Assembly: GCA_963726455.1 (NCBI GenBank)
Contig: CAVSCK010000004.1
Location: 1,824,001-1,888,000 of the forward strand
DNA from: an uncultured bacterium
GTDB lineage: Bacteria; Zixibacteria; MSB-5A5; CAIYYT01
DNA: 64,000 nt
Direction: 5' to 3'
The notes under the pieces are model-generated. The model worked only from the letters and a program-made list of their open reading frames with translations, was not told the origin of the DNA and searched no databases. This document shows, in pieces, positions 1 to 64,000 of the stretch. A program made the translations under genes and the position numbers. How positions within the stretch are numbered: position 1 is the first letter of the stretch; every line of letters starts with the position of its first letter.

Positions 1-10
1 CGTCGAAGTT

Positions 11-1111
11 ATGAAGGTCAGCGCCAAGGGTACTTTCGTCGTCAGATCGTGGGATCGCAATAACGAGCGCTCAGCGTATTTTTCCGCTTCGCCTGTAACT
101 GTTAAGGCAGCGCAGGGCGGACTGACTTTACTCGACCAAAATGGTAACGTGCTCGAACAACATCTTAAGAAAGTTACGGTAGCCGCCGCCAAGAAGACCT
201 GGCTCTATCTTAACGATCATATGTTCCGAGGGATTTTCGAATTCCACCCCGTTGCCCACGACACCTTCTACACGGTCAATATCCTGAATATGGAGGACTA
301 TCTGCGCGGCGTCCTGCAGCCGGAAATCGGCAATCGCACCAATGACGAATTCGAAGCCGTAAAGGCACAGGCCGTGGCCGCCAGGACTTACGCGTTCGTA
401 ACGAGAAACAAATATCCCGATCGTGAGTACGACCTTATCAATGACATTGTCGATCAGGTCTATATCGGCGTCGCCGGCGAACAGAACATCACCAATCGAG
501 CTGTCAAACAGACACGCGGAGAAGTATTGACATATGGAGACAGTCTCATCGATGCCTATTATCACTCGACTTGTGCCGGACATACCGACAATATCGAGGA
601 CGTCTGGGAGAAGGGCGCCCGCCCCTATTTGATCGGTGTCGACGATGACGAATTCTGCAAATGGTCGAAATACTACGAGTGGGTCGAGCAATTTTCCGTG
701 AGCGAATTTCTCGGTCACGTTCGCACCTACCTGCGAACTACCAACGGCGAAGCCCACAAGATCGGCGAGACTTTAGCTGATGCCACCCTGGGCGACCGCA
801 CGCCGGGCAACCGCCTGAAGTCTATTACGATCACTACTAATAAAGGCAGCGTCGTTCTGCTCCGAGACCAGATTCGTTGGGCGATCGGCCGGCATGACAA
901 ACCCGGTATTCTGCCGTCCACTAATTTCCAGATATTTCTTGATCGTGACTCCAATAACGTCCTGCAAACAGTTCGCATAACCGGCAACGGCTATGGACAT
1001 GGCGTCGGAATGTGCCAGTGCGGGGCCATCGGCCGGGCGCGGGCGGGCGCAGATTACCGGCAAATCCTAACTCATTACTATACCGGCGTTAGCATACAAA
1101 AGCTGTATTGA
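11..1111 (+). CDS. SpoIID/LytB-domain protein (peptidoglycan lytic transglycosylase family); may be 5'-truncated by the window edge
   Basis: Motifs EDYLRGVL.PEI, EAVKAQAVAARTYA, YYHSTCAGHT, GYGHGVGMCQ.GA and ILTHYY. The frame is open upstream of position 11. Confidence 0.9.
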   Translation: MKVSAKGTFVVRSWDRNNERSAYFSASPVTVKAAQGGLTLLDQNGNVLEQHLKKVTVAAAKKTWLYLNDHMFRGIFEFHPVAHDTFYTVNILNMEDYLRGVLQPEIGNRTNDEFEAVKAQAVAARTYAFVTRNKYPDREYDLINDIVDQVYIGVAGEQNITNRAVKQTRGEVLTYGDSLIDAYYHSTCAGHTDNIEDVWEKGARPYLIGVDDDEFCKWSKYYEWVEQFSVSEFLGHVRTYLRTTNGEAHKIGETLADATLGDRTPGNRLKSITITTNKGSVVLLRDQIRWAIGRHDKPGILPSTNFQIFLDRDSNNVLQTVRITGNGYGHGVGMCQCGAIGRARAGADYRQILTHYYTGVSIQKLY

Positions 1112-1144
1112 GAGCGCCTCTTCAGGCCGATATCTATAATAGAT

Positions 1145-2734
1145 ATGGGCCAAAATCGTTTCTTTCTTTTCACATTGGCATTCGTTGTCACAATTGCCTT
1201 GGCTACTGCCCAGGCCGGCATCAAGGATCGCCCCTATTCGATCTACTTTGTCTTTGGGGGCGCACAACCGGTCCTGAACAATACCGGTCAAATGTGGTTG
1301 TTGTCGCCACAGTACGGCGGCAACCTTCAGTACATGCTGTCGCAACAAACCGGGATCGTCGCCACATTCCGATACACCAATGTTAACAATGACTCGCTCG
1401 GCACTCCCAGCTTGCGCACCGGTCTCGAACGGGCCAACCGCAAATGGTCAATCACTTCCCTGTCCGTCGGTCCCAAATTCTACCTTCATCGCCGCAAGGG
1501 ACTCGCGCCTTATCTGGTCATGACTGCGGATGCCATCAGTTGGAACGTTGTCAATCGGGCAAACAATCAGGCAGTACTGGTTACCAGTCTCGACGGTGGC
1601 ACGACTTCTTATTCGGCCTGGGAGTTGGGCGGAACTGGAGGCCTCGGCCTCGAAAAGCTATTCGGCCAAAGAGTCGGGTTCAGCATCGAAGCGGACTTCT
1701 CATATCTCACGGGAGTCAACACGAATTTTGCACCATCAGTAGTGAACTCACGCTCGCGCGGCGTGCTGCAGATCGTAGCCGCTCTGTCCGTACATTTCGG
1801 CGGCAAGTCAAAGCGATTGCTGGGCAGGTTCGAAGAAGAAAACAGATTCATGCCCCCTGCCTATGCCCATCATATTTATCGTGGCGAGATTGACCGCGTT
1901 ACCGCCGATACCGTCTTCATCGACGAAGCCCGCGTCATCAGCAACAGGCCATTCGTGCCCATCACCGGCGGCAATACTTCTCCCGAACAGGACGGTGATC
2001 GTGACGGCGTTGTTGACCGCGTCGACAAATGCCCCGACACTCCGATCGGCGCGTTTGTTGACTCCACTGGCTGCCCGAACGATAGCGACCGCGACGGAGT
2101 CTTTGACGGCATCGATGAATGTCCAAGCACCCCCACGGAGGCCATCCGTTTTGTCGATCAGTCGGGCTGCCCTATCGATTTTGACAATGACGAAGTTCCG
2201 GACTATCTCGATGACTGCCCCGACACTCCCTTTGGCGCAACTGTCGATTCCAGGGGATGCCCCGTCGATGGCGACAAAGATGGAGTCTCCGACGGAGTCG
2301 ATCTGTGCCCGGATACGCCTCTTGGCGTTCCCATCGACAACAAGGGTTGTCCCGATATGGCGAGCATGTTTTATACGCGCATATTGCGTCCGACTTACGC
2401 CGAAGGCAAAACGATCCTCACCGGCGACGTTCTCGCTTCACTGGATTCGGTCGCGCGCTACCTGCAATCCTTCCCGGACGTCTCCGGCAACATATCCGGT
2501 TATACCGAGGATGCCGGTCCAGCCGAGGAGAATCGCCAGATTTCGTGGAAACGCGCCGAAGCGATCAAACAGTTTCTGGTTGCCAAAGGTGTGGCCGCCG
2601 TCAGACTCCAGGCTATCGGCTACGGCGAAGCGCATTCAATCGACACCAACCGCACGCTAACGGGCAGTGAGCGTAACCGCCGCATCGAAATTGAATTCAA
2701 TTATCCGTGGAATTTCGAACGTCACCTGCGATAA
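1145..2734 (+). CDS. OmpA-family outer-membrane protein with thrombospondin type-3 (Ca-binding) repeats
   Basis: Signal peptide, N-terminal beta-barrel-like region, repeated D.D.DGV.D..D.CP.TP units, and an OmpA C-terminal domain (GYTE..G, S.KRAEAIK, GYGE, NRRIEI). Confidence 0.9.
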   Translation: MGQNRFFLFTLAFVVTIALATAQAGIKDRPYSIYFVFGGAQPVLNNTGQMWLLSPQYGGNLQYMLSQQTGIVATFRYTNVNNDSLGTPSLRTGLERANRKWSITSLSVGPKFYLHRRKGLAPYLVMTADAISWNVVNRANNQAVLVTSLDGGTTSYSAWELGGTGGLGLEKLFGQRVGFSIEADFSYLTGVNTNFAPSVVNSRSRGVLQIVAALSVHFGGKSKRLLGRFEEENRFMPPAYAHHIYRGEIDRVTADTVFIDEARVISNRPFVPITGGNTSPEQDGDRDGVVDRVDKCPDTPIGAFVDSTGCPNDSDRDGVFDGIDECPSTPTEAIRFVDQSGCPIDFDNDEVPDYLDDCPDTPFGATVDSRGCPVDGDKDGVSDGVDLCPDTPLGVPIDNKGCPDMASMFYTRILRPTYAEGKTILTGDVLASLDSVARYLQSFPDVSGNISGYTEDAGPAEENRQISWKRAEAIKQFLVAKGVAAVRLQAIGYGEAHSIDTNRTLTGSERNRRIEIEFNYPWNFERHLR

Positions 2735-2749
2735 AAACATATCCAAAAT

Positions 2750-2775
2750 AAAAAGGCAGGTCGCGGGACCTGCCT
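2750..2775 (-). terminator. Rho-independent terminator between convergent ompA-like and ppiD-like genes
   Basis: AGGCAGGTC-gcgg-GACCTGCCT stem, with an A-run on the left that gives a U-tract on the minus strand. Confidence 0.75.
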
Positions 2776-2800
2776 CACATGTCTATTATCTGGAATACGA

Positions 2801-4624
2801 CTACATCTGGTCGCCGAAATGATCTTTGCGATAATCCTTGACCTGAGACTGGTCGCGGACTTTGGTAAACCACTGATCCCATAAAGCATTCTGTTCGGTG
2901 GACACGTCCTGCGTTCTCAGTGTGTCGCGTTGAGCTGCAAAGCCGTCAAGACTGGCAGCCAGTTTCTCTTTGAATTCCATAACGGCTGCGCCCGACTGCG
3001 TCACCACTGGTTTTGAATACCGATTTGCTGCCGACAGAGAGAAAGCGGAGCCGATAAAATTCGGGTCCTGGCCGATATTCGCAATGCGTCCGGACCTCGC
3101 GAAGAAGCCCGATTCCGCAAAAGTGGCTCCCTGTGCCTTCGCGGCATCAGCCAACGTAGTACCGCCCATCACGGCGTTATAAATCACTTCGGCGCGAGCA
3201 TACGCCATCTTCTTCTGCTGTTCGGTCTTGAGGTTACGTTCGATCAGGGAAGCGACTTCGTCAAGCGTTGAGGTTCCGGCCGGGACCATGCGTTCGGTGC
3301 GGAAAACATAGAACGCGTCCGGACGGTCATAGACTTGCGAAAATGAACCCGGATTGGATTCAAAGATGAATTTCTCAAGGTCGGGATCTTTGCCGATTCC
3401 GCTTACGCCGCCGCCGTGGAATAGGCGGCGCTGCGTCTCTTCCGTCAGATTATACTGCTTCAAAAGCGCTGAGTAATTGCCCTGGTTTACCTCATCACGG
3501 AAACTCTGTACCCGCTGTCTTTCGGCATCTACTGTCTCCGGAGATGGACTAACCTTAATCAAAATGTGGGCCGCATTGACTTCTTCCTTGCCGTTGGTCA
3601 TGCGCGAGCCCTTGCGGTACATCATGTGGTAGCCAAATTGAGTCTTGATCGGGCCCGCGATTGTGCTGTCCTTCATCGAGAAAATTGCACTGTCAAACGG
3701 AGCTACCATCTGGCCGCGGCCAAACCACCCCAAATCGCCGCCGTTGTCCTTGCCCGAAGGATCCTGCGTCTTCTCAGCCGCAAGTGTCGCGAAATCCGCG
3801 CCCTTGTCCAGTTGATCCTTTATTGAATTGATCTCCGCCAGCGCGGTGGCATTATCAGATTCTGACGGCGATTTGGCCGCCTTAATGACCGTGTAATATG
3901 CCTGCTCCTGCGCCTTGAACTCGTCCAAATGGCTGTTGTAATATGCCTCAACCTGTGAACGGTCAATCTTGATGGCCGTGATGTCGAAGAGACTCAACGG
4001 CACCAATGCATAGTCGACTTTGATGCGCTCGTTGTCGCGCAGGTACTTCTCCTGCAACTCAGCGTCACTAACGCGAACCATGCTGCCGATATATTCCTGC
4101 AGTTTGAAAGTCGACAACTGTCCGCGCATCATCGCTTCCACCTGTGCCCACAGTTGGGCAAACTGCGGATCGCTCATCGCAGCCAGGTATTTCTGATAGT
4201 CGAACTTGCCGTTGGTCTGGAACTGCTGCACCTGCTGGACTTGTTGCGGCGGATAGCGTCTGATGAAATCGACCAGTTCAGGATCGGTAAGCTTGAGCTG
4301 TCTCTTGTCTATTTCTTTTTGTTGAATCAGCGAAACGACAAAATCGTTCCAAATCTGTTGGCGCGCCTGACGATAATCAGCTTCCGTAAAGTCCTTCTCT
4401 GGATTCTTCTGTCTTTCGTTCTCGACGTACTGATCAGTCGCCTGGTTAAAGTTCGTCAACGGAATGTCCTTGCCGTCCACGGAACCGACTACGTTCGACG
4501 GCGCCTTACCTCCACCGCGCGTACCCGTAATATCTGCGCCCCAGGCAAAGATGATTGTGCCAATGAAGGCGATTACAATTACCCAAATGATAATCTTAGT
4601 GTTATTGCGCAAAACCTGCATCAT
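2801..4624 (-). CDS. ppiD: PpiD-like periplasmic chaperone (SurA N-terminal domain plus parvulin PPIase)
   Basis: N-terminal membrane anchor (MMQVLRN..KIIIW) and parvulin motifs DFATLA, GGDLGWF.RGQMV..F and KTQFGYH. Confidence 0.8.
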   Translation of the reverse strand: MMQVLRNNTKIIIWVIVIAFIGTIIFAWGADITGTRGGGKAPSNVVGSVDGKDIPLTNFNQATDQYVENERQKNPEKDFTEADYRQARQQIWNDFVVSLIQQKEIDKRQLKLTDPELVDFIRRYPPQQVQQVQQFQTNGKFDYQKYLAAMSDPQFAQLWAQVEAMMRGQLSTFKLQEYIGSMVRVSDAELQEKYLRDNERIKVDYALVPLSLFDITAIKIDRSQVEAYYNSHLDEFKAQEQAYYTVIKAAKSPSESDNATALAEINSIKDQLDKGADFATLAAEKTQDPSGKDNGGDLGWFGRGQMVAPFDSAIFSMKDSTIAGPIKTQFGYHMMYRKGSRMTNGKEEVNAAHILIKVSPSPETVDAERQRVQSFRDEVNQGNYSALLKQYNLTEETQRRLFHGGGVSGIGKDPDLEKFIFESNPGSFSQVYDRPDAFYVFRTERMVPAGTSTLDEVASLIERNLKTEQQKKMAYARAEVIYNAVMGGTTLADAAKAQGATFAESGFFARSGRIANIGQDPNFIGSAFSLSAANRYSKPVVTQSGAAVMEFKEKLAASLDGFAAQRDTLRTQDVSTEQNALWDQWFTKVRDQSQVKDYRKDHFGDQM

Positions 4625-4903
4625 AAGACTTGTCTTCCTCCAAGAATCAACGCCAAAGTCTTACAATATATCAAAAAGCCCGGCCCCGACAAGGAAAAAC
4701 TTGCAACAATATGTGATTCAAACGATTAGTGTAATCTCGGCCAACTCGAAGCGGGCATGACATGTCAACACGCCCTGACGTCACGTAAATCAGCATCTGA
4801 TAATCTTACAACTAATCGACTGGCCCGTTTCAGAATGGCCTGAGTCTTAAATGCCTGATCGCCTCGCCTGATTCGTCGAACTGCCGGCCAACTCAAGTGC
4901 GAT

Positions 4904-4932
4904 TTTCGACCAAATGACCAAATTGGTCGAAA
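4904..4932. promoter_or_regulatory. Probable TetR operator (inverted repeat)
   Basis: TTTCGACCAA-N9-TTGGTCGAAA, with a nested GACCAA-a-TTGGTC, 12 bp upstream of the TetR start codon. Confidence 0.65.
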
Positions 4933-4944
4933 CGTACAAGAAAC

Positions 4945-5616
4945 GTGAAGGCATCTGATTCGACAGCGCAAAACACGCGGGCGCAAATTCTTGAGGCGGC
5001 AGAGCATCTGTTTGTCCGCTTCGGGTTCGCCAAAGTCACAATGGAAGAGATCGCGTCTGGCGCGGGGCTCGGGAAGGCGTCTCTCTACTACTACTTTCCC
5101 ACCAAGGACGATCTCTTTCGCGCAGTGGTAGAACCAAAGCACCGGATATTCGAACAGCGCGTCCAACAAATTCTCAAGAACGGTCACAAACCTGCGGACC
5201 AGATAGAGGCGTATGTCGACGCCCGATTTGACTTCTTCAAGGAATTGCTCGAGCTGAACGTCATTGATATCCAGTCTATGACCAAGGGCTCACCTTCATT
5301 GAGCGCAATCTTTCAGCGGTATGCCCGTCAGGAATTGTTATGGCTGCGTAAGTTGTTTAAAGGTGGGCGAACCGGTGATGAATTCGGGTTTCCTCCAAAT
5401 GCCAAAGTGCCGGAAACGCTGCTGCACGTCATGCAAGGGTTGCGGCTTCGATTCGTGCGCGAACATCAGAACACACGTCCCGGGTTTGCGGCGTTCGCGC
5501 AACTCAGGCGTGAAGTGAGGTTCGTGACCAGAACGTTCGTTGTCGGTCTTGGCAATGGAAGCTTCGACGGCGGGCGGGAGCGGGGGGAGACTAACAGAGT
5601 CCAGGGAGATGTGTAT
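4945..5616 (+). CDS. TetR/AcrR-family transcriptional regulator; as given it runs in frame into the next gene with no stop
   Basis: HTH motif RAQILEAAEHLFVRFGF..VTMEEIA..AGLGKASLYYYFPTKDDLF. The 3' end is uncertain; an out-of-frame TAA lies at 5592-5594 after a G6 run. Confidence 0.85.
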
Positions 5617-6666
5617 ATGAAGACGCAAACAAAAATAGTCCTGCTACTAGTTCCGGTGCTGATCGTAGCCCTGGTCTATTTGCGGATTTCCGGCTCGGAA
5701 TCAGCCGGAACCGCACGCAAACAGGGGGCAATAATTGTAAAGGTCGATTTCCCCAGGCGGGAGACGATGACTCAAGTTCTACAATTGACCGGCGATGTCC
5801 TGCCGATTCAGCAGGCCATGGTCTATTCCCGTGTTCCGGGCACTCTGGAAAAGGTACTTGTCAACATGGGGGATCACGTTCGAGCCAATCAACTGCTCGC
5901 CAGTATTGACACGACCGAATTGGCTCAACAATACCGACAGGCACAGGCCACTTACGCCAATGATTCCATACTCTTTGAGCGGTCAAAGGCATTACTGCAA
6001 CAAAATCTGGCGACTCAGCAGGACTTTGACAATGCGGAAACCGCCTTTAAAGTCGCCCGATCGACCGCACAAACGGCAGAGACTCAACTGCAATATTCGC
6101 AGATCATGGCGCCGTTTTCTGGTTACGTGACCAGGCGATTTCTGGATCCGGGAGCTTTGGTCAATTCAAACAACCTGACGCTATTTACCGTGATGGATAT
6201 CGACTCCATCAAACTTCTCGTTAATGTGCTTGAAAAGGATGTTCCCCGAATCGGGGTCGGAACCAAGGCCGCCATCACCGTGGACGCTTACCCTGGGCGT
6301 GAATTCGTCGGCAGGATCGCCCGTATCGCGCAATCTCTTGATTTGTCGACGCGCACCATGCCCGTGGAAATTGATGTCCCGAACACGGATCTAATCTTGA
6401 AACCCGGCATGTTTGCCTCGGTGTCGTTAATCGTCAAGGAGCAGGACAATGCGCTCACAGTTCCGACCCAGGCCTTGCTGAAAGATACGACCGGCACTTT
6501 TGTTTTCGTCGCGAGTAAGGGTGTTGCGCGACGCACCACAGTTTCACCGGGGGTGGAACAGTCATCGCGCACCGAAATTCTCACCGGACTTGATGACAAA
6601 GACAGCGTAATCACGACGGGGCAGCAGTACATCCGGGACGGCGGGCCCATCAATATTCAGCCGTAG
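5617..6666 (+). CDS. RND efflux periplasmic adaptor (membrane fusion protein)
   Basis: Own SD (GGGAG) before the ATG at 5617, an N-terminal hydrophobic anchor, and motifs G.V..V.V..GD.V, I.APFSG.V, LKPGMFA and ILTGL...D.VIT.G. Confidence 0.9.
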   Translation: MKTQTKIVLLLVPVLIVALVYLRISGSESAGTARKQGAIIVKVDFPRRETMTQVLQLTGDVLPIQQAMVYSRVPGTLEKVLVNMGDHVRANQLLASIDTTELAQQYRQAQATYANDSILFERSKALLQQNLATQQDFDNAETAFKVARSTAQTAETQLQYSQIMAPFSGYVTRRFLDPGALVNSNNLTLFTVMDIDSIKLLVNVLEKDVPRIGVGTKAAITVDAYPGREFVGRIARIAQSLDLSTRTMPVEIDVPNTDLILKPGMFASVSLIVKEQDNALTVPTQALLKDTTGTFVFVASKGVARRTTVSPGVEQSSRTEILTGLDDKDSVITTGQQYIRDGGPINIQP

Positions 6667-6678
6667 GCGAAATCAAGT

Positions 6679-9600
6679 ATGTGGCTCACGCGACTGGCGC
6701 TCCGCTATCCTATTTCGACGTTTCTCATTGCGGTGACCATTCTCGTAATGGGAGTCGTCTCCTTCACCCAACTGCCCATTGATCTGCTTCCCAATATCAC
6801 GATTCCGGTGGTTTCGACGATCACATTCTATTCCGGCGCCAGCCCGCTCGACATGGAGCAGACGGTTACGGTTCCGACCGAACGCGCGGTTAGTTCCGTC
6901 AATGACGTCAGCTATGTTCAGTCCACGACACGCGAAGGAATCTCGCAGGTCCGGGTAAATTTCAATTGGGATGCCAATCTCGATGTCGGCCTGGTCGACA
7001 TTGTTCAGCGCGTAAACCGTATCCTTAACCAGATGCCCACCGGGGTATCGCAACCGGTAGTAGTGCGTTTCGACCTGACGACGATTCCCGTCTGCAACAT
7101 TGCCATTGCCGGAAACATGGATGAGCGCGATCTCTACGACTTGGCGCTGAATACCATCGAGCCGCAAATTGAGCACCTCAACGGCGTGGCTTCGGCGCAG
7201 GTATCTGGCGGACGTATCAGGGAAATCCACGTGCTGCTGGATCGTGATCGCATCCTGGCCATGCAACTTCCCGTGCAGTCGATCATCAACGCGGTTGCCA
7301 GTTCCAATCTGATCATTCCCTCAGGCGATCTCAAGACCGGACCGTTCGACTACTCACTCAAAACGGAGAGTCGCTTCAACGTGGTCAAACCGCTTGAAGA
7401 CGTTGTCATCAAGACGGTGAACGGAGTCCCGATCAGAATTCGTGATATCGGCAAGGTGGAAGACTCCTATCAGGACCAAACGGAAGTGGTTCGCATTAAC
7501 GGCGAGCCGGGCGTCAATCTCAGCGTGCAGAAGCTGGCAAATGCCAACACCATTCAGGTGGTTGACAACGTCTTGCATTCGCTGCCCAAGCTGGTCGGCG
7601 TCCCTGAGAATGTCAAAATGTCGCTGTCTTTCGACCAGTCGGTTTACATCAAACAAACTATCACCGGCCTTCAGCACGAGGCGTTGATCGGCGCTTTGCT
7701 GGCGATGCTCATTATTATGGCGTTTCTGCGGAATATCCGGGGCACCCTGATCATCATCGTAGCCATCCCGCTGTCGATCCTCATAGCGTTCATCTGGTTT
7801 AGATTCGGCAACGTTACGCTCAACATCATGACCTTTGGAGGTCTTGCGCTTGCCGTCGGTCGACTTGTGGATGACTCGATTGTCGAGCTGGAGGCGATTT
7901 CCCGGCATTACAACGAACGCCAGGAAGGGCTCAGCAAACTCCAGGCGACACTTGACGCCGCGCGGGAAGTTGCCTCGCCGATCTTCGTTTCCACGCTCAG
8001 TACGGTTATCGTGTTCCTGCCGATCATTTTCACAACCGGCCTCGCGAAACTCTTGTTCGTGCCTCTCGCCACCACGATTTCAGTAGCGCTCTTCGGTTCA
8101 TTCTTCATCTCGCGAACCGTGACGCCGTTGATGTGCCTGAATTTCCTCCCGCCGGAAAAGCATTTGAATCGTGAGTCCGTAAGGCCTTCCGATCGAATTC
8201 GCGTGGTGGCCCACGACGCCATCGAGTCACTCGATCACTGGTATGGCGTCCGCTTGCGCTGGGCGTTGAGCCATCGCAAACTCATCATCATTACAATTGT
8301 GGGAGCGAGTGTCTTGTCATTGGGCTTGTTCAAGTTCATTGGCACCGAATTCTTCCCCGATCAGGATGAAGGCCAGTTTGCCGTATCCGCAAAGCTCCCG
8401 GTCGGGACACGCACCGAGGTTACGGAGGCCCTGGTCGCTAAAATTGAAAACGTCCTGCGAGCCAATGTGCCCGAGATGCAAACCATGATCTCCGACATCG
8501 GCGTGCCTTCCGCGCGCAGTGGAACGCTGTTCAGCCGCAACACCGGCACGCACGCTGCCAATATCCGCGTGGCGCTCGTTCCCGCTAGCGAGCGAAAACG
8601 CTCGGAATTCGACATTGTGAAAGCAGTGCGACCGAAACTCATGACGATTCCGGGCGCCCAAATCTATGTCAGTCCTGGCGGCTTTCTGAGATTCCTGCTG
8701 AATTTCGGATCGTCCGCTCCGATCGATGTCGAGGTTCATGGATTTGACCTCGCGACCGGATCGGCGCTCTCCAAGAAAGTCGCCGCAATCGTTCGATCGG
8801 TTCCCGGAACTACTGATGTTCAGGTGAGCCGGGAAGATGATCTTCCAGAGCTTCGAATCAGGATCGATCGCGTGCGCGCTGGCGTTCTCGGCATCAGCGT
8901 GGGCGATATCGCGAACACGATCAACACGCTCATCGATGGCAGCGTCGCCTCGTTGTATACCGATCCCGACAATGGTAATCAATACAATATTCTCGTGCGC
9001 TTGAGCGAGGACTACCGATCTCATATCGAGGATCTGCAGAGCATAGTTCTCACGACCTCCAGCGGACAGCAGGTGCTGTTGGGAAACGTAGCGACCATTG
9101 AGCGCACGGCCTCGCCGGTAGAAATCGATCGCAAGTATCAGCAGCGACTGGTCGAAGTCACCGGCAACGTGCAGGGCCGCGACCTAGGAAGTGTTTCCAA
9201 AGACATTCAGAATCAATTGGATACTCTGTCGATCCCGCCCGGTTTTGAAGTCGTGCAGACCGGCAACGTCGAACAGCAACAGGAAACCTTTAAGGTTCTA
9301 CTGCTCGCTCTCCTTCTGGCAGTGCTCTTGGTGTATGTGGTGATGGCATCACAATTCCAGTCGCTCGTAGACCCGTTCATTATAATGTTTACCGTGCCGC
9401 TCGGCGTCGTGGGCGTGCTGTGGACACTATTCTTAACCAACACCACATTGTCGGTGACGTCTTTTCAGGGAGTCATCATCATGATCGGCATTGTAGTCAG
9501 TAACGGCGTGCTTCTGGTAGACTACACCAATCGACTGCGCCGCAGCGGCGTGCCGCTTCATGACGCGGTCCTGAGAGGCGGAATTACCCGACTGAAGCCC

Positions 9601-9810
9601 ATTATAATGACTACTCTGGCAACCGTCCTTGGCCTGATCCCAATGGCAATTGGACTGGGCGGCGAATCGACCCAGGCGCCGCTCGCCATCGCCGTAATCG
9701 GCGGCCTGACCATTTCCTCGGCACTGACCCTATTCTTCATTCCAGTGCTCTATACCATCTTCGAAGAGAAGTTCCGCCGCGAACTGAAAGCGCCGATCGA
9801 GCCCAACTGA
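6679..9810 (+). CDS. RND efflux permease (AcrB/AcrD/AcrF family)
   Basis: 1043 aa; LPIDLLP, GRLVDDSIV, VFLP, FFP.QDEG and RLKPIIMTT motifs in the two-halves RND layout. Confidence 0.95.
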   Translation: MWLTRLALRYPISTFLIAVTILVMGVVSFTQLPIDLLPNITIPVVSTITFYSGASPLDMEQTVTVPTERAVSSVNDVSYVQSTTREGISQVRVNFNWDANLDVGLVDIVQRVNRILNQMPTGVSQPVVVRFDLTTIPVCNIAIAGNMDERDLYDLALNTIEPQIEHLNGVASAQVSGGRIREIHVLLDRDRILAMQLPVQSIINAVASSNLIIPSGDLKTGPFDYSLKTESRFNVVKPLEDVVIKTVNGVPIRIRDIGKVEDSYQDQTEVVRINGEPGVNLSVQKLANANTIQVVDNVLHSLPKLVGVPENVKMSLSFDQSVYIKQTITGLQHEALIGALLAMLIIMAFLRNIRGTLIIIVAIPLSILIAFIWFRFGNVTLNIMTFGGLALAVGRLVDDSIVELEAISRHYNERQEGLSKLQATLDAAREVASPIFVSTLSTVIVFLPIIFTTGLAKLLFVPLATTISVALFGSFFISRTVTPLMCLNFLPPEKHLNRESVRPSDRIRVVAHDAIESLDHWYGVRLRWALSHRKLIIITIVGASVLSLGLFKFIGTEFFPDQDEGQFAVSAKLPVGTRTEVTEALVAKIENVLRANVPEMQTMISDIGVPSARSGTLFSRNTGTHAANIRVALVPASERKRSEFDIVKAVRPKLMTIPGAQIYVSPGGFLRFLLNFGSSAPIDVEVHGFDLATGSALSKKVAAIVRSVPGTTDVQVSREDDLPELRIRIDRVRAGVLGISVGDIANTINTLIDGSVASLYTDPDNGNQYNILVRLSEDYRSHIEDLQSIVLTTSSGQQVLLGNVATIERTASPVEIDRKYQQRLVEVTGNVQGRDLGSVSKDIQNQLDTLSIPPGFEVVQTGNVEQQQETFKVLLLALLLAVLLVYVVMASQFQSLVDPFIIMFTVPLGVVGVLWTLFLTNTTLSVTSFQGVIIMIGIVVSNGVLLVDYTNRLRRSGVPLHDAVLRGGITRLKPIIMTTLATVLGLIPMAIGLGGESTQAPLAIAVIGGLTISSALTLFFIPVLYTIFEEKFRRELKAPIEPN

Positions 9811-9908
9811 GGACCTGCGGTGCTCACACTTCGGTAAAGTGAACAGATTTTGTCCTGTTCCTGACCAGCGAATGTTCAATATTCATCCACTTTTATCCGT
9901 CATTTTTC

Positions 9909-9932
9909 ACGTAGATTCGAGTTAATCTACGT
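9909..9932. promoter_or_regulatory. Inverted repeat upstream of the cytochrome operon (candidate regulator site)
   Basis: ACGTAGATT-cgagtt-AATCTACGT in an AT-rich intergenic region. Confidence 0.4.
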
Positions 9933-10200
9933 ATCATTCTGGTTGTTTTTATTTGTCCAAAAACTCGACGGCAAGTCGATCGGAATTGCGAGAATTAATA
10001 TCCTCTATCGTGCCTGTAAGTCGTTGAAATTCAACTTTGAACTTAATTTTGGAGCTGTTACGTCCGATATGTTTCAGAGAGGAAATCTCCTCAGGCGATT
10101 TTTTTCTTTCGGTCGGTTTTGCACAAGTTGGGTAACATGGGCGTAAGAGATGCGTAGCGTAATCCCTGATTAGACTAGAACTTATTATCTGTAATGAGGA

Positions 10201-11127
10201 ATGATGCCTACAGTCGCAGCCAGAACAACGCCAAGGAACACCGCGGTGCATAAAGGTCGGCAGCAAAGATCAGCCGCTCGGACTATTGTGTACCTGGTCA
10301 CTTTCGCTGTCCTGATGGTGCTGTTCGTGCATGGTTTCTCTTACTACTTGACCCCCTATGCTGAGCGCGCGCGGCAACTTGCGTATCGACAACTTCGACC
10401 GGCCGGCGAGATGGGTCTCATTTACGGGATCATGGGCGCCTCAATGATGGTCATAATGCTGACCTACTCACTGCGCAAACGCATGAAATCCCTGGCCCGT
10501 TATGGTGCGCTGTCCGGCTGGCTGCATTTCCATATCTACCTTGGGATAGTCGGGCCATTATTTATTATTCTGCACACGTCATTCAAGGTTCAGGGGCTGG
10601 TTGCAGTCAGTTTCTGGTCGATGGTCGTGGTAGCGGCCAGCGGCTATTTCGGCAGATACCTCTACCTGCAGATTCCCCGTAACATCCAGGGAAACGTCCT
10701 AAGCTTGCAGGAGCTGGAGGAAAGTAATCGCGTCCTCAATGCCACATTAGTCGAGGAATATCAGCTCAGCCCGGAATTGATCACCAAGCTCGACAGTCTG
10801 GCCGATGTGCAGATTCCACAAACCGCCGGGCTATGGCACGCGCTGGGTTTGACCCTGGCAAGCGACGTACGCTGGTGGTTTACCAAGCGACGATTCAGAA
10901 AAGAATACGCACAATCTTTGGCTCTGCCCAGGAGCAAACAGCGGCAGTTGATGCGCGTGACTAGTGAACGCACCCAGCTTCGCCGCCGCATTGCTCTGTT
11001 GAGCCGAATACAGCAACTGTTCCACTACTGGTATGTGCTACACAAACCATTTGCGATCATCATGTACATTGTGATGTCGATACACATTACGGTCGCAGTC
11101 TGGACGGGGTATGCATGGGTTTTTTGA
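10201..11127 (+). CDS. Inner-membrane protein, ferric-reductase-like / cytochrome b-type
   Basis: About 5 hydrophobic segments with His at heme-b-like positions (WLHFHIYLG, ILHTSF, WYVLHKPF, SIHIT). First gene of the multiheme operon. Confidence 0.65.
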   Translation: MMPTVAARTTPRNTAVHKGRQQRSAARTIVYLVTFAVLMVLFVHGFSYYLTPYAERARQLAYRQLRPAGEMGLIYGIMGASMMVIMLTYSLRKRMKSLARYGALSGWLHFHIYLGIVGPLFIILHTSFKVQGLVAVSFWSMVVVAASGYFGRYLYLQIPRNIQGNVLSLQELEESNRVLNATLVEEYQLSPELITKLDSLADVQIPQTAGLWHALGLTLASDVRWWFTKRRFRKEYAQSLALPRSKQRQLMRVTSERTQLRRRIALLSRIQQLFHYWYVLHKPFAIIMYIVMSIHITVAVWTGYAWVF

Positions 11128-12854
11128 GGAGTTGGGCAGGAACTCACGCACATCTCACGGGATCGAAGCCACCTCTCGTCCTGCTGGTGGCAGTAGTACT
11201 ATTATGTGGAACAAACCGCAGCTTTGCCCAGCTTTCGCCGGGCCCGCTTTTTCGATCTCATGCGTCCCTCGAGGGCGTTGAGAACTGTCAGAAGTGTCAC
11301 GACCCAAATCAGGAGAAAGCACCTGGAAAGTGCCTCTCCTGCCATAAGGAGATTGCTGCAGAAATGGATCGCCATGACGGTCTGCACGGGAAGCAGAATT
11401 ATCGCGAATGCCGGGATTGTCATGTCGAGCATCAGGGTGTTGACGTTGAACTGGTCTACTGGAAAGACGGAATGCATAACTTCGATCACAATTTGACCGG
11501 ATATACACTGGAAGGCAAGCACGCCACCCTTAAGTGCCGTGATTGCCACGTAGCGAAGAATATCGCCGATAAAACAGCCCTGGCAGAGGCGGAGAAGGAT
11601 CTCACTAGGACGTTCCTTGGCCTGGATCCGCGTTGCCTGACTTGCCACGCCGACGAACATCATGGTCAGTTGGCTGCCACCTGCGCTAATTGCCACAATT
11701 ACTCCGCCTGGAAACCGGCCCCCACGTTCGATCACGCCAAGGCGAAATACGTCCTGACCGGCAAACATCTACAGGTAAAGTGTGATAAGTGTCATTTGCC
11801 GATCCCCGACAGCACTCAGGTAAACCAAAAGAATTATGCTCACTATACCGGTTTGAAATTTCAGAAGTGCATTGACTGCCACAAAGACGCCCATGACGGA
11901 CGGCTTGGCACTGATTGCGAAAAGTGCCACAATCCCGACGGCTGGGGAGTCACGCAACTCGCAAAATTCGATCATAGCAAGACGCGCTACCCGCTGCTGG
12001 GTCTGCACGGTCAGTTGACTTGTGACAAGTGCCACAAGCGGGGTGAACCTGTCAAGGGACTCCATTACCAGAAGTGTCTCGACTGCCATACTGATATTCA
12101 TCTGGGCGAATTCGCCGACCGCCCCCAGAAAGGTGCTTGCGAAGAATGCCATTCGGTGAAAGGGTTCAAGTTCACCAGCTTCACGCTGGAGATGCATCAA
12201 CAGACCAAGTACAAGTTGCAGGGCTCGCACCAGGCCGTCAGCTGTGACCTTTGCCATAGCAAGACGACGCCGGTCGCCAAGGCAACAGGCAAGAGGTTCA
12301 CTTTCAATTCGACCCGCTGCTCCGTATGTCATTCAGACGTTCATAAGAACGCCCTTGATAAATTCGTATCAGTGGACGGGTGTGAGCTGTGCCATGACGT
12401 CGCCGGTTGGCGTACCGTCAAGTTTGACCATAGCCGTACGAAATTCGCGCTTGAAGGGAAGCATATTGGCATTGTCTGCCGTGATTGCCACAACGGAAAA
12501 GATAAGAAAGTTCCGGTCGAGCAACTCAAATGGGCCGGCGTTTCACGCAAATGCGAAGACTGCCATAAGGACAACCATCACGATCAATTTTCTCAAGTCG
12601 CTAAGATGGCTGACTCAACTTCATCATATTGCGAGCGCTGCCATACCGTCAAGGCCTGGACCGGGGAAAAATTCAACCACAACAGAGATTCGCAATTCAA
12701 ACTGGAAGGCGCGCACCAGAAAGTTGCCTGCGCCGGTTGCCACAAGAAGGTGCAGGAGGGTGAAGTGACATTCGTGCGCTATAAGCCGCTGTCATCCGCC
12801 TGCAAGAGCTGTCATGCGGAAGGCACTCTCGAGGAAAAGGGGAAAACCTTATGA
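11115..12854 (+). CDS. Exported multiheme cytochrome c, 20 CxxCH
   Basis: 20 CxxCH counted by hand, a signal-like N-terminus, and repeating FDH..T.Y.L.G.H units. Overlaps both neighbouring genes. Confidence 0.92.
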   Translation: MGFLRSWAGTHAHLTGSKPPLVLLVAVVLLCGTNRSFAQLSPGPLFRSHASLEGVENCQKCHDPNQEKAPGKCLSCHKEIAAEMDRHDGLHGKQNYRECRDCHVEHQGVDVELVYWKDGMHNFDHNLTGYTLEGKHATLKCRDCHVAKNIADKTALAEAEKDLTRTFLGLDPRCLTCHADEHHGQLAATCANCHNYSAWKPAPTFDHAKAKYVLTGKHLQVKCDKCHLPIPDSTQVNQKNYAHYTGLKFQKCIDCHKDAHDGRLGTDCEKCHNPDGWGVTQLAKFDHSKTRYPLLGLHGQLTCDKCHKRGEPVKGLHYQKCLDCHTDIHLGEFADRPQKGACEECHSVKGFKFTSFTLEMHQQTKYKLQGSHQAVSCDLCHSKTTPVAKATGKRFTFNSTRCSVCHSDVHKNALDKFVSVDGCELCHDVAGWRTVKFDHSRTKFALEGKHIGIVCRDCHNGKDKKVPVEQLKWAGVSRKCEDCHKDNHHDQFSQVAKMADSTSSYCERCHTVKAWTGEKFNHNRDSQFKLEGAHQKVACAGCHKKVQEGEVTFVRYKPLSSACKSCHAEGTLEEKGKTL

Positions 12855-15800
12855 AGCGATTTACACTCGGTTTGATAGCGGTACTGATTCTGGTAGCGGG
12901 CGTAACTGTGGTAAGCCAGCAGCCGCCCAAGAACCCACACGGCCAGTTGAAATGGGATTGCCAGGTGTGCCATACGCCGCAATCGTGGTCCACGATGCGC
13001 GAGCCGATGACTTTCGATCATAACGAGACCGGATTCGCTCTTATCGGCAGGCACCGCACTGCGGCATGCAGCGGCTGCCACAAGGATTTACACTTTGCCA
13101 AAGTCGAACAGACCTGCGTGAAGTGTCATAACGATGTTCATCGCGGCCAGATGGGCGCCTCCTGCCAGGATTGCCATACTTCAGAAAACTGGCAGAACCG
13201 TCAGGACGTGTTCAATCTTCACTCTCAGAATGGATTCCTGCTGTCCGGAGTGCATGCCATCACCGATTGTGAGGCCTGCCACAAAAACGAACCGGGCAAA
13301 GAATTCTCTGCTGTCTCGACCGAGTGCGAAGCGTGCCATGCCTCAACTTATGCCGCTACCCAGAACCCCAATCACGCCCAGGCAGGGTTCCCATTGCATT
13401 GCGCCTCCTGCCACGAGGCGGAACTCATGGCCTGGCGAACTGTCAAGTTCGATCATTCCGCGACGTTCCCATTAATCGGCGGCCACAGCCGTGCGGTTTG
13501 CTCTGACTGCCACAAGGGTCAGCTTACGGCGGCACCAGTAAGGATTGCTTCAGTTGCCATGAAGCCAGTTTCGCCAGCGCCAACGATCCAAATCACGTGA
13601 AAGGCAGTTACGACCATGATTGCAAGGGCTGCCACACAATCCAGGCCTGGAAACCGGCAACCGTTGATCACAATGCCACTCGTTTTCCACTGACAGGCGC
13701 ACACGCGACTGTTTCCTGTGATAAGTGCCACACGAACGGATTTACCGGCACAACAACCGCCTGCTACGACTGTCATCAGGACAAGTTTACTTCGGTGGCA
13801 GACCCTAATCATGTCACGAACAATTTTAATCACGAATGCACTAAGTGCCACACGACAGCGGCATGGAAGCCCGCGACCTTCGACCACGCCGGAACTACTT
13901 TTCCGTTAACCGGTGCTCATGCGGCCGCGTCCTGCATCGCCTGTCACAGCTGCCGGCTATGTGAACACGCCGACCGCGTGCTATAGCTGCCACCAGGACA
14001 AGTTTACCTCAGTGACCGATCCGAACCACGTCACCGGGAATTTCGATCATAACTGCACGATTTGCCATTCAACCACTGCCTGGTCACCGGCAACTTTCGA
14101 TCACAGCAAGACCACCTTCCCGTTGACGGGAGCGCATCAGACGACCACTTGCGCCGCTTGTCACACTTCGGGTTACACTACAACGTCGACCGCTTGTTAC
14201 AGTTGCCATCAGGACAAATTCGTGGGCGCCAAGGATCCGGATCACGTGGCCGGCAATTTTGATCATGTATGTTCAAAATGCCATTCGACAACGGCATGGT
14301 CACCCGCGACTTTCGACCACAATCAAACGCAATTCCCACTGACCGGAAAACATGTGGGTGTCGCTTGTCAGTCCTGCCACACAACCGGCTACGTCAACAC
14401 TCCGACCGACTGCTATAGTTGCCACCAGCAGCAATATGTCAACGTGACTGATCCTAATCATGTCGCCAACAACTACAGCCACGACTGCACTAAATGCCAT
14501 TCTACGTCCGGCTGGGGCAACGATTCATTTGATCATAACGTTACGGCCTTCCCCTTAACAGGCGCTCACACTACGGTGACATGTGCCACTTGCCACACCA
14601 GCGGCTACTCAAATACACCGTCGGATTGCTATAGCTGCCACCAGACCAAATTCACCTCCGTGGCCGATCCAAACCATGTCACTAACAATTACAGCCACAC
14701 CTGCTCGACTTGTCACACGACGACTGACTGGGTCACCGTGACATTCGACCATAGTATCACTCCTTTTGCGTTGACCGGCGCACACGTGCCTTTGACCTGC
14801 TCCGCCTGTCACACCTCCGGCTTTGCCAATACGCCGAGCACCTGCTACGGATGTCATCAGAGTACGTTCACCGGAGTTACCGACCCGAACCACGTGTCCG
14901 GCAATTACAGCCATACCTGCACCCAGTGCCATACGACATCGGCCTGGAAACCGGCGACCTTCGATCATTCGGGTACACCTTTCCCGCTGACCGGGGCGCA
15001 TACAACAGCTTCCTGTACCGGATGTCATGCGAACGGTTTCGCCGGAACTCCAACCGCCTGTTATAGCTGTCACCAGGATAAATTCACATCAGTAGTCGAT
15101 CCCAACCACGTGACCGGAAACTTCGATCACACTTGCACGAAGTGCCATTCTACCTCGGTCTGGAAGCCGGCGACGTTCGATCATTCGCAGTCAGTCTTTC
15201 CTCTGACCGGAAAACATACGACCGTCACCTGCACGGCTTGCCACACGAACGGCTTTACATCGACTCCGACTGACTGCTATAGCTGTCACCAAACCGTGTA
15301 TACGTCGGCGACAAACCCGAATCACGTGCAAAACAACTTCGGCCAGGACTGCACAATTTGCCACAATACTACTGCCTGGCAGCCGTCAACTTTCAATCAC
15401 AGTTCCACGGCTTTCCCGTTGACCGGCGCACACGCCAATGTGACGTCTTGCGTAACCTGCCATGCTTCCGGTTACGTAAGTACTTCGACGGCCTGTTACT
15501 CGTGCCATGCGACCGACTTCACGGGAGCCACCGATCCAAACCACGTGACCAACAATTACGATCACAATTGCTCCAAGTGCCACAGCACCATATCGTGGGC
15601 CTCAGCGACGTTCGATCACAGTACCACCGGTTTTGCCCTGGTGGGTAAGCACATTGGGTTAACGTGTGTCTCCTGTCATTCGGCGGGCTATGTCGGCACT
15701 TCGCCGTTGTGCTATTCTTGTCACGAAACCGCGTTCACGGGCGCCACCAGTCCCAACCACGTGCAGAATCTCTTTGACCATGATTGCACTAAGTGCCATA

Positions 15801-17986
15801 ACGCCAACGGCTGGACTCCGTCGACCTTCAATCACGCGTCGACAACGTTCCCGCTGACCGGAGCACATACAAGTCTGACTTGTATCTCCTGCCACGCATC
15901 CGGATATGTGAACACTCCGAAGGATTGCTACTCCTGCCATCAAACGACATACACAGGGGTGACGGATCCCAATCATGTAGCGCTCAATTACAGTCATGAT
16001 TGCACGCAGTGTCACAGCACGACATCCTGGTCAGGGGCCACGTTCGATCACAGTACCACCGGCTTTGCCCTGACCGGCAAACATATCGGAGTCACGTGTC
16101 TCACCTGTCACACATCTGGCTACGCCGGAACCTCTCCGGCCTGCTACTCCTGCCACCAGACGGCGTTTACCGGTGCGGCAACTCCGAGCCACACTACGAA
16201 CAACTTCGATCACGACTGCACGATCTGCCATAACACGAGCGGCTGGACACCGTCCACCTTTAACCATGCGACGTCGCCGTTCCCGCTAACCGGTGCACAT
16301 ACAAGTTTGACTTGTATCTCCTGCCACACTACGGGGTATGTTAATACACCTACTGACTGCTATGCGTGTCACCAGACTAATTTCACCGGCACGACGAATC
16401 CTCCGCATGTCAGCAACAACTTCAGCCATACGTGCACGACTTGCCACACCACAACGGCCTGGTCACCGGCTACTTTCAATCATGCGACGACGACCTTCCC
16501 GCTAACCGGAGCGCACACAACGGCGACTTGCATTTCCTGCCACTCCGCCGGATATGTGAACACACCGACTGATTGCTATGCCTGCCACCAGACTAATTTC
16601 ACCGGCACGACGAATCCGCCGCATGTCAGCAATAATTTCAGCCATACTTGCACGACGTGCCATACGACGACGGCCTGGTCGCCGGCTACTTTCAATCATG
16701 CGACGACTTCCTTCCCGCTGACCGGTGCACACACAACGGCGACTTGTATCTCTTGCCACTCCGCCGGATATGTGAATACACCGACCGATTGTTACACCTG
16801 TCATCTAGCCAATTTCACCGGCACGACGAATCCGCCGCATGTCAGCAACAACTTCAGCCATACTTGCACGACCTGCCATAGTACAACCGCCTGGTCTCCG
16901 TCAACCTTCAATCACGCGACGACGGCGTTCCCATTGACGGGCGCACACGTCAGTCTGACCTGCATTTCCTGCCATGCATCCGGATACACTAGTACACCAA
17001 CTGATTGTTACGCTTGCCACCAGACTGACTTCACAGGTGCAACGAGTCCGGCGCATGTCAGCAACAATTTCAGCCATACCTGTACGACCTGCCATAGTAC
17101 AACCGCCTGGTCACCGTCAACCTTCAATCACGCGACGACGGCGTTCCCATTGACAGGCGCACATGTAAGTCTGACTTGTATTTCCTGCCATGCATCCGGA
17201 TACACAAGTACGCCGACTGATTGTTACTCTTGTCATCAGGCGGCCTTCACCGGAGTCACCGACCCAAATCACGTGACCAACAACTTCAGTCACACCTGTA
17301 CAACCTGTCACAGTACGACTGCCTGGTCTCCGGCCACGTTCAACCACAGCACCACAGTGTTCCCGCTTACCGGCGCGCATGTGAGTGCGACCTGTATTTC
17401 GTGTCATGCGTCGGGCTACGCCAATACACCGACGGCCTGCAATTCCTGCCACCACAGCGCTTTTACCGGCGCTACAAATCCAAACCATACGTCGGCCGGC
17501 TTCGCAACGACCTGTAACACGTGCCACACGACAACGGCGTGGGTGCCTTCAACCTGGAGCCATACTACTACCGGTTTTGCACTCACGGGCGGCCATGGCG
17601 GCTTGCAGTGCATTTCCTGCCATGCCAACGGCTACACGACGACCTTGCCTGCTTGTTACAGTTGCCATCAGGCCGACTACAACGGTACTACCAATCCTAA
17701 CCATGTGGCAGCTCAGTTTCCGACAACGTGCCAGAATTGTCATAGCACGACCAATTGGACATCGACGACCTGGAATCATGATTCACAGTACTTCCCGATA
17801 TATTCCGGCCATCACCAGGGACGCTGGGACGTTTGCTCAGACTGTCACACCAATGCGAGTAATTTCGCCGTATTCTCTTGCATAACGGGCTGCCATTCGC
17901 AGTCGAGCACGAACTCAGATCACAGCAGTGTAAACAACTACCAGTACAACAGCAATTCCTGCTATAGCTGTCACCCGCGTGGCTGA
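12851..17986 (+). CDS. Giant repetitive multiheme cytochrome c (about 1710 aa, 69 CxxCH + 1 CxxxCH), split by frameshifts near 13524 and 13948
   Basis: ORFs 12851-13600, 13597-13986 and 13913-17986 join into one continuous repeat pattern. After CSDCH-KGQ the shifted frame reads YGGTSKDCFSCH..NDPNHVKG; after CIACH the shifted frame reads AAGYVNTPTACYSCH. Only the first fragment has a signal peptide. Confidence 0.88.
13450..17780 (+). repeat. Intragenic tandem repeat, 216-nt (72-aa) unit, about 20 copies
   Basis: Unit: CxxCH-x11-H-x8-CxxCH-x4-W-x4-F[DN]H-x4-FPLTG[AK]H-x4-CxxCH-x2-G[YF]-x6. Confidence 0.9.
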
Positions 17987-18001
17987 GCACATTAAGGAGC
18001 T

Positions 18002-19639
18002 TTGACATACATGATGAAGCATCACTGGATTTCGCAGGGCAGATTGCTGATACTACTTGCATCGGTTGTGTTGCTGGTATGGGGGAGTCTGATTGCTAAT
18101 CCCAGCCGAACTCTGAAAGTCACCTACGTTTCTACGGAGTATGTCTATGTTGACGGCGGTACGGCCGATGGCTTGACTACTGGAACGCACCTGACGATTG
18201 TCCAGAAAGACTCTGTGCTCGCGGAACTTGAGGTCGCATTTTCGTCGGAGCGTTCGGCGGCCTGCCGCATCATAACGGCAGCGACCGAGATCAAGGCCGG
18301 CATGACCGTCACCTCTCCCGGTGCTCCGGATCAGGACACCACTGCCACGGCGAAGCCGGCGGACACAACTGCAGCCGTTGCCCAACCCGCTCCGGCGCCA
18401 GTCACTGTTCCGCGCGTGACCCCGACGATCACCGGCAGCGTCTCCGTTATCTTCGACCAATCAATTGACAACACCGCCTTCGGCAATAACCTCACGCAAT
18501 CAACCGGACGGCTCAACCTGCGAGGCCGGCACATCGGCGGCCATGACATAAGTTTCTCGATTCAGATGCGGGCGCGTCATGATCAGCGCAGCCGCCCGTT
18601 TCTGAACGACGTCGGTCGGAACGCCTGGGTGAACCGTTTGTATGAATTCTATGTGTCCTATGACGCCAAAGATGCTCCGGTCAATTTCTATGCCGGCCGC
18701 ATTCCAATTAGACGCGTCGGCAGCGTCGGCTTTGTCGACGGACTCCTGGTGGAGAATCGAATCGCGGGATCACTGAGATCCGGATTCTATGGCGGCGCGC
18801 AATCCAAGTGGCAGTACGCCGACCAAACTACGTCACTACAAAAATACGGCACGTACCTCAACTATTCGTCCGGCAGCTACGCCACGAACATGCTCGATCT
18901 CACGCTCGCCTTGTCCGGGGAATACCATTCGGCCACGGCCAGCCGTGAATTGGTATACTCACAGGGCCGATTCAACCGGGGCGACCGGTTCTATATCAGC
19001 GCGATCACCGAAGTAGATGTCAACCGTGGTTGGCGAATGCAGAAAGTTGGCCGCACATTTTCTTTGTCCAGCGTTTATCTGGACTCCCGGTTGAAATTGA
19101 CCAATCGCCTGGCAACCGGTTTGAGCTATGACAGCCGGGAGAATTACTGGACCTACGACATTCGCACTCTGCGCGACAGTCTGTTCGACAGCCATCTGCG
19201 CCAGGGCTTACGCGCCCGGGTCGATTACCGACTGTTCAACGGCTACTTCGCCTCCGCCAATGTCGGAACTAATCGCCGCAACGGCGACCCCGGTCAGAGC
19301 AATTCCTACGGGTTCAGTTTGAGCAAGGGCGCTTTTCTTTTCCGCCGATCAGACGTGAATCTGCAGTATTCGGCTTTCTCGGGCCTGGGACAGAGTGGCG
19401 ACAATTTCTCGGCGCGTCTCGGCAGTTCATTCCTCACGCGAAACTATGTGAGCGTCGGCTATGGATTCTATCGTTTCCGCTGGTCTTCAGCTGTACCGCT
19501 GCGTACGAATACATGGCTGGAATTGTCGACGCGGCTGGAATTTCTCAAGAACTTTTTCCTCTATGGTCTGTTTCAAGAGAATACGGGGGACGACATTAAA
19601 GGACATCGAGTGCAGTTGGAACTCGGTCATTCACTTTAA
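18002..19639 (+). CDS. Putative outer-membrane beta-barrel protein (porin of a porin-cytochrome complex); start may be the ATG at 18011
   Basis: Signal peptide, a small N-terminal beta domain, a Pro/Ala/Thr linker, then about 400 aa of alternating amphipathic strands rich in G/Y/F/R, ending RVQLELGHSL. AAGGAG SD at 17994-17999. Confidence 0.7.
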   Translation: MTYMMKHHWISQGRLLILLASVVLLVWGSLIANPSRTLKVTYVSTEYVYVDGGTADGLTTGTHLTIVQKDSVLAELEVAFSSERSAACRIITAATEIKAGMTVTSPGAPDQDTTATAKPADTTAAVAQPAPAPVTVPRVTPTITGSVSVIFDQSIDNTAFGNNLTQSTGRLNLRGRHIGGHDISFSIQMRARHDQRSRPFLNDVGRNAWVNRLYEFYVSYDAKDAPVNFYAGRIPIRRVGSVGFVDGLLVENRIAGSLRSGFYGGAQSKWQYADQTTSLQKYGTYLNYSSGSYATNMLDLTLALSGEYHSATASRELVYSQGRFNRGDRFYISAITEVDVNRGWRMQKVGRTFSLSSVYLDSRLKLTNRLATGLSYDSRENYWTYDIRTLRDSLFDSHLRQGLRARVDYRLFNGYFASANVGTNRRNGDPGQSNSYGFSLSKGAFLFRRSDVNLQYSAFSGLGQSGDNFSARLGSSFLTRNYVSVGYGFYRFRWSSAVPLRTNTWLELSTRLEFLKNFFLYGLFQENTGDDIKGHRVQLELGHSL

Positions 19640-19683
19640 CTGTCTTGTTCGCCGGTTAGCGGTGGACGAAGGATCGAAAAGTA

Positions 19684-21024
19684 ATGGAAAGAATTCTCAT
19701 CTGGGCTGCGGCCGGACTTATGATACTGGCGATTTTCTTGCCCTATTTCGTTCGCTTTCGCCGCGACCACCGCAAGATGCTGCACCAGAAACTGGAAGCT
19801 CAATCGCTGGGAATAGATCGCGCTAAAGCTCAATACCCGATGATTGACGCCAGATACTGCATCGGCTGCGGCTCCTGTGCCGCCGCTTGTCCGGAAGGCG
19901 ATGTCCTGGGCGTCGTGCACGGAACGGCAACAATCATTAACGGGGAAAGATGTATCGGCCACGGCGCTTGCGAGCGAGTCTGCCCGGTGGGCGCTCTTAA
20001 AGTCGGCTTAGGCGATATCTCGAGCCGTCCCGACATTCCGATCCTCTCTGACGACAACGAAACATCCGTCCCAGGAATGTATATCGCGGGAGAACTGAGC
20101 GGCCTTTCTCTGATCCGCAATGCCATCGATCAGGGCAAGAAGGTCGTAGACGCCATCGCCCAGAATCCCAAAAATTCCTCAAAGAACAGGATGTTTGATG
20201 TGATCATCGTGGGCGCCGGTCCGGCGGGGCTGAGTGCCGCCTTAACAGCTATTAAGAACCGTCTCAGCTATCTGGTGATAGATGAATTCGATGTCGGCGG
20301 GACGATTCTTCATTACCCGCATCGCAAACTGGTCATGACTCAGCCGGTGGAAATCCCTCCCTATGGCTGGCTAACCGAAGAAGAATACTCCAAGGAAACT
20401 CTGCTCGGCATCTGGACTGATATCGTTACCCAGTACGGTATCAAGGTCTGCGCCGGTCAGAAGGTCGCCCAGGTGGTCAAGGAAGACGGTGTATTTGAAG
20501 TACGTACGCAAAACGATACGTATACCTCAAGTTACGTGGTGTTGGCTCTGGGTCGCCGCGGTACGCCACGCAAGTTGGAAGTTGCGGGCGAGGAAATGCC
20601 CAAGGTAATGTATAAGCTGATCGATGCCCGCTCCTATACCAACATGGATTTACTGGTTGTGGGTGGTGGCGACAGCGCAATCGAAGCTGCTGTTGGACTC
20701 TCGCGCCAGCCGGGCAACCGCGTAAGTATCTCGTATCGCAAGAGCAGTTTCTTCCGAGTAAAGAAGAAAAACGAACTCGCCATTACTGAGCTGATTCGTA
20801 AGGGAACCGTCACCCCGATATGGGATTCTGCGGTTCAGGAAGTTAAGGCAAAAAGCGTAGCCCTGAAGACCAAGAACGGCCCCATCGAAATTGCGAATGA
20901 CTTTGTCTTCGTGCTCATTGGTGGCATTCCTCCCTTTGATATGCTCAAACAGATGGGTATCAAATTCGGTGGCGAGCCACACGCTGAAAAGACCCCTGTA
21001 AAGGAACTGGTCAAAGCCAGTTGA
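19684..21024 (+). CDS. Membrane-anchored 4Fe-4S dicluster / FAD-NAD(P)H oxidoreductase (TrxB/YpdA-like fold)
   Basis: N-terminal TM helix; CIGCGSC...CP and CIGHGAC...CP; FAD motif IVGAGPAG; NAD(P) motif VVGGGDSA followed by SYRK. No redox-active CxxC. Confidence 0.85.
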   Translation: MERILIWAAAGLMILAIFLPYFVRFRRDHRKMLHQKLEAQSLGIDRAKAQYPMIDARYCIGCGSCAAACPEGDVLGVVHGTATIINGERCIGHGACERVCPVGALKVGLGDISSRPDIPILSDDNETSVPGMYIAGELSGLSLIRNAIDQGKKVVDAIAQNPKNSSKNRMFDVIIVGAGPAGLSAALTAIKNRLSYLVIDEFDVGGTILHYPHRKLVMTQPVEIPPYGWLTEEEYSKETLLGIWTDIVTQYGIKVCAGQKVAQVVKEDGVFEVRTQNDTYTSSYVVLALGRRGTPRKLEVAGEEMPKVMYKLIDARSYTNMDLLVVGGGDSAIEAAVGLSRQPGNRVSISYRKSSFFRVKKKNELAITELIRKGTVTPIWDSAVQEVKAKSVALKTKNGPIEIANDFVFVLIGGIPPFDMLKQMGIKFGGEPHAEKTPVKELVKAS

Positions 21025-21232
21025 CTTCCATGTAGGCGAGCCGCCCCTATCCGGCGGTATCCTGCCGCCAGAATCGCTGTCAAGTTCCTTGCTTCGTCTA
21101 TAAATCCTGGGCGCAAGCGCAATCCAGACCAATCGACTCCCGTATTCTATCGCCTTTCCATTGGCGCCAAGGCAAACCGCAGTGCCGAATCGACAATTGG
21201 CCTTTCCAGCACGCCCCCAATCGAATTCCCGC

Positions 21233-21262
21233 TTGACTTTTCATTAAACAACTTGATACCTT
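21233..21262 (+). promoter_or_regulatory. Candidate sigma70 promoter for the HYR protein gene
   Basis: TTGACT-N18-TACCTT about 185 nt upstream of the ATG at 21448. Confidence 0.35.
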
Positions 21263-21447
21263 CGTCCACAGCTTAAGTACTGCCGTATGGTCTACTTGTT
21301 TGGGCAGGAATTGAAGTAGCAGAAAGGTCCATATTTATCCGTCGCGGTAGCTCCACGCATTCCGGGAGGAATAGCCGGGGCGAATCGCCGATCATCGGAT
21401 ATTGTCGTCGACAAAAACATCAAATCAAATTTTCAGTGGAGGTAAAC

Positions 21448-24400
21448 ATGAAACGAGCGCTAACACTTTCGCTTCTTGTCTGTGTTTGGGCGTTCACGGC
21501 ATCGACGGCATTGGCAGTGTCGCCGCCGGTAGCCCAATGCCAAAATGTAACTGTTGAAGCCGACGCCAACTGCTCTGCTTCAGCGAGCGTTGACAATGGC
21601 TCATATGATCCCGAAGGCGGCGCTCTGACTATCACTCAGGAGCCGGCGGGACCCTATGCTCTCGGTCAAACCTCAGTCAAGCTGGTAGTAGTTGCTGCCA
21701 GCGGCCTTGCTGATACTTGCGAAGCCGTCGTTACCGTGAATGACACCACCCCTCCGACTGTAACCTGCCCGGCTGACATCCTTGTCGGCAACGATCCCGG
21801 AGAATGCGGAGCGAGTGTCAGCTACCAGATTTCAGCAACCGACAATTGTTCGATTTCCAGCCCTCTTGGTAAGCAAGCCGCGTCCTTCTATCCAGTCGGC
21901 ACGACCATAATCACTCCGGTTGTAACCGATGGTTCCGGAAATGAAGGCACCTGTTCATTCAAGGTCACGGTCAAGGATACTGAGCTGCCGAAGGTAATCT
22001 GTCCGGCAAATATCGAGCAGGGCAATGATCCCGGTATGTGCGGCGCTGTTGTCAACTTCAATGCAGAAGCCACCGATAACTGCCCGGGCGTGAAAGTCAC
22101 AACTAATCCTGTTTCCGGTTCGACGTTCCCCCTTGGAGCCACAACTGTTTGGGCCTTCGCCACCGATGCATCTGGCAACAAGGATAGCTGCTCGTTCACG
22201 GTCACAATAAACGACACCCAGAAACCGGCGGTTGCCTGTCCGGCGCCGATTATTGTCGGCAATGATCCGGGTCAATGCGCTGCCATCGTTAACTACGATG
22301 TTACAGCAACCGACAACTGTGACCCGAATCCCATTGTCGTCTTGTCCGTACCTTCCGGATCGCTCTGGCCGGTCGGCACTCATGATGTGACGGCAATTGC
22401 CACCGATGCCGCCGGGAATGCTGACACCTGCCACTTTACGGTTCAGGTCAACGACACCGAGAAACCGCACGTCACGTGCCCTCCTGATATGCCCACGCAT
22501 AATGATCCCGGTCAGTGTGGCGCGTTTGTCACTTTCGATGTTACCGGCCTTGATAACTGTGCATTTGACAATCAGAATATCGTCGTGACGCCGCCGTCGG
22601 GATCATTCTTCCCGATCGGTCCGACGCAGGTGACGGCTATCGGCACCGACCTTGCAGGTAACGCCGACACTTGCAGCTTCATGGTCACAGTCAGTGACAC
22701 CACCAAACCCCATATTGATCATATCACTGATATCGTGAAAAACAACGATCCGGGACAATGCGGCGCTGTCGTTTCTTTCGACCATAACGCCATCGACAAT
22801 TGCCCAGTCGGACTGGTCGTGGTCGCCACACCTCAATCGGGATCCTTCTTCGCTGTTGGGCCAAGTCAGGTGATTATCACCGCGACCGACGCATCCGGCA
22901 ACGCCGACACCATATACTTCAATGTTACAGTCAACGATGTTGAAAAGCCCGTGGTTACCTGCCCGGCAAACATCGTCGTCGAAGTGGGCGCGAACGACAC
23001 CGGTTCAGTCGTCAATTTTGACGTCCCGGCAACGGACAACTGTCCCGGCCTGCAGGTGATAACGACTCCATTGTCGGGTTCGTTCTTCCGACTCGGTGTG
23101 ACTCCGGTGAAGACGTACGCCATTGACGCACATGCGTTGGTAGACTCGTGCGAATTCCTCGTTGAAGTGAAGAAGGCGCTCAATCCCGGATTACGCGATT
23201 GACGCCCATCCTGACACGCTGTTTGCTACCGAAGGAATTTCGGATTCGATCCTGTATTTCATCGATTTGACTTCGATTGATGGTTTCAGTTTCCCGGTCG
23301 ATTTGTTCTTCTCGGGTGCGCCGACGGGAGTGGTGCTCAATCTGGGAACGGCGTCGTTGACGCCTCCGGGAGCGACGACACTGGGCGGACATACGGGTGT
23401 GAATACTCCGGCGGGTACATACGAGATCACGATATCCGCAGTGTGGCCGGCGAAGGCGGGGCAACATGATACCAAGGTTTACCTTGTTGTGAATCCATGC
23501 ACGGAGACACCGATCCCGACCGTGAGTCAGGAGGTTTTCGATGTCCAGGTGACTGAAGGACAGAATCTTCCCGATGATTCCGTTTGGATCACCAACAGCG
23601 CACTCTGCGGAACACTGTCCTGGCAAGCATCATCGGATGCCGGGTGGCTCGCGCCTGATCCGATCAATGGCCAAGTGGTTGCAGGTAATACTCCGGGCTC
23701 GAAGATGATGTTGAAGTACAACACCTCCACATTATCGCCGGCGATCTACGTTGCCCACGTGACTGTTATCGCCGACAAGAAGACGCCGGGCGCCGTCGTT
23801 ACGGTAACTTTGCACGTAAGTCCGCTGCCGCCAACGGCCTGTGTGTCAGGCACAATCCAGGATACGAATCACAATACAATCGCGGGCGCCACTGTCGAAC
23901 TCTATCTTTCCTATCCTTTCATAGATTTCCCGATCGAAGCAACGACTTCCGCCTCCGACGGTTCGTACGAGTTGTGCTTGCCTCCGGAGAAACCGGCCGC
24001 CTTTTATGTGCGGGCTCACAAACCCGGTTACTATCCTGCCTACACCGGGACCGGCCTTCCCGCCACTGACGTAATACTGACACTGCTTCCCAACGGTGGC
24101 ACCGTCAGACCGACGTACCAGTGGGTAGATCTCTTCTGTAAGTTCAACGCACTATTCGACGGTGTTCCGGTGCCTCCCGGCAGTGTCATTGAGGCCTTCG
24201 ATCCACAGGGCGTCTTGTGCGGCCAGTGGAACGTGACTCAGCATGGCACTTTCGGATTTATGCCGGTCTATCGCGATGATCAGTATACTCCGGCTATCGA
24301 CGAGGGCTGTGACCCCGGCGACCTGATCAGGGTAAAGGTAGACGGACATCTGGTTGCTTCTGTCGCTGACCCCATTCACTGGGGCGAAAATGGTGACCGT

Positions 24401-25604
24401 TACGAATACTGTTTCGACACGCCTCCGCCCATTCCGACCTGTATCGTGCTCAAGCAGGGCTGGAATCTGGTTTCCTGGAATCTCGACACACCGAATGATA
24501 GTATCATGATCCTGGCCAAGGACGTGATGAACAACGTCGACGTCATCCTTGGTTTTGAGCAGGGTGGCTTGACCTATGATCCGATGCTGCCGCAATTCTC
24601 TAGTCTGCTTTACGTCGACCATCTTCATGGTTTCTGGTTCCGCATGAATGCCGAGGATACCCTGTGCGTTGACGGCCCGATGGTGGCCGCGTCCACACCG
24701 ATTAACCTCGAAAAGAACTGGAATCTGGTCAGCTATCTTCCGACCGTTCCCTACTGCGGTTCCGGTCGCGTTGAATTCCATCTGGAACAAGGTCATTGTC
24801 GTGCTTGGCTACGATCAAGCGGCACAGACCTACGATCCGGCATTTCCGCAGTTGGCTACTTTGCTGGAAATGAACAGGTGGTTCGGTTATTGGATCAAGA
24901 CCACCGACGCGGCGACATTGATCTATCCCGAACCGGGCCCGACCTTCGCTAAGACCGTCAGCGACATTTCTGGCACCGGCATTAACAGCCGCGTGGCGAT
25001 CTCAAATAGCTGGGTCAATCTCTACGGTTCGGGCGCCACGCTGAACGGTGACATCCTCCCGGTCGGAGCCGTGATCGAGGCCTTCGACGCCACCGGTACG
25101 CTGGTTGGCGAGACTGTGGTTCGCTCTGCCGGTAAGTTCGGCTTCATGCCGGTCTATGGCGCCGAAACAGTGAACGGTGATGTTGTTGGCAAATCCGCTG
25201 GCAGCACCATCACGCTGAAGGTCAACGGCGAAGCGGCACAGGAAACAGTCACCTGGTCGCAAAACGGTGATCGCATTCGCATCGACAGGTTGACCACGTC
25301 GTCCAAGAATGCGAGCAGTCTGCCGACTACTTTCACGTTGAATCAGAACTATCCGAATCCGTTCAACCCTGAGACCACCATCGACTACTACGTCGCCCAG
25401 GGCAGCCACGTGGAGTTGGCAATCTACAACCTTCTCGGTGACAAGATCAAGACCCTGGTCAGCGGTTACCAAGCGGCAGGCAACTATTCAATCAAGTGGC
25501 GTGCCGATTCCGACGATGGTTCGCTGGTTGCTTCGGGCGTGTACTTCTACAAGTTGACGGCCGGTGATTATACCGATTCGAAGAAAATGACCTTGATGAA
25601 GTAG
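21448..25604 (+). CDS. Large secreted HYR-repeat protein with a FlgD-Ig/T9SS-type C-terminal domain (about 1384 aa), split by frameshifts near 23186 and 24755
   Basis: GGAGG SD plus signal peptide; about 7 HYR-like units (V.DT..P...CP, ATDNC, SGS.FP.G). ORFs 23267-24952 and 24648-25604 continue it, with duplicated GWNLVS and FGFMPVY motifs across the second junction. Ends NQNYPNPFNPETTI...SGVYFYKL...KKMTLMK. Confidence 0.8.
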
Positions 25605-25623
25605 AAACTCTGATTCTGCTAGA

Positions 25624-25658
25624 GAAAAGGCCGGCAGTTCGTAACCGTCGGCCTTTTC
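25624..25658. terminator. Bidirectional Rho-independent terminator
   Basis: GAAAAGGCCG...CGGCCTTTTC between convergent genes. Confidence 0.8.
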
Positions 25659-25682
25659 ATTTCGAAGAGCAAACGTAGTGTG

Positions 25683-26388
25683 CTACGGATAACACGGCCC
25701 GCAGGGTGCCGGACCGCCTGAGAAAATATAGGCGATCAGGTACACACAGTCGCTGATGTCGGTGAAATCATCGCAGTTCACGTCACCGGATAGGGGTGCC
25801 GGAATCGGTGCGGGTCCTTCGCTGAAGATCCATTGGATGATGTACACCACATCGGAGATATCAATCGCATCATCCGCGTTGACATCACCTTTGAACTGGC
25901 AGACTCTTGCCCATCCATCCTGCCGGTCATAGATCAGAACGTTGTTGTTCTCGTCGCGCGCCCGGATCGGCGCCACGAGAATTTGGCTTTCTCCCAAAGC
26001 CACCGGACGAAACCTGATGGTCGCTAAGACTCCCGCCGCCGGATACACTATGGCCGTCGCCGAGCACGGCGCCGTCAATGTACAGCATTCCCGAATCGGG
26101 CGAGAAACTCGTCCAGAAGAATGTCGGCAGTCCGGCGGTCGCCAACAGTGGTCCCTCTGTGATTCGCGACGTATCGGTACGAATCACCGTCGGATCGAAA
26201 CTCACCACCAGCGAAAACGCCTTGAGATGCGTCGAATTAGGACTGACCTCAAGCGTCACGACGACGGAGCTGTCGAATTTGATGCAGGTCGAGTCAGGGG
26301 TGACCGAGATAGTCGGATTTGCAGCCCACGAACTGCCACCGCCAAGGATCAAGAGTGAGACCAGAGCTATGGCAAAGTATCTTATCAC
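25683..26388 (-). CDS. Secreted cohesin-like + dockerin-like protein (about 234 aa), frameshift near 26033
   Basis: ORF 26388-25927 (signal peptide, LKAFSLVVSFDPTVI, SVSGGG) continues as GVLATIRFRP in ORF 26078-25683 if one C of CCC at 26032-26034 is removed. Ends in a duplicated GDVN...DISD.VY.I..IFS.GPAP. Confidence 0.75.
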
Positions 26389-26403
26389 ACGACTCCTTTC
26401 TAC

Positions 26404-27147
26404 TCAAAGGCAGGGGTTGCAGGGTGACGGCCCGCCTCCAAAAATGTAACTGATCAGGTAAACAGCATCGGAGATGTCAATATTGCCGGTACAATCGGCA
26501 TCGCCCGCCAACACGATGGGAAAGGGCGCCGGTCCGCCCCCGAAAATATACTGGATCAGATAAACCACATCCGAAATGTCAATGCCGCCGCTAAAATCGG
26601 CGTCGCCAAAGGTGTAATTCGTCGGACAGACTATGACCAGACCGCTGAGCGAGTCCGTCAGCGCCATCTTGCCGTCGTACCGGTCGCGCATTTCGACGTA
26701 GCGAAAGACCACGGGTGACGCACCGTGCCCCATCGCAACGAACTTCATCCTGACCAGACGACCCGGACCGTTAACGTAGGTCTGATACCCGTATATCGAT
26801 CCCAGCATCTCGAAAGCATATCTTTCGCCGATAACGGGAAAGGTCCGAACCGTATCCTTCCAGAAAAAGAAGGCGCCGCTCGGGCCGGTAAAGAAACTCT
26901 CCCGATTGGCGCTGATCATCTTGATGACGTTGGTATCTACCTCAACGTCGACCAGGAATGACTTGACAAACTTCACGGTATCGATGGCAACGAACAAATC
27001 GAATGTGTCATTAAGCTGAACGATCTTTACTTCGGGGGAAATTAATACATGACCCGTGCTGTCTTGTCCCCATGCCGGAAGCGCAGCGCTTAGTGATAAC
27101 ATCACGAGACATATCACCAGCACCTGCGCAACATATTTGATTTTCAT
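26404..27147 (-). CDS. Secreted cohesin-like + dockerin-like protein
   Basis: Signal peptide; cohesin-like VKSFLVDVEVDTNVI and NGPGRLVRMKFVA; C-terminal duplicated GDAD...IDISD.VYLI.YIFGGGP.P. Confidence 0.75.
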   Translation of the reverse strand: MKIKYVAQVLVICLVMLSLSAALPAWGQDSTGHVLISPEVKIVQLNDTFDLFVAIDTVKFVKSFLVDVEVDTNVIKMISANRESFFTGPSGAFFFWKDTVRTFPVIGERYAFEMLGSIYGYQTYVNGPGRLVRMKFVAMGHGASPVVFRYVEMRDRYDGKMALTDSLSGLVIVCPTNYTFGDADFSGGIDISDVVYLIQYIFGGGPAPFPIVLAGDADCTGNIDISDAVYLISYIFGGGPSPCNPCL

Positions 27148-27161
27148 TGGGTCATTTCCTT

Positions 27162-27198
27162 GGGAATCCGGAAGGGCATTACCCCTCCCGGATCCCCC
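27162..27198 (-). other. Intercistronic GC-rich stem-loop without a U-tract
   Basis: Minus strand GGGGGATCCGGGAGGGG-taat-GCCCTTCCGGATTCCC, directly after the stop of the 1964-aa gene. Confidence 0.55.
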
Positions 27199-27205
27199 GC
27201 AAAAA

Positions 27206-30200
27206 CTACTTCATAAGAGTCATCTTGACGGTCTTCTGGTAGTCCGAAGTCTCGAACCTGTAGAAGTAAATACCGGAAGCGACTTTCTCACCATATGTGT
27301 TGGTGCCGTTCCAGACTACGCGGTGCATACCCGCCGGCTGGTACTCGTTCACCAATTCCTTGACTAGCTGTCCAACCACGTTGTAAATGCGGATGCTGAC
27401 GTCAGTAGCCGTCGGCAGTCCGTAGTTGATGGCGGTTTCCGGGTTGAACGGATTCGGTTGATTTTGCGCAACCTCGTACGTCGCCGGAAGATCTACCATC
27501 GCTGTCGCATCGTGATTAGGAAATGGCACATCCGTCGACAACAGGAACTTGTTGTCCTTGTCGCGGATATCGGCTCTGGTCATCGCCACTTCCACCTTGC
27601 CGGAAACCAGCGGGCGGAAGTTCAATGTGGCAATCAAACCGGAACCGTCGAATGTGCGTCCCGCGCCGAGAACCGCAGTCGACACCGATACCTTGCCGGC
27701 GGAACTGAGTTCTTTGAAGAAGATCGGCGAGGTCGAATTTGCCAGATCAGCACTCTCGGTAGTCGAGAGATACTGCAACCTGTCGGCGCTGAAGCTGATT
27801 TCTCCAATCAACGCCTTCGCCAGATTGTCGCGGTTATCGAGATACAGGTCGACCTGGAATGTGTTGCCGACCATTCTCTCAATCAACCGCAGCGCCGGCT
27901 TCAGCTCTATCGGTGTGCCGGTCAGGATAGGACGATCCTTGGCCGACGGCGTGACGGCGTCGAAGTTGATGGCAAATATCGCCAGATCTTCAAATTCGAC
28001 TCGGCTATCAGTTAGCGGAATTCCTTTGGGACTGTAGTTATGCGTAGGCCCAAAATCCGCCTCGTTGTTGTAACCGGCATCGCCTTGATTAAGGCCATAA
28101 GTCGACGAGAAGGTCATGAGATCGGTAAAATACACCTGGCCGTCATAGGCAGTGGCGACATCGCCAAGCCAGTACGACGTTGATCTCGCGCCGTTAGACG
28201 GCACCGAGAAATTGCCGGCCTTGTCAATTGTGAAGGCCGCATAATGGTAAACGTCTCTGGTGTCGTTGCTCACGTCAAGAACATCGGCATGAGTCACACC
28301 GGTACCACTGTAGACTTCATCACCAGTCAGCGGAGTCGTCGGATACGGACCTTCCGCGTTGGCATCATCGTACTCGGGATATCCGTGTCCGCCCGCATAC
28401 CAGTCAGTGCGCATGATCACGGCGTGATCGAAGTCGCTACTGGCGTTCGTCCAACTCAGATTGACCTTGTTGTGGCCCGGCGTCGCAACCAAACTGGTCG
28501 GCGCTGCCGGTGGCGTGATATCCTTCGTGAAGCACCAAGTGTAGGTGCATGAGTCGGCATTGCCACGACCGTTGTCGTCCATCACCTTGAGGCGAACACA
28601 ATGCTCGGCCTCAGACATCCCGTCAAACCCCGGAACCGTCCATACTGTGTTGTAGGTAGTTCCAGTCAGACCACTGGCGATCGGCAACCAATTGGCTGCC
28701 ACGCAACCGTCGATCTGATAATACAACGCCGAAAGATCGCAATCGTCCGTAGCCGTCAGATTGAGCACCGGAGCGACATTGAAGAATCCGTTGTTCGCCG
28801 GTGAGCTCACGACCACATCCGGATCGGCACAGTCGGCGACGAACGTCGTCGGTGACGCCAGAGGAGCCGGAATCTGATTGTTGGCGCCATCGCGCAGATC
28901 GCCATAGATCATAGCCAACTGATTGGCCGCGCAGACAGAGGTTGAACCGTTCATCGTAATCGTGAACAGGTCTGCCGGACCATCTTGCGAACCTGTGAGT
29001 ACTCCCAGATTGACCTTGAGAGTATCCTTCTCGCCCGCCGCATGATTAGTTTGCGTGAAGGCCACGAAATAATTGGATGATGCGCTGACTACGTCGACGA
29101 CATTCAACTCCGCTGGATATTCAATATGAATATTCGCGGCCTCCAGATCAGTCACGGCTGCGCCAAGCGCGACCGTTACCGTGAAGTCGCCGGAGCAATG
29201 ATATAGAATGTTGTCGGGCGTCATGTTGAGGCCACAATCGCTCGACGGGTTGTTGTCGACGTTCCCTCCGCCACCACCGATGTTATATGGCGGGATGCCG
29301 TTATAATCGCTGTAGCAATTGTTGGCGTAGTAGTTGCCTGCTGTTAAGTCAGAAGCGTTCGTGCCGTTGGCAAAAACATTATACTGGGCGGAAACATATC
29401 CACCTTCGTTGTACATGCCCGTGCCGTTGAAAAGCATCGTGTTCGAAGTGACGTTCGATGTCAGCGTCGCACCCGATTCCTCCCACAACACCAGACCTAC
29501 TTCGAAGTTGGTCAGGCGGTTGCCGGTGGCAGAGAAGTTCAGCACTTCTGGGGCGTACGCATCGGCTTCGAGCCCGTAGCCGCCGCCACCGCCATCAAGG
29601 ATATTGTTGGACGCCAAAGTCGTGATCGACATCGGCGACAGCACTGTGTTCGAACCGGCGCTCTTGGCTGCCAGATCAACGTCGAACGGTTGTGCCTTCG
29701 GCTGACGTCCCGGACCTTGGCCCGGATCGGCCACGATATTCCAATAGCTGGTAATACCGGTTCCTGCCGGGGTCGCGGTCACGGTGTTCTGGTCAATTGT
29801 GCCGCCAACCTGCAGGTAATTGATACCGATTTGGCATTCTTCAATCAGGTTGGACCGTACGAGAATGCCGCCGGTGATCGGGGGATCGTTGTACAACAGG
29901 ACACCCGCCGATGACCAGCCTGGCCCGGTGTAGGAACAGCCAGAGATCTGGTTGTTTACCACAGTACCAAGCGTACCGAAACCAAGTTGCACACCGTTCA
30001 TGGCGATAAACCCGGCCGGGCCGTAGCCATCGATGTTGCAGCCGGCCACGTTACCGGTTGTGTAGGCGCCGTTGATCGTGATGCCGCCTTTTTGGAATCC
30101 GTAGACATGAGAGGCGTTCACGTTCACTATGCGTTGCGGCAATGCCGTCGTGTAGGCATAGAGACCAATACCATGCTGCCCGCCACCGATCGGCGTGTCG

Positions 30201-33100
30201 CGCACATCTTTGATCTCGCAATTGTCAACCGTGCCGCCGGCGTTGAAGTAGCCAACACCAAGGAAGCGCGAGTTGATATTGCCCTTGCCGAGTCCGTCGA
30301 CCGTCAGATTGGAAATGTTGACCGCTACCGAATTCTCGGCAAACAAGATCGGCCTGTTAGCCGCTGACGTCATGAAGTACAACGGCAACTGCGTTGCCGG
30401 CGGCTGAATGATCGTCGAACCGATGCCGGAACCGATTAGATTCAGATTTGTGAAACCGGCAAAATGCACTTGGCCGACGTACGTTCCCGGAGCAATATTG
30501 ATAGTGCTGCCGGTTACCATATTCACGGCCTCCTGAATGCGATTGGCAGTGCCCAATTCTGGACTGTCATCATCCACCCAGAGGTTGGAGAAGTCACCGT
30601 AAAATCCGGGACCGCCGGTGTTAGACCCTGAATTCAGCCAAGGCGTATAGTCGACGGTGCCCGAAATCGAGCCCTTGATCGTTGCGGGATCAATGCTGCC
30701 CCACCAGTTGCCTGACATGTCAACGTTGAAAACTCCCCCACCCATGCTGCCGGTGCCGGCAAGTACGCTGTGGGCGGAATTTCCGCTGATATCGTTGTCA
30801 AACACCTTGAGCGAATTGGTGAAACCGGCTTCTGCAACGACATAGCAACCGTCGACGTTGTTCTTGATAAAGTTGTTAGTGAACTCCGCCGTGACGTTGC
30901 CCGAAGTATATCCCCAGATCTCAGTCGTCACATAGATGCCCGTACTGTTCGCCTTGCCCTGACCGTCGACAGTGTTATTCTTGAACTGCACGGTCACGGG
31001 AACATAAGCCCCTGCGCATGTGAGTCCCACGTCTACGTTCGTGATCGTGTTCTCCTGCACAAGTGGAGCGATATAGGGCGCAAAGACAAAGATGCCGTAA
31101 CCGTTGACAGGGCTATTGGAAATTTGGTTGCCCTGAATCAGATCGGCAGTTCCGCCGCCGTCACCGGCGTTGTCCGTGTGTACGCCGCTGCCGGAATTCG
31201 TTACGACATTGTAAAGGAACTGGACTCCCTTGGAATGATTCGAGGAAATGGCGTCGTTGCAGTCGGAGACTGTATTGTACGCCATGACGCCGGAGCCTCC
31301 GAAGTTAAACATGCCGATGGAGGCATATTCGGCCTGAACGTTCTGAATCGTGTTGTGATGGAAATTGAAAGTTCCATAGCTTGATGCGTAGATTCCTCGA
31401 AGGTAAATATTCTTCACCGTGCAATCGTGTATCTCAAGGTTATTGAAGATACCAAGTCGGTGGTCGGTAATAATACCGTTGCGTGCATCGAGGTCGGCGC
31501 CACCCACGAGGATACCGCTATTCAACCCTGGATTGTCGCCATCAAGTGTGAAACCGGAGATCGTGACGTCATTGGCCGCAACCAGCATGATCACGCTCGC
31601 GTCGGCCGGAAGTGAACCTCCGCCCGTATTGGGACCCGAGATCGCCGGATAAACAGTGACCAAAGCGGCGCCAGCGCCGTCCAAATTCACTGGCTTATCA
31701 ATGACAACGTTCTCGTAGTAGGTTCCCGCCAGAACATGCACCGTAGAACCGCTGACTGCATCGATTCCGTCCTGAATTGTCCCAAAAGCATCGTAACCAA
31801 AAAGGTAATCCGTGCTGTTTGCAGAGTTGTATGCGTCGACTTCCGCCTGACTGGTCCAAGCGGAGTTCACCCAGACTTCAGACGGATTGGAACCGAAGGA
31901 CATGGCGCTGGTGTTTTCACCTGCGATTTCGGGATAGTGCGAGAAGTCCGAGTACAACCAGGCGCCGCTAACATCCTGAGTCGCCGCGGTCCAATAGGCG
32001 CCGTGGGCAATACGGGATGCGTAGGTGGAAGGATCGTAATCGTTGAGAGACATGACTGCGTACGCAGTTGACTGCCAGTCCTCGTCGGTGGCATTCGCGC
32101 CATAACTGCCGCTGAACGCGCCGTTTGAGAATTGACTGGCTTCCAGCCGAGCCAACAGATCAGGAATCTCGCTAGTGTGAGTGTTTGATGCTCCAAATGC
32201 ATCCAACAGGCCAGTGATACCTAGTGTGTACCACCAGTAGTCCGTGTTGGCCCAGGTTGGATCCCAGCCGGCTCGGTCAACGACATCGAAGTATCCCGGA
32301 TTGTCGTTGTAGGAGTCCTGCCAAAGCACTTCGGCAATGCTGTCGGCATCGACGTCGTATGTGCCTCCGTAGCGGGCGAAAAGCATTTGCGCATCCACTG
32401 CCCAGGCGCCGATATCCCAACCAATAATACCGTTATGATAGGAGGCACCGCGGGCATCGCGGATGTAGCGCGCCAGACTGCTGGCAGAACCATAGACGGC
32501 GATTCTGGCGTCATACTTGGCCTTGGCCGCGTCTTTGTATGCCGTGCCGGATACGCCCGGCAGGTCGTTAAAGAGCAGAAGGAACTTCAGGTCGCCGGCG
32601 CTGCGGATTCCAGCGGAATCTCTCATGGTGTTGGCAGCATCCTGCATGGCCGTGAAGTAGGTCGCGTCATTGGTCTTCAGGTAAGCGTTGTAGAGTCCCA
32701 ACGCCGTGACACCGTATGTGTTCTGCGGGCTCTTTCCCGTAGTGTGGAACATGGGCGACGGCGGAGTATATACTACCCAGTCCCAACCTCCATCGTCCGG
32801 ATCATTGGGAGATTCGCTCCCACCGGAACCATTGCCGGCATTATCCTCGGTGATGTCCGCCTGCATCTTCTTGAGGTAGTTGCCGGCATTAACCAGCGCC
32901 GTCCCAAAATTAACTATGTCACCCGGCGAACCGAGAGCTGTGTTATTGGCACTGCCTGCTCTTGGCGTCGATAACGCCTGGTCGTTGGCACCGTCAAACG
33001 GTACTGCGACAGGTTTTCCGGAACCGTTGGCTGCAAAAGCCACAGCACACAGCAGGCAGACACACACTGCCATAAGAACAAATGTTCTCCGTTTACTCAT
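27206..33100 (-). CDS. 1964-aa secreted multidomain protein: alpha/alpha-toroid-like N-terminus, two right-handed beta-helix regions, cohesin-like, FN3, dockerin-like and FlgD-Ig/T9SS-type C-terminal domains
   Basis: Signal peptide; QW-like motifs (DDGGWDW, SQFSNGAF, TQDVSGAW); beta-helix starts TIQDGIDAV.GSTVHVLAGTY and IQEAVNMV.GSTINIAPGTY; PPAAPTSLVATPG...LSW; FDGSGLIATLNFRP; QNQPNPFNPETAI...KMTLMK. GGGGAGG SD. Confidence 0.8.
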   Translation of the reverse strand: MSKRRTFVLMAVCVCLLCAVAFAANGSGKPVAVPFDGANDQALSTPRAGSANNTALGSPGDIVNFGTALVNAGNYLKKMQADITEDNAGNGSGGSESPNDPDDGGWDWVVYTPPSPMFHTTGKSPQNTYGVTALGLYNAYLKTNDATYFTAMQDAANTMRDSAGIRSAGDLKFLLLFNDLPGVSGTAYKDAAKAKYDARIAVYGSASSLARYIRDARGASYHNGIIGWDIGAWAVDAQMLFARYGGTYDVDADSIAEVLWQDSYNDNPGYFDVVDRAGWDPTWANTDYWWYTLGITGLLDAFGASNTHTSEIPDLLARLEASQFSNGAFSGSYGANATDEDWQSTAYAVMSLNDYDPSTYASRIAHGAYWTAATQDVSGAWLYSDFSHYPEIAGENTSAMSFGSNPSEVWVNSAWTSQAEVDAYNSANSTDYLFGYDAFGTIQDGIDAVSGSTVHVLAGTYYENVVIDKPVNLDGAGAALVTVYPAISGPNTGGGSLPADASVIMLVAANDVTISGFTLDGDNPGLNSGILVGGADLDARNGIITDHRLGIFNNLEIHDCTVKNIYLRGIYASSYGTFNFHHNTIQNVQAEYASIGMFNFGGSGVMAYNTVSDCNDAISSNHSKGVQFLYNVVTNSGSGVHTDNAGDGGGTADLIQGNQISNSPVNGYGIFVFAPYIAPLVQENTITNVDVGLTCAGAYVPVTVQFKNNTVDGQGKANSTGIYVTTEIWGYTSGNVTAEFTNNFIKNNVDGCYVVAEAGFTNSLKVFDNDISGNSAHSVLAGTGSMGGGVFNVDMSGNWWGSIDPATIKGSISGTVDYTPWLNSGSNTGGPGFYGDFSNLWVDDDSPELGTANRIQEAVNMVTGSTINIAPGTYVGQVHFAGFTNLNLIGSGIGSTIIQPPATQLPLYFMTSAANRPILFAENSVAVNISNLTVDGLGKGNINSRFLGVGYFNAGGTVDNCEIKDVRDTPIGGGQHGIGLYAYTTALPQRIVNVNASHVYGFQKGGITINGAYTTGNVAGCNIDGYGPAGFIAMNGVQLGFGTLGTVVNNQISGCSYTGPGWSSAGVLLYNDPPITGGILVRSNLIEECQIGINYLQVGGTIDQNTVTATPAGTGITSYWNIVADPGQGPGRQPKAQPFDVDLAAKSAGSNTVLSPMSITTLASNNILDGGGGGYGLEADAYAPEVLNFSATGNRLTNFEVGLVLWEESGATLTSNVTSNTMLFNGTGMYNEGGYVSAQYNVFANGTNASDLTAGNYYANNCYSDYNGIPPYNIGGGGGNVDNNPSSDCGLNMTPDNILYHCSGDFTVTVALGAAVTDLEAANIHIEYPAELNVVDVVSASSNYFVAFTQTNHAAGEKDTLKVNLGVLTGSQDGPADLFTITMNGSTSVCAANQLAMIYGDLRDGANNQIPAPLASPTTFVADCADPDVVVSSPANNGFFNVAPVLNLTATDDCDLSALYYQIDGCVAANWLPIASGLTGTTYNTVWTVPGFDGMSEAEHCVRLKVMDDNGRGNADSCTYTWCFTKDITPPAAPTSLVATPGHNKVNLSWTNASSDFDHAVIMRTDWYAGGHGYPEYDDANAEGPYPTTPLTGDEVYSGTGVTHADVLDVSNDTRDVYHYAAFTIDKAGNFSVPSNGARSTSYWLGDVATAYDGQVYFTDLMTFSSTYGLNQGDAGYNNEADFGPTHNYSPKGIPLTDSRVEFEDLAIFAINFDAVTPSAKDRPILTGTPIELKPALRLIERMVGNTFQVDLYLDNRDNLAKALIGEISFSADRLQYLSTTESADLANSTSPIFFKELSSAGKVSVSTAVLGAGRTFDGSGLIATLNFRPLVSGKVEVAMTRADIRDKDNKFLLSTDVPFPNHDATAMVDLPATYEVAQNQPNPFNPETAINYGLPTATDVSIRIYNVVGQLVKELVNEYQPAGMHRVVWNGTNTYGEKVASGIYFYRFETSDYQKTVKMTLMK

Positions 33101-33777
33101 GAAATAATTCCTCCCCTAGATTGTCTCTGGTAGGTAACCAGTTGCTTGGTGAAGTAGCTGAAACAAACGTTTCTTCCGCCTGTTTCCCGACTTCCATTCT
33201 TTCTTCTTCGTAAGGACTCAATAGCGCAGTAAGTTAGGTTGGTACGCCTCCGAGTTGATGGATGTAATAGTAAGACCCCTTGTTGACCTGCCACCACACG
33301 TAGCCGAACTAGTGCTCGAAATTCACCTCCTGTGATTTGACTGAATCACGGCCAAACGGCCAATTGGACGCGAGACTCTGGAACCTTGCTAAGAACCGGC
33401 TGAGTATGCCCTGAACAGTGGTGGACGATAGGCGTCAATTCAACGACTTAGTGCTTATCCGTTCCCCAACCACCCTTTAACACATTGATGAAACCACTGG
33501 CATTGTTAAGCTTCTATGTTATCTAATATGACCCGAAATCTCCATTCGTCAACAGGCACCGTTGCGACAATACTACTCCCTTACTGCGTACATGGTGTAC
33601 GTATTGCGCCCGGTACCATGATCCCGCCGCACGGGCAAAGATGGTATCCGATTGCCAGATTTCCGGTTGCATCGTCTTTCTTTTCGCTACGGCAGTTGCA
33701 GCGTCAGTGATTTAGTTGCAGAACGTAACCTCATTTGTAATTTGTCGTATCGAATAGTAACGAAAGGAAGTCAAAAT

Positions 33778-35637
33778 ATGAAGATTCGTGAAATGAGCAT
33801 GATTGCACTACTGTCGATCGTCCTTGCTGCCGTGAGCTCGATCGGGGCGAGCACCTTACGGGATCCCTACGAGATACTCAAGCACAACTTCGATGCCAAC
33901 GGCGGATTGACCCACATCAGGGCTGAGAAGTCGCAATACATTGAAGGGACTATAGCGTTGGCTGGCCTGAATGGCACGCTCAAAACCTGGACTCAGAAAC
34001 CGGACCGCAGTCGAACCGAGGTCAATCTGAAGGTATTCAAACAGGTGCAGGGTGACAACGGCGTTTACCAGTGGGTGCTGGATTCGAACGGCAAATTGCA
34101 GAAGATCACGACGTTTGATGAAGTCACAAAAAAGCGACGGGAAGTGAAGCGACTCCTTGACGACTACGACTACGCCGATCCCCAATCGAAAGTGTTCAAA
34201 GTCGCGCTAGCAGGGATTCAAAAGGTTCAGAACAATGATTGCTACGTTATTCAAATCACCAACAATCTGACCGAAGACAAATATACGAGCTTTATTGACA
34301 CGGTGACATTTTTGGTAGACAAAACGGTCACGATCGAAGGTGAGGACACGCGAGAAACCGTCAACGAAGACTACCGCAATATCAACGGGCTAATGGTTCC
34401 TTTCAAGATAACGGAGACCACCGTAAATATCGGTCAAACTCAAGTGATCGAGCTTACCAAGTACGAGTCCAACCCGCAGATTGACTCGACCGTTTTCGAG
34501 GCGCCGGCGGAAGGCGCCAAGGACTATCGTTTCTCCAACGGCCAGAGCGCTGAGAACATACCCTTTCACTTTATCGAGAATCATGTTTTCCTGCCGGTGG
34601 TTGTGTCCTGTATGGAGCGCTCATGGGTATTGGATACCGGCGCGGGCATGTCGGTGATTTCTCAGGAATTTGCAGACGAGTTGGGGCTGAAACTCGAAGG
34701 GGATATGAAAGGTAAGGGAGCCGGTGGAACGGTCAACGTCAAGTTCGCCACGCTTCCTCCATTTCAACTCCGCGGGATCGAATTTGATGGGCAGAAGGTC
34801 GCAGTTATCGATATGAAAGACCTGAATCGTGCCATCGGGTTCTACTGCGCCGGCATACTCGGATTTGATTTCCTGTCGCGATTCGTGACGAAAGTTGATT
34901 ATTCCAAAGAACTGTTGTCCTTCTACGATCCGGAGACTTTCAAATACACGGGTAGCGGCAATGAAGTGCCCATGCACGTGAAAGAAGGCGTCTTTGCAGT
35001 CGATGCAACCCTTGATAGCGCGCACACCGGGAGCTGGCTGTTCGATGTGGGAGCGTCAGTCACAAGTTTGGATGGGACGTACGCGGGGAGGCAGGGATTC
35101 AACGGAAGAAAGGCAGTGGAAAGCATGGGACGCGGCGCCGGTGCGACATTCCGCACGAAGCTCGTCAAGTGCAAACGCTTTGACTTCGCGGGGTTTACTA
35201 TCGACAACCCCATCATAAGCTTCGAGACATCCAACATCGACACTGCGGTACACACCGATGAAATCGGCGCGCTGGGCAATACGTTGTTTCGGAATTTCGT
35301 GATCTATGCTGACTATGCGCACGAACGGCTATTTGTCGAAAAGGGCGACAACTTTAACCGACCGTATCCGCGCGACAATTCCGGTCTGCAGTTTATCCTG
35401 GGCGACAAAGATCAGACGGAAGTACTTTTTGTCGCGCCCGGGACGCCGGCAGCCACCTCAGGAATTCAAGCCGGCGACATTGTCCAACGCGTAAATGGAA
35501 TCGAGGTGCAGAACCTGGGCGGACTGAATGCCATTCGGTCCATGCTCAAAGACAAACCGGGAACGGAATATTCCTTCACCGTCCACCGCGGCGGAAACGA
35601 GAAGACTTTCCGGTTGAGACTGGCGGAACTGCTCTAG
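33778..35637 (+). CDS. Secreted retropepsin-like aspartyl protease with a C-terminal PDZ domain
   Basis: AAGGAAG SD before the ATG at 33778; signal peptide; VLDTGAG, GILGFDFL, LFDVGAS and GALGNTLF; PDZ motif PGTPAA.SGIQAGDIV..VNG. Confidence 0.85.
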   Translation: MKIREMSMIALLSIVLAAVSSIGASTLRDPYEILKHNFDANGGLTHIRAEKSQYIEGTIALAGLNGTLKTWTQKPDRSRTEVNLKVFKQVQGDNGVYQWVLDSNGKLQKITTFDEVTKKRREVKRLLDDYDYADPQSKVFKVALAGIQKVQNNDCYVIQITNNLTEDKYTSFIDTVTFLVDKTVTIEGEDTRETVNEDYRNINGLMVPFKITETTVNIGQTQVIELTKYESNPQIDSTVFEAPAEGAKDYRFSNGQSAENIPFHFIENHVFLPVVVSCMERSWVLDTGAGMSVISQEFADELGLKLEGDMKGKGAGGTVNVKFATLPPFQLRGIEFDGQKVAVIDMKDLNRAIGFYCAGILGFDFLSRFVTKVDYSKELLSFYDPETFKYTGSGNEVPMHVKEGVFAVDATLDSAHTGSWLFDVGASVTSLDGTYAGRQGFNGRKAVESMGRGAGATFRTKLVKCKRFDFAGFTIDNPIISFETSNIDTAVHTDEIGALGNTLFRNFVIYADYAHERLFVEKGDNFNRPYPRDNSGLQFILGDKDQTEVLFVAPGTPAATSGIQAGDIVQRVNGIEVQNLGGLNAIRSMLKDKPGTEYSFTVHRGGNEKTFRLRLAELL

Positions 35638-35823
35638 CAAGCAGACTGACCTTACGGCGGCCAACCCAAGACGACTTCGTTTCCCTCGGGAATTTCCGAC
35701 TGAGTCAGTGTAGTGGCTCCCCGATTAGCATCGACCTGAATCATAAGATTGGCCGAGACACAGGCAGCGACGAAGACAGCCAGATACCGCTGTTAATGAG
35801 AAATCAGGGGCGTTGAAATCATG

Positions 35824-35912
35824 CGGAGAGGCAGGGATTCGAACCCTGGAGACCTTTATGGGGCCTACACACTTTCCAGGCGTGCTCCTTCAGCCAGCTC
35901 GGACACCTCTCC
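35824..35912 (-). tRNA. tRNA-Ser (anticodon GGA), CCA not encoded
   Basis: Minus strand GGAGAGG...CCTCTCC-G acceptor stem, anticodon arm CACGC-CTGGAAA-GTGTG, long variable arm, and T-loop GTTCGAATC. Confidence 0.95.
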
Positions 35913-36164
35913 GGCAGAGCCCCCAATTTAGCCGCAGAATCACAAAATGCAACCGTTTCTTTGCTCTCCGGCAATTGCGCCACGCTCAAGAATGGAGTGG
36001 TTGCGGTTACAGAGCTACTCACTGAATTCAGAATAGCAACGCATTGTAAGCGCCCGAGTCGATCCTGACCTAGACCTTGACAGATTCGAACGACTGCCTA
36101 TATTGTAATCGTCTTAACACAAAGTCGTGCCTGATTGCACACACCAAAGAATGAGGATATCCAA

Positions 36165-38426
36165 ATGAGCACGTTTGCATATTGGGGGAAGCAGTGTCTT
36201 TATCGCACGCTGTTACTTGTAACCATTTTGACCATTGGCGCAATTCTATCTCTTGCTCAGACGACTCTCGCATTGAATCTGGCGGCTCGCACACCATTAA
36301 AGAATATCTCGCTATATACTGCCGACGGATTTGAGCATCGGCTGATTGTAAAGTTCAGCGACGAATACCTAATGCGCGCGCTCGCCGACGGCACTCTCTC
36401 TTCGCTGCAACGTCTTGATATCAGCGAGTTCTCACGACTCGTTACGGCACGGCAATTGCGATTTCAACAGCTCATCAATCTGGCCGATGACAAGATAGAC
36501 CTGCTCGAAAATCGCGCCGCGGAGATGTCCGGAATCGCGCAACCAGACTTGCGAGGCATGATGGTTGTCCTTTGTTCCGACACGACTGTCGCCGGACTGA
36601 TATCCCTGGCACGCGAAATTCAACAGCGACCCGAGGTGGAATGGGCCTACATCCAAAACCTCGGCGTACCGCCTCCCACGGACATACCACCGACAACACC
36701 GGACTACGTGTCTCTTCAGACCTATCGCGGCGCCGATCCCGGCATGAACGTCGACTATCTGTGGAGCCGCGGCGGCAAAGGTCAGGGCATTCGTTTTTCC
36801 GACTGCGAATATGGCTGGGTCGCTACTCATGAAGACTTAAATGATATTGATCTTCATCGCGAGCCGGGGCAGACGCCGGATCCAAGCGTGCATACCAACG
36901 GCTGGGACGAGCACGGCACCGCCGCTGTCGGTATTGCCGCCGCGCCCGCCAACGGTTACGGCATCAACGGCATTGCCCCCATGACAACAGTCTATACTTA
37001 TCCGGAATTCACCGTCGAGGGTGGCTTTCGGCGCAATACCTGCATCGCTCACGCCATTGCCAATTCTTCGCCAGGAGACGTCGTTCTTTTAGAGATGCAA
37101 GCCGGTGGACCGGGTGGCGGATACTGCCCTGCCGAGTACGATCCCTCAGTATGGACAACCGTCAAGACCGGAACCGATGCCGGTGTAATCGTAGTTGCGG
37201 CTGCCGGCAACGGCTCGCAGGACTTGGACAGCGGCCCGTATGCCGAATATCGCAGTCGCGGTGACAGCAAGGCCATTATCATTGGCGCCGGCAGTTCGGA
37301 CACGCTGCATGTGCCCACCGATTTCACTACTTACGGTTCGCGCGTGAATGTTCATGCGTACGGCTGGAATGCCTTCTCCCTGGGGTATGGCGATTACGAC
37401 GAAATCGGCGGAGATCCAAATCAGCGATACACCTGGTTCAGCGGCACGAGTTCAGCATCGGCGTTGGTTGCTCCTTCCTGCGTGGCGCTACAGTCACAGG
37501 CGGTCAAAATCCTGGGGCGTCGGCTTACCCCGCTGGAAATGCGCCAATTGCTTATGGACACCGGAATCCCGCAAGGACCGGGCGTCCATATCGGCCCGGC
37601 ATTGAATCTGAAAGAAGCATCCGCGCGACTCTGCGGATTTCTGGTCAGTCCGACGGATGCGGACACTGACGGCGTGGCGGACTCCTGCGACAACTGCCGT
37701 ACTGTCGCCAACGCTGATCAAAACGATGCCGATCTTGATGGCCTGGGTGACGCTTGCGATGCCGACATCGATAACGACGGAATACTAAATGCGCAGGACA
37801 ACTGCCCGTATGTCACCAACATCGATCAGCACAATAGCGATTCGGATTCACTTGGAGACGCCTGTGATAACTGCCCTCTGGTTGCCAATCCCGAACAATA
37901 CGACGAAAACCATGACGGAGTCGGCGATGCATGCGACGGACTTCTGCACATCGAAGCATACGATCTGCCTCACGGGTTGTTTAATCTCCCGTATTCGTAC
38001 CAATTCTGGGCAGTCGGCGGCACGCCGCCGTATACCTGGGAATTCATCGGCGGTGACCTTCCTTACGGTCTCGTATTCAACGGCGGCGCAGGCGGAACAT
38101 TGACCGGCACTCCTACTTATAAGGCGACCTTCTACTTTACCATTTACTGTCAGGACTCCGGGACGCCGTTCAAGTCTGACGTCTTTGATGTGACTATGAC
38201 TATTACCGATCCGCCCTATGTCTGCGGTGATGCCGACGGCAGTCGCAACATCGACATTTCCGACGCGGTCTATCTCATCGCCTATATTTTCTCCGGTGGT
38301 CCCGCGCCGAGTCCGGTGCCGGCGGGTGATGCCTCGTGCGACGGCGGCGTGGATATCTCTGATGCAGTCTACTTGATCGCTTACATCTTCAGCGGCGGTC
38401 CGGCTCCCTGCCAGATGTGCAAGTAG
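36165..38426 (+). CDS. S8 (subtilisin-like) serine peptidase with TSP3 repeats, an Ig-like domain and a C-terminal dockerin-like domain
   Basis: Triad motifs SDCEYG, HGTAAVG and SGTSSAS; oxyanion AAGNG; D.D.DG.GD.CDNC repeats; GGTPPYTW; duplicated GDA....[26 protein letters not shown] before the ATG at 36165. Confidence 0.88.
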
Positions 38427-38669
38427 GCAGTCGATGACGGAAGCGTATCGCCACCGTAACCGTGCGAGATAATGTGGTGGAGGATGACGGGTATTAGTAG
38501 CTAGAGAGAGTCTGTCCTGCCACTGCCGGCGTTCGCCGTTGAGCGCTCCTACCGAGTAGCCCACTTTAGTGCTATCCTTAATCGAAATATGCACTTAACC
38601 AAGGTAGACCGACACTGATAAGGCGGTCGCCAGGTACGTGATTCCGCTCTCCTGAACTCAAAATAGTGT

Positions 38670-38697
38670 TTGACTCTCCCGGCGCTGGGATTATATT
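38670..38697 (+). promoter_or_regulatory. Candidate sigma70 promoter for secDF
   Basis: TTGACT-N16-TATATT about 70 nt upstream of secD. Confidence 0.4.
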
Positions 38698-38764
38698 TAC
38701 CGACTCGCTGCCGCAATGGCGGCAGAACTTTTTCGCTTACCATTGACGGAGGATTTTTTCTATT

Positions 38765-40420
38765 ATGAAAGGCGATACCTGGAAGATAGTAGTAACCCTT
38801 GTCTTAATAGTAGCGGCGGCGTACTATATTTGGCCAACCGTCAGCTATTTCTCGATGAGTGATGCAGCCAAGGAATCCATGAAAAAGGCTGATCCCGATG
38901 AATACGTGGCCTTGCAGAAGAAGGCCATCAAACTCGGGCTTGACCTGCAGGGCGGAATGCACGTCGTTCTCGAGGTTGACAAATCGCAACTCGACGAGAA
39001 CGCTGCCAAGGACGCAGTCGATCGGGCGTTGGAGATTATCCGCAATCGTATCGACCAGTTCGGCGTCGCCGAGCCGCTGATTCAGAAGCAGGGCAGCAAC
39101 CGCATTGCCGTCGATCTGCCGGCACTGCAGGACCCTGAGCGTGCGCGTAACCTCATTGGACAAACCGCCTTACTCGAATTCAAGCTGGTGGAAAGCCCGG
39201 AGAACACGCAGTCGATCGTCAACAAAATCGATAAAGTTGCGGCGAGTCTGAACCCAACATCCGCGACCACTGCCGAAAAACAGCCGGGAGCAACTGACTC
39301 CTTTGACAATCCGTTCGGCGACTCGGCAAAGACAACCACCGCGAGCACCGACTCCACCAAGGACTCGGCGGCAGCTGCCGAGGAAGGCGCCAGTGCTCTG
39401 ACGCAGTATCTTGAATTCAACGGCATCAACTATTCGGTTCAGGAATCCGACGTTGAAAAGGTCAAGGCGATCCTTGAAAATCCCGCTGTCAAATCGCTGA
39501 TCCCGTCCGACGATCAGATTGCCTGGAGCACGGCTACTGAACTCGTCGGCGGTCGCAAGATGCATTCGCTATACATCCTGAAAGGCAAAGTGGAATTGAG
39601 CGGCAGGCACCTGACGGACGCCAGACCCAATTACGACCAGTATCACAAACCAATCGTCGACTTCACGCTTGACCGCGAAGGAGGCAATACATTCGGACGA
39701 GTAACCGGACCGAACATCGGCAAGCCGTTGGCAATTCTGTTGGACGGCAAAGTCGAGTCGGCGCCGACTATTCGGGCGAAGATTCGCGATAAGGGCCAGA
39801 TTCAGATGGGTGGCCAGGCCACTTATTTTGAAGCTAAAGACCTTGCCACTGTTCTCCGCGCCGGCGCCCTGCCCGCCCCGGTCAAGATCGTTGAGAATAA
39901 CGTAGTCGGTCCGACTCTTGGTAAGGACTCCATCGATGCCGGCAAGACCGGATTGATGGTCGGGCTTCTCCTGATCATGGTATTCATGTTTTTCTATTAC
40001 CGCATGTCCGGGCTGCTGGCAGACTTTGTGTTGATGATCAATATCTTCTTCCTGCTAGCCATCATGGCCAGTCTGGGAGCTACGCTGACATTGCCCGGCA
40101 TCTCCGGTATCATTTTGACAATGGGGATCACGGTCGATGCCAACGTGCTCGTGTTCGAGCGTATTCGCGACGAGCTCCGAACGGGCAAGACGGTTCGAGC
40201 GGCAATAGATGCCGGCTACGACCGTGCCACCGTTACTATCATTGACAGTAACCTTACCACACTCATCGCCGCCGGCGTGCTTTATTACTTCGGCACCGGC
40301 CCGATCAAGGGTTTTGCCGTAACCCTGGGTGCGGGTATCATCATCTCTCTTTACACTTCGCTGATCGTCGGCAAAACGATCTTCGGCTATCGTCGTAAAG
40401 CCACATCGCTGAGTATCTGA
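38765..40420 (+). CDS. secD: Protein translocase subunit SecD
   Basis: LGLDLQGG, IIRNRIDQFGVAEP, LRAGALPAP, VGPTLG, TLTLPGI, DANVLVFERIRDE and GTGPIKGFA. Confidence 0.97.
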   Translation: MKGDTWKIVVTLVLIVAAAYYIWPTVSYFSMSDAAKESMKKADPDEYVALQKKAIKLGLDLQGGMHVVLEVDKSQLDENAAKDAVDRALEIIRNRIDQFGVAEPLIQKQGSNRIAVDLPALQDPERARNLIGQTALLEFKLVESPENTQSIVNKIDKVAASLNPTSATTAEKQPGATDSFDNPFGDSAKTTTASTDSTKDSAAAAEEGASALTQYLEFNGINYSVQESDVEKVKAILENPAVKSLIPSDDQIAWSTATELVGGRKMHSLYILKGKVELSGRHLTDARPNYDQYHKPIVDFTLDREGGNTFGRVTGPNIGKPLAILLDGKVESAPTIRAKIRDKGQIQMGGQATYFEAKDLATVLRAGALPAPVKIVENNVVGPTLGKDSIDAGKTGLMVGLLLIMVFMFFYYRMSGLLADFVLMINIFFLLAIMASLGATLTLPGISGIILTMGITVDANVLVFERIRDELRTGKTVRAAIDAGYDRATVTIIDSNLTTLIAAGVLYYFGTGPIKGFAVTLGAGIIISLYTSLIVGKTIFGYRRKATSLSI

Positions 40421-40438
40421 TCAGGAAGGAAGAAAGAA

Positions 40439-41377
40439 ATGAGACATATAGTAGGTAAAACCAACATTGACTTCGTAGGCATTCGCAATTATGCCTTCAT
40501 CTTTTCAGGGATCATGACCACCCTCGGTTTGATTTCACTGATTATCATAACTTTCGGACAGGCCAACCTGTCGATCGAGTTCTCCGGCGGAACCCTGATT
40601 CGCGGTTCGTTCACTAATCCCGTCACCGTCAACGAAATTCGCAATGTGCTGGCGACTCAGGGCGTTACCGATGCCACCATTCAACAGGTCATCACCAGTG
40701 ATCCTAGTGCGCCTTCCCAGTTCATTATTCGCGTGAAGACCGCGAGTGGCGGCGCACAGACCGAGCAAACGATGGCCAGGCAACTCCAAGACGCCCTTGA
40801 TCGTGCGCTGCCGAACAATCCCTTCAAACTCGACTCCGTGACGGAAATCGGTCCCACAGTCGGTAAGGAATTGCAGGCGCAGGCCCGCTGGGCAGTCGCC
40901 ATTGCCTTGCTCGGTATCCTGATTTACATCTGGGTGCGTTTCGACTTCCGCTTCTCGGTGGCGGCCACGGTTGCCACGTTCCATGACGTGTTTGCCGTGT
41001 TGGGATTCATGTTCATCATGCAGCGCGAAATCTCGCTCTTGGTGGTGACGGCAATTCTAACATTGGCGGGTTATTCGGTCACGGATACCGTGGTGGTGTT
41101 CGATCGAATCCGCGAGAATCTGAAAATGTTCCGCAAGAAAGGTGACTTCGTGGCGGCTGTCAACAGCTCGATCAACGAGGTTCTCTCACGTACGTTGATC
41201 ACCTCGCTGACCGCCTTTGTGTCGGTGCTGGTGATTCTCTTCCTCTGCGGGCCGGTCGTGCGTGATTTCGCCATGGCGCTGGCATTCGGCATTATCATCG
41301 GAACTTATTCATCGATCTTTGTCGCTTCGCCGATATTGGTTGTTTGGGAAGCCAAATCGCCCAAGCGATTCAAATAA
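40439..41377 (+). CDS. secF: Protein translocase subunit SecF
   Basis: SIEFSGG, IGPTVG.EL, FHDV, GYSV.DTVVVFDRIREN and GTYSSIFVASP; directly follows secD. Confidence 0.97.
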   Translation: MRHIVGKTNIDFVGIRNYAFIFSGIMTTLGLISLIIITFGQANLSIEFSGGTLIRGSFTNPVTVNEIRNVLATQGVTDATIQQVITSDPSAPSQFIIRVKTASGGAQTEQTMARQLQDALDRALPNNPFKLDSVTEIGPTVGKELQAQARWAVAIALLGILIYIWVRFDFRFSVAATVATFHDVFAVLGFMFIMQREISLLVVTAILTLAGYSVTDTVVVFDRIRENLKMFRKKGDFVAAVNSSINEVLSRTLITSLTAFVSVLVILFLCGPVVRDFAMALAFGIIIGTYSSIFVASPILVVWEAKSPKRFK

Positions 41378-41394
41378 GCAGATTTGCTGGAATC

Positions 41395-41423
41395 AAGTCC
41401 CGCTCAACCGGCGGGACTTTTTT
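41395..41423 (+). terminator. Rho-independent terminator of secDF
   Basis: AAGTCCCGC-tcaaccg-GCGGGACTT followed by a T-run. Confidence 0.85.
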
Positions 41424-41459
41424 CTTAGTGTGCAATCATAGTATCAATTCCAATGGTGG

Positions 41460-41930
41460 GTGTTCGTCATGTCGTTGATCATCAAACTAGTCAAATTCAA
41501 TGCCTGGTACGCTCTCGCCTGCGGCATCTTCTGCCTGATGATCGCCTCAATAATAGTCGACAGCGCGCTGCTCTCGCTCGGCGTCCGGCCCGAACGAATC
41601 CTGCAGGATGAGACCTACTTGCTCGCCGTGAGTTTTGTCAGAATCGTCGGCATCCTCTTTATCGCCTACTCATTGGTCGTGCGCATGCTTCTCCGCCAGC
41701 ACTTCGATCTCGAAAACTTGCGTGCCGATTTCGCTTTGTGGGCGGCGGGACTACTGGTGTGGGGAGGAATATTCCTGATACTGATGTTTACGAAGAGCGC
41801 AATTCTCGCGTCCGCCTGTGGAATCGGACTGCTCGAATGGCTTCTGATACCTGCCGTGATGCTATTCTCTTACAAAAACACCGGCAACTGGAAACCGGCG
41901 CCGCGCCAGGAAAACGACACCACGCCATAG
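41460..41930 (+). CDS. Hypothetical membrane protein (about 4 TM)
   Basis: Hydrophobic ORF filling the gap between secF and the next operon; start uncertain. Confidence 0.6.
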   Translation: MFVMSLIIKLVKFNAWYALACGIFCLMIASIIVDSALLSLGVRPERILQDETYLLAVSFVRIVGILFIAYSLVVRMLLRQHFDLENLRADFALWAAGLLVWGGIFLILMFTKSAILASACGIGLLEWLLIPAVMLFSYKNTGNWKPAPRQENDTTP

Positions 41931-41989
41931 CTTCTTTCTCGATTAATTATCAGTGAGATTGCAGAACTCGGAGTAGCTGGTGCGAAATC

Positions 41990-44482
41990 CTATTCCTGCC
42001 ACTTGAGAACTTGTTGGCTATACTCTTCGGCCAGATTCTCGGCCTTGTCTCGCTGCTCGGATTCAGCCAACACCGTGAAATAGGCCTCGTTGCGATCCGG
42101 AGCAACCCAAATCCAGCCGGCGTTGTCCTGGAATCGCGCGCCGTCCACCAGTTGACGGCTCTTTCCTTCCGTATGCGTCATCAGCAGGCGCATGACTTGC
42201 CCCTTCTTCGACCACGGACACGGCACTTGTCGGCGAGCCCGGAAATACTTTTCGAATTCCTGTCGCAATACAGCCAGGTCAGTGTGCCTCTTGGCCAGCA
42301 TCTCCAGCAATTTGACAGATGCGAACATTCCATCAGCGCCCAGTTGGAACTTGGAGAAAATGAATCCGCCCCGGGTTCCGCCGACAAAGTCAACGCCTTC
42401 GTTCTTGAACGCCTGCATCATTGCCAGGTGGTCGTTCCGCACCCGCAGCACTCCGACTCCGTATTGTTCGGCGATCTGGTCGACGCCCATACTGGCCATC
42501 ACCGGCACCGCGATCTTCTTGGCCTGATAAGTGCTCAGGAATAATGATGTCACCAACAGCAACAGCAGTTGGTCGGAGATCACTTCGCCGTTGCGATCGA
42601 CTACGACAATCTTCTCAGCGCCTCTGCCGAGATGGATACCCAGATCAGCCCGCACCGACTTGACAATCGACGCCAACTGCTCCACCGAATGGTCGACGTT
42701 CTCGGCCTGGGCGGTCGGATCGGGGTAGGCGTTAAGCGATATTATTTCACAATGCAGCGCGGCGAAAATGCCTCCGAAGATTTCGGATGCGCCACCGTGC
42801 GAAAAATCGATAACCAACTTGAATTCGCGCTGCGCAATGGCATTTACATCTACCGCTTTTAGAAAGTCAGCCCGATACGATTCCAGAATCCGCGTTGGAT
42901 AATCCAACTGCCCAACCTTGTCGATTGACGCCCGGCGGAAATCCTCCCGAGCAAACAGCAGTTCGATTGAGCGCGCCTTGCGCGTAGGCATATCCATTCC
43001 GTCCGGACTCAGGAAGATGATATCCGTCATCCGGTAATCGGTCGGGTTATGGCGGACGTAAATGCCGCCCGCATGCTTTCCGCTCTTCAATTCGTATCGC
43101 ATTACCGGAATCGGCAATGTCCGCAGGTCTACCACATTAACACCGCACGACAACAGGCCGGAAATCAGCGCCCGCGAGAATATTCTGGAGGCCGCCGTAA
43201 CATCGCGGCTGACCACCACCGAATCGCTGCGATTGAGCGTCGCGCCGTATGCCGCGCCCAGTTTCGCCGCAAATTCCGGAGTCACTTCGATATTTCCCAG
43301 TCCGGAAACCTTCGACTCCGTGAACAATTCGCGATTCCACTTTTCGCCCCAGATCAATGACGACGATACAGTTGCTCCGGCTTCGACTTCCTTGCCCGGC
43401 CAGATCTTGCAGTTGGGCCGGACGCTCGAACCCTTGCGCAGCTTGACGCCCGTACTGATCACCACGTCCTCGTTGATCGCGACATCATCTTCGATAACAA
43501 CATTATCGCAGATGATCGCCTGCGATATCTGCGCGTTCTTTCCGATATTCGTATCTTGCCAGATTACGCTGTTGGTGATAACCGTATTCGTGTCCACCGT
43601 GCAGCGATCACCGATCACCGAATTGGTGATTACTGCCTCGGCCTCGATTGTTACTTCATCGCCGAGAATGACCGTGCCGACAAACTTCGCCGACGATTCC
43701 ACGTGAACATTCTTAGCAATCCAGATCGTTGCCTGCTCATGGCGAACCCGATTGTATTCGGTTTCGATGCGGACATCCCCGTTCAGCACGTCGGTATGCG
43801 CCTTACGATACTCCGAGAGATTGCCAATGTCCCGCCAGTAACCTTCAGCGATGTAGCCGAACAGATTCTCGCCGTCCTCCAGCATTTTGGGGAACAGATT
43901 CTGCGAGAAATCGAAAAACTCGCCCTTGGGAATGCGCTTGAAAACTTCCGGTTCCAGTATGTAGATGCCGGTATTTATCGTATCCGAAAAGACTTCGCCC
44001 CAGGTCGGCTTTTCGAGGAAGCGGGAAATTCGACCGTCCGGGTTCGTGATGACCACACCATACGCCAGCGGATTCTCCAGGCGAGTCAAAACCATTGTGG
44101 CAGCGGCGCCTTTCTTCTCGTGAAACGCAATCGCCTCCGCCAGGTCAAAATCAGTCAACACGTCGCCGGAAATTACCAGCACCCGCTCATTATGATAGAA
44201 TTCTTCGGCATTCCTGACTGATCCGGCTGTCCCCAGATCCTCCTCGGCGAGGAGATACTTCATGGATATTCCGAAATCGGTCCCGTCTTTGAAATACTGC
44301 TTTATTTCTTCCGGCTGGAAGTATAGGAGTGAGACGCAATCTGTGAGCGAATACTTCTTGAGGAGATTAATGATGTGGTGCAACATGGGCAGATTTGCCA
44401 CCGGAACCATTGGCTTGGGCAGCGTCTGCGTCAGCGGGCGTAGCCGGGTTCCAAACCCTCCCGCCATAATAACAGTCTTCAT
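41990..44482 (-). CDS. Bifunctional-type mannose-1-phosphate guanylyltransferase / phosphomannomutase-like protein
   Basis: MAGGFGTRLRPLT..LPKPMVP, FLEKP, INTGIY and YWRDIG; a left-handed beta-helix; a C-terminal phosphohexomutase fold. Confidence 0.9.
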   Translation of the reverse strand: MKTVIMAGGFGTRLRPLTQTLPKPMVPVANLPMLHHIINLLKKYSLTDCVSLLYFQPEEIKQYFKDGTDFGISMKYLLAEEDLGTAGSVRNAEEFYHNERVLVISGDVLTDFDLAEAIAFHEKKGAAATMVLTRLENPLAYGVVITNPDGRISRFLEKPTWGEVFSDTINTGIYILEPEVFKRIPKGEFFDFSQNLFPKMLEDGENLFGYIAEGYWRDIGNLSEYRKAHTDVLNGDVRIETEYNRVRHEQATIWIAKNVHVESSAKFVGTVILGDEVTIEAEAVITNSVIGDRCTVDTNTVITNSVIWQDTNIGKNAQISQAIICDNVVIEDDVAINEDVVISTGVKLRKGSSVRPNCKIWPGKEVEAGATVSSSLIWGEKWNRELFTESKVSGLGNIEVTPEFAAKLGAAYGATLNRSDSVVVSRDVTAASRIFSRALISGLLSCGVNVVDLRTLPIPVMRYELKSGKHAGGIYVRHNPTDYRMTDIIFLSPDGMDMPTRKARSIELLFAREDFRRASIDKVGQLDYPTRILESYRADFLKAVDVNAIAQREFKLVIDFSHGGASEIFGGIFAALHCEIISLNAYPDPTAQAENVDHSVEQLASIVKSVRADLGIHLGRGAEKIVVVDRNGEVISDQLLLLLVTSLFLSTYQAKKIAVPVMASMGVDQIAEQYGVGVLRVRNDHLAMMQAFKNEGVDFVGGTRGGFIFSKFQLGADGMFASVKLLEMLAKRHTDLAVLRQEFEKYFRARRQVPCPWSKKGQVMRLLMTHTEGKSRQLVDGARFQDNAGWIWVAPDRNEAYFTVLAESEQRDKAENLAEEYSQQVLKWQE

Positions 44483-44515
44483 GACCGACTAAATCCTATC
44501 CGTGGGAATAACAGT

Positions 44516-45163
44516 TTACAGCAACTCCTTCTCAATATGCTCGGCGACAGCAAAGAAATCCGTAAACGGCAGGCAGTCAACGGATTTTTCCCGACAGAGG
44601 GTCGCGAGATCACCGCGGGCGAAGATAATATCGGCGGCGCCCAGGGCGCAACGGTCGGAAAAACCATCACCTATAAAGATCGTCAGTTCGCCCTCTTGTC
44701 TTAAGGCCGCAATGCGCTCTCCTTTGCAGCAACCGCAAAAACCACAGCCATTTGCAAAATATGGAAACGAGGCATACATACTCCCATTTATGAAATGAGC
44801 CCGATTGGCGTGGATATCAAGCCCCTCCAGCCCGGCTCGCGCCAGAAACGCCTCAATATAGAAATCCAGCCCATCCGAAACAATATGCAGCGGCGCCTTG
44901 AGTGATCTTGCAAGATCGACAAACTCTCGAAAACCGGGCTGGATATCGATCCGCTCGACCGCCGCCAACATTTCCTGCCGGGACGCCGAGATATATGAAC
45001 ATTCCCGCTGCAAACACTCGCGCGAACTTATTTTCTGCTCCACCCACAGTTGGACAGTGCCCCGGTTCTTCTTATTGCTGAAGTAATTGAACAGCGACGC
45101 ACCAACATCCTTGGTCGAAATCGTTCCGTCGAAATCAGTAAAGATCCTGATCGGTGTCTTCAT
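44516..45163 (-). CDS. MtnX-like HAD-IB family phosphatase
   Basis: DFDGTI, IVSDG, CGCCK and FIGDGFSDRC motifs. Confidence 0.85.
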   Translation of the reverse strand: MKTPIRIFTDFDGTISTKDVGASLFNYFSNKKNRGTVQLWVEQKISSRECLQRECSYISASRQEMLAAVERIDIQPGFREFVDLARSLKAPLHIVSDGLDFYIEAFLARAGLEGLDIHANRAHFINGSMYASFPYFANGCGFCGCCKGERIAALRQEGELTIFIGDGFSDRCALGAADIIFARGDLATLCREKSVDCLPFTDFFAVAEHIEKELL

Positions 45164-45167
45164 CGTC

Positions 45168-45458
45168 CTAAACTAATACCAGGATCAGCCAGATCAACGT
45201 CAATACTGCGCCTGCGATGCCGGATGCCTTCTGCCTGCTGAAACACGCAACTACACTGAATACGCCAATCGCGATGGGAAGTGTGAGCAAATATACGCGC
45301 ACCATCAGCTTCGGCAGTTCGCCCGGATTCGCAGCACTATCCGCGCCGCTCAACACTACACTGATCGCGGCAATCACCAGCAAAATCAGAATTACTGCCC
45401 ACGCCACAGTATAAACGGTGGTCAGAGTTCTGTTATTGTCAGTTACTGGTTCCATCAC
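45168..45458 (-). CDS. Small hypothetical membrane protein
   Basis: Three hydrophobic segments; abuts both neighbours in the operon. Confidence 0.6.
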   Translation of the reverse strand: MMEPVTDNNRTLTTVYTVAWAVILILLVIAAISVVLSGADSAANPGELPKLMVRVYLLTLPIAIGVFSVVACFSRQKASGIAGAVLTLIWLILVLV

Positions 45459-46214
45459 TCAACTCGCAGATTTGATAATCATGTTGATTGCCGTGTATAT
45501 CAGTATCGCCGCAAACATCAGCTTAATATACAGCGATTCGATCCGATGAAATACTGCCGAGCCCAGATAAGCGCCTCCGATCGTACCCAGCGCCGTGAAC
45601 GGCACATAACCGAACGGCAAATTGCCTCGATCGACATACGGCAACACACCCACTGCCGCCGAGATACCCAACATCAACGTCGATGTTGCCACCGCTTGTT
45701 TCACTGTCTTTCCAAGACAAAGCTGCAAGATCGGAACTTGAACCACTCCGCCGCCGATACCCAGTAGTCCCACCATCGTACCTGCCACGCCCGAGGCACC
45801 AATCGCCACGGGAAAGCGCCTGATGTTTATTGCAGCGGCGGTCGCATTCGTACGGCTCGGCAGGAACATTGCCACAGCAGTAGCCAGCAAAACCATCGCA
45901 AACACGAATCCGATGATTGACGCGTCTATCACTCCCGCCAGATGTGCGCCAAAATATGAAGCCAGTATCGTCGGAATCTCAAGATACAGCGCCGCCTTGA
46001 CATCGACTAGTCCGCCGGGCAGGTACCGCATTGATGACGTCACCGATGTCGCCATAACGCTGCACAGGGACAGCGCCAGCGCCTGTATCAGCGGCATTTT
46101 GAATATTAATGTGAAGATCGGCACCAACAGGATGCCGCCGCCGACTCCCAGAATTGATGACAGCACGCCCACGCCCGCACACAGCCCGAACATCAATGCC
46201 AGATCGGCGGTCAC
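45459..46214 (-). CDS. Sulfite exporter TauE/SafE (TSUP) family protein
   Basis: Duplicated LGVGGG.LLVP / LGIGGG..QVP and AVATS motifs; highly hydrophobic. Confidence 0.9.
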   Translation of the reverse strand: MTADLALMFGLCAGVGVLSSILGVGGGILLVPIFTLIFKMPLIQALALSLCSVMATSVTSSMRYLPGGLVDVKAALYLEIPTILASYFGAHLAGVIDASIIGFVFAMVLLATAVAMFLPSRTNATAAAINIRRFPVAIGASGVAGTMVGLLGIGGGVVQVPILQLCLGKTVKQAVATSTLMLGISAAVGVLPYVDRGNLPFGYVPFTALGTIGGAYLGSAVFHRIESLYIKLMFAAILIYTAINMIIKSAS

Positions 46215-47638
46215 GAACGCAAACCTCTCAAATATGCCACAGCCGCCTGCAAGCAGTAATCGTCAAGTCGCAGACGCTCGGCGACTGTCGGCTCACCACC
46301 AACCTTGATCTGTTGTATATAGATGAGCAGGAAGTGCGTAATTTCGGGGCGATATTCGTTGATCTGCGCTTTCGGAAGCATATTGATGATTCTGCCGATA
46401 TCCTGAACTGATTGCCTCGCCTCGGGACTGCGCGCACTCAATTGCAGATCGCCGTATGCCTGTCGCAACGGATCGTACGAATAGCCCTGCTTGGCCAGAT
46501 AATCCGCAAATTCGTTGAATAGCTGCTCTTCGTCGCTCTTTGATGGCAGTGCTTCGTACGCCGATGCGGCCACAAAATCCAGGAAGTAGTTTCGATTTAG
46601 CAAGTCGACGGTAAGTCCGGACAACAAGGGCGGTTCGCACCTGATCTGCGGTCCAATTCTGCCACTTGAATCGACCCCTGCTTCCCCGGAGTCGGTCGAA
46701 TGGAAATCATTGCGCTGACCTCGGTGCACGTACAGACTTCTCCCCGACCTAAGCGGTATTACTTCCGTGCCTGCCTGCAATGAATTCTCTTCATTGCCGA
46801 AGATCAACGTCTTGTCCCTCTTCAACAATTCCACCGCCAGCAGTTCACCTTGTCGGCATGTCGTATGATCGACAAGCAATACCAGCGGCAACGTGCCGCG
46901 CAGGTCCAGAAACACTTTCGCCAGCTTATCAACATTACGCCCATCACCATCACTCGATTCACGCAGATCGACAACAACGCCTTGGGTCGAATCAACAACA
47001 CTGGCATGCAGACTATCTTCAACCGACTTTTCCAGCCGATCATTAAACTCGCGCAATCCACAGTAGACGATGTCATCAACTGCTGCCACCTCCACCGCCG
47101 GACCGCGCTCATTATTCGGGACAAGGACCTTGGCCGAGTCGAGCGTACCGCTACGTTTGAAATTTATCGAGATCGAATCCCCTCTCGCAGATGCAAGATG
47201 ATGCTCCAGGTTCGTTACTAACTGGCCGGTATCATGCTCGACTGCCGTCAACAGATCCCCTTGTCTTAGCGTGCCGAAGAACAATGATTTGCGTGACACG
47301 GCGACAACTTTGGCGGCGCCTTCTTCAAATGATAATGTCAGGCCCCAATTATCATTTCCACGTCCGGCATTGCTTTCCACCGTGTCGGAGGTCAACTCCA
47401 CGCGAAACGGCAGTGCCGCCTGCATTCCACGCCAGGCATCATTGAATACACTCTCGGCGGATAATTCACTGACGTATTGCTGCGCCATCAGGTCACTCTG
47501 TCGCGACAACTTCATCATGGCGCGAAACATCTCATCCGACGCGCACAGATATGACGCCACCGCTGCCAGCGCCAATGTAAGAACTGACAGAATGAACGAC
47601 GCTGTCGACTTAGCGCCAGAATTGTTCAGGGAGTTCAA
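46211..47638 (-). CDS. Divergent S41 (CtpA/Prc-like) protein, catalytic motifs apparently degenerate
   Basis: Signal/TM segment, PDZ-like region, VVVDLR, PLVLLVD, IPLRSG and GRIGP..I matching the order of S41A motifs. Confidence 0.5.
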   Translation of the reverse strand: MNSLNNSGAKSTASFILSVLTLALAAVASYLCASDEMFRAMMKLSRQSDLMAQQYVSELSAESVFNDAWRGMQAALPFRVELTSDTVESNAGRGNDNWGLTLSFEEGAAKVVAVSRKSLFFGTLRQGDLLTAVEHDTGQLVTNLEHHLASARGDSISINFKRSGTLDSAKVLVPNNERGPAVEVAAVDDIVYCGLREFNDRLEKSVEDSLHASVVDSTQGVVVDLRESSDGDGRNVDKLAKVFLDLRGTLPLVLLVDHTTCRQGELLAVELLKRDKTLIFGNEENSLQAGTEVIPLRSGRSLYVHRGQRNDFHSTDSGEAGVDSSGRIGPQIRCEPPLLSGLTVDLLNRNYFLDFVAASAYEALPSKSDEEQLFNEFADYLAKQGYSYDPLRQAYGDLQLSARSPEARQSVQDIGRIINMLPKAQINEYRPEITHFLLIYIQQIKVGGEPTVAERLRLDDYCLQAAVAYLRGLRS

Positions 47639-48266
47639 TCTTGCTCCTACGCAGGAATTGCAGCGTTAATTCGAGCACCTCTGCCCAAATCTGCTGCTCT
47701 GTCTGCTTGCCGTCAAGAACCTTGATTCTTCGCGGCTCGGCGGCGGCCAGCTTGCGAAAACCCTGTCGCACGCGTTGGTGGAATAGTGCCGACTCCGACT
47801 CCATGCGATCTTTGTCGCGTTTGAGCCGTTCATGCGCCCGTCGTTCCGGAAGGTCAACCAGGAAAGTCAGATCCGGTTTGATTCCACGCGTTGCCACTTC
47901 GTTCAGTTGCTTGACCAGCTTGAGATTGACGCCGCGTCCGTAGGCCTGATATGCTGCCGTCGAATCCGAGAATCTGTCGGCTATCACGATATTGCCACGC
48001 TTCAGTGCCGGCGCAATGACCTTGTCGATCAAGTCCGCTCTTGCCGCCAGGAACAACATGAGCTCGGTAAGATCCGACATCGCCAGCCGCTTGTCATTCA
48101 GTAGTACTTCGCGGACTGCCTCGGCCGCGCGCGTCCCTCCCGGCTCCCGGACGAACACGATATGGCACTTGTGCTGCCCAAAGTAATCCTTCAGCAGCCG
48201 CGCCTGCGTCGACTTCCCGGAACCGTCGATACCCTCAAAGCTGAGTAGCACACCACGCTGTTTCAC
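47610..48266 (-). CDS. tmk: Thymidylate kinase
   Basis: FEGIDGSGKSTQ, REPGGT, DRFSDST.AYQ.YGRG and PDLTFL.D. Confidence 0.97.
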   Translation of the reverse strand: MKQRGVLLSFEGIDGSGKSTQARLLKDYFGQHKCHIVFVREPGGTRAAEAVREVLLNDKRLAMSDLTELMLFLAARADLIDKVIAPALKRGNIVIADRFSDSTAAYQAYGRGVNLKLVKQLNEVATRGIKPDLTFLVDLPERRAHERLKRDKDRMESESALFHQRVRQGFRKLAAAEPRRIKVLDGKQTEQQIWAEVLELTLQFLRRSKIELPEQFWR

Positions 48267-48361
48267 GGCAGGAATATAGTCGACTTGAGTTTCAGATACC
48301 AGTCGATATTCTGATTCCGCGACTCCCCGTTGAAAGGGTATGGGAGTTCTTGGGTGCTATA

Positions 48362-50389
48362 TCACTTCAACCACTTCGCCAACCACGCCAACTCGGTCTC
48401 ATACACCACCCGCAGATTCTCCAGTTTCCCCACACTGTGGCTCTCGTCCGGGAAATAAAGCAACTGCGATGGCACTCCCATCCGCTGCAACGACGTGAAC
48501 ATCGACAGACCTTCGCTTACGTCGACACGATAGTCTCGCTGGCCATGAATCACCAGCGTCGGCGTCGCGAAGTTCTTGACATAGTACACCGGCGACGACC
48601 TCACATATTCATCCCAGTTACTCCACGGTGTCCCTTTGTATTCCCATTCCGGAAACCACAATTCCTCGGTCGCGGTGTATTCGGCGACATGATTGAACGT
48701 CCCATCGATCGTGACCAGACACTTGAACCGATTCGTGTGCCCGCAGATCCAATTCGTCATGAATCCGCCATAAGACCTGCCCAGCGCCGCCATTCGCGTC
48801 GAGTCGATGTATGAATGTTGTTTCAGCAGATAATCCACGCCCGTCATTAGGTCATCATAGTCCCCCTTGCCCCAGTTGCCCGAGACATAGTCCTGAAACT
48901 TCACACCATACCCGGCGCTCCCGTGCGGATTGATCTGCGCCACTACATACCCTTGCGCCGCCATTAGCTGCGTGTTCCAGCCATAGTAGTTGAAATCACT
49001 GATCCAGCAGAACTGCGGCCCACCGTGTATCAGCAAAGCCAATGGGTACTTCTTCGCAGGGTCGAATTCCGGCGGTTTGGTCAGGAATCCATGTACGGAA
49101 TCGCCCAGCGCTCCGACAAACCAGAATTCCTCGGCGCGATTCATCGCAATACCGGCAACCACCTTTTCCGTGAAGTGTGCCAACTGCGTCAGCTTACGCG
49201 TACCGAGATCATAGCGGTACAATTCGTACGGCTTATCCGACAGAGACCGCGATACTACCAGGTACTTTCCATCGGGCGAAATGCGCACATCACCATAAAC
49301 CGCGTCGCCGAGCAGCATTTCGATTTTCCCGCCGGGGATCGAAATTCGATACACTTTCTCGAAGCCCTTATCTTCCGTGGTAAAATAGACAAACCGCGAT
49401 TTCGGATCCCATGAACACCCCGATACCGAACGGTCAAACGCCGACGTTAAGTTAGTGTGCGTCTTCTTCACGCGATCATAGATCATTAGATCGCGCTGAT
49501 CGCTTTCGTAAACCGCGCGCGCAGTAGCGGCATACGCCAGGTATCTTCCATTCGGCGAATAGCGTGGCGAACCTTCCAGCCCCGGGCCATTTGTGAAATG
49601 CGTCGGCTCTTTTGCCTGAGGCACGATCGTATACAAGTCATTATTAACGCGCACCGCCTGCATCGAGTCGGTGCACATCGCAAAACAGAATTCCTTGCCA
49701 TCCGGTGAGAATCCGACGTCGCGATTTCCACCCAGTAGCGCCGTCGGAGCATCAAAAGAGCCCGAATACAGCTCACGGCTGGTCGAGTCGCCGATCCCAC
49801 AGATGAAAAGCCGATTGACCTTGCCGTCATCCCAGCGATTGTAATGCCTGAACAATAGATGGTCATACAACTTCGGCTTGCCCGCATTAGCTTTTGTCTC
49901 GGCCATCCGCGCCTTGTTGCAGCTATCGCTGTGGCATTCAGGATACACGCGCGTGGACACCAGCAATTCCTTGCCCGTCGGCAAACACTCATAAGTAGAC
50001 ACCGATGTCGGCACCGCTGTCACACGTCGTGAATCACCGCCGGCCGCCGGTATCAGCCATACCTGATTGCCATCTTCTTTTCCCGACGTATACAAGATCG
50101 CCTTGCCGTCCGGCATCCAGCGTGGCTGCGACTCTCCGCCATCTCCAGAGGTCAACTGCCGCAACTCCGAGCCGTCGCTGTTTATGATCCAAAGATGGTT
50201 CTCCTCGCTATTCTTCACGGGATCGCTGGTGCTCAGCACGAACACGATTCGTTTCCCATCCGGCGAAATCTGCGGATCGCCGTACCCCGGCACACTGTAA
50301 AGATCATCGAACGTCATCCGGCGCGCCGTCGCCGAGGACAACAGGCACAGGCACGCCAGAATCGTTACCGTCATTCTCATCATGGTCAT
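48362..50389 (-). CDS. S9-family (prolyl oligopeptidase / acylaminoacyl) peptidase, exported
   Basis: Signal peptide, PD40 beta-propeller repeats (SPDGK), IHGGP, GRSYGG nucleophile, HGQRDYRV and DESH. Confidence 0.93.
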   Translation of the reverse strand: MTMMRMTVTILACLCLLSSATARRMTFDDLYSVPGYGDPQISPDGKRIVFVLSTSDPVKNSEENHLWIINSDGSELRQLTSGDGGESQPRWMPDGKAILYTSGKEDGNQVWLIPAAGGDSRRVTAVPTSVSTYECLPTGKELLVSTRVYPECHSDSCNKARMAETKANAGKPKLYDHLLFRHYNRWDDGKVNRLFICGIGDSTSRELYSGSFDAPTALLGGNRDVGFSPDGKEFCFAMCTDSMQAVRVNNDLYTIVPQAKEPTHFTNGPGLEGSPRYSPNGRYLAYAATARAVYESDQRDLMIYDRVKKTHTNLTSAFDRSVSGCSWDPKSRFVYFTTEDKGFEKVYRISIPGGKIEMLLGDAVYGDVRISPDGKYLVVSRSLSDKPYELYRYDLGTRKLTQLAHFTEKVVAGIAMNRAEEFWFVGALGDSVHGFLTKPPEFDPAKKYPLALLIHGGPQFCWISDFNYYGWNTQLMAAQGYVVAQINPHGSAGYGVKFQDYVSGNWGKGDYDDLMTGVDYLLKQHSYIDSTRMAALGRSYGGFMTNWICGHTNRFKCLVTIDGTFNHVAEYTATEELWFPEWEYKGTPWSNWDEYVRSSPVYYVKNFATPTLVIHGQRDYRVDVSEGLSMFTSLQRMGVPSQLLYFPDESHSVGKLENLRVVYETELAWLAKWLK

Positions 50390-50469
50390 AATTCCTTCAA
50401 TCTAGTGAATGCTCAAACAGGAGAGATAATAGGATATCGAGGTAGAAAGCAACAGATTCGTTTCACCCG

Positions 50470-51138
50470 CTACAACGGCTCCTCCGTGCGGAATCCGATT
50501 TCTTTGTGGGTACCGTCGCAGAAGGGTTTGTTGCCGGAATGGCCGCAGCGGCAGAGAGAGACATCAGCTACGCGCAACGATTTGCTCCCAGTGGCATCAA
50601 ACAGTTGCACTACGCCGCCACACTTGAGCGAACCGTTGATCTTTGGCAACACCGTGAGCTTCTGGCCGACGGCCGAGTCATTTTCGGCAATCTTGTCGGT
50701 GGTGCCGAGCTCGCCCCGGTCAGTAAAGCCGCTGGCTCGATGACTATTATCACAGAACGGCTTGTTTTGCGACGCGCCGCATCGACACAACGCTATTCGC
50801 GTGTCATTCAAAACCGTCTCGCCCTGATCGTTTACGATCTCGACATCTCCGAACATGTACAGCGGACCATTTGCCTGCACGACAGCGATATTCTCTTCCG
50901 GCACGGTTTCGGACGGTCCGCCGTCTTTTCGTTCAAAATGCAGCGCTCCAGTTGGGCAACGAAGGACGACGTCGGCTATCTTGTCCGCGGTGCTGGCATC
51001 CGGCTTCACCCAGGGACGTTCCGCCGTGTTGAATACTTCCGGCAAACCGCGTACGCATTCCGCAGCATGAATGCAGCGTTGCCGGTCATAGGTCACAACG
51101 ATGTTGTCAGCTTCATACTTGTGAATTTTCTCAGCCAC
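50470..51138 (-). CDS. Divergent 4Fe-4S (YjdI-like) domain plus two CDGSH iron-sulfur domains
   Basis: CIHAAECV..LP.VF, RPWV.PD and CPTGAL; LCRCG.S.NKPFCDNSH and LCRCG.S.NKPFCDGTH. Confidence 0.9.
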   Translation of the reverse strand: MAEKIHKYEADNIVVTYDRQRCIHAAECVRGLPEVFNTAERPWVKPDASTADKIADVVLRCPTGALHFERKDGGPSETVPEENIAVVQANGPLYMFGDVEIVNDQGETVLNDTRIALCRCGASQNKPFCDNSHRASGFTDRGELGTTDKIAENDSAVGQKLTVLPKINGSLKCGGVVQLFDATGSKSLRVADVSLCRCGHSGNKPFCDGTHKEIGFRTEEPL

Positions 51139-51281
51139 TTAAACTATTCCTCCTGCATGACGGACATTACTTGCGCCACTTCGCGAAGCAGCAATATTCA
51201 CCCTCCGCTCGCGAAAGACAATGTTCTGCTGCATGCACCAATATCCACCCTTGTACGCTCCGGTACGGGGTCTCAGGAAAC

Positions 51282-51314
51282 AAAAAAAGGCAGAAGTCTT
51301 TCAACTTCTGCCTT
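51282..51314 (-). terminator. Rho-independent terminator of RRM gene copy 1
   Basis: AAGGCAGAAGT-ctttca-ACTTCTGCCTT preceded by an A-run (U-tract on the minus strand). Confidence 0.8.
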
Positions 51315-51350
51315 GACTGTTATCAGTGTCGTATTACGACAACGATCAGT

Positions 51351-51677
51351 TTAGTAGCTGCGACGTCCGCCGCCGCCACCGTAACCACCGCGGTTACCAC
51401 CACCACCTCCGCCACCGGGACGGCTACCGCCGGCCGGGCGAGGGCGTGCTTCACTCACGTTGAGCGTACGACCGTGCAATTCCTTGCCCATCATACCGCT
51501 GATCGCTGCTTCGGCTTCCGTCTTGTTGTCCATCTCGACAAAACCGAAACCTTTTGACTCACTGGTGAACTTGTCGGTAATAACGGTGGCTTTGGAAACC
51601 GCGCCGAAGGCCTCAAAGGCCTGGCGAAGGTCTGCGTCCGCCGTTTCGCGTGATAGATTGCCGACGAAGATATTCAT
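51351..51677 (-). CDS. RRM RNA-binding protein with a Gly-rich tail (copy 1)
   Basis: RNP2 IFVGNL, RNP1 KGFGFVEM, LNVSEARPR and a Gly/Arg tail; AGGAG SD. Confidence 0.95.
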   Translation of the reverse strand: MNIFVGNLSRETADADLRQAFEAFGAVSKATVITDKFTSESKGFGFVEMDNKTEAEAAISGMMGKELHGRTLNVSEARPRPAGGSRPGGGGGGGNRGGYGGGGGRRSY

Positions 51678-52015
51678 CTTACTCTCCTGTGGATGTTCCC
51701 CCTCGCGACTGATCGTCTTTCGATACCTGCGAGAGAAATTGTCCTGTGCGCGGAATTGCGCTTATCCCCGGATTATAATTGTACAAGGATTGATTTTTCT
51801 TTACAAAGCTTGAGCAAGGTTAACGCGGGAGATCATGGTCACGGTGACTATACGTCATGGCCCCCCGGATTCCTACACTTATTTTCAATTATTTTTGACC
51901 AATAATCCCGTGTTTTTGCGGATCGCTAGGCCTGCCTGCCTATCTTCTTGTTTCACCAAAGTCTACCCCCTGTGGGCGTCCGCTCATTTCATCCCCAATT
52001 TTCGCCCTTACAGTT

Positions 52016-52070
52016 GTGCCGGGTCCTGCCTATCGTCCCGCCCCGCGGGACGATAGGTGTGACCTGGCAC
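52016..52070. repeat. 55-bp long palindrome (REP-like), copy 1
   Basis: GTGCCGGGTC-ct-GCCTATCGTCCCGC-cc/cc-GCGGGACGATAGGT-gt-GACCTGGCAC. Confidence 0.75.
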
Positions 52071-52147
52071 CAATTGCAAAAGTAAAGGCAGAAGTCTTTC
52101 GACCTCTGCCCTAACTGTTATCAGCGTCGTCTTATGACAACGATCAG

Positions 52148-52465
52148 TTAATAGCTGCGACCGCCGCCGCCGTAACCACCGTTGCTGCCACCGCTGCCGC
52201 CGCGATTGCCACCGCTGGATGCGGGGCGCGGGCGTGCTTCGCTGACATTGAGCGAGCGGCCGTGCAATTCCTTGCCGCCCATACCGCTGATCGCCGCCTC
52301 GGCTTCAGTCTTGTTGTCCATTTCGACAAAGCCGAATCCCTTCGACTCGCTGGTGAATTTGTCGGTAATGACGACGGCTTTGGAAACGCTGCCAAATCCC
52401 TCAAAGGCCTGGCGAAGGTCTGCGTCCGCCGTTTCACGTGATAGATTGCCGACGAAGATGTTCAT
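52148..52465 (-). CDS. RRM RNA-binding protein with a Gly-rich tail (copy 2)
   Basis: Same RNP motifs; 5 differences from copy 1 in the first 82 aa. Confidence 0.95.
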   Translation of the reverse strand: MNIFVGNLSRETADADLRQAFEGFGSVSKAVVITDKFTSESKGFGFVEMDNKTEAEAAISGMGGKELHGRSLNVSEARPRPASSGGNRGGSGGSNGGYGGGGRSY

Positions 52466-52780
52466 CTTACTCTCCTGTGGATGTGTTCCCCCGTTGCAGA
52501 TCGTTTTGCGATCCTGCGAAGGAAATAGTTTTAGTGCGCGTCAGAGCGCCTATCTCCGGATTAGGTATTGAACAAGGATTGAATTTACGTTACAAAGCTT
52601 GAGCAAAGTTAATGCGAGAGATCATGGTCAACCAAAGCATACGTGGTGACCGGCGGATATCCTACACATATTTTCAGTTATTTTCGACCAACAACTCCGT
52701 GTTGTTAGGTGCCGCTACCCGCACGCGTATTCTTATAATTCCCCGTAGTGTAGCCCCTCGCGGGCGTTACTCATACAGTT

Positions 52781-52835
52781 GTGCCGGGTCTTGCCTATCG
52801 TCCCGCCCTGCGGGACGAAAGGTGTGACCTGGCAC
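52781..52835. repeat. 55-bp long palindrome (REP-like), copy 2
   Basis: GTGCCGGGTCTTGCCTATCGTCCCGCCCTGCGGGACGAAAGGTGTGACCTGGCAC, 3 substitutions relative to copy 1. Confidence 0.75.
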
Positions 52836-52896
52836 GAATACCTACAGCTATCCGGTCTAACACCGCCCCAAGTAAGTGTCGGAATCTTACAGTGAT

Positions 52897-53229
52897 TTAA
52901 TCTTTGACGAGAAGTTTTTCAACTTTGGATTTGAGCAGCGGCATTTCATGAGCGACGACACCCCAAACAAGATCAATATTCACACCAAAGTACCCGTGAA
53001 TAAGTTGATCCCGCATACCGGCAATGCGCTTCCAGGGAATGTCACTGTTGGCTTCTTTCAGAGCAGGCGACAGCCCTTTGACGGCTTCTCCGATGATCTC
53101 AAGATTGCGAATGACTGCGTCTTGAGTCTTCGTATCGGCCGTAAAAGAGTCTTCCCCGGCTTCGGCATAACTCTCAATGCGAGCAATTGCGTCGCGAATG
53201 TGCTCCAAATAAGCCCGGTCATCATTCAT
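52897..53229 (-). CDS. HepT-like (DUF86) HEPN ribonuclease toxin
   Basis: QDAVIRNLEIIGEA and IPW..IAGMRDQLIHGYF (RX4H followed by Tyr). Confidence 0.93.
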   Translation of the reverse strand: MNDDRAYLEHIRDAIARIESYAEAGEDSFTADTKTQDAVIRNLEIIGEAVKGLSPALKEANSDIPWKRIAGMRDQLIHGYFGVNIDLVWGVVAHEMPLLKSKVEKLLVKD

Positions 53230-53516
53230 ATCGGCCGCGCCTCGGAGTAGATTCTGTCCTTCAGATATGGGCTTACTCCCCCTTCGGCGACAACATCAAC
53301 TTTGCACCCCAGCAGTTCCTCGACATCCTGTGCAAAGGCGATCAGATCGAGCAATGTGCGTCCTTTCTCTACATTCACCAGCAAATCGACATCGCTGGTG
53401 GCTGTCGTCTCCTGACGCGCCACCGACCCAAACACGCGCACATTCTGAACTCCACACCTTTCGGCGATCCGCAGTATCAATTCCCGTTTCGCTCTTAGAA
53501 GTTCGCCGGTTCCCAT
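53226..53516 (-). CDS. Minimal nucleotidyltransferase (MNT/MntA-like) antitoxin
   Basis: VFGSVAR......SDVDLLV and LLG.KVDVV; 4-bp overlap with the HEPN gene. Confidence 0.93.
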   Translation of the reverse strand: MGTGELLRAKRELILRIAERCGVQNVRVFGSVARQETTATSDVDLLVNVEKGRTLLDLIAFAQDVEELLGCKVDVVAEGGVSPYLKDRIYSEARPI

Positions 53517-53696
53517 ATTGTTCTTTCCTCAATCGCGCTCTAACTCAAGTCCTATCGTCCATTTAATTCTCTATCGGCTCAGAGTCAACAGAAAAGAATC
53601 CCCCGATTCCGAACGTGGGAATGCCCGGTCGTCGCCCGGCCCCCGTGGGCGCGGCTCTAACCGATTCCCTCAGTCTTCCCCCTTGTAGGCGTCTGC

Positions 53697-54263
53697 TCAC
53701 ATCGACCCCAATTTTCGTCCATCTTGAAGCAGTCGAATCGCCTCCGCAACACGCTTATTTCTGGTCTCCGGTCGTTTGGCGATCCCAATCCAGATGGCGT
53801 ACTGCTTGCGATAGCCGGGCGGCAACTTATCGAAATTCGCTCGCGCCTTCGCATTTCGTTTCAGCGCGGCCTCAAGTTCGTCGGGGATCCAATCTGGTTC
53901 CGGTGACCAATCTGGTTTGTCCCAGCAACCGTTCTTCTTGGCAGTCTCGACAATAGCCAGTCCCGCCTTCTTCATCCGACCGGCCTTGATCAGACGTTCC
54001 ACGCGGTTCTTATTGATCGCCGACCAGATACTGATCTCGTTTCGCGGTGTAAACTTGCGGACGTACTTTTCCTCATCGATTTTCTTGACTAGACTATCGA
54101 TCCAGCCGTAGCAAAGCGCTTCATCGAGGGCATCACTGTACGTCAAAGTTTGCTCACCGGCCCCCTTCTTGTAGAAGACCAGCCAGACTCCGTCCACGTG
54201 ACGATGATTCCGCTTGAGCCAGGTGCGCCAGTTATCGAGGCCACTGCAGTATAACCGCTCCAT
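53697..54263 (-). CDS. YdeI/OmpD-associated family protein
   Basis: WRTWL..NH, DEALCYGWIDS, FTPR...S.WSAINK and AKRPETR.KR. Confidence 0.9.
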   Translation of the reverse strand: MERLYCSGLDNWRTWLKRNHRHVDGVWLVFYKKGAGEQTLTYSDALDEALCYGWIDSLVKKIDEEKYVRKFTPRNEISIWSAINKNRVERLIKAGRMKKAGLAIVETAKKNGCWDKPDWSPEPDWIPDELEAALKRNAKARANFDKLPPGYRKQYAIWIGIAKRPETRNKRVAEAIRLLQDGRKLGSM

Positions 54264-54472
54264 TTCTCATCCTCTCGGAAGTTCAACAAGTGCAACACAG
54301 AGTAAGCAATCGATGCCGAATTTTCAATCACGAACTCTCATTCGGAATTGACACGCGCCGCTGTGCTGTGGGCAGGATCTAGAATTCGGATCATGGAGCG
54401 GCGGGCCGAAACAATTGTTTTGTTGAACCCATTCACAGCGTGTATAAGGAATAACAGCTAAGGAGAACTACT

Positions 54473-55654
54473 ATGGCCAAACGTATAGTGGCACTTATCT
54501 TCATTTTCGCCTGCGCGAGCGGCGCTTGGTTTGTTCTTGGGGGCGCAATGGCCTTCAGAACTGAGGCGCAGGACTCCACGTTATCTGACGACGTTTCCAA
54601 TCTCTGGGGAAAAGCCCAGAAACAGGAAGCACCAAGTGTGAGCTATGTCGGTCCCGAGACTAGCGAGGTTCCGGTGACATTCGATCAGAGCAAAATCGAG
54701 GTCAATCTTGACCTGGAACATCGGAAGAAGGGTTTGCTGTGGTATTCCACCTACAAAGTCGCGTTTGCCGGTGACTATCGTTTCTCCAATTCAACGCCGG
54801 CTGCTCGAGAGTTTGTCTTTCGATACACATTTCCGTATGCGGGCGGTGTATACGACAGCTTCAACATCACGATCGGGGGGCAGACTGTCCAGGATATATC
54901 GTTGGCCCAAGGGGTCGTGGAACGTAGCATCACTCTCGCGCCCGGAGAAAGTGCAACGGCCCATGTCGGCTATCGGTCACAGGGGCTGAACCAGTGGTGG
55001 TACGAATTCGGCAAGGAGATTTCTCAAATTCGCAATTTCGACCTCGCCGTAACCACCAATTTCGCCGGTATCAATTTCCCAGAAAACAGCATGTCACCTA
55101 CACAAAGGTCTGAGACCAATGGCGGTTGGAAACTGGCCTGGCACTATGACAATCTCTTGTCGGGAATTCAGATCGGCGTGGAAATGCCCAAGAGGCTCAA
55201 TCCTGGACCGTTCGTGTCTCGGGTGAGCTTCTTTGCTCCCGTTTCGCTGTTTTTGTTCTTCTTCCTTATGTTTGTCATAACCACAATTCGGGATATTCGC
55301 GTGCACCCAATGAACTACTTCTTCTTAGCAGCCGCATTCTTCAGCTTTCACTTGCTCTTGGCCTACTTGGTTGATCACGTCGACATACATGTCGCCATGC
55401 TGCTCTCCAGTCTGACTTCCATGTTTCTGGTTATTTCATACATGCGTCTCGTAGTAGGAACGAGATTCGCCCTGTTAGAGACGGGCCTCTCACTGCTGGT
55501 CTTTCTGGTACTCTTCTCCTATGCATTCTTCCTTGAAGGGTACACCGGACTCACAATCACTGTCTGTTGCATTGCGACTTTGGCGGTGGTGATGCTTTCC
55601 ACTGGCCGTTTGGATTGGGAGAAGAAATTCCTGGCATCAAAGCCCCACTCCTGA
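54473..55654 (+). CDS. CreD-like inner membrane protein
   Basis: N-terminal TM, a periplasmic domain and 6 C-terminal TMs; VHPMNYFFL, FHLLLAYL.DH and VMLSTGRLDW. AAGGAG SD. Confidence 0.75.
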   Translation: MAKRIVALIFIFACASGAWFVLGGAMAFRTEAQDSTLSDDVSNLWGKAQKQEAPSVSYVGPETSEVPVTFDQSKIEVNLDLEHRKKGLLWYSTYKVAFAGDYRFSNSTPAAREFVFRYTFPYAGGVYDSFNITIGGQTVQDISLAQGVVERSITLAPGESATAHVGYRSQGLNQWWYEFGKEISQIRNFDLAVTTNFAGINFPENSMSPTQRSETNGGWKLAWHYDNLLSGIQIGVEMPKRLNPGPFVSRVSFFAPVSLFLFFFLMFVITTIRDIRVHPMNYFFLAAAFFSFHLLLAYLVDHVDIHVAMLLSSLTSMFLVISYMRLVVGTRFALLETGLSLLVFLVLFSYAFFLEGYTGLTITVCCIATLAVVMLSTGRLDWEKKFLASKPHS

Positions 55655-55670
55655 TATGGAAATCAAAAAC

Positions 55671-55695
55671 GCGGTCGGGAAATATTCCCGACCGC
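55671..55695. terminator. Terminator hairpin between convergent genes
   Basis: GCGGTCGGGAA-ata-TTCCCGACCGC perfect 11-bp stem with an A-run on the left. Confidence 0.8.
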
Positions 55696-55731
55696 ACATT
55701 AATCTACATTTGCCCACAAGGGGCTAGACTA

Positions 55732-56880
55732 CTACTTCTTCTTCGCCACCTTCTTCACTGCCGGGCGCTTCGCCGCCACCCGCAGCTTGGCCTTGCCGGT
55801 ATGCGGCTTGCCATAGGTGGCAATGTACTGCTCGGTCGCCTCGCGCGCGGCATCATCGAAATACTGTACCGGCGGCGACTTCATGAAGTATGACGATGGC
55901 GCTTCCAAAGCCGAGGACAGATGATTGTCCAGTCCCAGCTTGCAGCAGCGCACGGCGTCGATAACGACACCCGCCGAATTCGGCGAATCCCAGACTTCCA
56001 GTTTCATTTCCAGATTCAAAGGCACATCACCGAACGTGCGGCCTTCCATGCGGATATAGGCCCACTTGCGATCCGACAGCCACTCGACATAATCCGACGG
56101 CCCGATATGGCAGTTGCCTTTGCCGAGGTCGTAGTCAAGTTGCGAGGTCACCGCGTTGGTCTTGGAAATCTTCTTCGATTCCAACCGGCTCCGTTCCAGC
56201 ATATTCAGGAAATCGGTATTGCCGCCGACGTTAAGCTGGCTGGTGCGCTCGAGACGCACGCCGCGTTCGCGGAACAGGCGCGTCAGTACGCGATGCGTGA
56301 TCGTGGCGCCCACCTGTGACTTGATATCGTCACCGATGACCGGCAGGCCTTTCTTCTGGAATCGATTGCGCCAGTATTGCTCCCGCGCAATAAACACCGG
56401 AATGCAATTCACCAGCGCGCAGCCGGCCTCCAGTATTTGCTCGACATACCACTTGGTGGCTTCTTCCGAGCCGACCGGCAGGTAGTTCACGACAACTTCA
56501 GTGCCCGTGTCCTTGAGATATTTCGCAACGTCAATCGCGTCACCCGGCGCCTTCTCGATAATCTGCGACAGGTAATATCCCAGTCCGTCATGCGTCATAC
56601 CGCGCTGGACTTTGACACCCGTGTTCGGCACGGAACTGAATTTGTAGGTATTATTCGGGCGTGTAAAGATCGCCTCGGCTATGTCTTTGCCGACTTTGTT
56701 CTTATCGATATCGATCGCCGCCGAAAACTCGATATCCGAAATGTGGTAGCCGCCCAAATTGACGTGCATCAAGCCGGGTACGAAATCGGTATCCTTGGCA
56801 TTCTTGTAATATTCCACTCCCTGAACAAACGATGAGGCGCAATTCCCCACGCCGATAATGCCGACACGAATTTTACCCAT
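55732..56880 (-). CDS. ino1: myo-Inositol-3(1)-phosphate synthase
   Basis: [43 protein letters not shown] and WDSPNSAG. Start at 56880 follows a GAGGAG SD. Confidence 0.96.
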
Positions 56881-56894
56881 TCTTTTACTCCTCG

Positions 56895-57815
56895 TTAGAT
56901 ATTCGAATGCACCTTCGCCAGGTGCTGCTTTATCAACCCATCCTTGCGGCGTTCCGCTTCCGCCAACGTCAACGGAAAATCGGGGCCGCAGTTCTCGATC
57001 ATCACCGAGGACACGCACCCCGCGAAACAGCCGGCGTCAAAATAATCATATCCGTGTTCAAGTGCATATATAATTCCGGCGGCATAGGTATCCCCCGCGC
57101 CGGTCGAATCCTTGGCCACCGTCGCAAATGCCGGAATAACATAGAAATCCGACCCGTCGTAAATCACCGAACCGGATTCCGCCAGCGTAATGATCACCAG
57201 TTTCGCGCCCCAGGATTTGATAATTTTCGCGGGAGTTTCATAGTCAACGCGCGGATCGATGCCGGTCAGGACCTTGCACTCCATTTCGTTCGGCTTGAAC
57301 ACGTCCGACAGCGCCGCAATTTTCTCGATTTCCGCGGTCTTCTCATGCACGATCCTGCCCTTCTCAACTCTGCGCAGAAATCCCTGCGGATCGACGAAAA
57401 TCTTCGCTTTGGACCGCGCCTTCACCAATTCCACGTAACCGAAATCAAGCTCCTGCAATATCGGCCCGAACAGAATCCAATCGGAATCAGCGAATTTCTC
57501 CGGGAAAAACCCAATCGGCCCGGCATCGCCCAAAACATCAAGGGTACGATTGCCGTGGTCGTCATAATATATCAGCTTGAACCCGCCCGACTGTTCCGCC
57601 TCCTCAACCGCATACTTTATTCCGAACCGCTCCATCTCCGAGCGGAAACTCTTGTCATAATCCTTGCCCACTCTGCCAACCAACGCGGTTTCCATCCCGA
57701 GTTTGGACAGCGCCAAACAAGCATTGGTCGAACATCCCGACAGTACCCGCCCACCCGTCTTCAGAAAAGGCGTTTCGATCAGGTCAAAGACGGGATTACC
57801 GATGCCGGTAATCAT
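56895..57815 (-). CDS. PfkB/ribokinase-family carbohydrate kinase (candidate myo-inositol kinase)
   Basis: FVDPQG, KPNEME and DSTGAGDTY; lies between the CDP-alcohol transferase and ino1. Confidence 0.85.
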
Positions 57816-58432
57816 TCCTTGTCTCGTTCCTTTCTATCTTTGAGAATCCGGCGCGCATAAATCAGGCGCTGTAAGCTGGTGAGGTAAGACACGCCGCCGA
57901 CCAGAATCAGCGCGTAATTAAAGAGACTGTGCCCCGGGAAGAAATGTTCTGCCAGTGCGCCGGCAATCACGATGATGAATTTTTCCAGACGTCCGACCGC
58001 GCCGACCGCGACGTTTTCGATTTTGCCGATTGACTCCGCCGCTTCACGGGTGTAGCTGGCGATTATCATCCCGAACAGCGCGAACATCGCCCAACCGGGA
58101 TATACAAACCCCGACACGGCAATTCCCATCAGAATCACGGCCTCGGCGTAGCGATCCGACACATGATCGAGAATGCCGCCGAACGTGGTCCCCATATTGC
58201 CCGCCCGTGCCGTGGCGCCGTCCAGCATATCGGTGAAAATGGCGAGCGCCATCACAATGGCGCCCCAAACAAGTTGCCGCTGCCAGAAGAGCACGCCACC
58301 CACAATCGCGATCAGGAAAGAAATAAGCGTCAGTATATTCGGCGTCAGACCAAGGCGCAGGCAGAATCTTCCATACGGTATCGATACCGACTCATATGTG
58401 ATCCGCCGTCTCTGCTGAAGTTGCTGCGCCAT
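57812..58432 (-). CDS. CDP-alcohol phosphatidyltransferase (candidate phosphatidylinositol-phosphate synthase)
   Basis: TPN.LT and DMLDGATAR........G..LDH..DR signature; SY.R..AES and VG..GRLE. Probable start at 58432. Confidence 0.88.
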   Translation of the reverse strand: MAQQLQQRRRITYESVSIPYGRFCLRLGLTPNILTLISFLIAIVGGVLFWQRQLVWGAIVMALAIFTDMLDGATARAGNMGTTFGGILDHVSDRYAEAVILMGIAVSGFVYPGWAMFALFGMIIASYTREAAESIGKIENVAVGAVGRLEKFIIVIAGALAEHFFPGHSLFNYALILVGGVSYLTSLQRLIYARRILKDRKERDKE

Positions 58433-58622
58433 GAAAGTAATCCTGTGTCCTTTTGCGCTCTCTAAACAGGGTCCGTGTGCAATTTGCAGAACGCGTCGAC
58501 CCTGCGCCGATCTCCCCACCCTCCGCCAAGCTTAGCATTATACCCTGCATACGCAGGAGCGTCAAGCGAAATTGAACTCGTTCGGGAGTACGTGGATAGA
58601 GGGCCCGTAGTGCGCATTCCAG

Positions 58623-60095
58623 CTAAGGCGGAGACAAAAGTTCAAGTCTCTTTCGACTCGACTGCCACGAAAAATAGGTCGCCTTGCTTCCCGCAGGTAT
58701 CTCCGGTAACGAATTGTCTGACTGAAGTATGACACTCACCGATTTCGTCTTGTCAAACCAGACATAGAGTATGGCCTGCAAATGCTTCGGCGATCCTTCG
58801 GTGGCCAGAGTGGATTGCGAATAATCTGAGAACACGACAACTGAGTCGCTCCGGTCCAACGCGTTGTTGGCTTTGTCGAACCCGGCGATGATTCTGTTCG
58901 AAATCTCCTGGGCCTCGAAGTACACAGCCGACAGCCGATATGTAATCGCCAGATTCGCGATGGCAAATAACACAATACCTGCAGACAAGACTGCCTTTGA
59001 GCGAAGCATTCTTAACCGTTCCGAAACACTGCTGACGAGCCAGCCGACCAACACCGCCGTGCCGACTGCCGGAGTGTACACAAATCTGGTTACTGATGCC
59101 CTGGGATATAGGTCGAACAGACTGATGTTCCACCGCACGATTGCTATCGTGGCAACAAATGCGGCCATCCAAAGCAGAAACAGGCGGCAAGCCACACCCC
59201 CTTTGCGCCAAAAGTACACCAGTATTATCGGCGACACGATCGTCAGAGCGATCTTCATAGCTTTGAAACCTGTTACGACATTGCCGGGCATTGCGTCGGC
59301 GACGCGCTGGGAGAAAGGCATGATCGTGTAGAGCATGAAATACCAGAGATTGACAAGCGTCCCCGAGCCGACTCCAATTTCCTTTTCGGCCACAGTTCTG
59401 GTCGCGGCATAACCGATCAGAAATGCGCCGAAGGTCAAGATCCAGAAGAGTGTGAACGTCCTGTACTTCCGGCTCAGAGGTGAGATTCCTTTGACCAGCA
59501 GAACAGCTCCAAACAGCCCTATCGAAACAAAACCGGATTCCTTAATCAATGTGGCTGCATAACCAAGCAACCAGATCTGGACAAACACTTTCCATGACGG
59601 CTTCTCAGCAGCATCAAGAGACTTCAGCACGACCAGCAGACACAGGCACGTTACCCAGAGATCGTGTCCAACCGATATCCACTCAATGGCCGGAGCGTTA
59701 AGAAAGTAGAAAGCGTAGAAGACGGCCGCTGCATACCTGAACTTTGGAGATGCTTCCATCCGTTCCAGGACTTTCCAGAGCAGGTATACATTCGCGACAT
59801 GAAGTAGTATGTTCACCAGACTGTAAAGAAAGGCATGATTCCCGAATATGAGCCGCCACACAAACACGATCAGCAGGTTCAGCGGCCGGAAGTATCCATA
59901 CATCGGACGTTCGAAGAATACCGAGAAGTCGGTCGCGGCGCGCTTTGCATTGAATAGCCACAGCCAGTCGTCACCCAGGAATTGCCGGCAAATGAAGGGG
60001 CAATAGAACAGCAGTGTGGCTCCCAGGAGAACGTACAGCCACGTCTGGCGCCTTGGAGCAGGGTCGCGGTCAGGGTTATTCCCGGTGTGATTCAA
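58623..60095 (-). CDS. Multi-pass membrane protein, GT-C glycosyltransferase-like
   Basis: First loop F.GDD, YFRPL, N..LH.AN, E..W and KES motifs typical of ArnT/PMT-like proteins; about 11 TMs. Confidence 0.6.
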   Translation of the reverse strand: MNHTGNNPDRDPAPRRQTWLYVLLGATLLFYCPFICRQFLGDDWLWLFNAKRAATDFSVFFERPMYGYFRPLNLLIVFVWRLIFGNHAFLYSLVNILLHVANVYLLWKVLERMEASPKFRYAAAVFYAFYFLNAPAIEWISVGHDLWVTCLCLLVVLKSLDAAEKPSWKVFVQIWLLGYAATLIKESGFVSIGLFGAVLLVKGISPLSRKYRTFTLFWILTFGAFLIGYAATRTVAEKEIGVGSGTLVNLWYFMLYTIMPFSQRVADAMPGNVVTGFKAMKIALTIVSPIILVYFWRKGGVACRLFLLWMAAFVATIAIVRWNISLFDLYPRASVTRFVYTPAVGTAVLVGWLVSSVSERLRMLRSKAVLSAGIVLFAIANLAITYRLSAVYFEAQEISNRIIAGFDKANNALDRSDSVVVFSDYSQSTLATEGSPKHLQAILYVWFDKTKSVSVILQSDNSLPEIPAGSKATYFSWQSSRKRLELLSPP

Positions 60096-60142
60096 ACATT
60101 ACTCCGCAAATTTGACCAAATACTTACCTGCAGGACGGTTTG

Positions 60143-63100
60143 TCAAGATCCTCTTTCCAATACAAACGACGCCCAATAGTACGGATGCCGCAATCGCAAG
60201 CGCGGTGACTCTATCAGACTCAGCTTGGCTTGCCGCAATGCTCCGGCATATCCAAGGTCGAGATTGCGGTAAAATTCCTTCATCAAAACCGCCGTTGCAA
60301 AGTCCTCAACTTCCCAGAGCGATACAACAACATTGTGGCAACCGGCCATCATAAATCCTTGAACAAACCCCTCAATTCCTTCCCCCAACTGGAATCGCCC
60401 ACCCCCTGATTCGCACGACGACAGCACCACCAGATCAGCAGACAACTTCATTCGCGTCACGTCGGCCAGCGAAAGATAATTGCTCGAGTCCGCGGTCGTG
60501 TCGGGCGACAACCAGATTCGCGAACGCAGCGGATCGTCCTGATTGATCGTGCTGTGCGTTGCGACATGTATTACCTGATATTCGTTCGCCTCCGTCGACA
60601 TCAGTACTGACTTGGATAGATCCTTCCCGGTCACCATTCGACGTCGGTCCGCCGGAAACAACTCTGCAATCCAATCGGCCTCATGCAATGAATAAGGCAA
60701 TGGCTTCAATTTGTCTGAGGGCGTCGGATCGGCCAGCACCAGTAGACGCGGTTGCGCAGGGGGCGTAGCGTTCGACTCAGAAATAAACAGTCCCAGATTC
60801 GGTGTGTAACTCACTTCGACACGCTCGATCAGATACTTACCGTCAATCGTCAATGACTCGAATGGCAATAAGCTCAATGCGCCATCAGGGCAGATGCTCA
60901 ATCGATCAAGACCAGATAGATCGCCGAGCGGCCCCAACACTAACTTTGCCATGGCCTCGGAAGTTCGTCGCAAACTATCAGACAGCGCTTCATCGCTCAC
61001 TGATTTCTGCAGCAATGCCAGATAACTCGCCAACTCCTCAGTCAGCTTTTGTCGCGGCTGAAGAGGATAGACCTTGCCTCCATCCTTTGTGATCAATATC
61101 AGGACTGATTGCTTCTCCATCAGCAGGAAGTTTACCACCGCCGACCGTGCGTCTTTCAGAGATGAACTTGCCTGCTGCAAAGTCACCGGCGTTGCAGGCG
61201 CAACCCCGATGTTGTGCGGTCCGGACAGACTTTGCCGCAACCGAATTTCGGCAAGTGCTGCGTTCAATCCAGTAAGCTTGTCAACCAACGCTTTCTGATC
61301 CAGCGAGCTATCCGCCTCGACCAATTCGGCCTCGGCTCGATCAATTTTCGCCAGTAATGCCTTTTCCTGCCTGACAAGTTCCGCCGGCAAATGCGCCTCC
61401 ACACCGTCCGTACCTCGCTGCAACATCTCCAGCCACGATTGCGATTTGGCCAAATCGACGTAACGCAGCAGCGAATCCAGTGCCGTCGCGCGATTCGATT
61501 CTTCGCACCGCCTCGCCAGTATGTCGATGATCGCTTCATAGATGAACCGGCTGTCTGCTCTTTGAAACGCCCGCAATTCCACGTCGGGAATGCTCCGCCG
61601 TGATTGTTCAAGCCTGGAGACCACGCGAGTCAGATACGTCAATGCCGAATCCTCCTGGCCCCGGTCGTACCAGATCAGACCGGCTACCAAATCAAAGCGC
61701 TGTCGGTTCGCATACGTGTTTTTTGCAACCGCTAATTCCTTCGCAGCCTCCAGATACCGCACGGCTCGTTCCCAATCCCCATTTTGTCTGGCATAGTCGG
61801 CGCAAATTATCTCGACATCGAAGTTTCGCTGTTCGTCTGATTGTTGCCGCAGAATCGTAAGCACCGAGTCCAACTCCGCCAATGCTCTGTGTCCTATTCC
61901 TTGTCTCTGTCTCAACCGCGCTTCCGCAACCATTGCCGTGACCAACAACCGCGGATTGTCGTATGCACCCGCAATATCTGTGGCCTGCCGCAAGTATCCA
62001 TGTGCACTCTGCAGATCATTTGCCGCCAGATAGATGTCTCCCAGATTCGTCAGCGTCTCAATCATTTCGTTCGGAAGCTTCAATCGCCTTCTGATTTCGA
62101 GCGATCGCCGGTAATAACTGATTGCCGATTCGGCGGCGCCCAGTTGCTGATATACCGTCCCAATATTGTGCAGCGCCATCGCCAATGCCGGCTGATTGCC
62201 TGATTTCCTGGCAAGGTCTTCCTCTTCCACGTAGTACTTTAGCGCCGCTTCGTAATCACCCCGTGATGACTCCAATGCCGCCAAATTCGCCAGTATCGAC
62301 AAAGTCAATCTGGATTTATCTCTGGCCTCGCCGCTTGTCAGCGCTGATTGATATAGTTTCGCCGCCCCGTCGATATCACCATTGTCTGAGGCGATCATTC
62401 CTTGCGCCTGAAGCAAACGCGCATCTGCTGTGCTGTCACCGAAGTTTCTCGACAGACTTTCTGCGTTTGTAAGCCATCCCGTCACTTCCGAGTCGGGCCG
62501 GCTGTGGCGAAACGCCCCGATCATATTCAGCAGCGATTGATAAATTTCCGCCGAGTCTGCCAACTGTCGCCGCAATCGTAGCGCTTCAGCCGCAAAACGA
62601 TATGATTCCCGCACGTTGTCCAGTGAGAGATGAACCGCGCTGATATTGTTGAGGCAGTCGGCGACACCCTTTTCGTCGCCTAGCTGATCCTTAACAACTT
62701 GCGATGAATCGAAATACGACCCGGCTCTCACGAAGTACCCTGATTTCTGAAAGTAATCACCTATCAGATTCAGACCTCGCGCCGTGCCATCCAGATCGCC
62801 GATCGCTCGTGCAATCACCAGCGACCTGTGCAGCATCTGCAATGCCTTATCTGGGTTCGCGCCCTGAGTCCGAATGCTGCCGGCATATTGCAGGGCCTTA
62901 ACCCCGGCTGCCGAATCGCCAAGTTCAAGAAATTGACTCGCTACGTCCTCGAATGCTTTGGCCACCCTGCCGGTCTCTCCAGCCCTCAGTAGGTCGATCG
63001 TTGCCGCAAATTTCTGCTTGATGCTCTCTCTCACCGCGTACTTCGTCTCCCGCCACACGCGATACTTGGCAGTCTGCCGCACATAGAACGCATCGCCGTA

Positions 63101-63361
63101 TCGTGTTGCCAGAGCACGCGACCATCTCTCGCACGACTGCAAAGCCTGTTCATTTCCAGAATCGAAGTACTTCTCCAGGTCGGCCTGAACGGTCTTGTAT
63201 GAAGAGAATCGTTGGGTGGAAACCACTGAATCGACTTGCACGGAATCGAGCGCCGCATCCGCGGCGGTCGCCGAATGGATGTTGAACAAAGTCGCTGCGG
63301 CTGTTATCAATACAACAACCGACGTCGCTGCCAGCAATCGCCTGTATGCTTCTGGGATCAC
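60143..63361 (-). CDS. TPR-repeat + CHAT (caspase-like) domain protein with an N-terminal signal/anchor
   Basis: Multiple TPR units; CHAT motifs PDGAL..LPFE.L, IHVATH, LVVLSSCESG, VVSLWEVED and HPYYWASF. Confidence 0.92.
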   Translation of the reverse strand: MIPEAYRRLLAATSVVVLITAAATLFNIHSATAADAALDSVQVDSVVSTQRFSSYKTVQADLEKYFDSGNEQALQSCERWSRALATRYGDAFYVRQTAKYRVWRETKYAVRESIKQKFAATIDLLRAGETGRVAKAFEDVASQFLELGDSAAGVKALQYAGSIRTQGANPDKALQMLHRSLVIARAIGDLDGTARGLNLIGDYFQKSGYFVRAGSYFDSSQVVKDQLGDEKGVADCLNNISAVHLSLDNVRESYRFAAEALRLRRQLADSAEIYQSLLNMIGAFRHSRPDSEVTGWLTNAESLSRNFGDSTADARLLQAQGMIASDNGDIDGAAKLYQSALTSGEARDKSRLTLSILANLAALESSRGDYEAALKYYVEEEDLARKSGNQPALAMALHNIGTVYQQLGAAESAISYYRRSLEIRRRLKLPNEMIETLTNLGDIYLAANDLQSAHGYLRQATDIAGAYDNPRLLVTAMVAEARLRQRQGIGHRALAELDSVLTILRQQSDEQRNFDVEIICADYARQNGDWERAVRYLEAAKELAVAKNTYANRQRFDLVAGLIWYDRGQEDSALTYLTRVVSRLEQSRRSIPDVELRAFQRADSRFIYEAIIDILARRCEESNRATALDSLLRYVDLAKSQSWLEMLQRGTDGVEAHLPAELVRQEKALLAKIDRAEAELVEADSSLDQKALVDKLTGLNAALAEIRLRQSLSGPHNIGVAPATPVTLQQASSSLKDARSAVVNFLLMEKQSVLILITKDGGKVYPLQPRQKLTEELASYLALLQKSVSDEALSDSLRRTSEAMAKLVLGPLGDLSGLDRLSICPDGALSLLPFESLTIDGKYLIERVEVSYTPNLGLFISESNATPPAQPRLLVLADPTPSDKLKPLPYSLHEADWIAELFPADRRRMVTGKDLSKSVLMSTEANEYQVIHVATHSTINQDDPLRSRIWLSPDTTADSSNYLSLADVTRMKLSADLVVLSSCESGGGRFQLGEGIEGFVQGFMMAGCHNVVVSLWEVEDFATAVLMKEFYRNLDLGYAGALRQAKLSLIESPRLRLRHPYYWASFVLERGS

Positions 63362-63418
63362 ACAGCGAATCTATATTCGCTCACTCAATCTATCAAGGGG
63401 AATACTCAGGACGGATCA

Positions 63419-63440
63419 GGGGCACGGTTACCCGTGCCCC
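63419..63440 (-). terminator. Hairpin downstream of cheW
   Basis: GGGGCACGG-ttac-CCGTGCCCC; no clear U-tract. Confidence 0.5.
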
Positions 63441-63452
63441 CGAACCACTGCT

Positions 63453-63959
63453 TCAGAACTGAGCGAGGGTTTTGCGTTCCTCGCCGGAAAGAATCTTTGA
63501 CAGATCCAGATGGATCAGCAGGCGGTCGTCAAGCTTGGCGACGCCGCGGATATATTCCGAATCTATCGAACTCACCACCTCCGGCGGCGGTTCGATTGTC
63601 GAAGCCGGAATCCGCAGCACTTCACTAACACTGTCGACGACCATCCCCATAATCTGCCCGTCGATATCCACCACGACAATGCGAGTGTTTTTGTCGTGCT
63701 CGGCTAACTGCATATTGAAACGTTTGCGCACGTCAATAATCGGTATCACCTTCCCGCGGAGGTTGATTATCCCCTCGACAAATTCCGGCGCTCGCGGTAC
63801 TCGTGTGATATCCACCATGCGGTTGATTTCTTGAACCTTCAGGATATCAATCCCGAACTCTTCCGTGCCGATGTTGAAACTCACCAACTGCAGAATTTCG
63901 TCCGCAGCGCGTGCGGATTTCTGCAGCGAGTCCTTGTCGTTTAAAGTTGCCATCGTCAT
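63453..63959 (-). CDS. cheW: Chemotaxis coupling protein CheW
   Basis: QLVSF.IG.EEFGIDI.KVQEI, ITRVP.AP.FVEGIINLRGKVIPIID and G.VVDSVSEV. Confidence 0.95.
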   Translation of the reverse strand: MTMATLNDKDSLQKSARAADEILQLVSFNIGTEEFGIDILKVQEINRMVDITRVPRAPEFVEGIINLRGKVIPIIDVRKRFNMQLAEHDKNTRIVVVDIDGQIMGMVVDSVSEVLRIPASTIEPPPEVVSSIDSEYIRGVAKLDDRLLIHLDLSKILSGEERKTLAQF

Positions 63960-64000
63960 GACCCTTTCTTAAACCCGGACTTCTGTCGTCACCGCGCGTT

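What the first reader, a model, noticed from the sequence alone, without database searches (positions are those of the whole stretch)
10201..21024. Self-contained trans-envelope electron conduit operon: NAD(P)H flavo-ferredoxin, cytochrome b, 20-heme, about 70-heme and porin
Seen: five co-oriented, tightly packed genes (overlaps at 11115-11127 and 12851-12854) whose products map to each cell compartment. These are a TM-anchored FAD/NAD(P)H + Fe-S enzyme, a His-rich membrane protein, two exported cytochromes with about 90 heme-binding motifs in total, and a beta-barrel. Established: porin-cytochrome complexes (MtrAB, MtoAB, Geobacter Pcc) carry electrons across the outer membrane and are usually fed by quinol oxidases such as CymA, CbcL or ImcH. 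Inference: this module could couple cytoplasmic NAD(P)H directly to extracellular acceptors or donors, using cytochromes that do not resemble MtrA/MtrC. I know of no characterized system with this layout, but cannot rule out that it has been annotated elsewhere.
Basis: partly seen in the sequence, partly recalled or inferred. Interest (0 to 1): 0.92.

Follow-up and report, generated by a model that had tools for sequence, protein, structure and literature searches.

The report
Porin-cytochrome conduit with NAD(P)H module
This is a conserved five-gene cluster that looks built to carry electrons from NAD(P)H inside the cell, through a heme-b membrane protein and two giant multiheme cytochromes, out through an outer-membrane barrel; its four-gene core is already in print as the untested "PCC3" cluster, and the NAD(P)H module is the new part.

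Summary
The "about 70-heme" gene (12851-17986, 69 CXXCH) is split into three ORFs by two frameshifts.

- **Core cluster:** Membrane protein, 20-heme cytochrome, repeat cytochrome and barrel match the published but functionally unverified PCC3 cluster (He 2017). The 308-aa membrane protein carries that paper's defining motifs: SGXXG and two HX13H pairs.
- **Barrel:** 18002-19639 folds as a 22-strand outer-membrane barrel (pLDDT 81).
- **Fifth gene:** It encodes an N-terminal anchor helix, an Fe-S dicluster domain and a thioredoxin-reductase-like FAD/NAD(P)H domain. PCC3 papers do not list such a gene. Split analogues are listed for PCC4/ptd.
- **Co-occurrence:** All 61 of 201 sampled genomes with gene 5 also have the barrel. 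It is missing only from loci cut off inside the cluster (22 of 80).
- **Fusions:** Of 120 longer relatives, 47 are fused to the membrane protein, 50 to cytochromes, and one to both. Their topology puts the flavoprotein in the cytoplasm.

Best reading (0.55): a NOX-like, possibly quinone-independent, NAD(P)H-to-exterior electron chain. Direction, heme binding and the location of the 69-heme protein are inferred. Novelty: new variant of a known kind. A cultured Emticicia strain carries the cluster on a plasmid.

The parts
10201..11127 (+). g1: inner-membrane protein of 308 aa, the predicted di-heme-b trans-membrane electron carrier (PCC3-type 'IMP')
   Evidence: AF2 model has pLDDT 78.7. Membrane helices are 14-50, 70-94, 104-126, 132-157 and the end of 244-302, with a helical insert at 169-237. 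H111, H125, S147, G148, G151, H281 and H295 are invariant in 42 sequences. This gives H111-x13-H125, SGxxG and H281-x13-H295. Weak sub-threshold Pfam hits among 42 members: DUF4405 in 18, Ferric_reduct in 9, Ni_hydr_CYTB in 6.
11115..12854 (+). g2: exported 20-heme c-type cytochrome of 579 aa, the predicted periplasmic wire
   Evidence: 20 CXXCH, 29 aa per heme. Pfam Cytochrome_C7 9.4e-22, Cytochrom_c3_2 8.7e-17. DmsE-family model scores 61 bits against a cut-off of 192. N-terminal hydrophobic signal. Conserved at 44-52% identity in relatives.
12851..17986 (+). g3: repeat-built multiheme cytochrome, 69 CXXCH over about 1711 codons, interrupted by two frameshifts (about 13515-13530 and about 13948-13952)
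   Evidence: Three ORFs in frames 1/0/1. The reading continues across both sites in the neighbouring frame. It is a single ORF of 270-1725 aa in 15 of 18 relatives. 216-nt tandem units at 16216-17433. Thr 20%, Ser 10.5%, 24.8 aa per heme.
18002..19639 (+). g4: outer-membrane beta-barrel of 545 aa with a small N-terminal beta domain and a disordered linker
   Evidence: AF2 pLDDT 81.4. Helix 3-28, beta domain 38-104, low-confidence linker 108-135, 22 strands at 142-544. Foldseek against PDB gives 231 chains at E<=0.001, and the listed top matches are all outer-membrane barrels. No Pfam or NCBIfam hit.
19684..21024 (+). g5: membrane-anchored cytoplasmic Fe-S flavoprotein of 446 aa (anchor helix, dicluster ferredoxin domain, TrxR/YpdA-like FAD and NAD(P)H domains)
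   Evidence: Pfam and NCBIfam hits. Best solved relatives are YpdA/Bdr 7a7b at 1.4e-47, then TrxR and TrxR-type FNR. First Fe-S motif has four Cys. The second is C90-x2-H93-x2-C96-x3-C100-P, with His in 41 of 42 sequences. There is no redox CxxC outside the Fe-S domain. GGGDSA 327-332 is invariant. Basic stretch after the anchor helix. Fused relatives place the domain in the cytoplasm.

Best explanation
The cluster encodes one electron chain that runs from the cytoplasm to the cell surface.

**Proposed path:**
1. g5 is tethered to the inner membrane by one helix. It takes electrons from NAD(P)H at its FAD.
2. It passes them through its two Fe-S clusters. The second cluster is His-ligated or a 3Fe cluster.
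3. g1 carries them across the membrane on two stacked b-hemes: H111/H281 on the cytoplasmic side and H125/H295 on the periplasmic side.
4. The 20-heme g2 takes them across the periplasm.
5. The repeat cytochrome g3 takes them through or beyond the g4 barrel to an insoluble or extracellular acceptor such as metal oxides, humics or a partner cell.

The g5+g1 pair would work like a two-part NADPH oxidase (NOX) with a cytochrome wire as acceptor in place of O2. It need not use the quinone pool. It would serve as an electron sink, not as a coupling site.

**Shown:** the domains, the motifs, the barrel fold, the linkage of the genes and the topology.

**Inferred:** heme-b binding, direct g5-to-g1 transfer, outward direction, and the location of g3.
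For: 1. **Parts.** Domain and motif evidence is given under 'parts'.
2. **Linkage within the phylum.** In a sample of 201 genomes, g4 is found in 68, g5 in 61 and g1 in 61. g5 never occurs without g4 (0 of 61). 59 genomes have all three. The two g5 genomes without g1 are fragmented, at 180 and 220 contigs.
3. **Linkage across phyla.** The best 80 carry the labels Zixibacteria, Ignavibacteria, Calditrichota, Acidobacteriota, Abyssobacteria and Polyangiaceae.
   - 55 of 80 have all five genes.
   - 22 of 80 lack g5, and every one of these ends within 574 nt of its last cluster gene.
   - 3 of 80 have g5 but miss another hit.
4. **Linkage survives rearrangement.**
   - Order g5-g1-...-g4 occurs in 9 genomes.
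   - Order g1-g5-g2-g3-g4 occurs on the Emticicia plasmid.
   - Orders g1-g2-g5 and g3-g4-g5-g1-g2 also occur.
5. **Fusions.** Of the 120 best longer g5 relatives, 47 are g5+g1 fusions and 50 are g5+cytochrome fusions (6-37 CXXCH). One (P0036) is g5+g1+20-heme, and 22 are other types.
   - The cytochrome parts are g2-like (36.6% identity over g2 residues 39-567) or g3-like (41-48%).
   - Two proteins fuse a 4Fe-4S dicluster domain to a g1 homologue.
6. **Topology from the fusions.** One helix separates the g5 domain from a heme-bearing, hence periplasmic, domain in P0005. Five helices do so in P0036. So g5 is cytoplasmic and g1 runs N-in, C-out.
7. **Analogy.** Proteobacterial plasmids carry an FNR-type FAD/NAD + 2Fe-2S reductase, a g1-like protein (23-25% identity) and a cytochrome c3 as a three-gene unit.
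8. **Direction.** Established bioenergetics, used here as inference: pushing electrons inward to NAD(P)+ would be uphill in potential and against the membrane potential, and no coupling subunit is present.
Against: - No experiment exists for this or any PCC3-type cluster.
- g1 matches no solved fold (0 Foldseek hits at E<=0.001) and no PDB sequence. Its Pfam hits are all below the curated cut-offs. Heme-b binding therefore rests on motifs alone.
- The genome has menA, complex-I-type and heme-copper oxidase genes. A quinone route is available, and He et al. modelled the membrane protein as quinone-active.
- g3 carries two frameshifts here, so the system may be broken in this organism.
- g3 has no lipobox and no T9SS tail domain. 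g3-like domains occur fused to the inner-membrane-anchored g5. Its extracellular position is therefore unproven.
- Sequence cannot fix the direction of flow.
- In S. lithotrophicus, PCC3 transcripts fell on Fe(II). That argues against iron oxidation there but gives no positive function.
Confidence: 0.55

Rival explanations
1. Quinone-linked version. g1 is a quinol/quinone-active cytochrome b, as He et al. drew for PCC3. g5 is a membrane-bound NAD(P)H:quinone reductase or an accessory. Electrons pass through the menaquinone pool and not directly from g5 to g1.
For: - He 2017 models the membrane protein as exchanging electrons with the quinone pool.
- The genome has menA over its cut-off.
- g5 belongs to the same two-dinucleotide-domain flavoprotein class as type-II NADH dehydrogenases (recalled). 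Its closest solved relatives are TrxR-like.
- 6 of 42 g1 relatives weakly match the hydrogenase-type cytochrome b561 family, whose members are quinone-reactive.
Against: - The Fe-S dicluster domain sits between anchor and flavin domain and is conserved. A quinone reductase does not need it.
- There are 47 g5+g1 single-chain fusions and two Fe-S+g1 fusions. These favour direct hand-over.
- No quinone-site motif was identified, but none was specifically tested.
Confidence: 0.2
2. Inward electron uptake. The conduit oxidises extracellular Fe(II), minerals or a cathode, as first proposed for PCC3 in iron oxidisers. g5 then reduces NAD(P)+ or a ferredoxin.
For: - PCC3 was discovered in iron-oxidiser genomes and drawn with inward flow.
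- The PCC3 membrane-protein gene rose with iron-oxidising activity in Sideroxydans CL21.
- Multiheme wires are reversible in principle (established knowledge).
Against: - Reduction of NAD(P)+ from Fe(II)-range donors is uphill and against the membrane potential, and the cluster holds no energy-coupling subunit (inference).
- Both PCC3 clusters of strain ES-1 were down-regulated on Fe(II).
- The hosts here carry labels of largely heterotrophic lineages. This is a weak argument.
Confidence: 0.1
3. The cluster is decaying in this genome. The two frameshifts in g3 are real, so the organism makes at most a truncated 8-heme product and the conduit is non-functional here, whatever it does elsewhere.
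For: - Two frame changes lie inside g3.
- The second site is not in a homopolymer.
Against: - The two shifts cancel each other out (one base short, then one base extra), leaving the remaining 1340 codons open. The stretch between them also stays open in its own frame with 6 intact CXXCH.
- All other four genes are intact.
- The genome is in 5 contigs, which suggests a long-read assembly where single-base indels are common (inference).
- Some relatives' cytochrome genes are also split in pieces.
Confidence: 0.15
4. Periplasm-only role. The cytochromes store electrons or feed periplasmic reductases or detoxification, and the barrel is an ordinary porin that happens to be linked.
For: - g3-like domains occur anchored to the inner membrane through fusion with g5.
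- The g4 model matches general porins and ushers and no cytochrome-sheath barrel in the listed top matches.
Against: - g4 co-occurs with g5 in 61 of 61 genomes and stays in the cluster through several rearrangements.
- It has a conserved periplasmic N-terminal domain.
- 69 hemes at about 25 aa per heme fit a long wire better than a redox partner of an enzyme. No enzyme gene lies in the cluster.
Confidence: 0.07

Closest known systems
PCC3 porin-cytochrome cluster (He et al. 2017, PMC5566968; Gallionellaceae work, PMC9900912)
   Same: - The parts match: barrel, one conserved periplasmic multiheme cytochrome (PCC3 median 21 hemes, here 20), one variable repeat cytochrome and a membrane protein.
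- The repeat cytochrome is Thr/Ser/Ala-rich. PCC3 has a median of 34 hemes, up to 85, at 22-39 aa per heme. Here it has 69 hemes at 24.8 aa per heme.
- The membrane protein is about 300 aa with five helices, SGXXG and two HX13H pairs.
- Both are functionally untested.
   Different: - PCC3 is described as four genes, in Alpha-, Beta- and Gammaproteobacteria, with a different gene order and barrels of up to 42 predicted strands.
- Here a fifth gene (g5) is constant, the hosts are other phyla, and the barrel has 22 strands.
- Sequence homology to proteobacterial PCC3 proteins could not be tested, because no such sequence was reachable.
PCC4 (He 2017) = ptdABCDEFG (bioRxiv 10.1101/2023.11.21.568154)
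   Same: [quoted passage not shown] Its function is unknown.
   Different: - Its cytochromes are small (4, 5 and 10 hemes), and none is extracellular.
- The flavoprotein and the Fe-S protein are separate genes there. Here they are one membrane-anchored polypeptide.
- He 2017 reports that its membrane proteins have no significant sequence similarity to those of PCC3.
MtrCAB / MtoAB / Geobacter Pcc conduits
   Same: The principle is the same: a cytochrome wire sheathed by an outer-membrane barrel.
   Different: - Those are fed from the quinol pool by CymA, ImcH or CbcL (established knowledge).
- MtrA and MtrC are decahemes, and MtrB has 26 strands (recalled).
- Here the family models score far below cut-off: DmsE family 61 and 40 bits against 192, OmcA/MtrC 17 against 209.
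- g4 hits no model.
NADPH oxidase (NOX) and the bacterial two-part MsrQ-Fre system
   Same: A cytoplasmic NAD(P)H flavoprotein feeds a membrane protein with bis-His b-hemes on two helices, which carries electrons outward. He 2017 notes the same HX13H pattern in the ferric-reductase domain. Papers on bacterial NOX and MsrQ were seen only as search listings and abstract starts.
   Different: - The flavoprotein here is TrxR/YpdA-like with an Fe-S dicluster, not FNR-like.
- The acceptor is a multiheme cytochrome, not O2 or MsrP.
- Pfam Ferric_reduct is below cut-off (16.6 against 28 bits), and there is no fold match.
Flavin-based extracellular electron transfer of Listeria (dedicated Ndh2, EetA/B, PplA). 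Recalled, not looked up.
   Same: A dedicated NADH-oxidising enzyme is encoded with an extracellular electron transfer locus, so that the pathway acts as an NAD+-regenerating sink.
   Different: It is Gram-positive, quinone-dependent and flavin-based, with no multiheme cytochromes or barrel.

Membership tests
PCC3 (He et al. 2017) | Outer-membrane beta-barrel gene in the cluster | tested here: met
   AF2 model shows a 22-strand barrel with pLDDT 81.4. 231 PDB barrel matches at E<=0.001.
PCC3 (He et al. 2017) | Periplasmic multiheme cytochrome with about 21 hemes | tested here: met
   g2 has 20 CXXCH in 579 aa and a signal sequence. Periplasmic location is inferred.
PCC3 (He et al. 2017) | Very large, low-complexity, repeat-built second cytochrome with 22-39 aa per heme | tested here: met
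   69 CXXCH, 24.8 aa per heme, Thr 20%, Ser 10.5%, 216-nt tandem units. The gene is frameshifted here.
PCC3 (He et al. 2017) | Membrane protein of about 300 aa with five helices, SGXXG on helix 4 and WX3HX13H on helices 3 and 5 | tested here: met
   308 aa. Helices as. S147-G-x-x-G151, W107-x3-H111-x13-H125 and W277-x3-H281-x13-H295. W107 is not conserved among relatives.
PCC3 (He et al. 2017) | Sequence homology to the proteobacterial type clusters (for example Slit_1446-1449) | not testable with these tools
The plasmid collection held only distant three-gene relatives.
PCC3 (He et al. 2017) | Four-gene composition | tested here: not met
   A fifth gene, g5, is present in every locus long enough to show it.
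MtrCAB / MtoAB | MtrA/DmsE-family decaheme and MtrB-family barrel over the family cut-offs | tested here: not met
   TIGR03508 scores 61.2 and 40.4 bits against a cut-off of 192.2. TIGR03507 scores 17.2 against 209.3. g4 has no hit.
Ferric-reductase / NOX transmembrane domain (PF01794) | Match over Pfam's gathering score | tested here: not met
   16.6 bits against 28. 9 of 42 relatives match at E<=0.01 with best E 0.0012, and none of those scores is shown to pass the cut-off.
Ferric-reductase / NOX transmembrane domain (PF01794) | Two bis-His pairs spaced HX13H on two helices | tested here: met
   H111/H125 and H281/H295 are invariant in 42 sequences.
Ferric-reductase / NOX transmembrane domain (PF01794) | Fold like solved NOX, STEAP or MsrQ-type structures | tested here: not met
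   Foldseek of the g1 model against PDB gives 0 matches at E<=0.001. The profile against PDB sequences gives nothing. The model's long helices may hinder the search.
Thioredoxin-reductase-like flavoproteins (TrxR, YpdA/Bdr, TrxR-type FNR) | Two Rossmann dinucleotide motifs and the overall domain | tested here: met
   Pyr_redox_3 5.9e-44. 7a7b at 1.4e-47. GAGPAG and GGGDSA are conserved.
Thioredoxin-reductase-like flavoproteins (TrxR, YpdA/Bdr, TrxR-type FNR) | Equivalog score, and for TrxR the redox-active CxxC | tested here: not met
   YpdA model scores 173.6 bits against 339.9. TrxR scores 92.8 against 343. The only Cys outside the Fe-S domain is C256.
2x[4Fe-4S] bacterial ferredoxin domain | Two CxxCxxCxxxCP motifs (8 Cys) | tested here: not met
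   The first motif is complete. The second has His in place of the second Cys in 41 of 42 sequences and Ile in 1. The second cluster is therefore His-ligated or a 3Fe cluster.

The most novel reading that the evidence does not exclude
Many Gram-negative lineages own a quinone-independent respiratory 'exhaust'. It would be a NOX-like NAD(P)H dehydrogenase: a TrxR-type flavoprotein with an Fe-S pair and a new family of di-heme-b membrane proteins. It would be hard-wired, sometimes in a single polypeptide, to giant multiheme cytochromes that reach through an outer-membrane barrel. The labelled lineages include Zixibacteria, Calditrichota, Acidobacteriota, Myxococcota, Bacteroidota and, for the fused forms, Planctomycetota. 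This would be the first extracellular electron transfer route in diderm bacteria that starts at a cytoplasmic nucleotide and not at quinol. It would also reassign the PCC3 membrane protein from a quinol oxidase to the membrane half of a split NOX.
Probability: 0.4. Interest if true: 0.85.

Novelty: new variant of a known kind. Interest (0 to 1): 0.68.

Why it matters
- **A different entry point.** All well-studied electron conduits of diderm bacteria (Mtr, Pcc, Mto) draw on the quinol pool. A route fed straight from NAD(P)H would change how electron balances and energy yields are modelled for sediment and soil heterotrophs. It would offer a compact module for wiring cells to electrodes.
- **PCC3 gets a testable input.** PCC3 has stood since 2017 as a predicted conduit with an unexplained membrane protein. 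The constant partner gene and the natural fusions found here give it a concrete, testable input.
- **It is widespread.** The g1 profile finds 2571 cluster representatives at E<=1e-10 among 1.84 billion. At least 581 loci occur in species-representative genomes.
- **It is testable in culture.** A cultured type strain, Emticicia oligotrophica DSM 17448, carries all five genes beside a cytochrome-c biogenesis gene on a 100-kb plasmid. Ordinary genetics and biochemistry can therefore test the idea.

Tried and rejected
- **Complex prediction.** g1+g5 with two hemes and two 4Fe-4S clusters returned no verdict (run scores 0.43, 0.01, 0.01). I draw nothing from it.
- **Public runs.** One DNA run with a small share of the words was listed, and no RNA holder was listed. 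Its single contig covers only 13039-13236. The two frameshift sites are therefore unchecked and expression is unknown.
- **First genome scan.** A genome-contig scan with g4 alone found no relative. The second and last scan used the g1 alignment. As a result no proteobacterial PCC3 locus could be fetched, and I could not test whether proteobacterial PCC3 also has a g5 gene nearby. The Atlas lists g5-like clusters whose commonest known phylum is Pseudomonadota. This is only a lead.
- **Plasmid searches.** Searches with g1, g5 and g2 gave Emticicia plus distant three-gene modules, and no PCC3.
- **Fold and sequence searches for g1.** Foldseek and a PDB sequence profile were both empty. The Atlas search for g1 gave only unnamed clusters, with Acidobacteriota and Gemmatimonadota commonest.
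- **Promoter and terminator scan.** It found no more sites than in shuffles.
- **Ideas rejected:**
  - An MtrAB-type cluster like the one described for Zixibacteria RBG-1. That one has MtrA/MtrB homologues and PetAB.
  - The peat EET1-4 clusters, which have 8-13 hemes and are a different architecture.
  - The 'PCC3 architecture' wording of PMC13013709, which refers to Geobacter OmbB-OmaB-OmcB.
  - A thiol-reductant role for g5+g1 in cytochrome maturation. g1 has no Cys.
- **Literature.** Searches for this layout were. None of the listed papers that I opened describes a fused Fe-S-flavoprotein gene in a PCC3-type cluster, or the g5 fusions. Supplementary tables of He 2017 (lists of PCC3 and PCC4 hosts and domain drawings) were closed and may bear on this.

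Full report
**What is in the window.** Between an RND efflux operon (4945-9810) and genes for HYR-domain and T9SS-sorted proteins (from 21436) lies a compact + strand block.
- g1 is 10201-11127, g2 is 11115-12854, g3 is 12851-17986, g4 is 18002-19639 and g5 is 19684-21024.
- They are joined by overlaps of 13 and 4 nt and gaps of 15 and 44 nt.
- About 390 and 410 nt of spacer lie on either side.
- A consensus promoter/terminator scan found no more sites than in shuffles.

**The frameshifts.** g3 is not one open frame.
- ORFs 12851-13600, 13597-13986 and 13913-17986 lie in frames 1, 0 and 1.
- At both junctions the repeat pattern of the protein continues in the neighbouring frame.
- The first junction looks one base short, next to a GGG run. 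The second looks one base long and is not in a homopolymer.
- Counted per frame, the gene has 8+6+55 = 69 CXXCH in about 1711 codons.
- In 15 of 18 related five-gene regions the gene is a single ORF of 270 to 1725 aa.
- The one public run found covers neither site. Whether these are assembly errors or real lesions is open. The genome is in only 5 contigs, which to me suggests long reads and hence errors, but that is inference.

**The proteins.**
- **g1** (308 aa, no Cys) is modelled at pLDDT 78.7.
  - It has four membrane helices, a helical insert of about 70 residues rich in Arg/Lys, and a long last helix.
  - Across 42 sequences from several phyla, H111, H125, S147, G148, G151, H281 and H295 never vary.
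  - These form two HX13H pairs on helices 3 and 5 and SGxxG on helix 4.
- **g2** has 20 CXXCH and **g3** has 69. Both hit generic c7/c3 models and score far below the cut-offs of the MtrA/DmsE and OmcA/MtrC families.
- **g4** has no family hit. It folds at pLDDT 81.4.
  - The model shows a signal helix, a small beta domain (38-104), a disordered Ala/Pro/Thr linker and a 22-strand barrel (142-544).
  - 231 PDB chains match at E<=0.001, and the listed ones are all outer-membrane barrels. No cytochrome-sheath barrel is among them.
- **g5** has a single N-terminal helix followed by a run of basic residues, a dicluster ferredoxin domain and a TrxR/YpdA-like flavoprotein.
  - It has no redox-active Cys pair.
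  - Its second Fe-S motif reads C-x2-H-x2-C-x3-C-P, with His in 41 of 42 sequences. That means a His-ligated 4Fe-4S or a 3Fe-4S cluster.
  - Recalled, not tested: such clusters sit at the exit of hydrogenase and succinate dehydrogenase Fe-S chains.
  - A Y-R-K/R...R pattern after the second Rossmann strand is conserved. From memory it resembles the NADPH 2'-phosphate site of TrxR. This is a lead only.

**Conservation.** I sampled 201 genomes from the window's phylum.
- g4 is found in 68. Three of these are marginal, and four have a divergent copy (at most 28% identity) with no g5.
- g5 is found in 61 (E<=1e-60) and g1 in 61.
- g5 never occurs without g4, and 59 genomes have all three.
- Of 20 regions fetched, 18 keep the order g1-g2-g3-g4-g5. 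The other two hold only distant g3-like and g4-like genes.

- The best 80 carry record titles of Zixibacteria, Ignavibacteria, Calditrichota, Acidobacteriota (Thermoanaerobaculia, Holophagae, Vicinamibacteria), Abyssobacteria and Polyangiaceae.
- 55 of 80 have all five genes, and 49 of these are in the window's order.
- 22 of 80 lack g5, and every one ends within 574 nt of its last cluster gene.
- 3 of 80 have g5 but miss another hit.
- Other orders occur: g5-g1-...-g4 in nine genomes of the phylum sample and in L112, g1-g2-g5 with g3-g4 placed divergently upstream, and g3-g4-g5-g1-g2.

A cultured strain, Emticicia oligotrophica DSM 17448, has the cluster on plasmid pEMTOL02.
- The order is ccsA, g1-like (38% identity), g5-like (39%), a 23-heme g2-like cytochrome (36%), a 40-heme g3-like cytochrome (43%) and a g4-like protein (22%, E 6.6e-12).

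The g1 profile finds 4217 cluster representatives at E<=0.001, 2571 at 1e-10 and 818 at 1e-30 among 1.84 billion.

**Fusions.** Among proteins of 782-2230 aa, 291 of 8000 scored candidates match g5 at E<=1e-30. I classed the 120 listed with profiles of g1 and g5 and a CXXCH count.
- 47 are g5 followed by g1, at about 783-850 aa. Some carry NCBI names of Planctomycetota.
- One, P0117, has g1 first and g5 second.
- One, P0036 (1395 aa), is g5+g1+a 20-heme g2-like domain.
- 50 are g5 plus a cytochrome of 6-37 hemes.
- 22 carry other additions, such as TPR.
- The cytochrome parts are g2-like (36.6% identity over nearly all of g2) or g3-like (41-48%).
- Searching longer relatives of g1 gave two proteins with a 4Fe-4S dicluster domain ahead of a g1 homologue.

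Heme attachment is periplasmic, so these chains fix the topology.
- One hydrophobic helix separates the g5 domain from the hemes in P0005.
- Five helices do so in P0036.
- The g5 domain is therefore cytoplasmic, and g1 runs from inside to outside, ending beside g2.

In proteobacterial plasmids (Glaciecola, Variovorax, Bradyrhizobium BTAi1), a different reductase precedes a g1-like protein (23-25% identity) and a cytochrome c3. This reductase is FNR-type: FAD_binding_6, NAD_binding_1 and 2Fe-2S. The theme 'NAD(P)H reductase, di-heme membrane protein, periplasmic multiheme cytochrome' has thus been assembled more than once.

**How it most likely works.** The proposed path is NAD(P)H to FAD, then two Fe-S clusters (g5, cytoplasm), then two b-hemes (g1, across the membrane). 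It continues through 20 c-hemes (g2, periplasm) and 69 c-hemes (g3) through or beyond the g4 barrel to an external acceptor.
- Shown by computation: the domains, motifs, barrel, gene linkage, fusions and topology.
- Inferred: heme-b binding, direct Fe-S to heme transfer, outward direction and the place of g3.
- The outward direction rests on energetics. The inward direction would have to reduce NAD(P)+ against both redox potential and membrane potential, and there is no coupling subunit.
- Outward flow from NAD(P)H conserves no energy at this step. I read the chain as an electron sink for redox balance.
- The genome also has menA, complex-I-type and heme-copper oxidase genes (the futalosine marker PF02621 was not found). 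The chain would therefore be a bypass, not the only route.
- g3 has no lipobox or T9SS tail, and g3-like domains occur tethered to the inner membrane in fusions. g3 may start in the periplasm and thread outward.

**Comparison with what is known.** He et al. 2017 defined PCC3 by a barrel, a periplasmic cytochrome, a very large low-complexity cytochrome and a membrane protein. I read passages and sections 15 and 16.
- The periplasmic cytochrome has a median of 21 hemes.
- The large cytochrome has up to 85 hemes at 22-39 aa per heme and is rich in Thr/Ser/Ala/Gly.
- The membrane protein is about 300 aa with five helices, SGXXG and two WX3HX13H motifs.
- Every one of these features is met here.
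- They found it in Proteobacteria, as four genes, and drew the membrane protein as quinone-active.

Later papers, of which I read passages only, still call PCC3 four genes and functionally unverified. In strain ES-1 both PCC3 clusters fell on Fe(II).

PCC4 of the same paper is the ptdABCDEFG operon of a 2024 preprint (passages). It does list an FAD/NAD(P) oxidoreductase, a 2x4Fe-4S protein and a ferric-reductase-like membrane protein beside a porin and 4-, 5- and 10-heme cytochromes. Its function is given as unknown.

The window's cluster thus joins PCC3-type cytochromes with a fused version of the PCC4/ptd-type cytoplasmic module. I could not test sequence homology to proteobacterial PCC3, nor whether those loci also have a g5 gene. 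The Atlas lists g5-like clusters commonest in Pseudomonadota, which makes that check worthwhile.

**Membership in other families.**
- Membership in the Mtr families is not met.
- For the ferric-reductase domain, membership is not met by score or fold, although the His pattern is shared.
- The three weak Pfam families hit by g1 relatives (DUF4405, Ferric_reduct, Ni_hydr_CYTB) belong, as I recall, to one clan of two-heme cytochromes.

**Verdict.** The layout is a new variant of a published, untested kind, not something without precedent.

New here, as far as my searches and the papers I opened show:
- the constant fifth gene;
- its His-bearing Fe-S motif;
- the g5+g1, g5+cytochrome and triple fusions that fix partners and topology;
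- the spread across non-proteobacterial phyla;
- a cultured plasmid-borne copy.

Noticed in passing
window 19950-19985 (g5 residues 90-100): The second Fe-S motif of g5 has His where a dicluster ferredoxin has its second Cys (C-x2-H-x2-C-x3-C-P). His is kept in 41 of 42 relatives and is Ile in one.
   Followed up: partly
L114 8073-11559; L116 9839-13513; L115 11270-13424 and 20363-23635: Proteobacterial plasmids (Glaciecola, Variovorax, Bradyrhizobium BTAi1, and by listing Alteromonas and Salinimonas) carry a three-gene unit. It consists of an FNR-type FAD/NAD + 2Fe-2S reductase of 600-690 aa, a g1-like membrane protein of about 250 aa sometimes annotated 'iron reductase', and a cytochrome c3 of about 260-290 aa. 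In Glaciecola it lies beside a NiFe hydrogenase operon.
   Followed up: partly
P0079-P0121 (about 820-990 aa); P0072-P0108 (about 1000-1380 aa): Other g5 relatives lack the anchor helix. They follow a 6-heme domain, a membrane helix and an FHA domain (some named Bryobacteraceae), or carry TPR repeats. These are possibly regulated variants of the same module.
   Followed up: no
window 14001-18000: GC skew drops to about -0.20 to -0.22 over g3, against about -0.03 around it. I presume this comes from the Thr/Cys/His-rich repeat codons.
   Followed up: no
window 23267-24952 and 24648-25604 (+): Two ORFs overlap by about 300 nt. The second holds only a T9SS C-terminal sorting domain. This may be one gene with a frameshift, which would bear on assembly quality. 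A quick translation did not settle it.
   Followed up: partly
window 4945-6666 (+): One 573-aa ORF combines a TetR N-terminal DNA-binding domain with HlyD membrane-fusion domains, just ahead of an AcrB-type pump. It is either an unusual fusion or two genes run together.
   Followed up: no
window 27206-33100 (-): A 1964-aa protein whose only Pfam hits are C-terminal T9SS sorting and FlgD-Ig domains.
   Followed up: no
L035, L050, L078, L081 versus most other loci: In some relatives' records, g2, g3 or g4 are split into 2-4 ORFs, while most records keep them whole. The repeat cytochrome genes seem prone to assembly indels or to real decay.
   Followed up: no
L079 5415-7845: One Acidobacteriota-labelled contig has g1 and g5 side by side with no cytochrome or barrel hit in the 5.4 kb before or 2.6 kb after.
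   Followed up: no
L033-L112 record titles: Records with the closest g1 proteins (45-53% identity) carry conflicting labels, 'Zixibacteria' and 'Ignavibacteria'. I did not name the window's own taxon.
   Followed up: no

Follow-up and report, generated by a model that had tools for sequence, protein, structure and literature searches.

The window (the whole 64,000-nucleotide stretch of DNA analysed here) very probably encodes a secreted c-type cytochrome with about 70 low-spin bis-His hemes, the long wire of a PCC3-type porin–cytochrome cluster, labile in length over evolution and ancestrally encoded in one open frame. By their sequence, the three listed ORF pieces are one gene for a predicted protein of ~1,710 residues and 70 hemes, with a frame break on either side of the middle piece. 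The 70-heme protein is striking, yet it is not a new kind of protein. The sequence-only reading from which we started implied novelty, but He et al. had reported the cluster type, the sequence repeats, up to 85 hemes and the idea of a 'molecular wire' in 2017 (PMC5566968), and long, linear AlphaFold models of the PCC3 cytochrome were published in 2023 (Hoover et al., PMC9900912). The window therefore adds one well-annotated 70-heme member, and the discovery itself is not new. Added here are the sharp differences in heme number between near-identical relatives (45 versus 80, 79 versus 91) and a recurrent oxidoreductase partner, which bears on where the electrons come from.

One gene in three pieces

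The ORF caller lists three ORFs, all on the + strand: 12851–13600 (249 aa), 13597–13986 (129 aa) and 13913–17986 (1357 aa). The first and third share one reading frame and the second is in another. In a three-frame scan of 12800–18000, the outer frame holds 63 CxxCH motifs (8 before break 1 and 55 after break 2) and the middle frame holds 6. Because the remaining frame contains only 1 CxxCH, the module pattern of heme motifs and invariant His is far beyond chance. A single CxxxCH (CITGCH) is found near the C-terminus, giving the bridged protein 69 CxxCH and 1 CxxxCH, or 70 heme-binding sites. With an X placed at each break the product has 1,712 positions, that is, ~1,710 residues; the counts given earlier for a protein of about 1710 aa after bridging two indels are thus reproduced.

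Piece 1 (12851..13522, + strand) comprises the start codon, which overlaps the stop of the 20-heme gene (ATGA), a signal peptide, an irregular N-terminal region and 8 CxxCH. It aligns to the N-terminus of P0004, an intact homologue, and its listed ORF continues out of frame to 13600. Frame break 1 (13520..13524, + strand) lies in the linker after the eighth heme motif, where the sequence reads CAC AAG GGT/CAGCTTAC (the slash marks the break at ~13520–13524), with one base missing or two extra; the only run nearby is GGG. Piece 2 (13522..13950, + strand) is stop-free and consists of exactly two three-heme modules with 6 CxxCH, including CFSCH at 13546. This motif (13546–13560) lies inside the open middle frame (13507–13983) and is missing from all listed ORFs because the GTG start that was listed, at 13597, comes only after it; the frame map and the position of this start confirm the earlier remark that no listed ORF contains it. 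Frame break 2 (13948..13951, + strand), CAC AGC/T/GCC GGC at ~13948–13951, has one base extra and is located in the equivalent linker two modules past break 1, without a homopolymer. Piece 3 (13952..17986, + strand) carries 18 more three-heme modules and a conserved C-terminal cap (55 CxxCH and CITGCH in all) and runs to the stop; the cap aligns with P0004, P0002 and P0005.

Intact 70-heme proteins of 1,707–1,715 residues from other assemblies are collinear end to end with the bridged product. In a global alignment with the intact P0004 (1,715 aa, 70 CxxCH), 963 of 1,719 columns are identical and 11 are gap columns, and P0002 and P0005 align globally in the same way. Pieces 2 and 3 have no signal peptide or hydrophobic N-terminus (12-residue hydropathy maxima of 0.03 and 0.41, compared with 3.01 for piece 1), and both begin inside modules. 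The collinearity and the missing signal peptides bear out the proposal that the three ORFs are one gene. Of 11 loci from same-family genomes, 10 have the homologue in one uninterrupted frame with 52–58 hemes; among other species, 9 of 76 loci carry 66–91 hemes in one frame. Whatever the origin of the breaks, a single open frame is the ancestral and family state.

Three-heme modules and heme ligation

Of the 70 hemes of the bridged protein, 8 belong to the N-terminal region and 2 to the C-terminal one; between these regions lie 20 three-heme modules of ~72 residues, and the heme spacing across the 20 consecutive units is 25/32/15(16) residues. We aligned 66 four-module stretches, drawn from the window and 20 related loci. 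Each module has three invariant C-x-x-C-H motifs, an invariant P-x-H and a further invariant His at the F-[DN]-H position. The His of G-x-H is kept in each module as well, as are a Trp and a Leu; the Gly of G-x-H is conserved to at least 90% in the first of the four modules and is invariant in the other three. The 72-residue three-heme module with three extra invariant His, as first read from the letters, is clearly seen in this alignment. The whole giant cytochrome contains 161 His and only 5 Met, and no Met is invariant in the module; bis-His ligation of nearly all 70 hemes is thus arithmetically required, and together with the three invariant distal His per module this upholds the ligation scheme suggested at the outset.

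Pfam Cytochrome_C7 (PF14522) matches piece 3 with an E-value of 1.9e-51 (172.2 bits, against a cut-off of 24.8) and piece 1 with 46.7 bits, also above the cut-off; the short piece 2, at 22.2 bits, is just under it. An AlphaFold2 model of four modules, computed heme-free, is of middling confidence (pLDDT 72.7, pTM 0.44), and a fold search with it matched no solved fold. Searched against PDB sequences, a four-module profile gave one marginal match, to a photosynthetic reaction-centre cytochrome (E 0.001), and retrieved no solved Geobacter cytochrome chain at E ≤ 0.01.

Origin of the frame breaks

We lean towards consensus (assembly) errors as the origin of the breaks, because the middle segment is stop-free with all 70 heme motifs and all distal His intact, because the four neighbouring cluster genes are intact, and because one of the 5 AcrB-family genes of this genome (5 contigs, 3.64 Mb) is split mid-profile. 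Two independent errors within one 5-kb gene are not expected under a low, uniform error rate. An uncalibrated survey of split genes in the same genome yielded 25 strict candidates, and in it neither homopolymers nor k-mers point to sequencing error. Of the sampled words, 8% occur in the one public run that was found, whose contigs end at 13236, short of both breaks. Among 5.8 billion proteins none above 63% identity spans the middle segment, and two exact-word scans of JGI metagenomes returned nothing. A less probable origin, but one of real weight, is that both indels are real and that the gene is a freshly inactivated pseudogene, leaving a 249-residue, 8-heme secreted stub and a conduit without its long wire. 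The assembly as given does hold both breaks, neither is in a long homopolymer (GGG at break 1, none at break 2), the survey gave no clear sign of error-type breaks, and repeat-rich genes of the family are split elsewhere too, for example 14+47 in locus L028 and 21+21 in L069. However, there is no other lesion in 5.1 kb, and once a gene has been frameshifted one would expect more motif-destroying substitutions than further indels. Split-looking cytochrome pieces are also commoner in the loci of one long-read-style project (7 of 12) than in others (16 of 60), a crude comparison made with a noisy detector on related genomes that are not independent.

We regard each of the remaining two explanations as very improbable. 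Programmed ribosomal frameshifting (−1, then +1) would read through the breaks: in its favour, the second shift undoes the first, and what lies between them is exactly two complete modules. Homologues, however, are single-frame at both places (10 of 11 same-family loci, P0004, P0002 and P0005), break 1 has no X XXY YYZ slippery heptamer and break 2 has neither a stop nor an obvious hungry codon. To our knowledge, a double recoding event within one gene has no precedent. The ORF caller's own output would instead be taken at face value if these were three separate genes, for cytochromes of 8, 5 and 56 hemes. Attachment of c-type hemes takes place outside the cytoplasm and requires a signal peptide, which pieces 2 and 3 lack; moreover, the listed starts fall inside modules, one heme motif is orphaned, and no relative has a three-gene layout at these places. 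Assembly error thus remains our preferred origin, with the caution that repeat genes of the 70-heme family are often frame-broken in assemblies.

Heme number and module turnover

In related genomes the giant gene is uninterrupted and encodes 16 to 91 hemes. When the heme count of the largest cytochrome frame is placed on a tree of the membrane protein encoded in the same cluster (58 rows), it requires at least 41 changes over 54 rows, and near-identical neighbours carry 45/80/49/47, 79/91 and 70/46/40 hemes. Modules 16–21 of the bridged protein (16142..17437, + strand) are those most recently duplicated or homogenised, 16–19 being most alike. At the DNA level, modules 16 and 17 are 90% identical, 18 and 19 are 87% identical, and identities among 16–19 are otherwise 75–77%; module 20 is 72–73% identical to 18 and 19, modules 13 and 15 are 74% identical, and most other pairs range from 49 to 70%. 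Tandem Repeats Finder reports periods of 216 and 432 at 16216–17433, with 81% and 76% matches. These results support a chain length that is set by the number of modules and changes fast in evolution through module gain and loss. The 16–91-heme relatives and the sharp differences between near-identical clusters agree with the original suggestion that repeat number sets the length.

The family is very large: the four-module profile retrieves 6,158 cluster representatives at E ≤ 0.001, of which 1,552 reach E ≤ 1e-30, and the relatives span at least eight phylum-level labels. If the wire reading is true, no covalent biological electron conductor would be longer than these single polypeptides with 50–100 hemes.

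A PCC3-type gene cluster

By sequence, the genes at 10201–21024 match a PCC3-type porin–cytochrome operon in which the giant gene is the long, variable-length cytochrome, an assignment made on the published description of PCC3, whose type clusters are those of Sideroxydans (Slit_0867–0870 and Slit_1446–1449) and Leptothrix. The same cluster occurs in Proteobacteria-labelled loci (L039, L055, L060 and L087), with 30–37% identity in the membrane protein.

The inner-membrane protein (10201..11127, + strand; 308 aa) is, from its motifs and hydrophobic spans, a probable diheme b-type transmembrane electron carrier. Its sequence contains W-x3-H-x13-H twice, at residues 107 and 277, as well as SGYFG at 147, and its hydrophobic spans number about five; the published PCC3 membrane protein, ~300 aa long, has five helices, of which the fourth bears SGxxG and the third and fifth each bear W-x3-H-x13-H (PMC5566968). 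Residues H111, H125, H281, H295, W277, S147, G148 and G151 are invariant in 44 homologues. The protein has 1,675 homologues at E ≤ 1e-5 and no match in Pfam or NCBIfam. The next gene (11115..12854, + strand) encodes a cytochrome c of 579 aa with 20 CxxCH, the counterpart of the PCC3 'periplasmic' multiheme cytochrome, for which a median of 21 hemes, and 21–27 in Gallionellaceae, has been published (PMC5566968). It matches Pfam Cytochrome_C7 (9.4e-22) and Cytochrom_c3_2 and has a hydrophobic N-terminus; in most related loci this gene, with 17–23 hemes, sits just before the giant gene. The long PCC3 cytochrome is described as repetitive and Thr/Ser/Ala/Gly-rich, with 22–39 residues per heme (PMC5566968), and published heme numbers are 10–35 in Gallionellaceae and 63 and 85 elsewhere (PMC5566968, PMC9900912). 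The giant cytochrome has its 20 repeat modules, 24.5 residues per heme and a composition of 17.8% T, 9.7% S, 8.8% A and 6.0% G.

Downstream of the giant gene lies an outer-membrane barrel protein (18002..19639, + strand; 545 aa), comprising a signal helix, a small β domain, a disordered linker and a modelled 22-strand barrel; He et al. 2017 include a β-barrel porin gene in PCC3 (PMC5566968). The AlphaFold2 model, made with 40 homologues, has a pLDDT of 84.7, with strands from 142 to 544. Foldseek returned 265 PDB matches at E ≤ 0.001, and among the matches listed 43 of 43 are outer-membrane barrels. The best VIA-align Z-scores, 19.7–17 over residues 139–545, are to 22-strand TonB-dependent transporter barrels. 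No Pfam or NCBIfam match was found for this protein.

The fifth conserved gene of the cluster, identified by Pfam matches and conservation, encodes a predicted membrane-anchored Fe-S/FAD-NAD(P) oxidoreductase (19684..21024, + strand; 446 aa). Its N-terminal hydrophobic helix is followed by basic residues, Fer4 families match at 53–105 and Pyr_redox_3 at 174–428 (5.9e-44), and in both cluster motifs every Cys and His is invariant but one, the second Cys of motif one, which is conserved only in most sequences. Across 83 unique loci, the membrane protein is found in 65, the barrel in 64, the oxidoreductase in 64, and all three together in 47. The genome carries cytochrome c assembly genes and can thus mature such cytochromes; 21 of its open frames have at least 4 CxxCH.

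Proposed function and location

Gene content and published predictions lead us to think that the cluster transports electrons out of the cell. The two b-hemes in the 308-residue membrane protein would take electrons across the inner membrane to the 20-heme cytochrome, from which they would move down the 70-heme chain, whose hemes would lie close together; the 22-strand barrel may give this chain, or a partner of it, passage through the outer membrane. MtrA measures about 100 Å for 10 hemes, as quoted in PMC5566968, and if similarly extended, 70 hemes would span some tens of nanometres. Flow could be outward, reducing an outside acceptor, or inward, for uptake. In the cited PCC3 literature, no cluster is reported as biochemically tested and no family member as purified, located or knocked out; two PCC3 clusters of Sideroxydans ES-1 are down-regulated on Fe(II) (PMC8788666).

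The giant cytochrome has a Sec-type signal peptide, and sequence inspection and Pfam revealed no lipobox and no type IX sorting domain. Its extracellular location is predicted, following the published location prediction for the long PCC3 cytochrome (PMC5566968). It is possible, though unlikely, that the protein remains periplasmic and acts chiefly as an electron store, or capacitor, instead of an outward wire. Geobacter GSU1996, GSU0592 and GSU2210 reside in the periplasm and are regarded as capacitors (PMC10138318), such a role has been suggested for PCC3 and giant cytochromes (PMC9900912, PMC7399161, PMC11495043), no outer-membrane export signal is seen here, and in Chloroflexota relatives the cytochromes are present although no barrel gene was detected. 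Against a periplasmic store, the 22-strand barrel gene adjoins the long cytochrome in 64 of 83 loci, the separate 20-heme cytochrome already suits the periplasmic role, and the published prediction is extracellular.

More speculatively, the cluster might be a five-part, quinone-independent conduit, with the oxidoreductase on the long cytoplasmic loop of the membrane protein as a split NADPH-oxidase-like unit; we consider this doubtful. NAD(P)H electrons would then pass through two b-hemes and ~90 c-hemes to the outside of the cell, or in reverse for uptake. The idea derives from the oxidoreductase gene, which accompanies the cluster in 64 of the 83 loci at any of three positions, from two database proteins in which a relative of the membrane protein is joined to Fe-S domains, and from He et al., who likened the His pattern of that protein to ferric-reductase/NOX domains (PMC5566968).

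Comparison with known systems

PCC3 clusters have been published from Alpha-, Beta- and Gammaproteobacteria, and the word stem 'Ignavibacteri-', a label borne by relatives found here, is absent from the main text of PMC5566968. That main text makes no mention of an Fe-S/FAD oxidoreductase gene, whereas the window cluster has one, and the giant gene of the window is frame-broken, unlike the published description. Giant secreted cytochromes with up to 112 CxxCH have been found in wastewater Bacteroidota (mostly Saprospiraceae) and Acidobacteriota, with electron transfer or storage suggested (PMC11495043). In that source they are known by motif counts, and their likeness to the window family is the high CxxCH number; the relatives of the window gene include L051, a Saprospiraceae locus with 67 hemes.

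MtrCAB of Shewanella and MtoAB/PioAB, like the cluster proposed here, combine a cytochrome chain through an outer-membrane barrel with an outside cytochrome, but use ten-heme units and a different inner-membrane partner (PMC5566968, PMC9900912), and their barrels have 24–32 predicted strands, compared with 22 in our model. Membership of the MtrA/DmsE decaheme family was rejected: the DmsE-family model (NCBIfam TIGR03508) scores 61.2 bits for the 20-heme protein and 40.4 bits for piece 3, far under the curated cut-off of 192.

The Geobacter 'nanowires of hemes' GSU1996 and GSU0592 (12 hemes) and GSU2210 (27 hemes) are also single polypeptides of tandem three-heme, ~10-kDa domains, and the solved 12-heme structure has its hemes in a linear array (PMC10138318). 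Pfam Cytochrome_C7, which matches the modules of the window, is shared ground. However, they have 12–27 hemes rather than 70, are periplasmic and lie outside any porin cluster, and contain one His-Met heme per domain (PMC10138318), a feature that the 5 Met of the window protein do not provide. Finally, OmcS, OmcE and OmcZ hold a continuous chain of close bis-His hemes for long-range transfer, as proposed for the window protein, but their filaments polymerise from 4–8-heme subunits (PMC10138318, PMC9900912), whereas the window protein would be one covalent polypeptide whose length is fixed by its gene.

Frame structure and heme modules of the giant cytochrome

The giant cytochrome gene (12851–17986) is represented in the ORF list by three pieces on one strand (12851–13600, 13597–13986 and 13913–17986). 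Three-frame translation of positions 13400–14100 reveals that the reading frame of cytochrome-like sequence changes twice. Between 12800 and 18000, 63 CxxCH motifs are found in the outer frame (8 upstream of the first switch and 55 downstream of the second), six in the middle frame and one in the third. The middle-frame motifs include CFSCH at 13546, ahead of the GTG at which the second ORF is listed to begin. The single CxxxCH motif, CITGCH, is located near the C-terminus of the protein. The frame-wise counts bear out the sequence-only reading, which had described three pieces, two frame switches, 69 CxxCH motifs with one CxxxCH, and a CFSCH absent from the listed ORFs. Break 1 maps to about 13520–13524, within CACAAGGGT/CAGCTTAC, and break 2 to about 13948–13951, within CACAGC/T/GCCGGC. 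Both fall in the 10–11-residue linker that joins the third heme of one module to the first heme of the following one, and the distance between the breaks is exactly two modules.

Bridging the pieces with an X at each break yields a product of 1,712 positions that contains all 69 + 1 motifs. The first eight motifs are irregularly spaced; spacing then follows 25, 32 and 15 (or 16) residues over 20 three-heme units, after which a C-terminal cap carries two further heme motifs. We aligned 66 four-module stretches, seven from the window and 59 from 20 related loci. Invariant in each module are three C-x-x-C-H motifs, P-x-H, one further His, one Trp and one Leu, as well as the His of G-x-H. The giant protein contains 161 His, five Met and 17.8% Thr, with 24.5 residues per heme. 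Because six invariant His are available for every three hemes and Met is almost missing, these residue counts suggest that all of its hemes are bis-His ligated.

A single gene behind three ORFs

Intact relatives of the same size provide a direct comparison. In a global alignment with P0004, a database protein of 1,715 residues, the bridged product is identical in 963 of 1,719 columns, with 11 gap columns, and the alignment runs from the signal peptide to the C-terminal CHPRG. Two further database proteins, P0002 (1,708 residues) and P0005 (1,707 residues), also align with it, and all three have 70 CxxCH motifs apiece. A hydrophobic N-terminus is present on piece 1 and absent from pieces 2 and 3. 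The global alignments to these relatives confirm that one gene underlies the three ORFs.

Origin of the frame breaks

We moderately favour assembly error as the source of both breaks. The shifted segment extends over 143 codons without a stop, every heme motif and distal His of the giant protein is kept, and the partner genes of the cluster are intact. The genome, in five contigs, has another gene that is split mid-profile, one of its five AcrB-family genes (contig C4, 1284129–1287138; two adjacent open frames covering profile positions 2–346 and 356–1020, the other four copies being whole). Split-looking cytochrome pieces occur at 7 of 12 loci from one long-read-style project versus 16 of 60 others, a comparison made with a noisy signal-peptide detector on related genomes. 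However, neither break lies at a long homopolymer, and a paralogue-based survey of 2,111 adjacent same-strand frame pairs returned 25 strict (50 loose) candidates, uncalibrated and without an error signature. In the 25 overlap windows, k-mer enrichment was unconvincing (the best 6-mer occurred 9 times against 2.4 expected, with about 2,000 tested), and homopolymers of at least four bases showed no excess at the break intervals over the genome.

That the breaks are real and recent, and the giant gene a pseudogene, is a serious possibility to which we give rather less than an even chance. A search of public reads turned up a single run of DNA, with a share of 0.08, and none of RNA; the five short contigs from that run (13039–13236, 14926–14968 and three between 16484 and 16922) cover neither break. 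Searching JGI metagenome contigs for two exact words from the window (24/25 bases) gave no match, and the best-matching database protein reaches 63% identity over the shifted segment. Bypass of the breaks by programmed frameshifting is very unlikely, since relatives remain in a single frame across both breaks, neither of which has a slippery site.

Elsewhere in the window, a 573-residue ORF (4945–6666), directly upstream of an AcrB gene (6679–9810), joins a TetR N-terminal DNA-binding domain (residues 15–61) to an HlyD/CusB membrane-fusion domain (residues 289–491); it may be a fusion, or reflect a lost stop or a frame break. Two same-strand ORFs (23267–24952 and 24648–25604) overlap by about 300 bases, the second carrying a type IX secretion sorting domain at its end; they may be parts of a single surface-protein gene with a further frame break. 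On the reverse strand, a 1,964-residue protein (27206–33100) has Pfam matches in its C-terminal part only (Por_Secre_tail and CHU_C, both of type IX sorting, and FlgD Ig-like).

A widespread family with labile module number

The giant protein belongs to an already known, widespread family. Matches were found in 23 of 41 genomes searched (the source genome and 40 relatives), including 16 of 20 further same-family genomes. No match came from two genomes of the same genus (G001 and G003), and a third (G002) gave a fragment at a contig end only. Ten of the 11 same-family loci that we cut out encode a single-frame homologue of 52–58 hemes behind a 20-heme gene; in the remaining one it is split 14 + 47. 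A search across GTDB, with one genome per species, located 528 stretches coding for relatives. The 76 loci retained bear the labels Ignavibacteria, Zixibacteria, Acidobacteria, Calditrichia, Gemmatimonadota, Bacteroidota, Chloroflexota and Proteobacteria, and their largest single open frames encode 66, 67, 67, 69, 70, 71, 79, 80 and 91 hemes. Among the best 120 database proteins (length up to 2,000 residues), 45 have at least 60 CxxCH motifs, 19 at least 70 and 11 exactly 70. With E ≤ 0.001 as the limit, a four-module profile retrieved 6,158 cluster representatives, of which 1,552 reach E ≤ 1e-30. This survey, which the sequence-only reading had proposed, recovered many homologues of variable heme number, with single frames of up to 91 hemes at the loci retained. 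The 91 CxxCH motifs are in an intact 2,290-residue open frame (L102, a related locus, 7917–14786); the top match of the profile, database protein P0241, has 94 in 2,321 residues.

Module number is very labile across the family. We built a quick maximum-likelihood tree from 58 rows of membrane-protein sequence. Scored over 54 rows, heme number in the largest cytochrome frame changes on this tree at least 41 times, a figure inflated by counts from frame-broken genes. Near-identical membrane proteins accompany single open frames of 45, 80, 49 and 47 hemes, of 79 and 91, and of 70, 46 and 40. Within the window, modules 16 and 17 share 90% DNA identity and modules 18 and 19 share 87%; most other module pairs share 49–70%. 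The heme counts of intact members are mostly 3k+1 (52, 55, 58, 67, 70, 73, 76, 79 and 91), with exceptions that include 66, 69, 71, 75 and 80. The pattern fits constant ends combined with a variable number of three-heme modules.

The source genome is rich in multiheme cytochromes, with 21 open frames of at least four CxxCH motifs. Outside the window it has cytochrome pairs of 17 + 11 and 17 + 16 hemes (contig C4, 1805418–1810090 and 1506320–1509601, and others).

Composition of the gene cluster

The cluster runs from a 308-residue membrane protein (10201–11127) through a 20-heme cytochrome (11115–12854) and the giant gene to a 545-residue barrel protein (18002–19639). The membrane protein, which has no match in Pfam or NCBIfam, contains two W-x3-H-x13-H motifs flanking SGYFG, and about five hydrophobic spans; all 44 homologues compared keep its four His, the Trp and SGxxG unchanged. 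An atlas look-up, which provides leads only, placed it with clusters auto-named pyridine nucleotide-disulfide oxidoreductase (0.93) and 'ferric reductase like' (0.88). AlphaFold2 models the 545-residue protein (pLDDT 84.7) as a small β-domain, a disordered linker and a 22-strand barrel. The model matches outer-membrane barrels in the PDB, the best being 22-strand TonB-dependent transporters (Z 17–19.7). A promoter and terminator scan of 9700–21500 yielded fewer sites than shuffled sequences.

Four loci labelled Chloroflexota/Anaerolineae (L077, L083, L089 and L090) encode the membrane protein with cytochromes of 17 and 39–50 hemes, and tblastn finds neither barrel nor oxidoreductase there. Such an absence would be consistent with an envelope that has no outer membrane.

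A membrane-anchored oxidoreductase with two Fe–S motifs and an FAD/NAD(P) fold is encoded at 19684–21024. Its gene is found with the cluster at 64 of the 83 unique loci (L020–L108), in one of three placements: it follows the barrel, separates the membrane protein from the 20-heme gene, or lies upstream in divergent orientation. In the second cluster motif an invariant His replaces a Cys (C-x-x-H-x-x-C...C). In two database proteins, Fe–S domains are fused to a protein distantly related to the membrane protein. Structure prediction of a complex of membrane protein and oxidoreductase (with two hemes and two Fe–S clusters) was uninformative, at a score of 0.01 against a mark of 0.32.

Proposed electron path

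The membrane protein would hold two b-hemes, from which electrons would pass to the 20-heme cytochrome and on to the 70-heme chain, with passage through the outer-membrane barrel. Scaled from ten-heme MtrA, which measures about 100 Å (PMC5566968), an extended 70-heme chain would reach some tens of nanometres. The source genome has cytochrome c assembly genes. A four-module AlphaFold model built without hemes (pLDDT 72.7, pTM 0.44) yields no geometry. It had no Foldseek match in the PDB and none at Z ≥ 2 among 48,161 chains in VIA-align, as expected without hemes and uninformative on the fold; the module sequence profile gave one marginal PDB match.

Comparison with published PCC3 clusters

The cluster has the composition of PCC3, the porin-cytochrome gene cluster type defined by He et al. 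in 2017 (PMC5566968). The PCC3 membrane protein has about 300 residues, five helices, SGxxG and two W-x3-H-x13-H motifs, and was compared to ferric-reductase domains with two b-hemes. The periplasmic cytochrome has a median of 21 hemes. The 'extracellular' cytochrome, repeat-built and rich in Thr, Ser, Ala and Gly, has a median of 34 (up to 63 and 85), with 22–39 residues per heme, and was read as a conductive molecular wire (PMC5566968). The nanowire put forward in the sequence-only reading is thus a hypothesis that the literature already contains.

Hoover et al. described 10–35 hemes in Gallionellaceae, with long, mostly linear AlphaFold2 models, and argued that such a chain could outreach and outpace a wire of small cytochromes (PMC9900912). 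In Sideroxydans, expression of both PCC3 clusters is lowered on Fe(II) (PMC8788666). Arbour et al. described Ignavibacteria cytochromes that carry 40 and 33 hemes, a porin preceded by a 24 + 49-heme pair, and motif numbers that vary among homologues (PMC7399161); a wastewater study reported up to 112 motifs (PMC11495043). Clusters described in a peat preprint (10.64898/2026.05.27.727921) carry 8–13 hemes and differ from that of the window. The main text of PMC5566968 mentions no Fe–S/FAD oxidoreductase partner for PCC3; FAD, ferredoxin, 4Fe-4S and pyridine nucleotide do not appear in it, and NADH appears in another context only. To this published picture, the present analysis adds the lability of module number and the oxidoreductase gene that accompanies the cluster.
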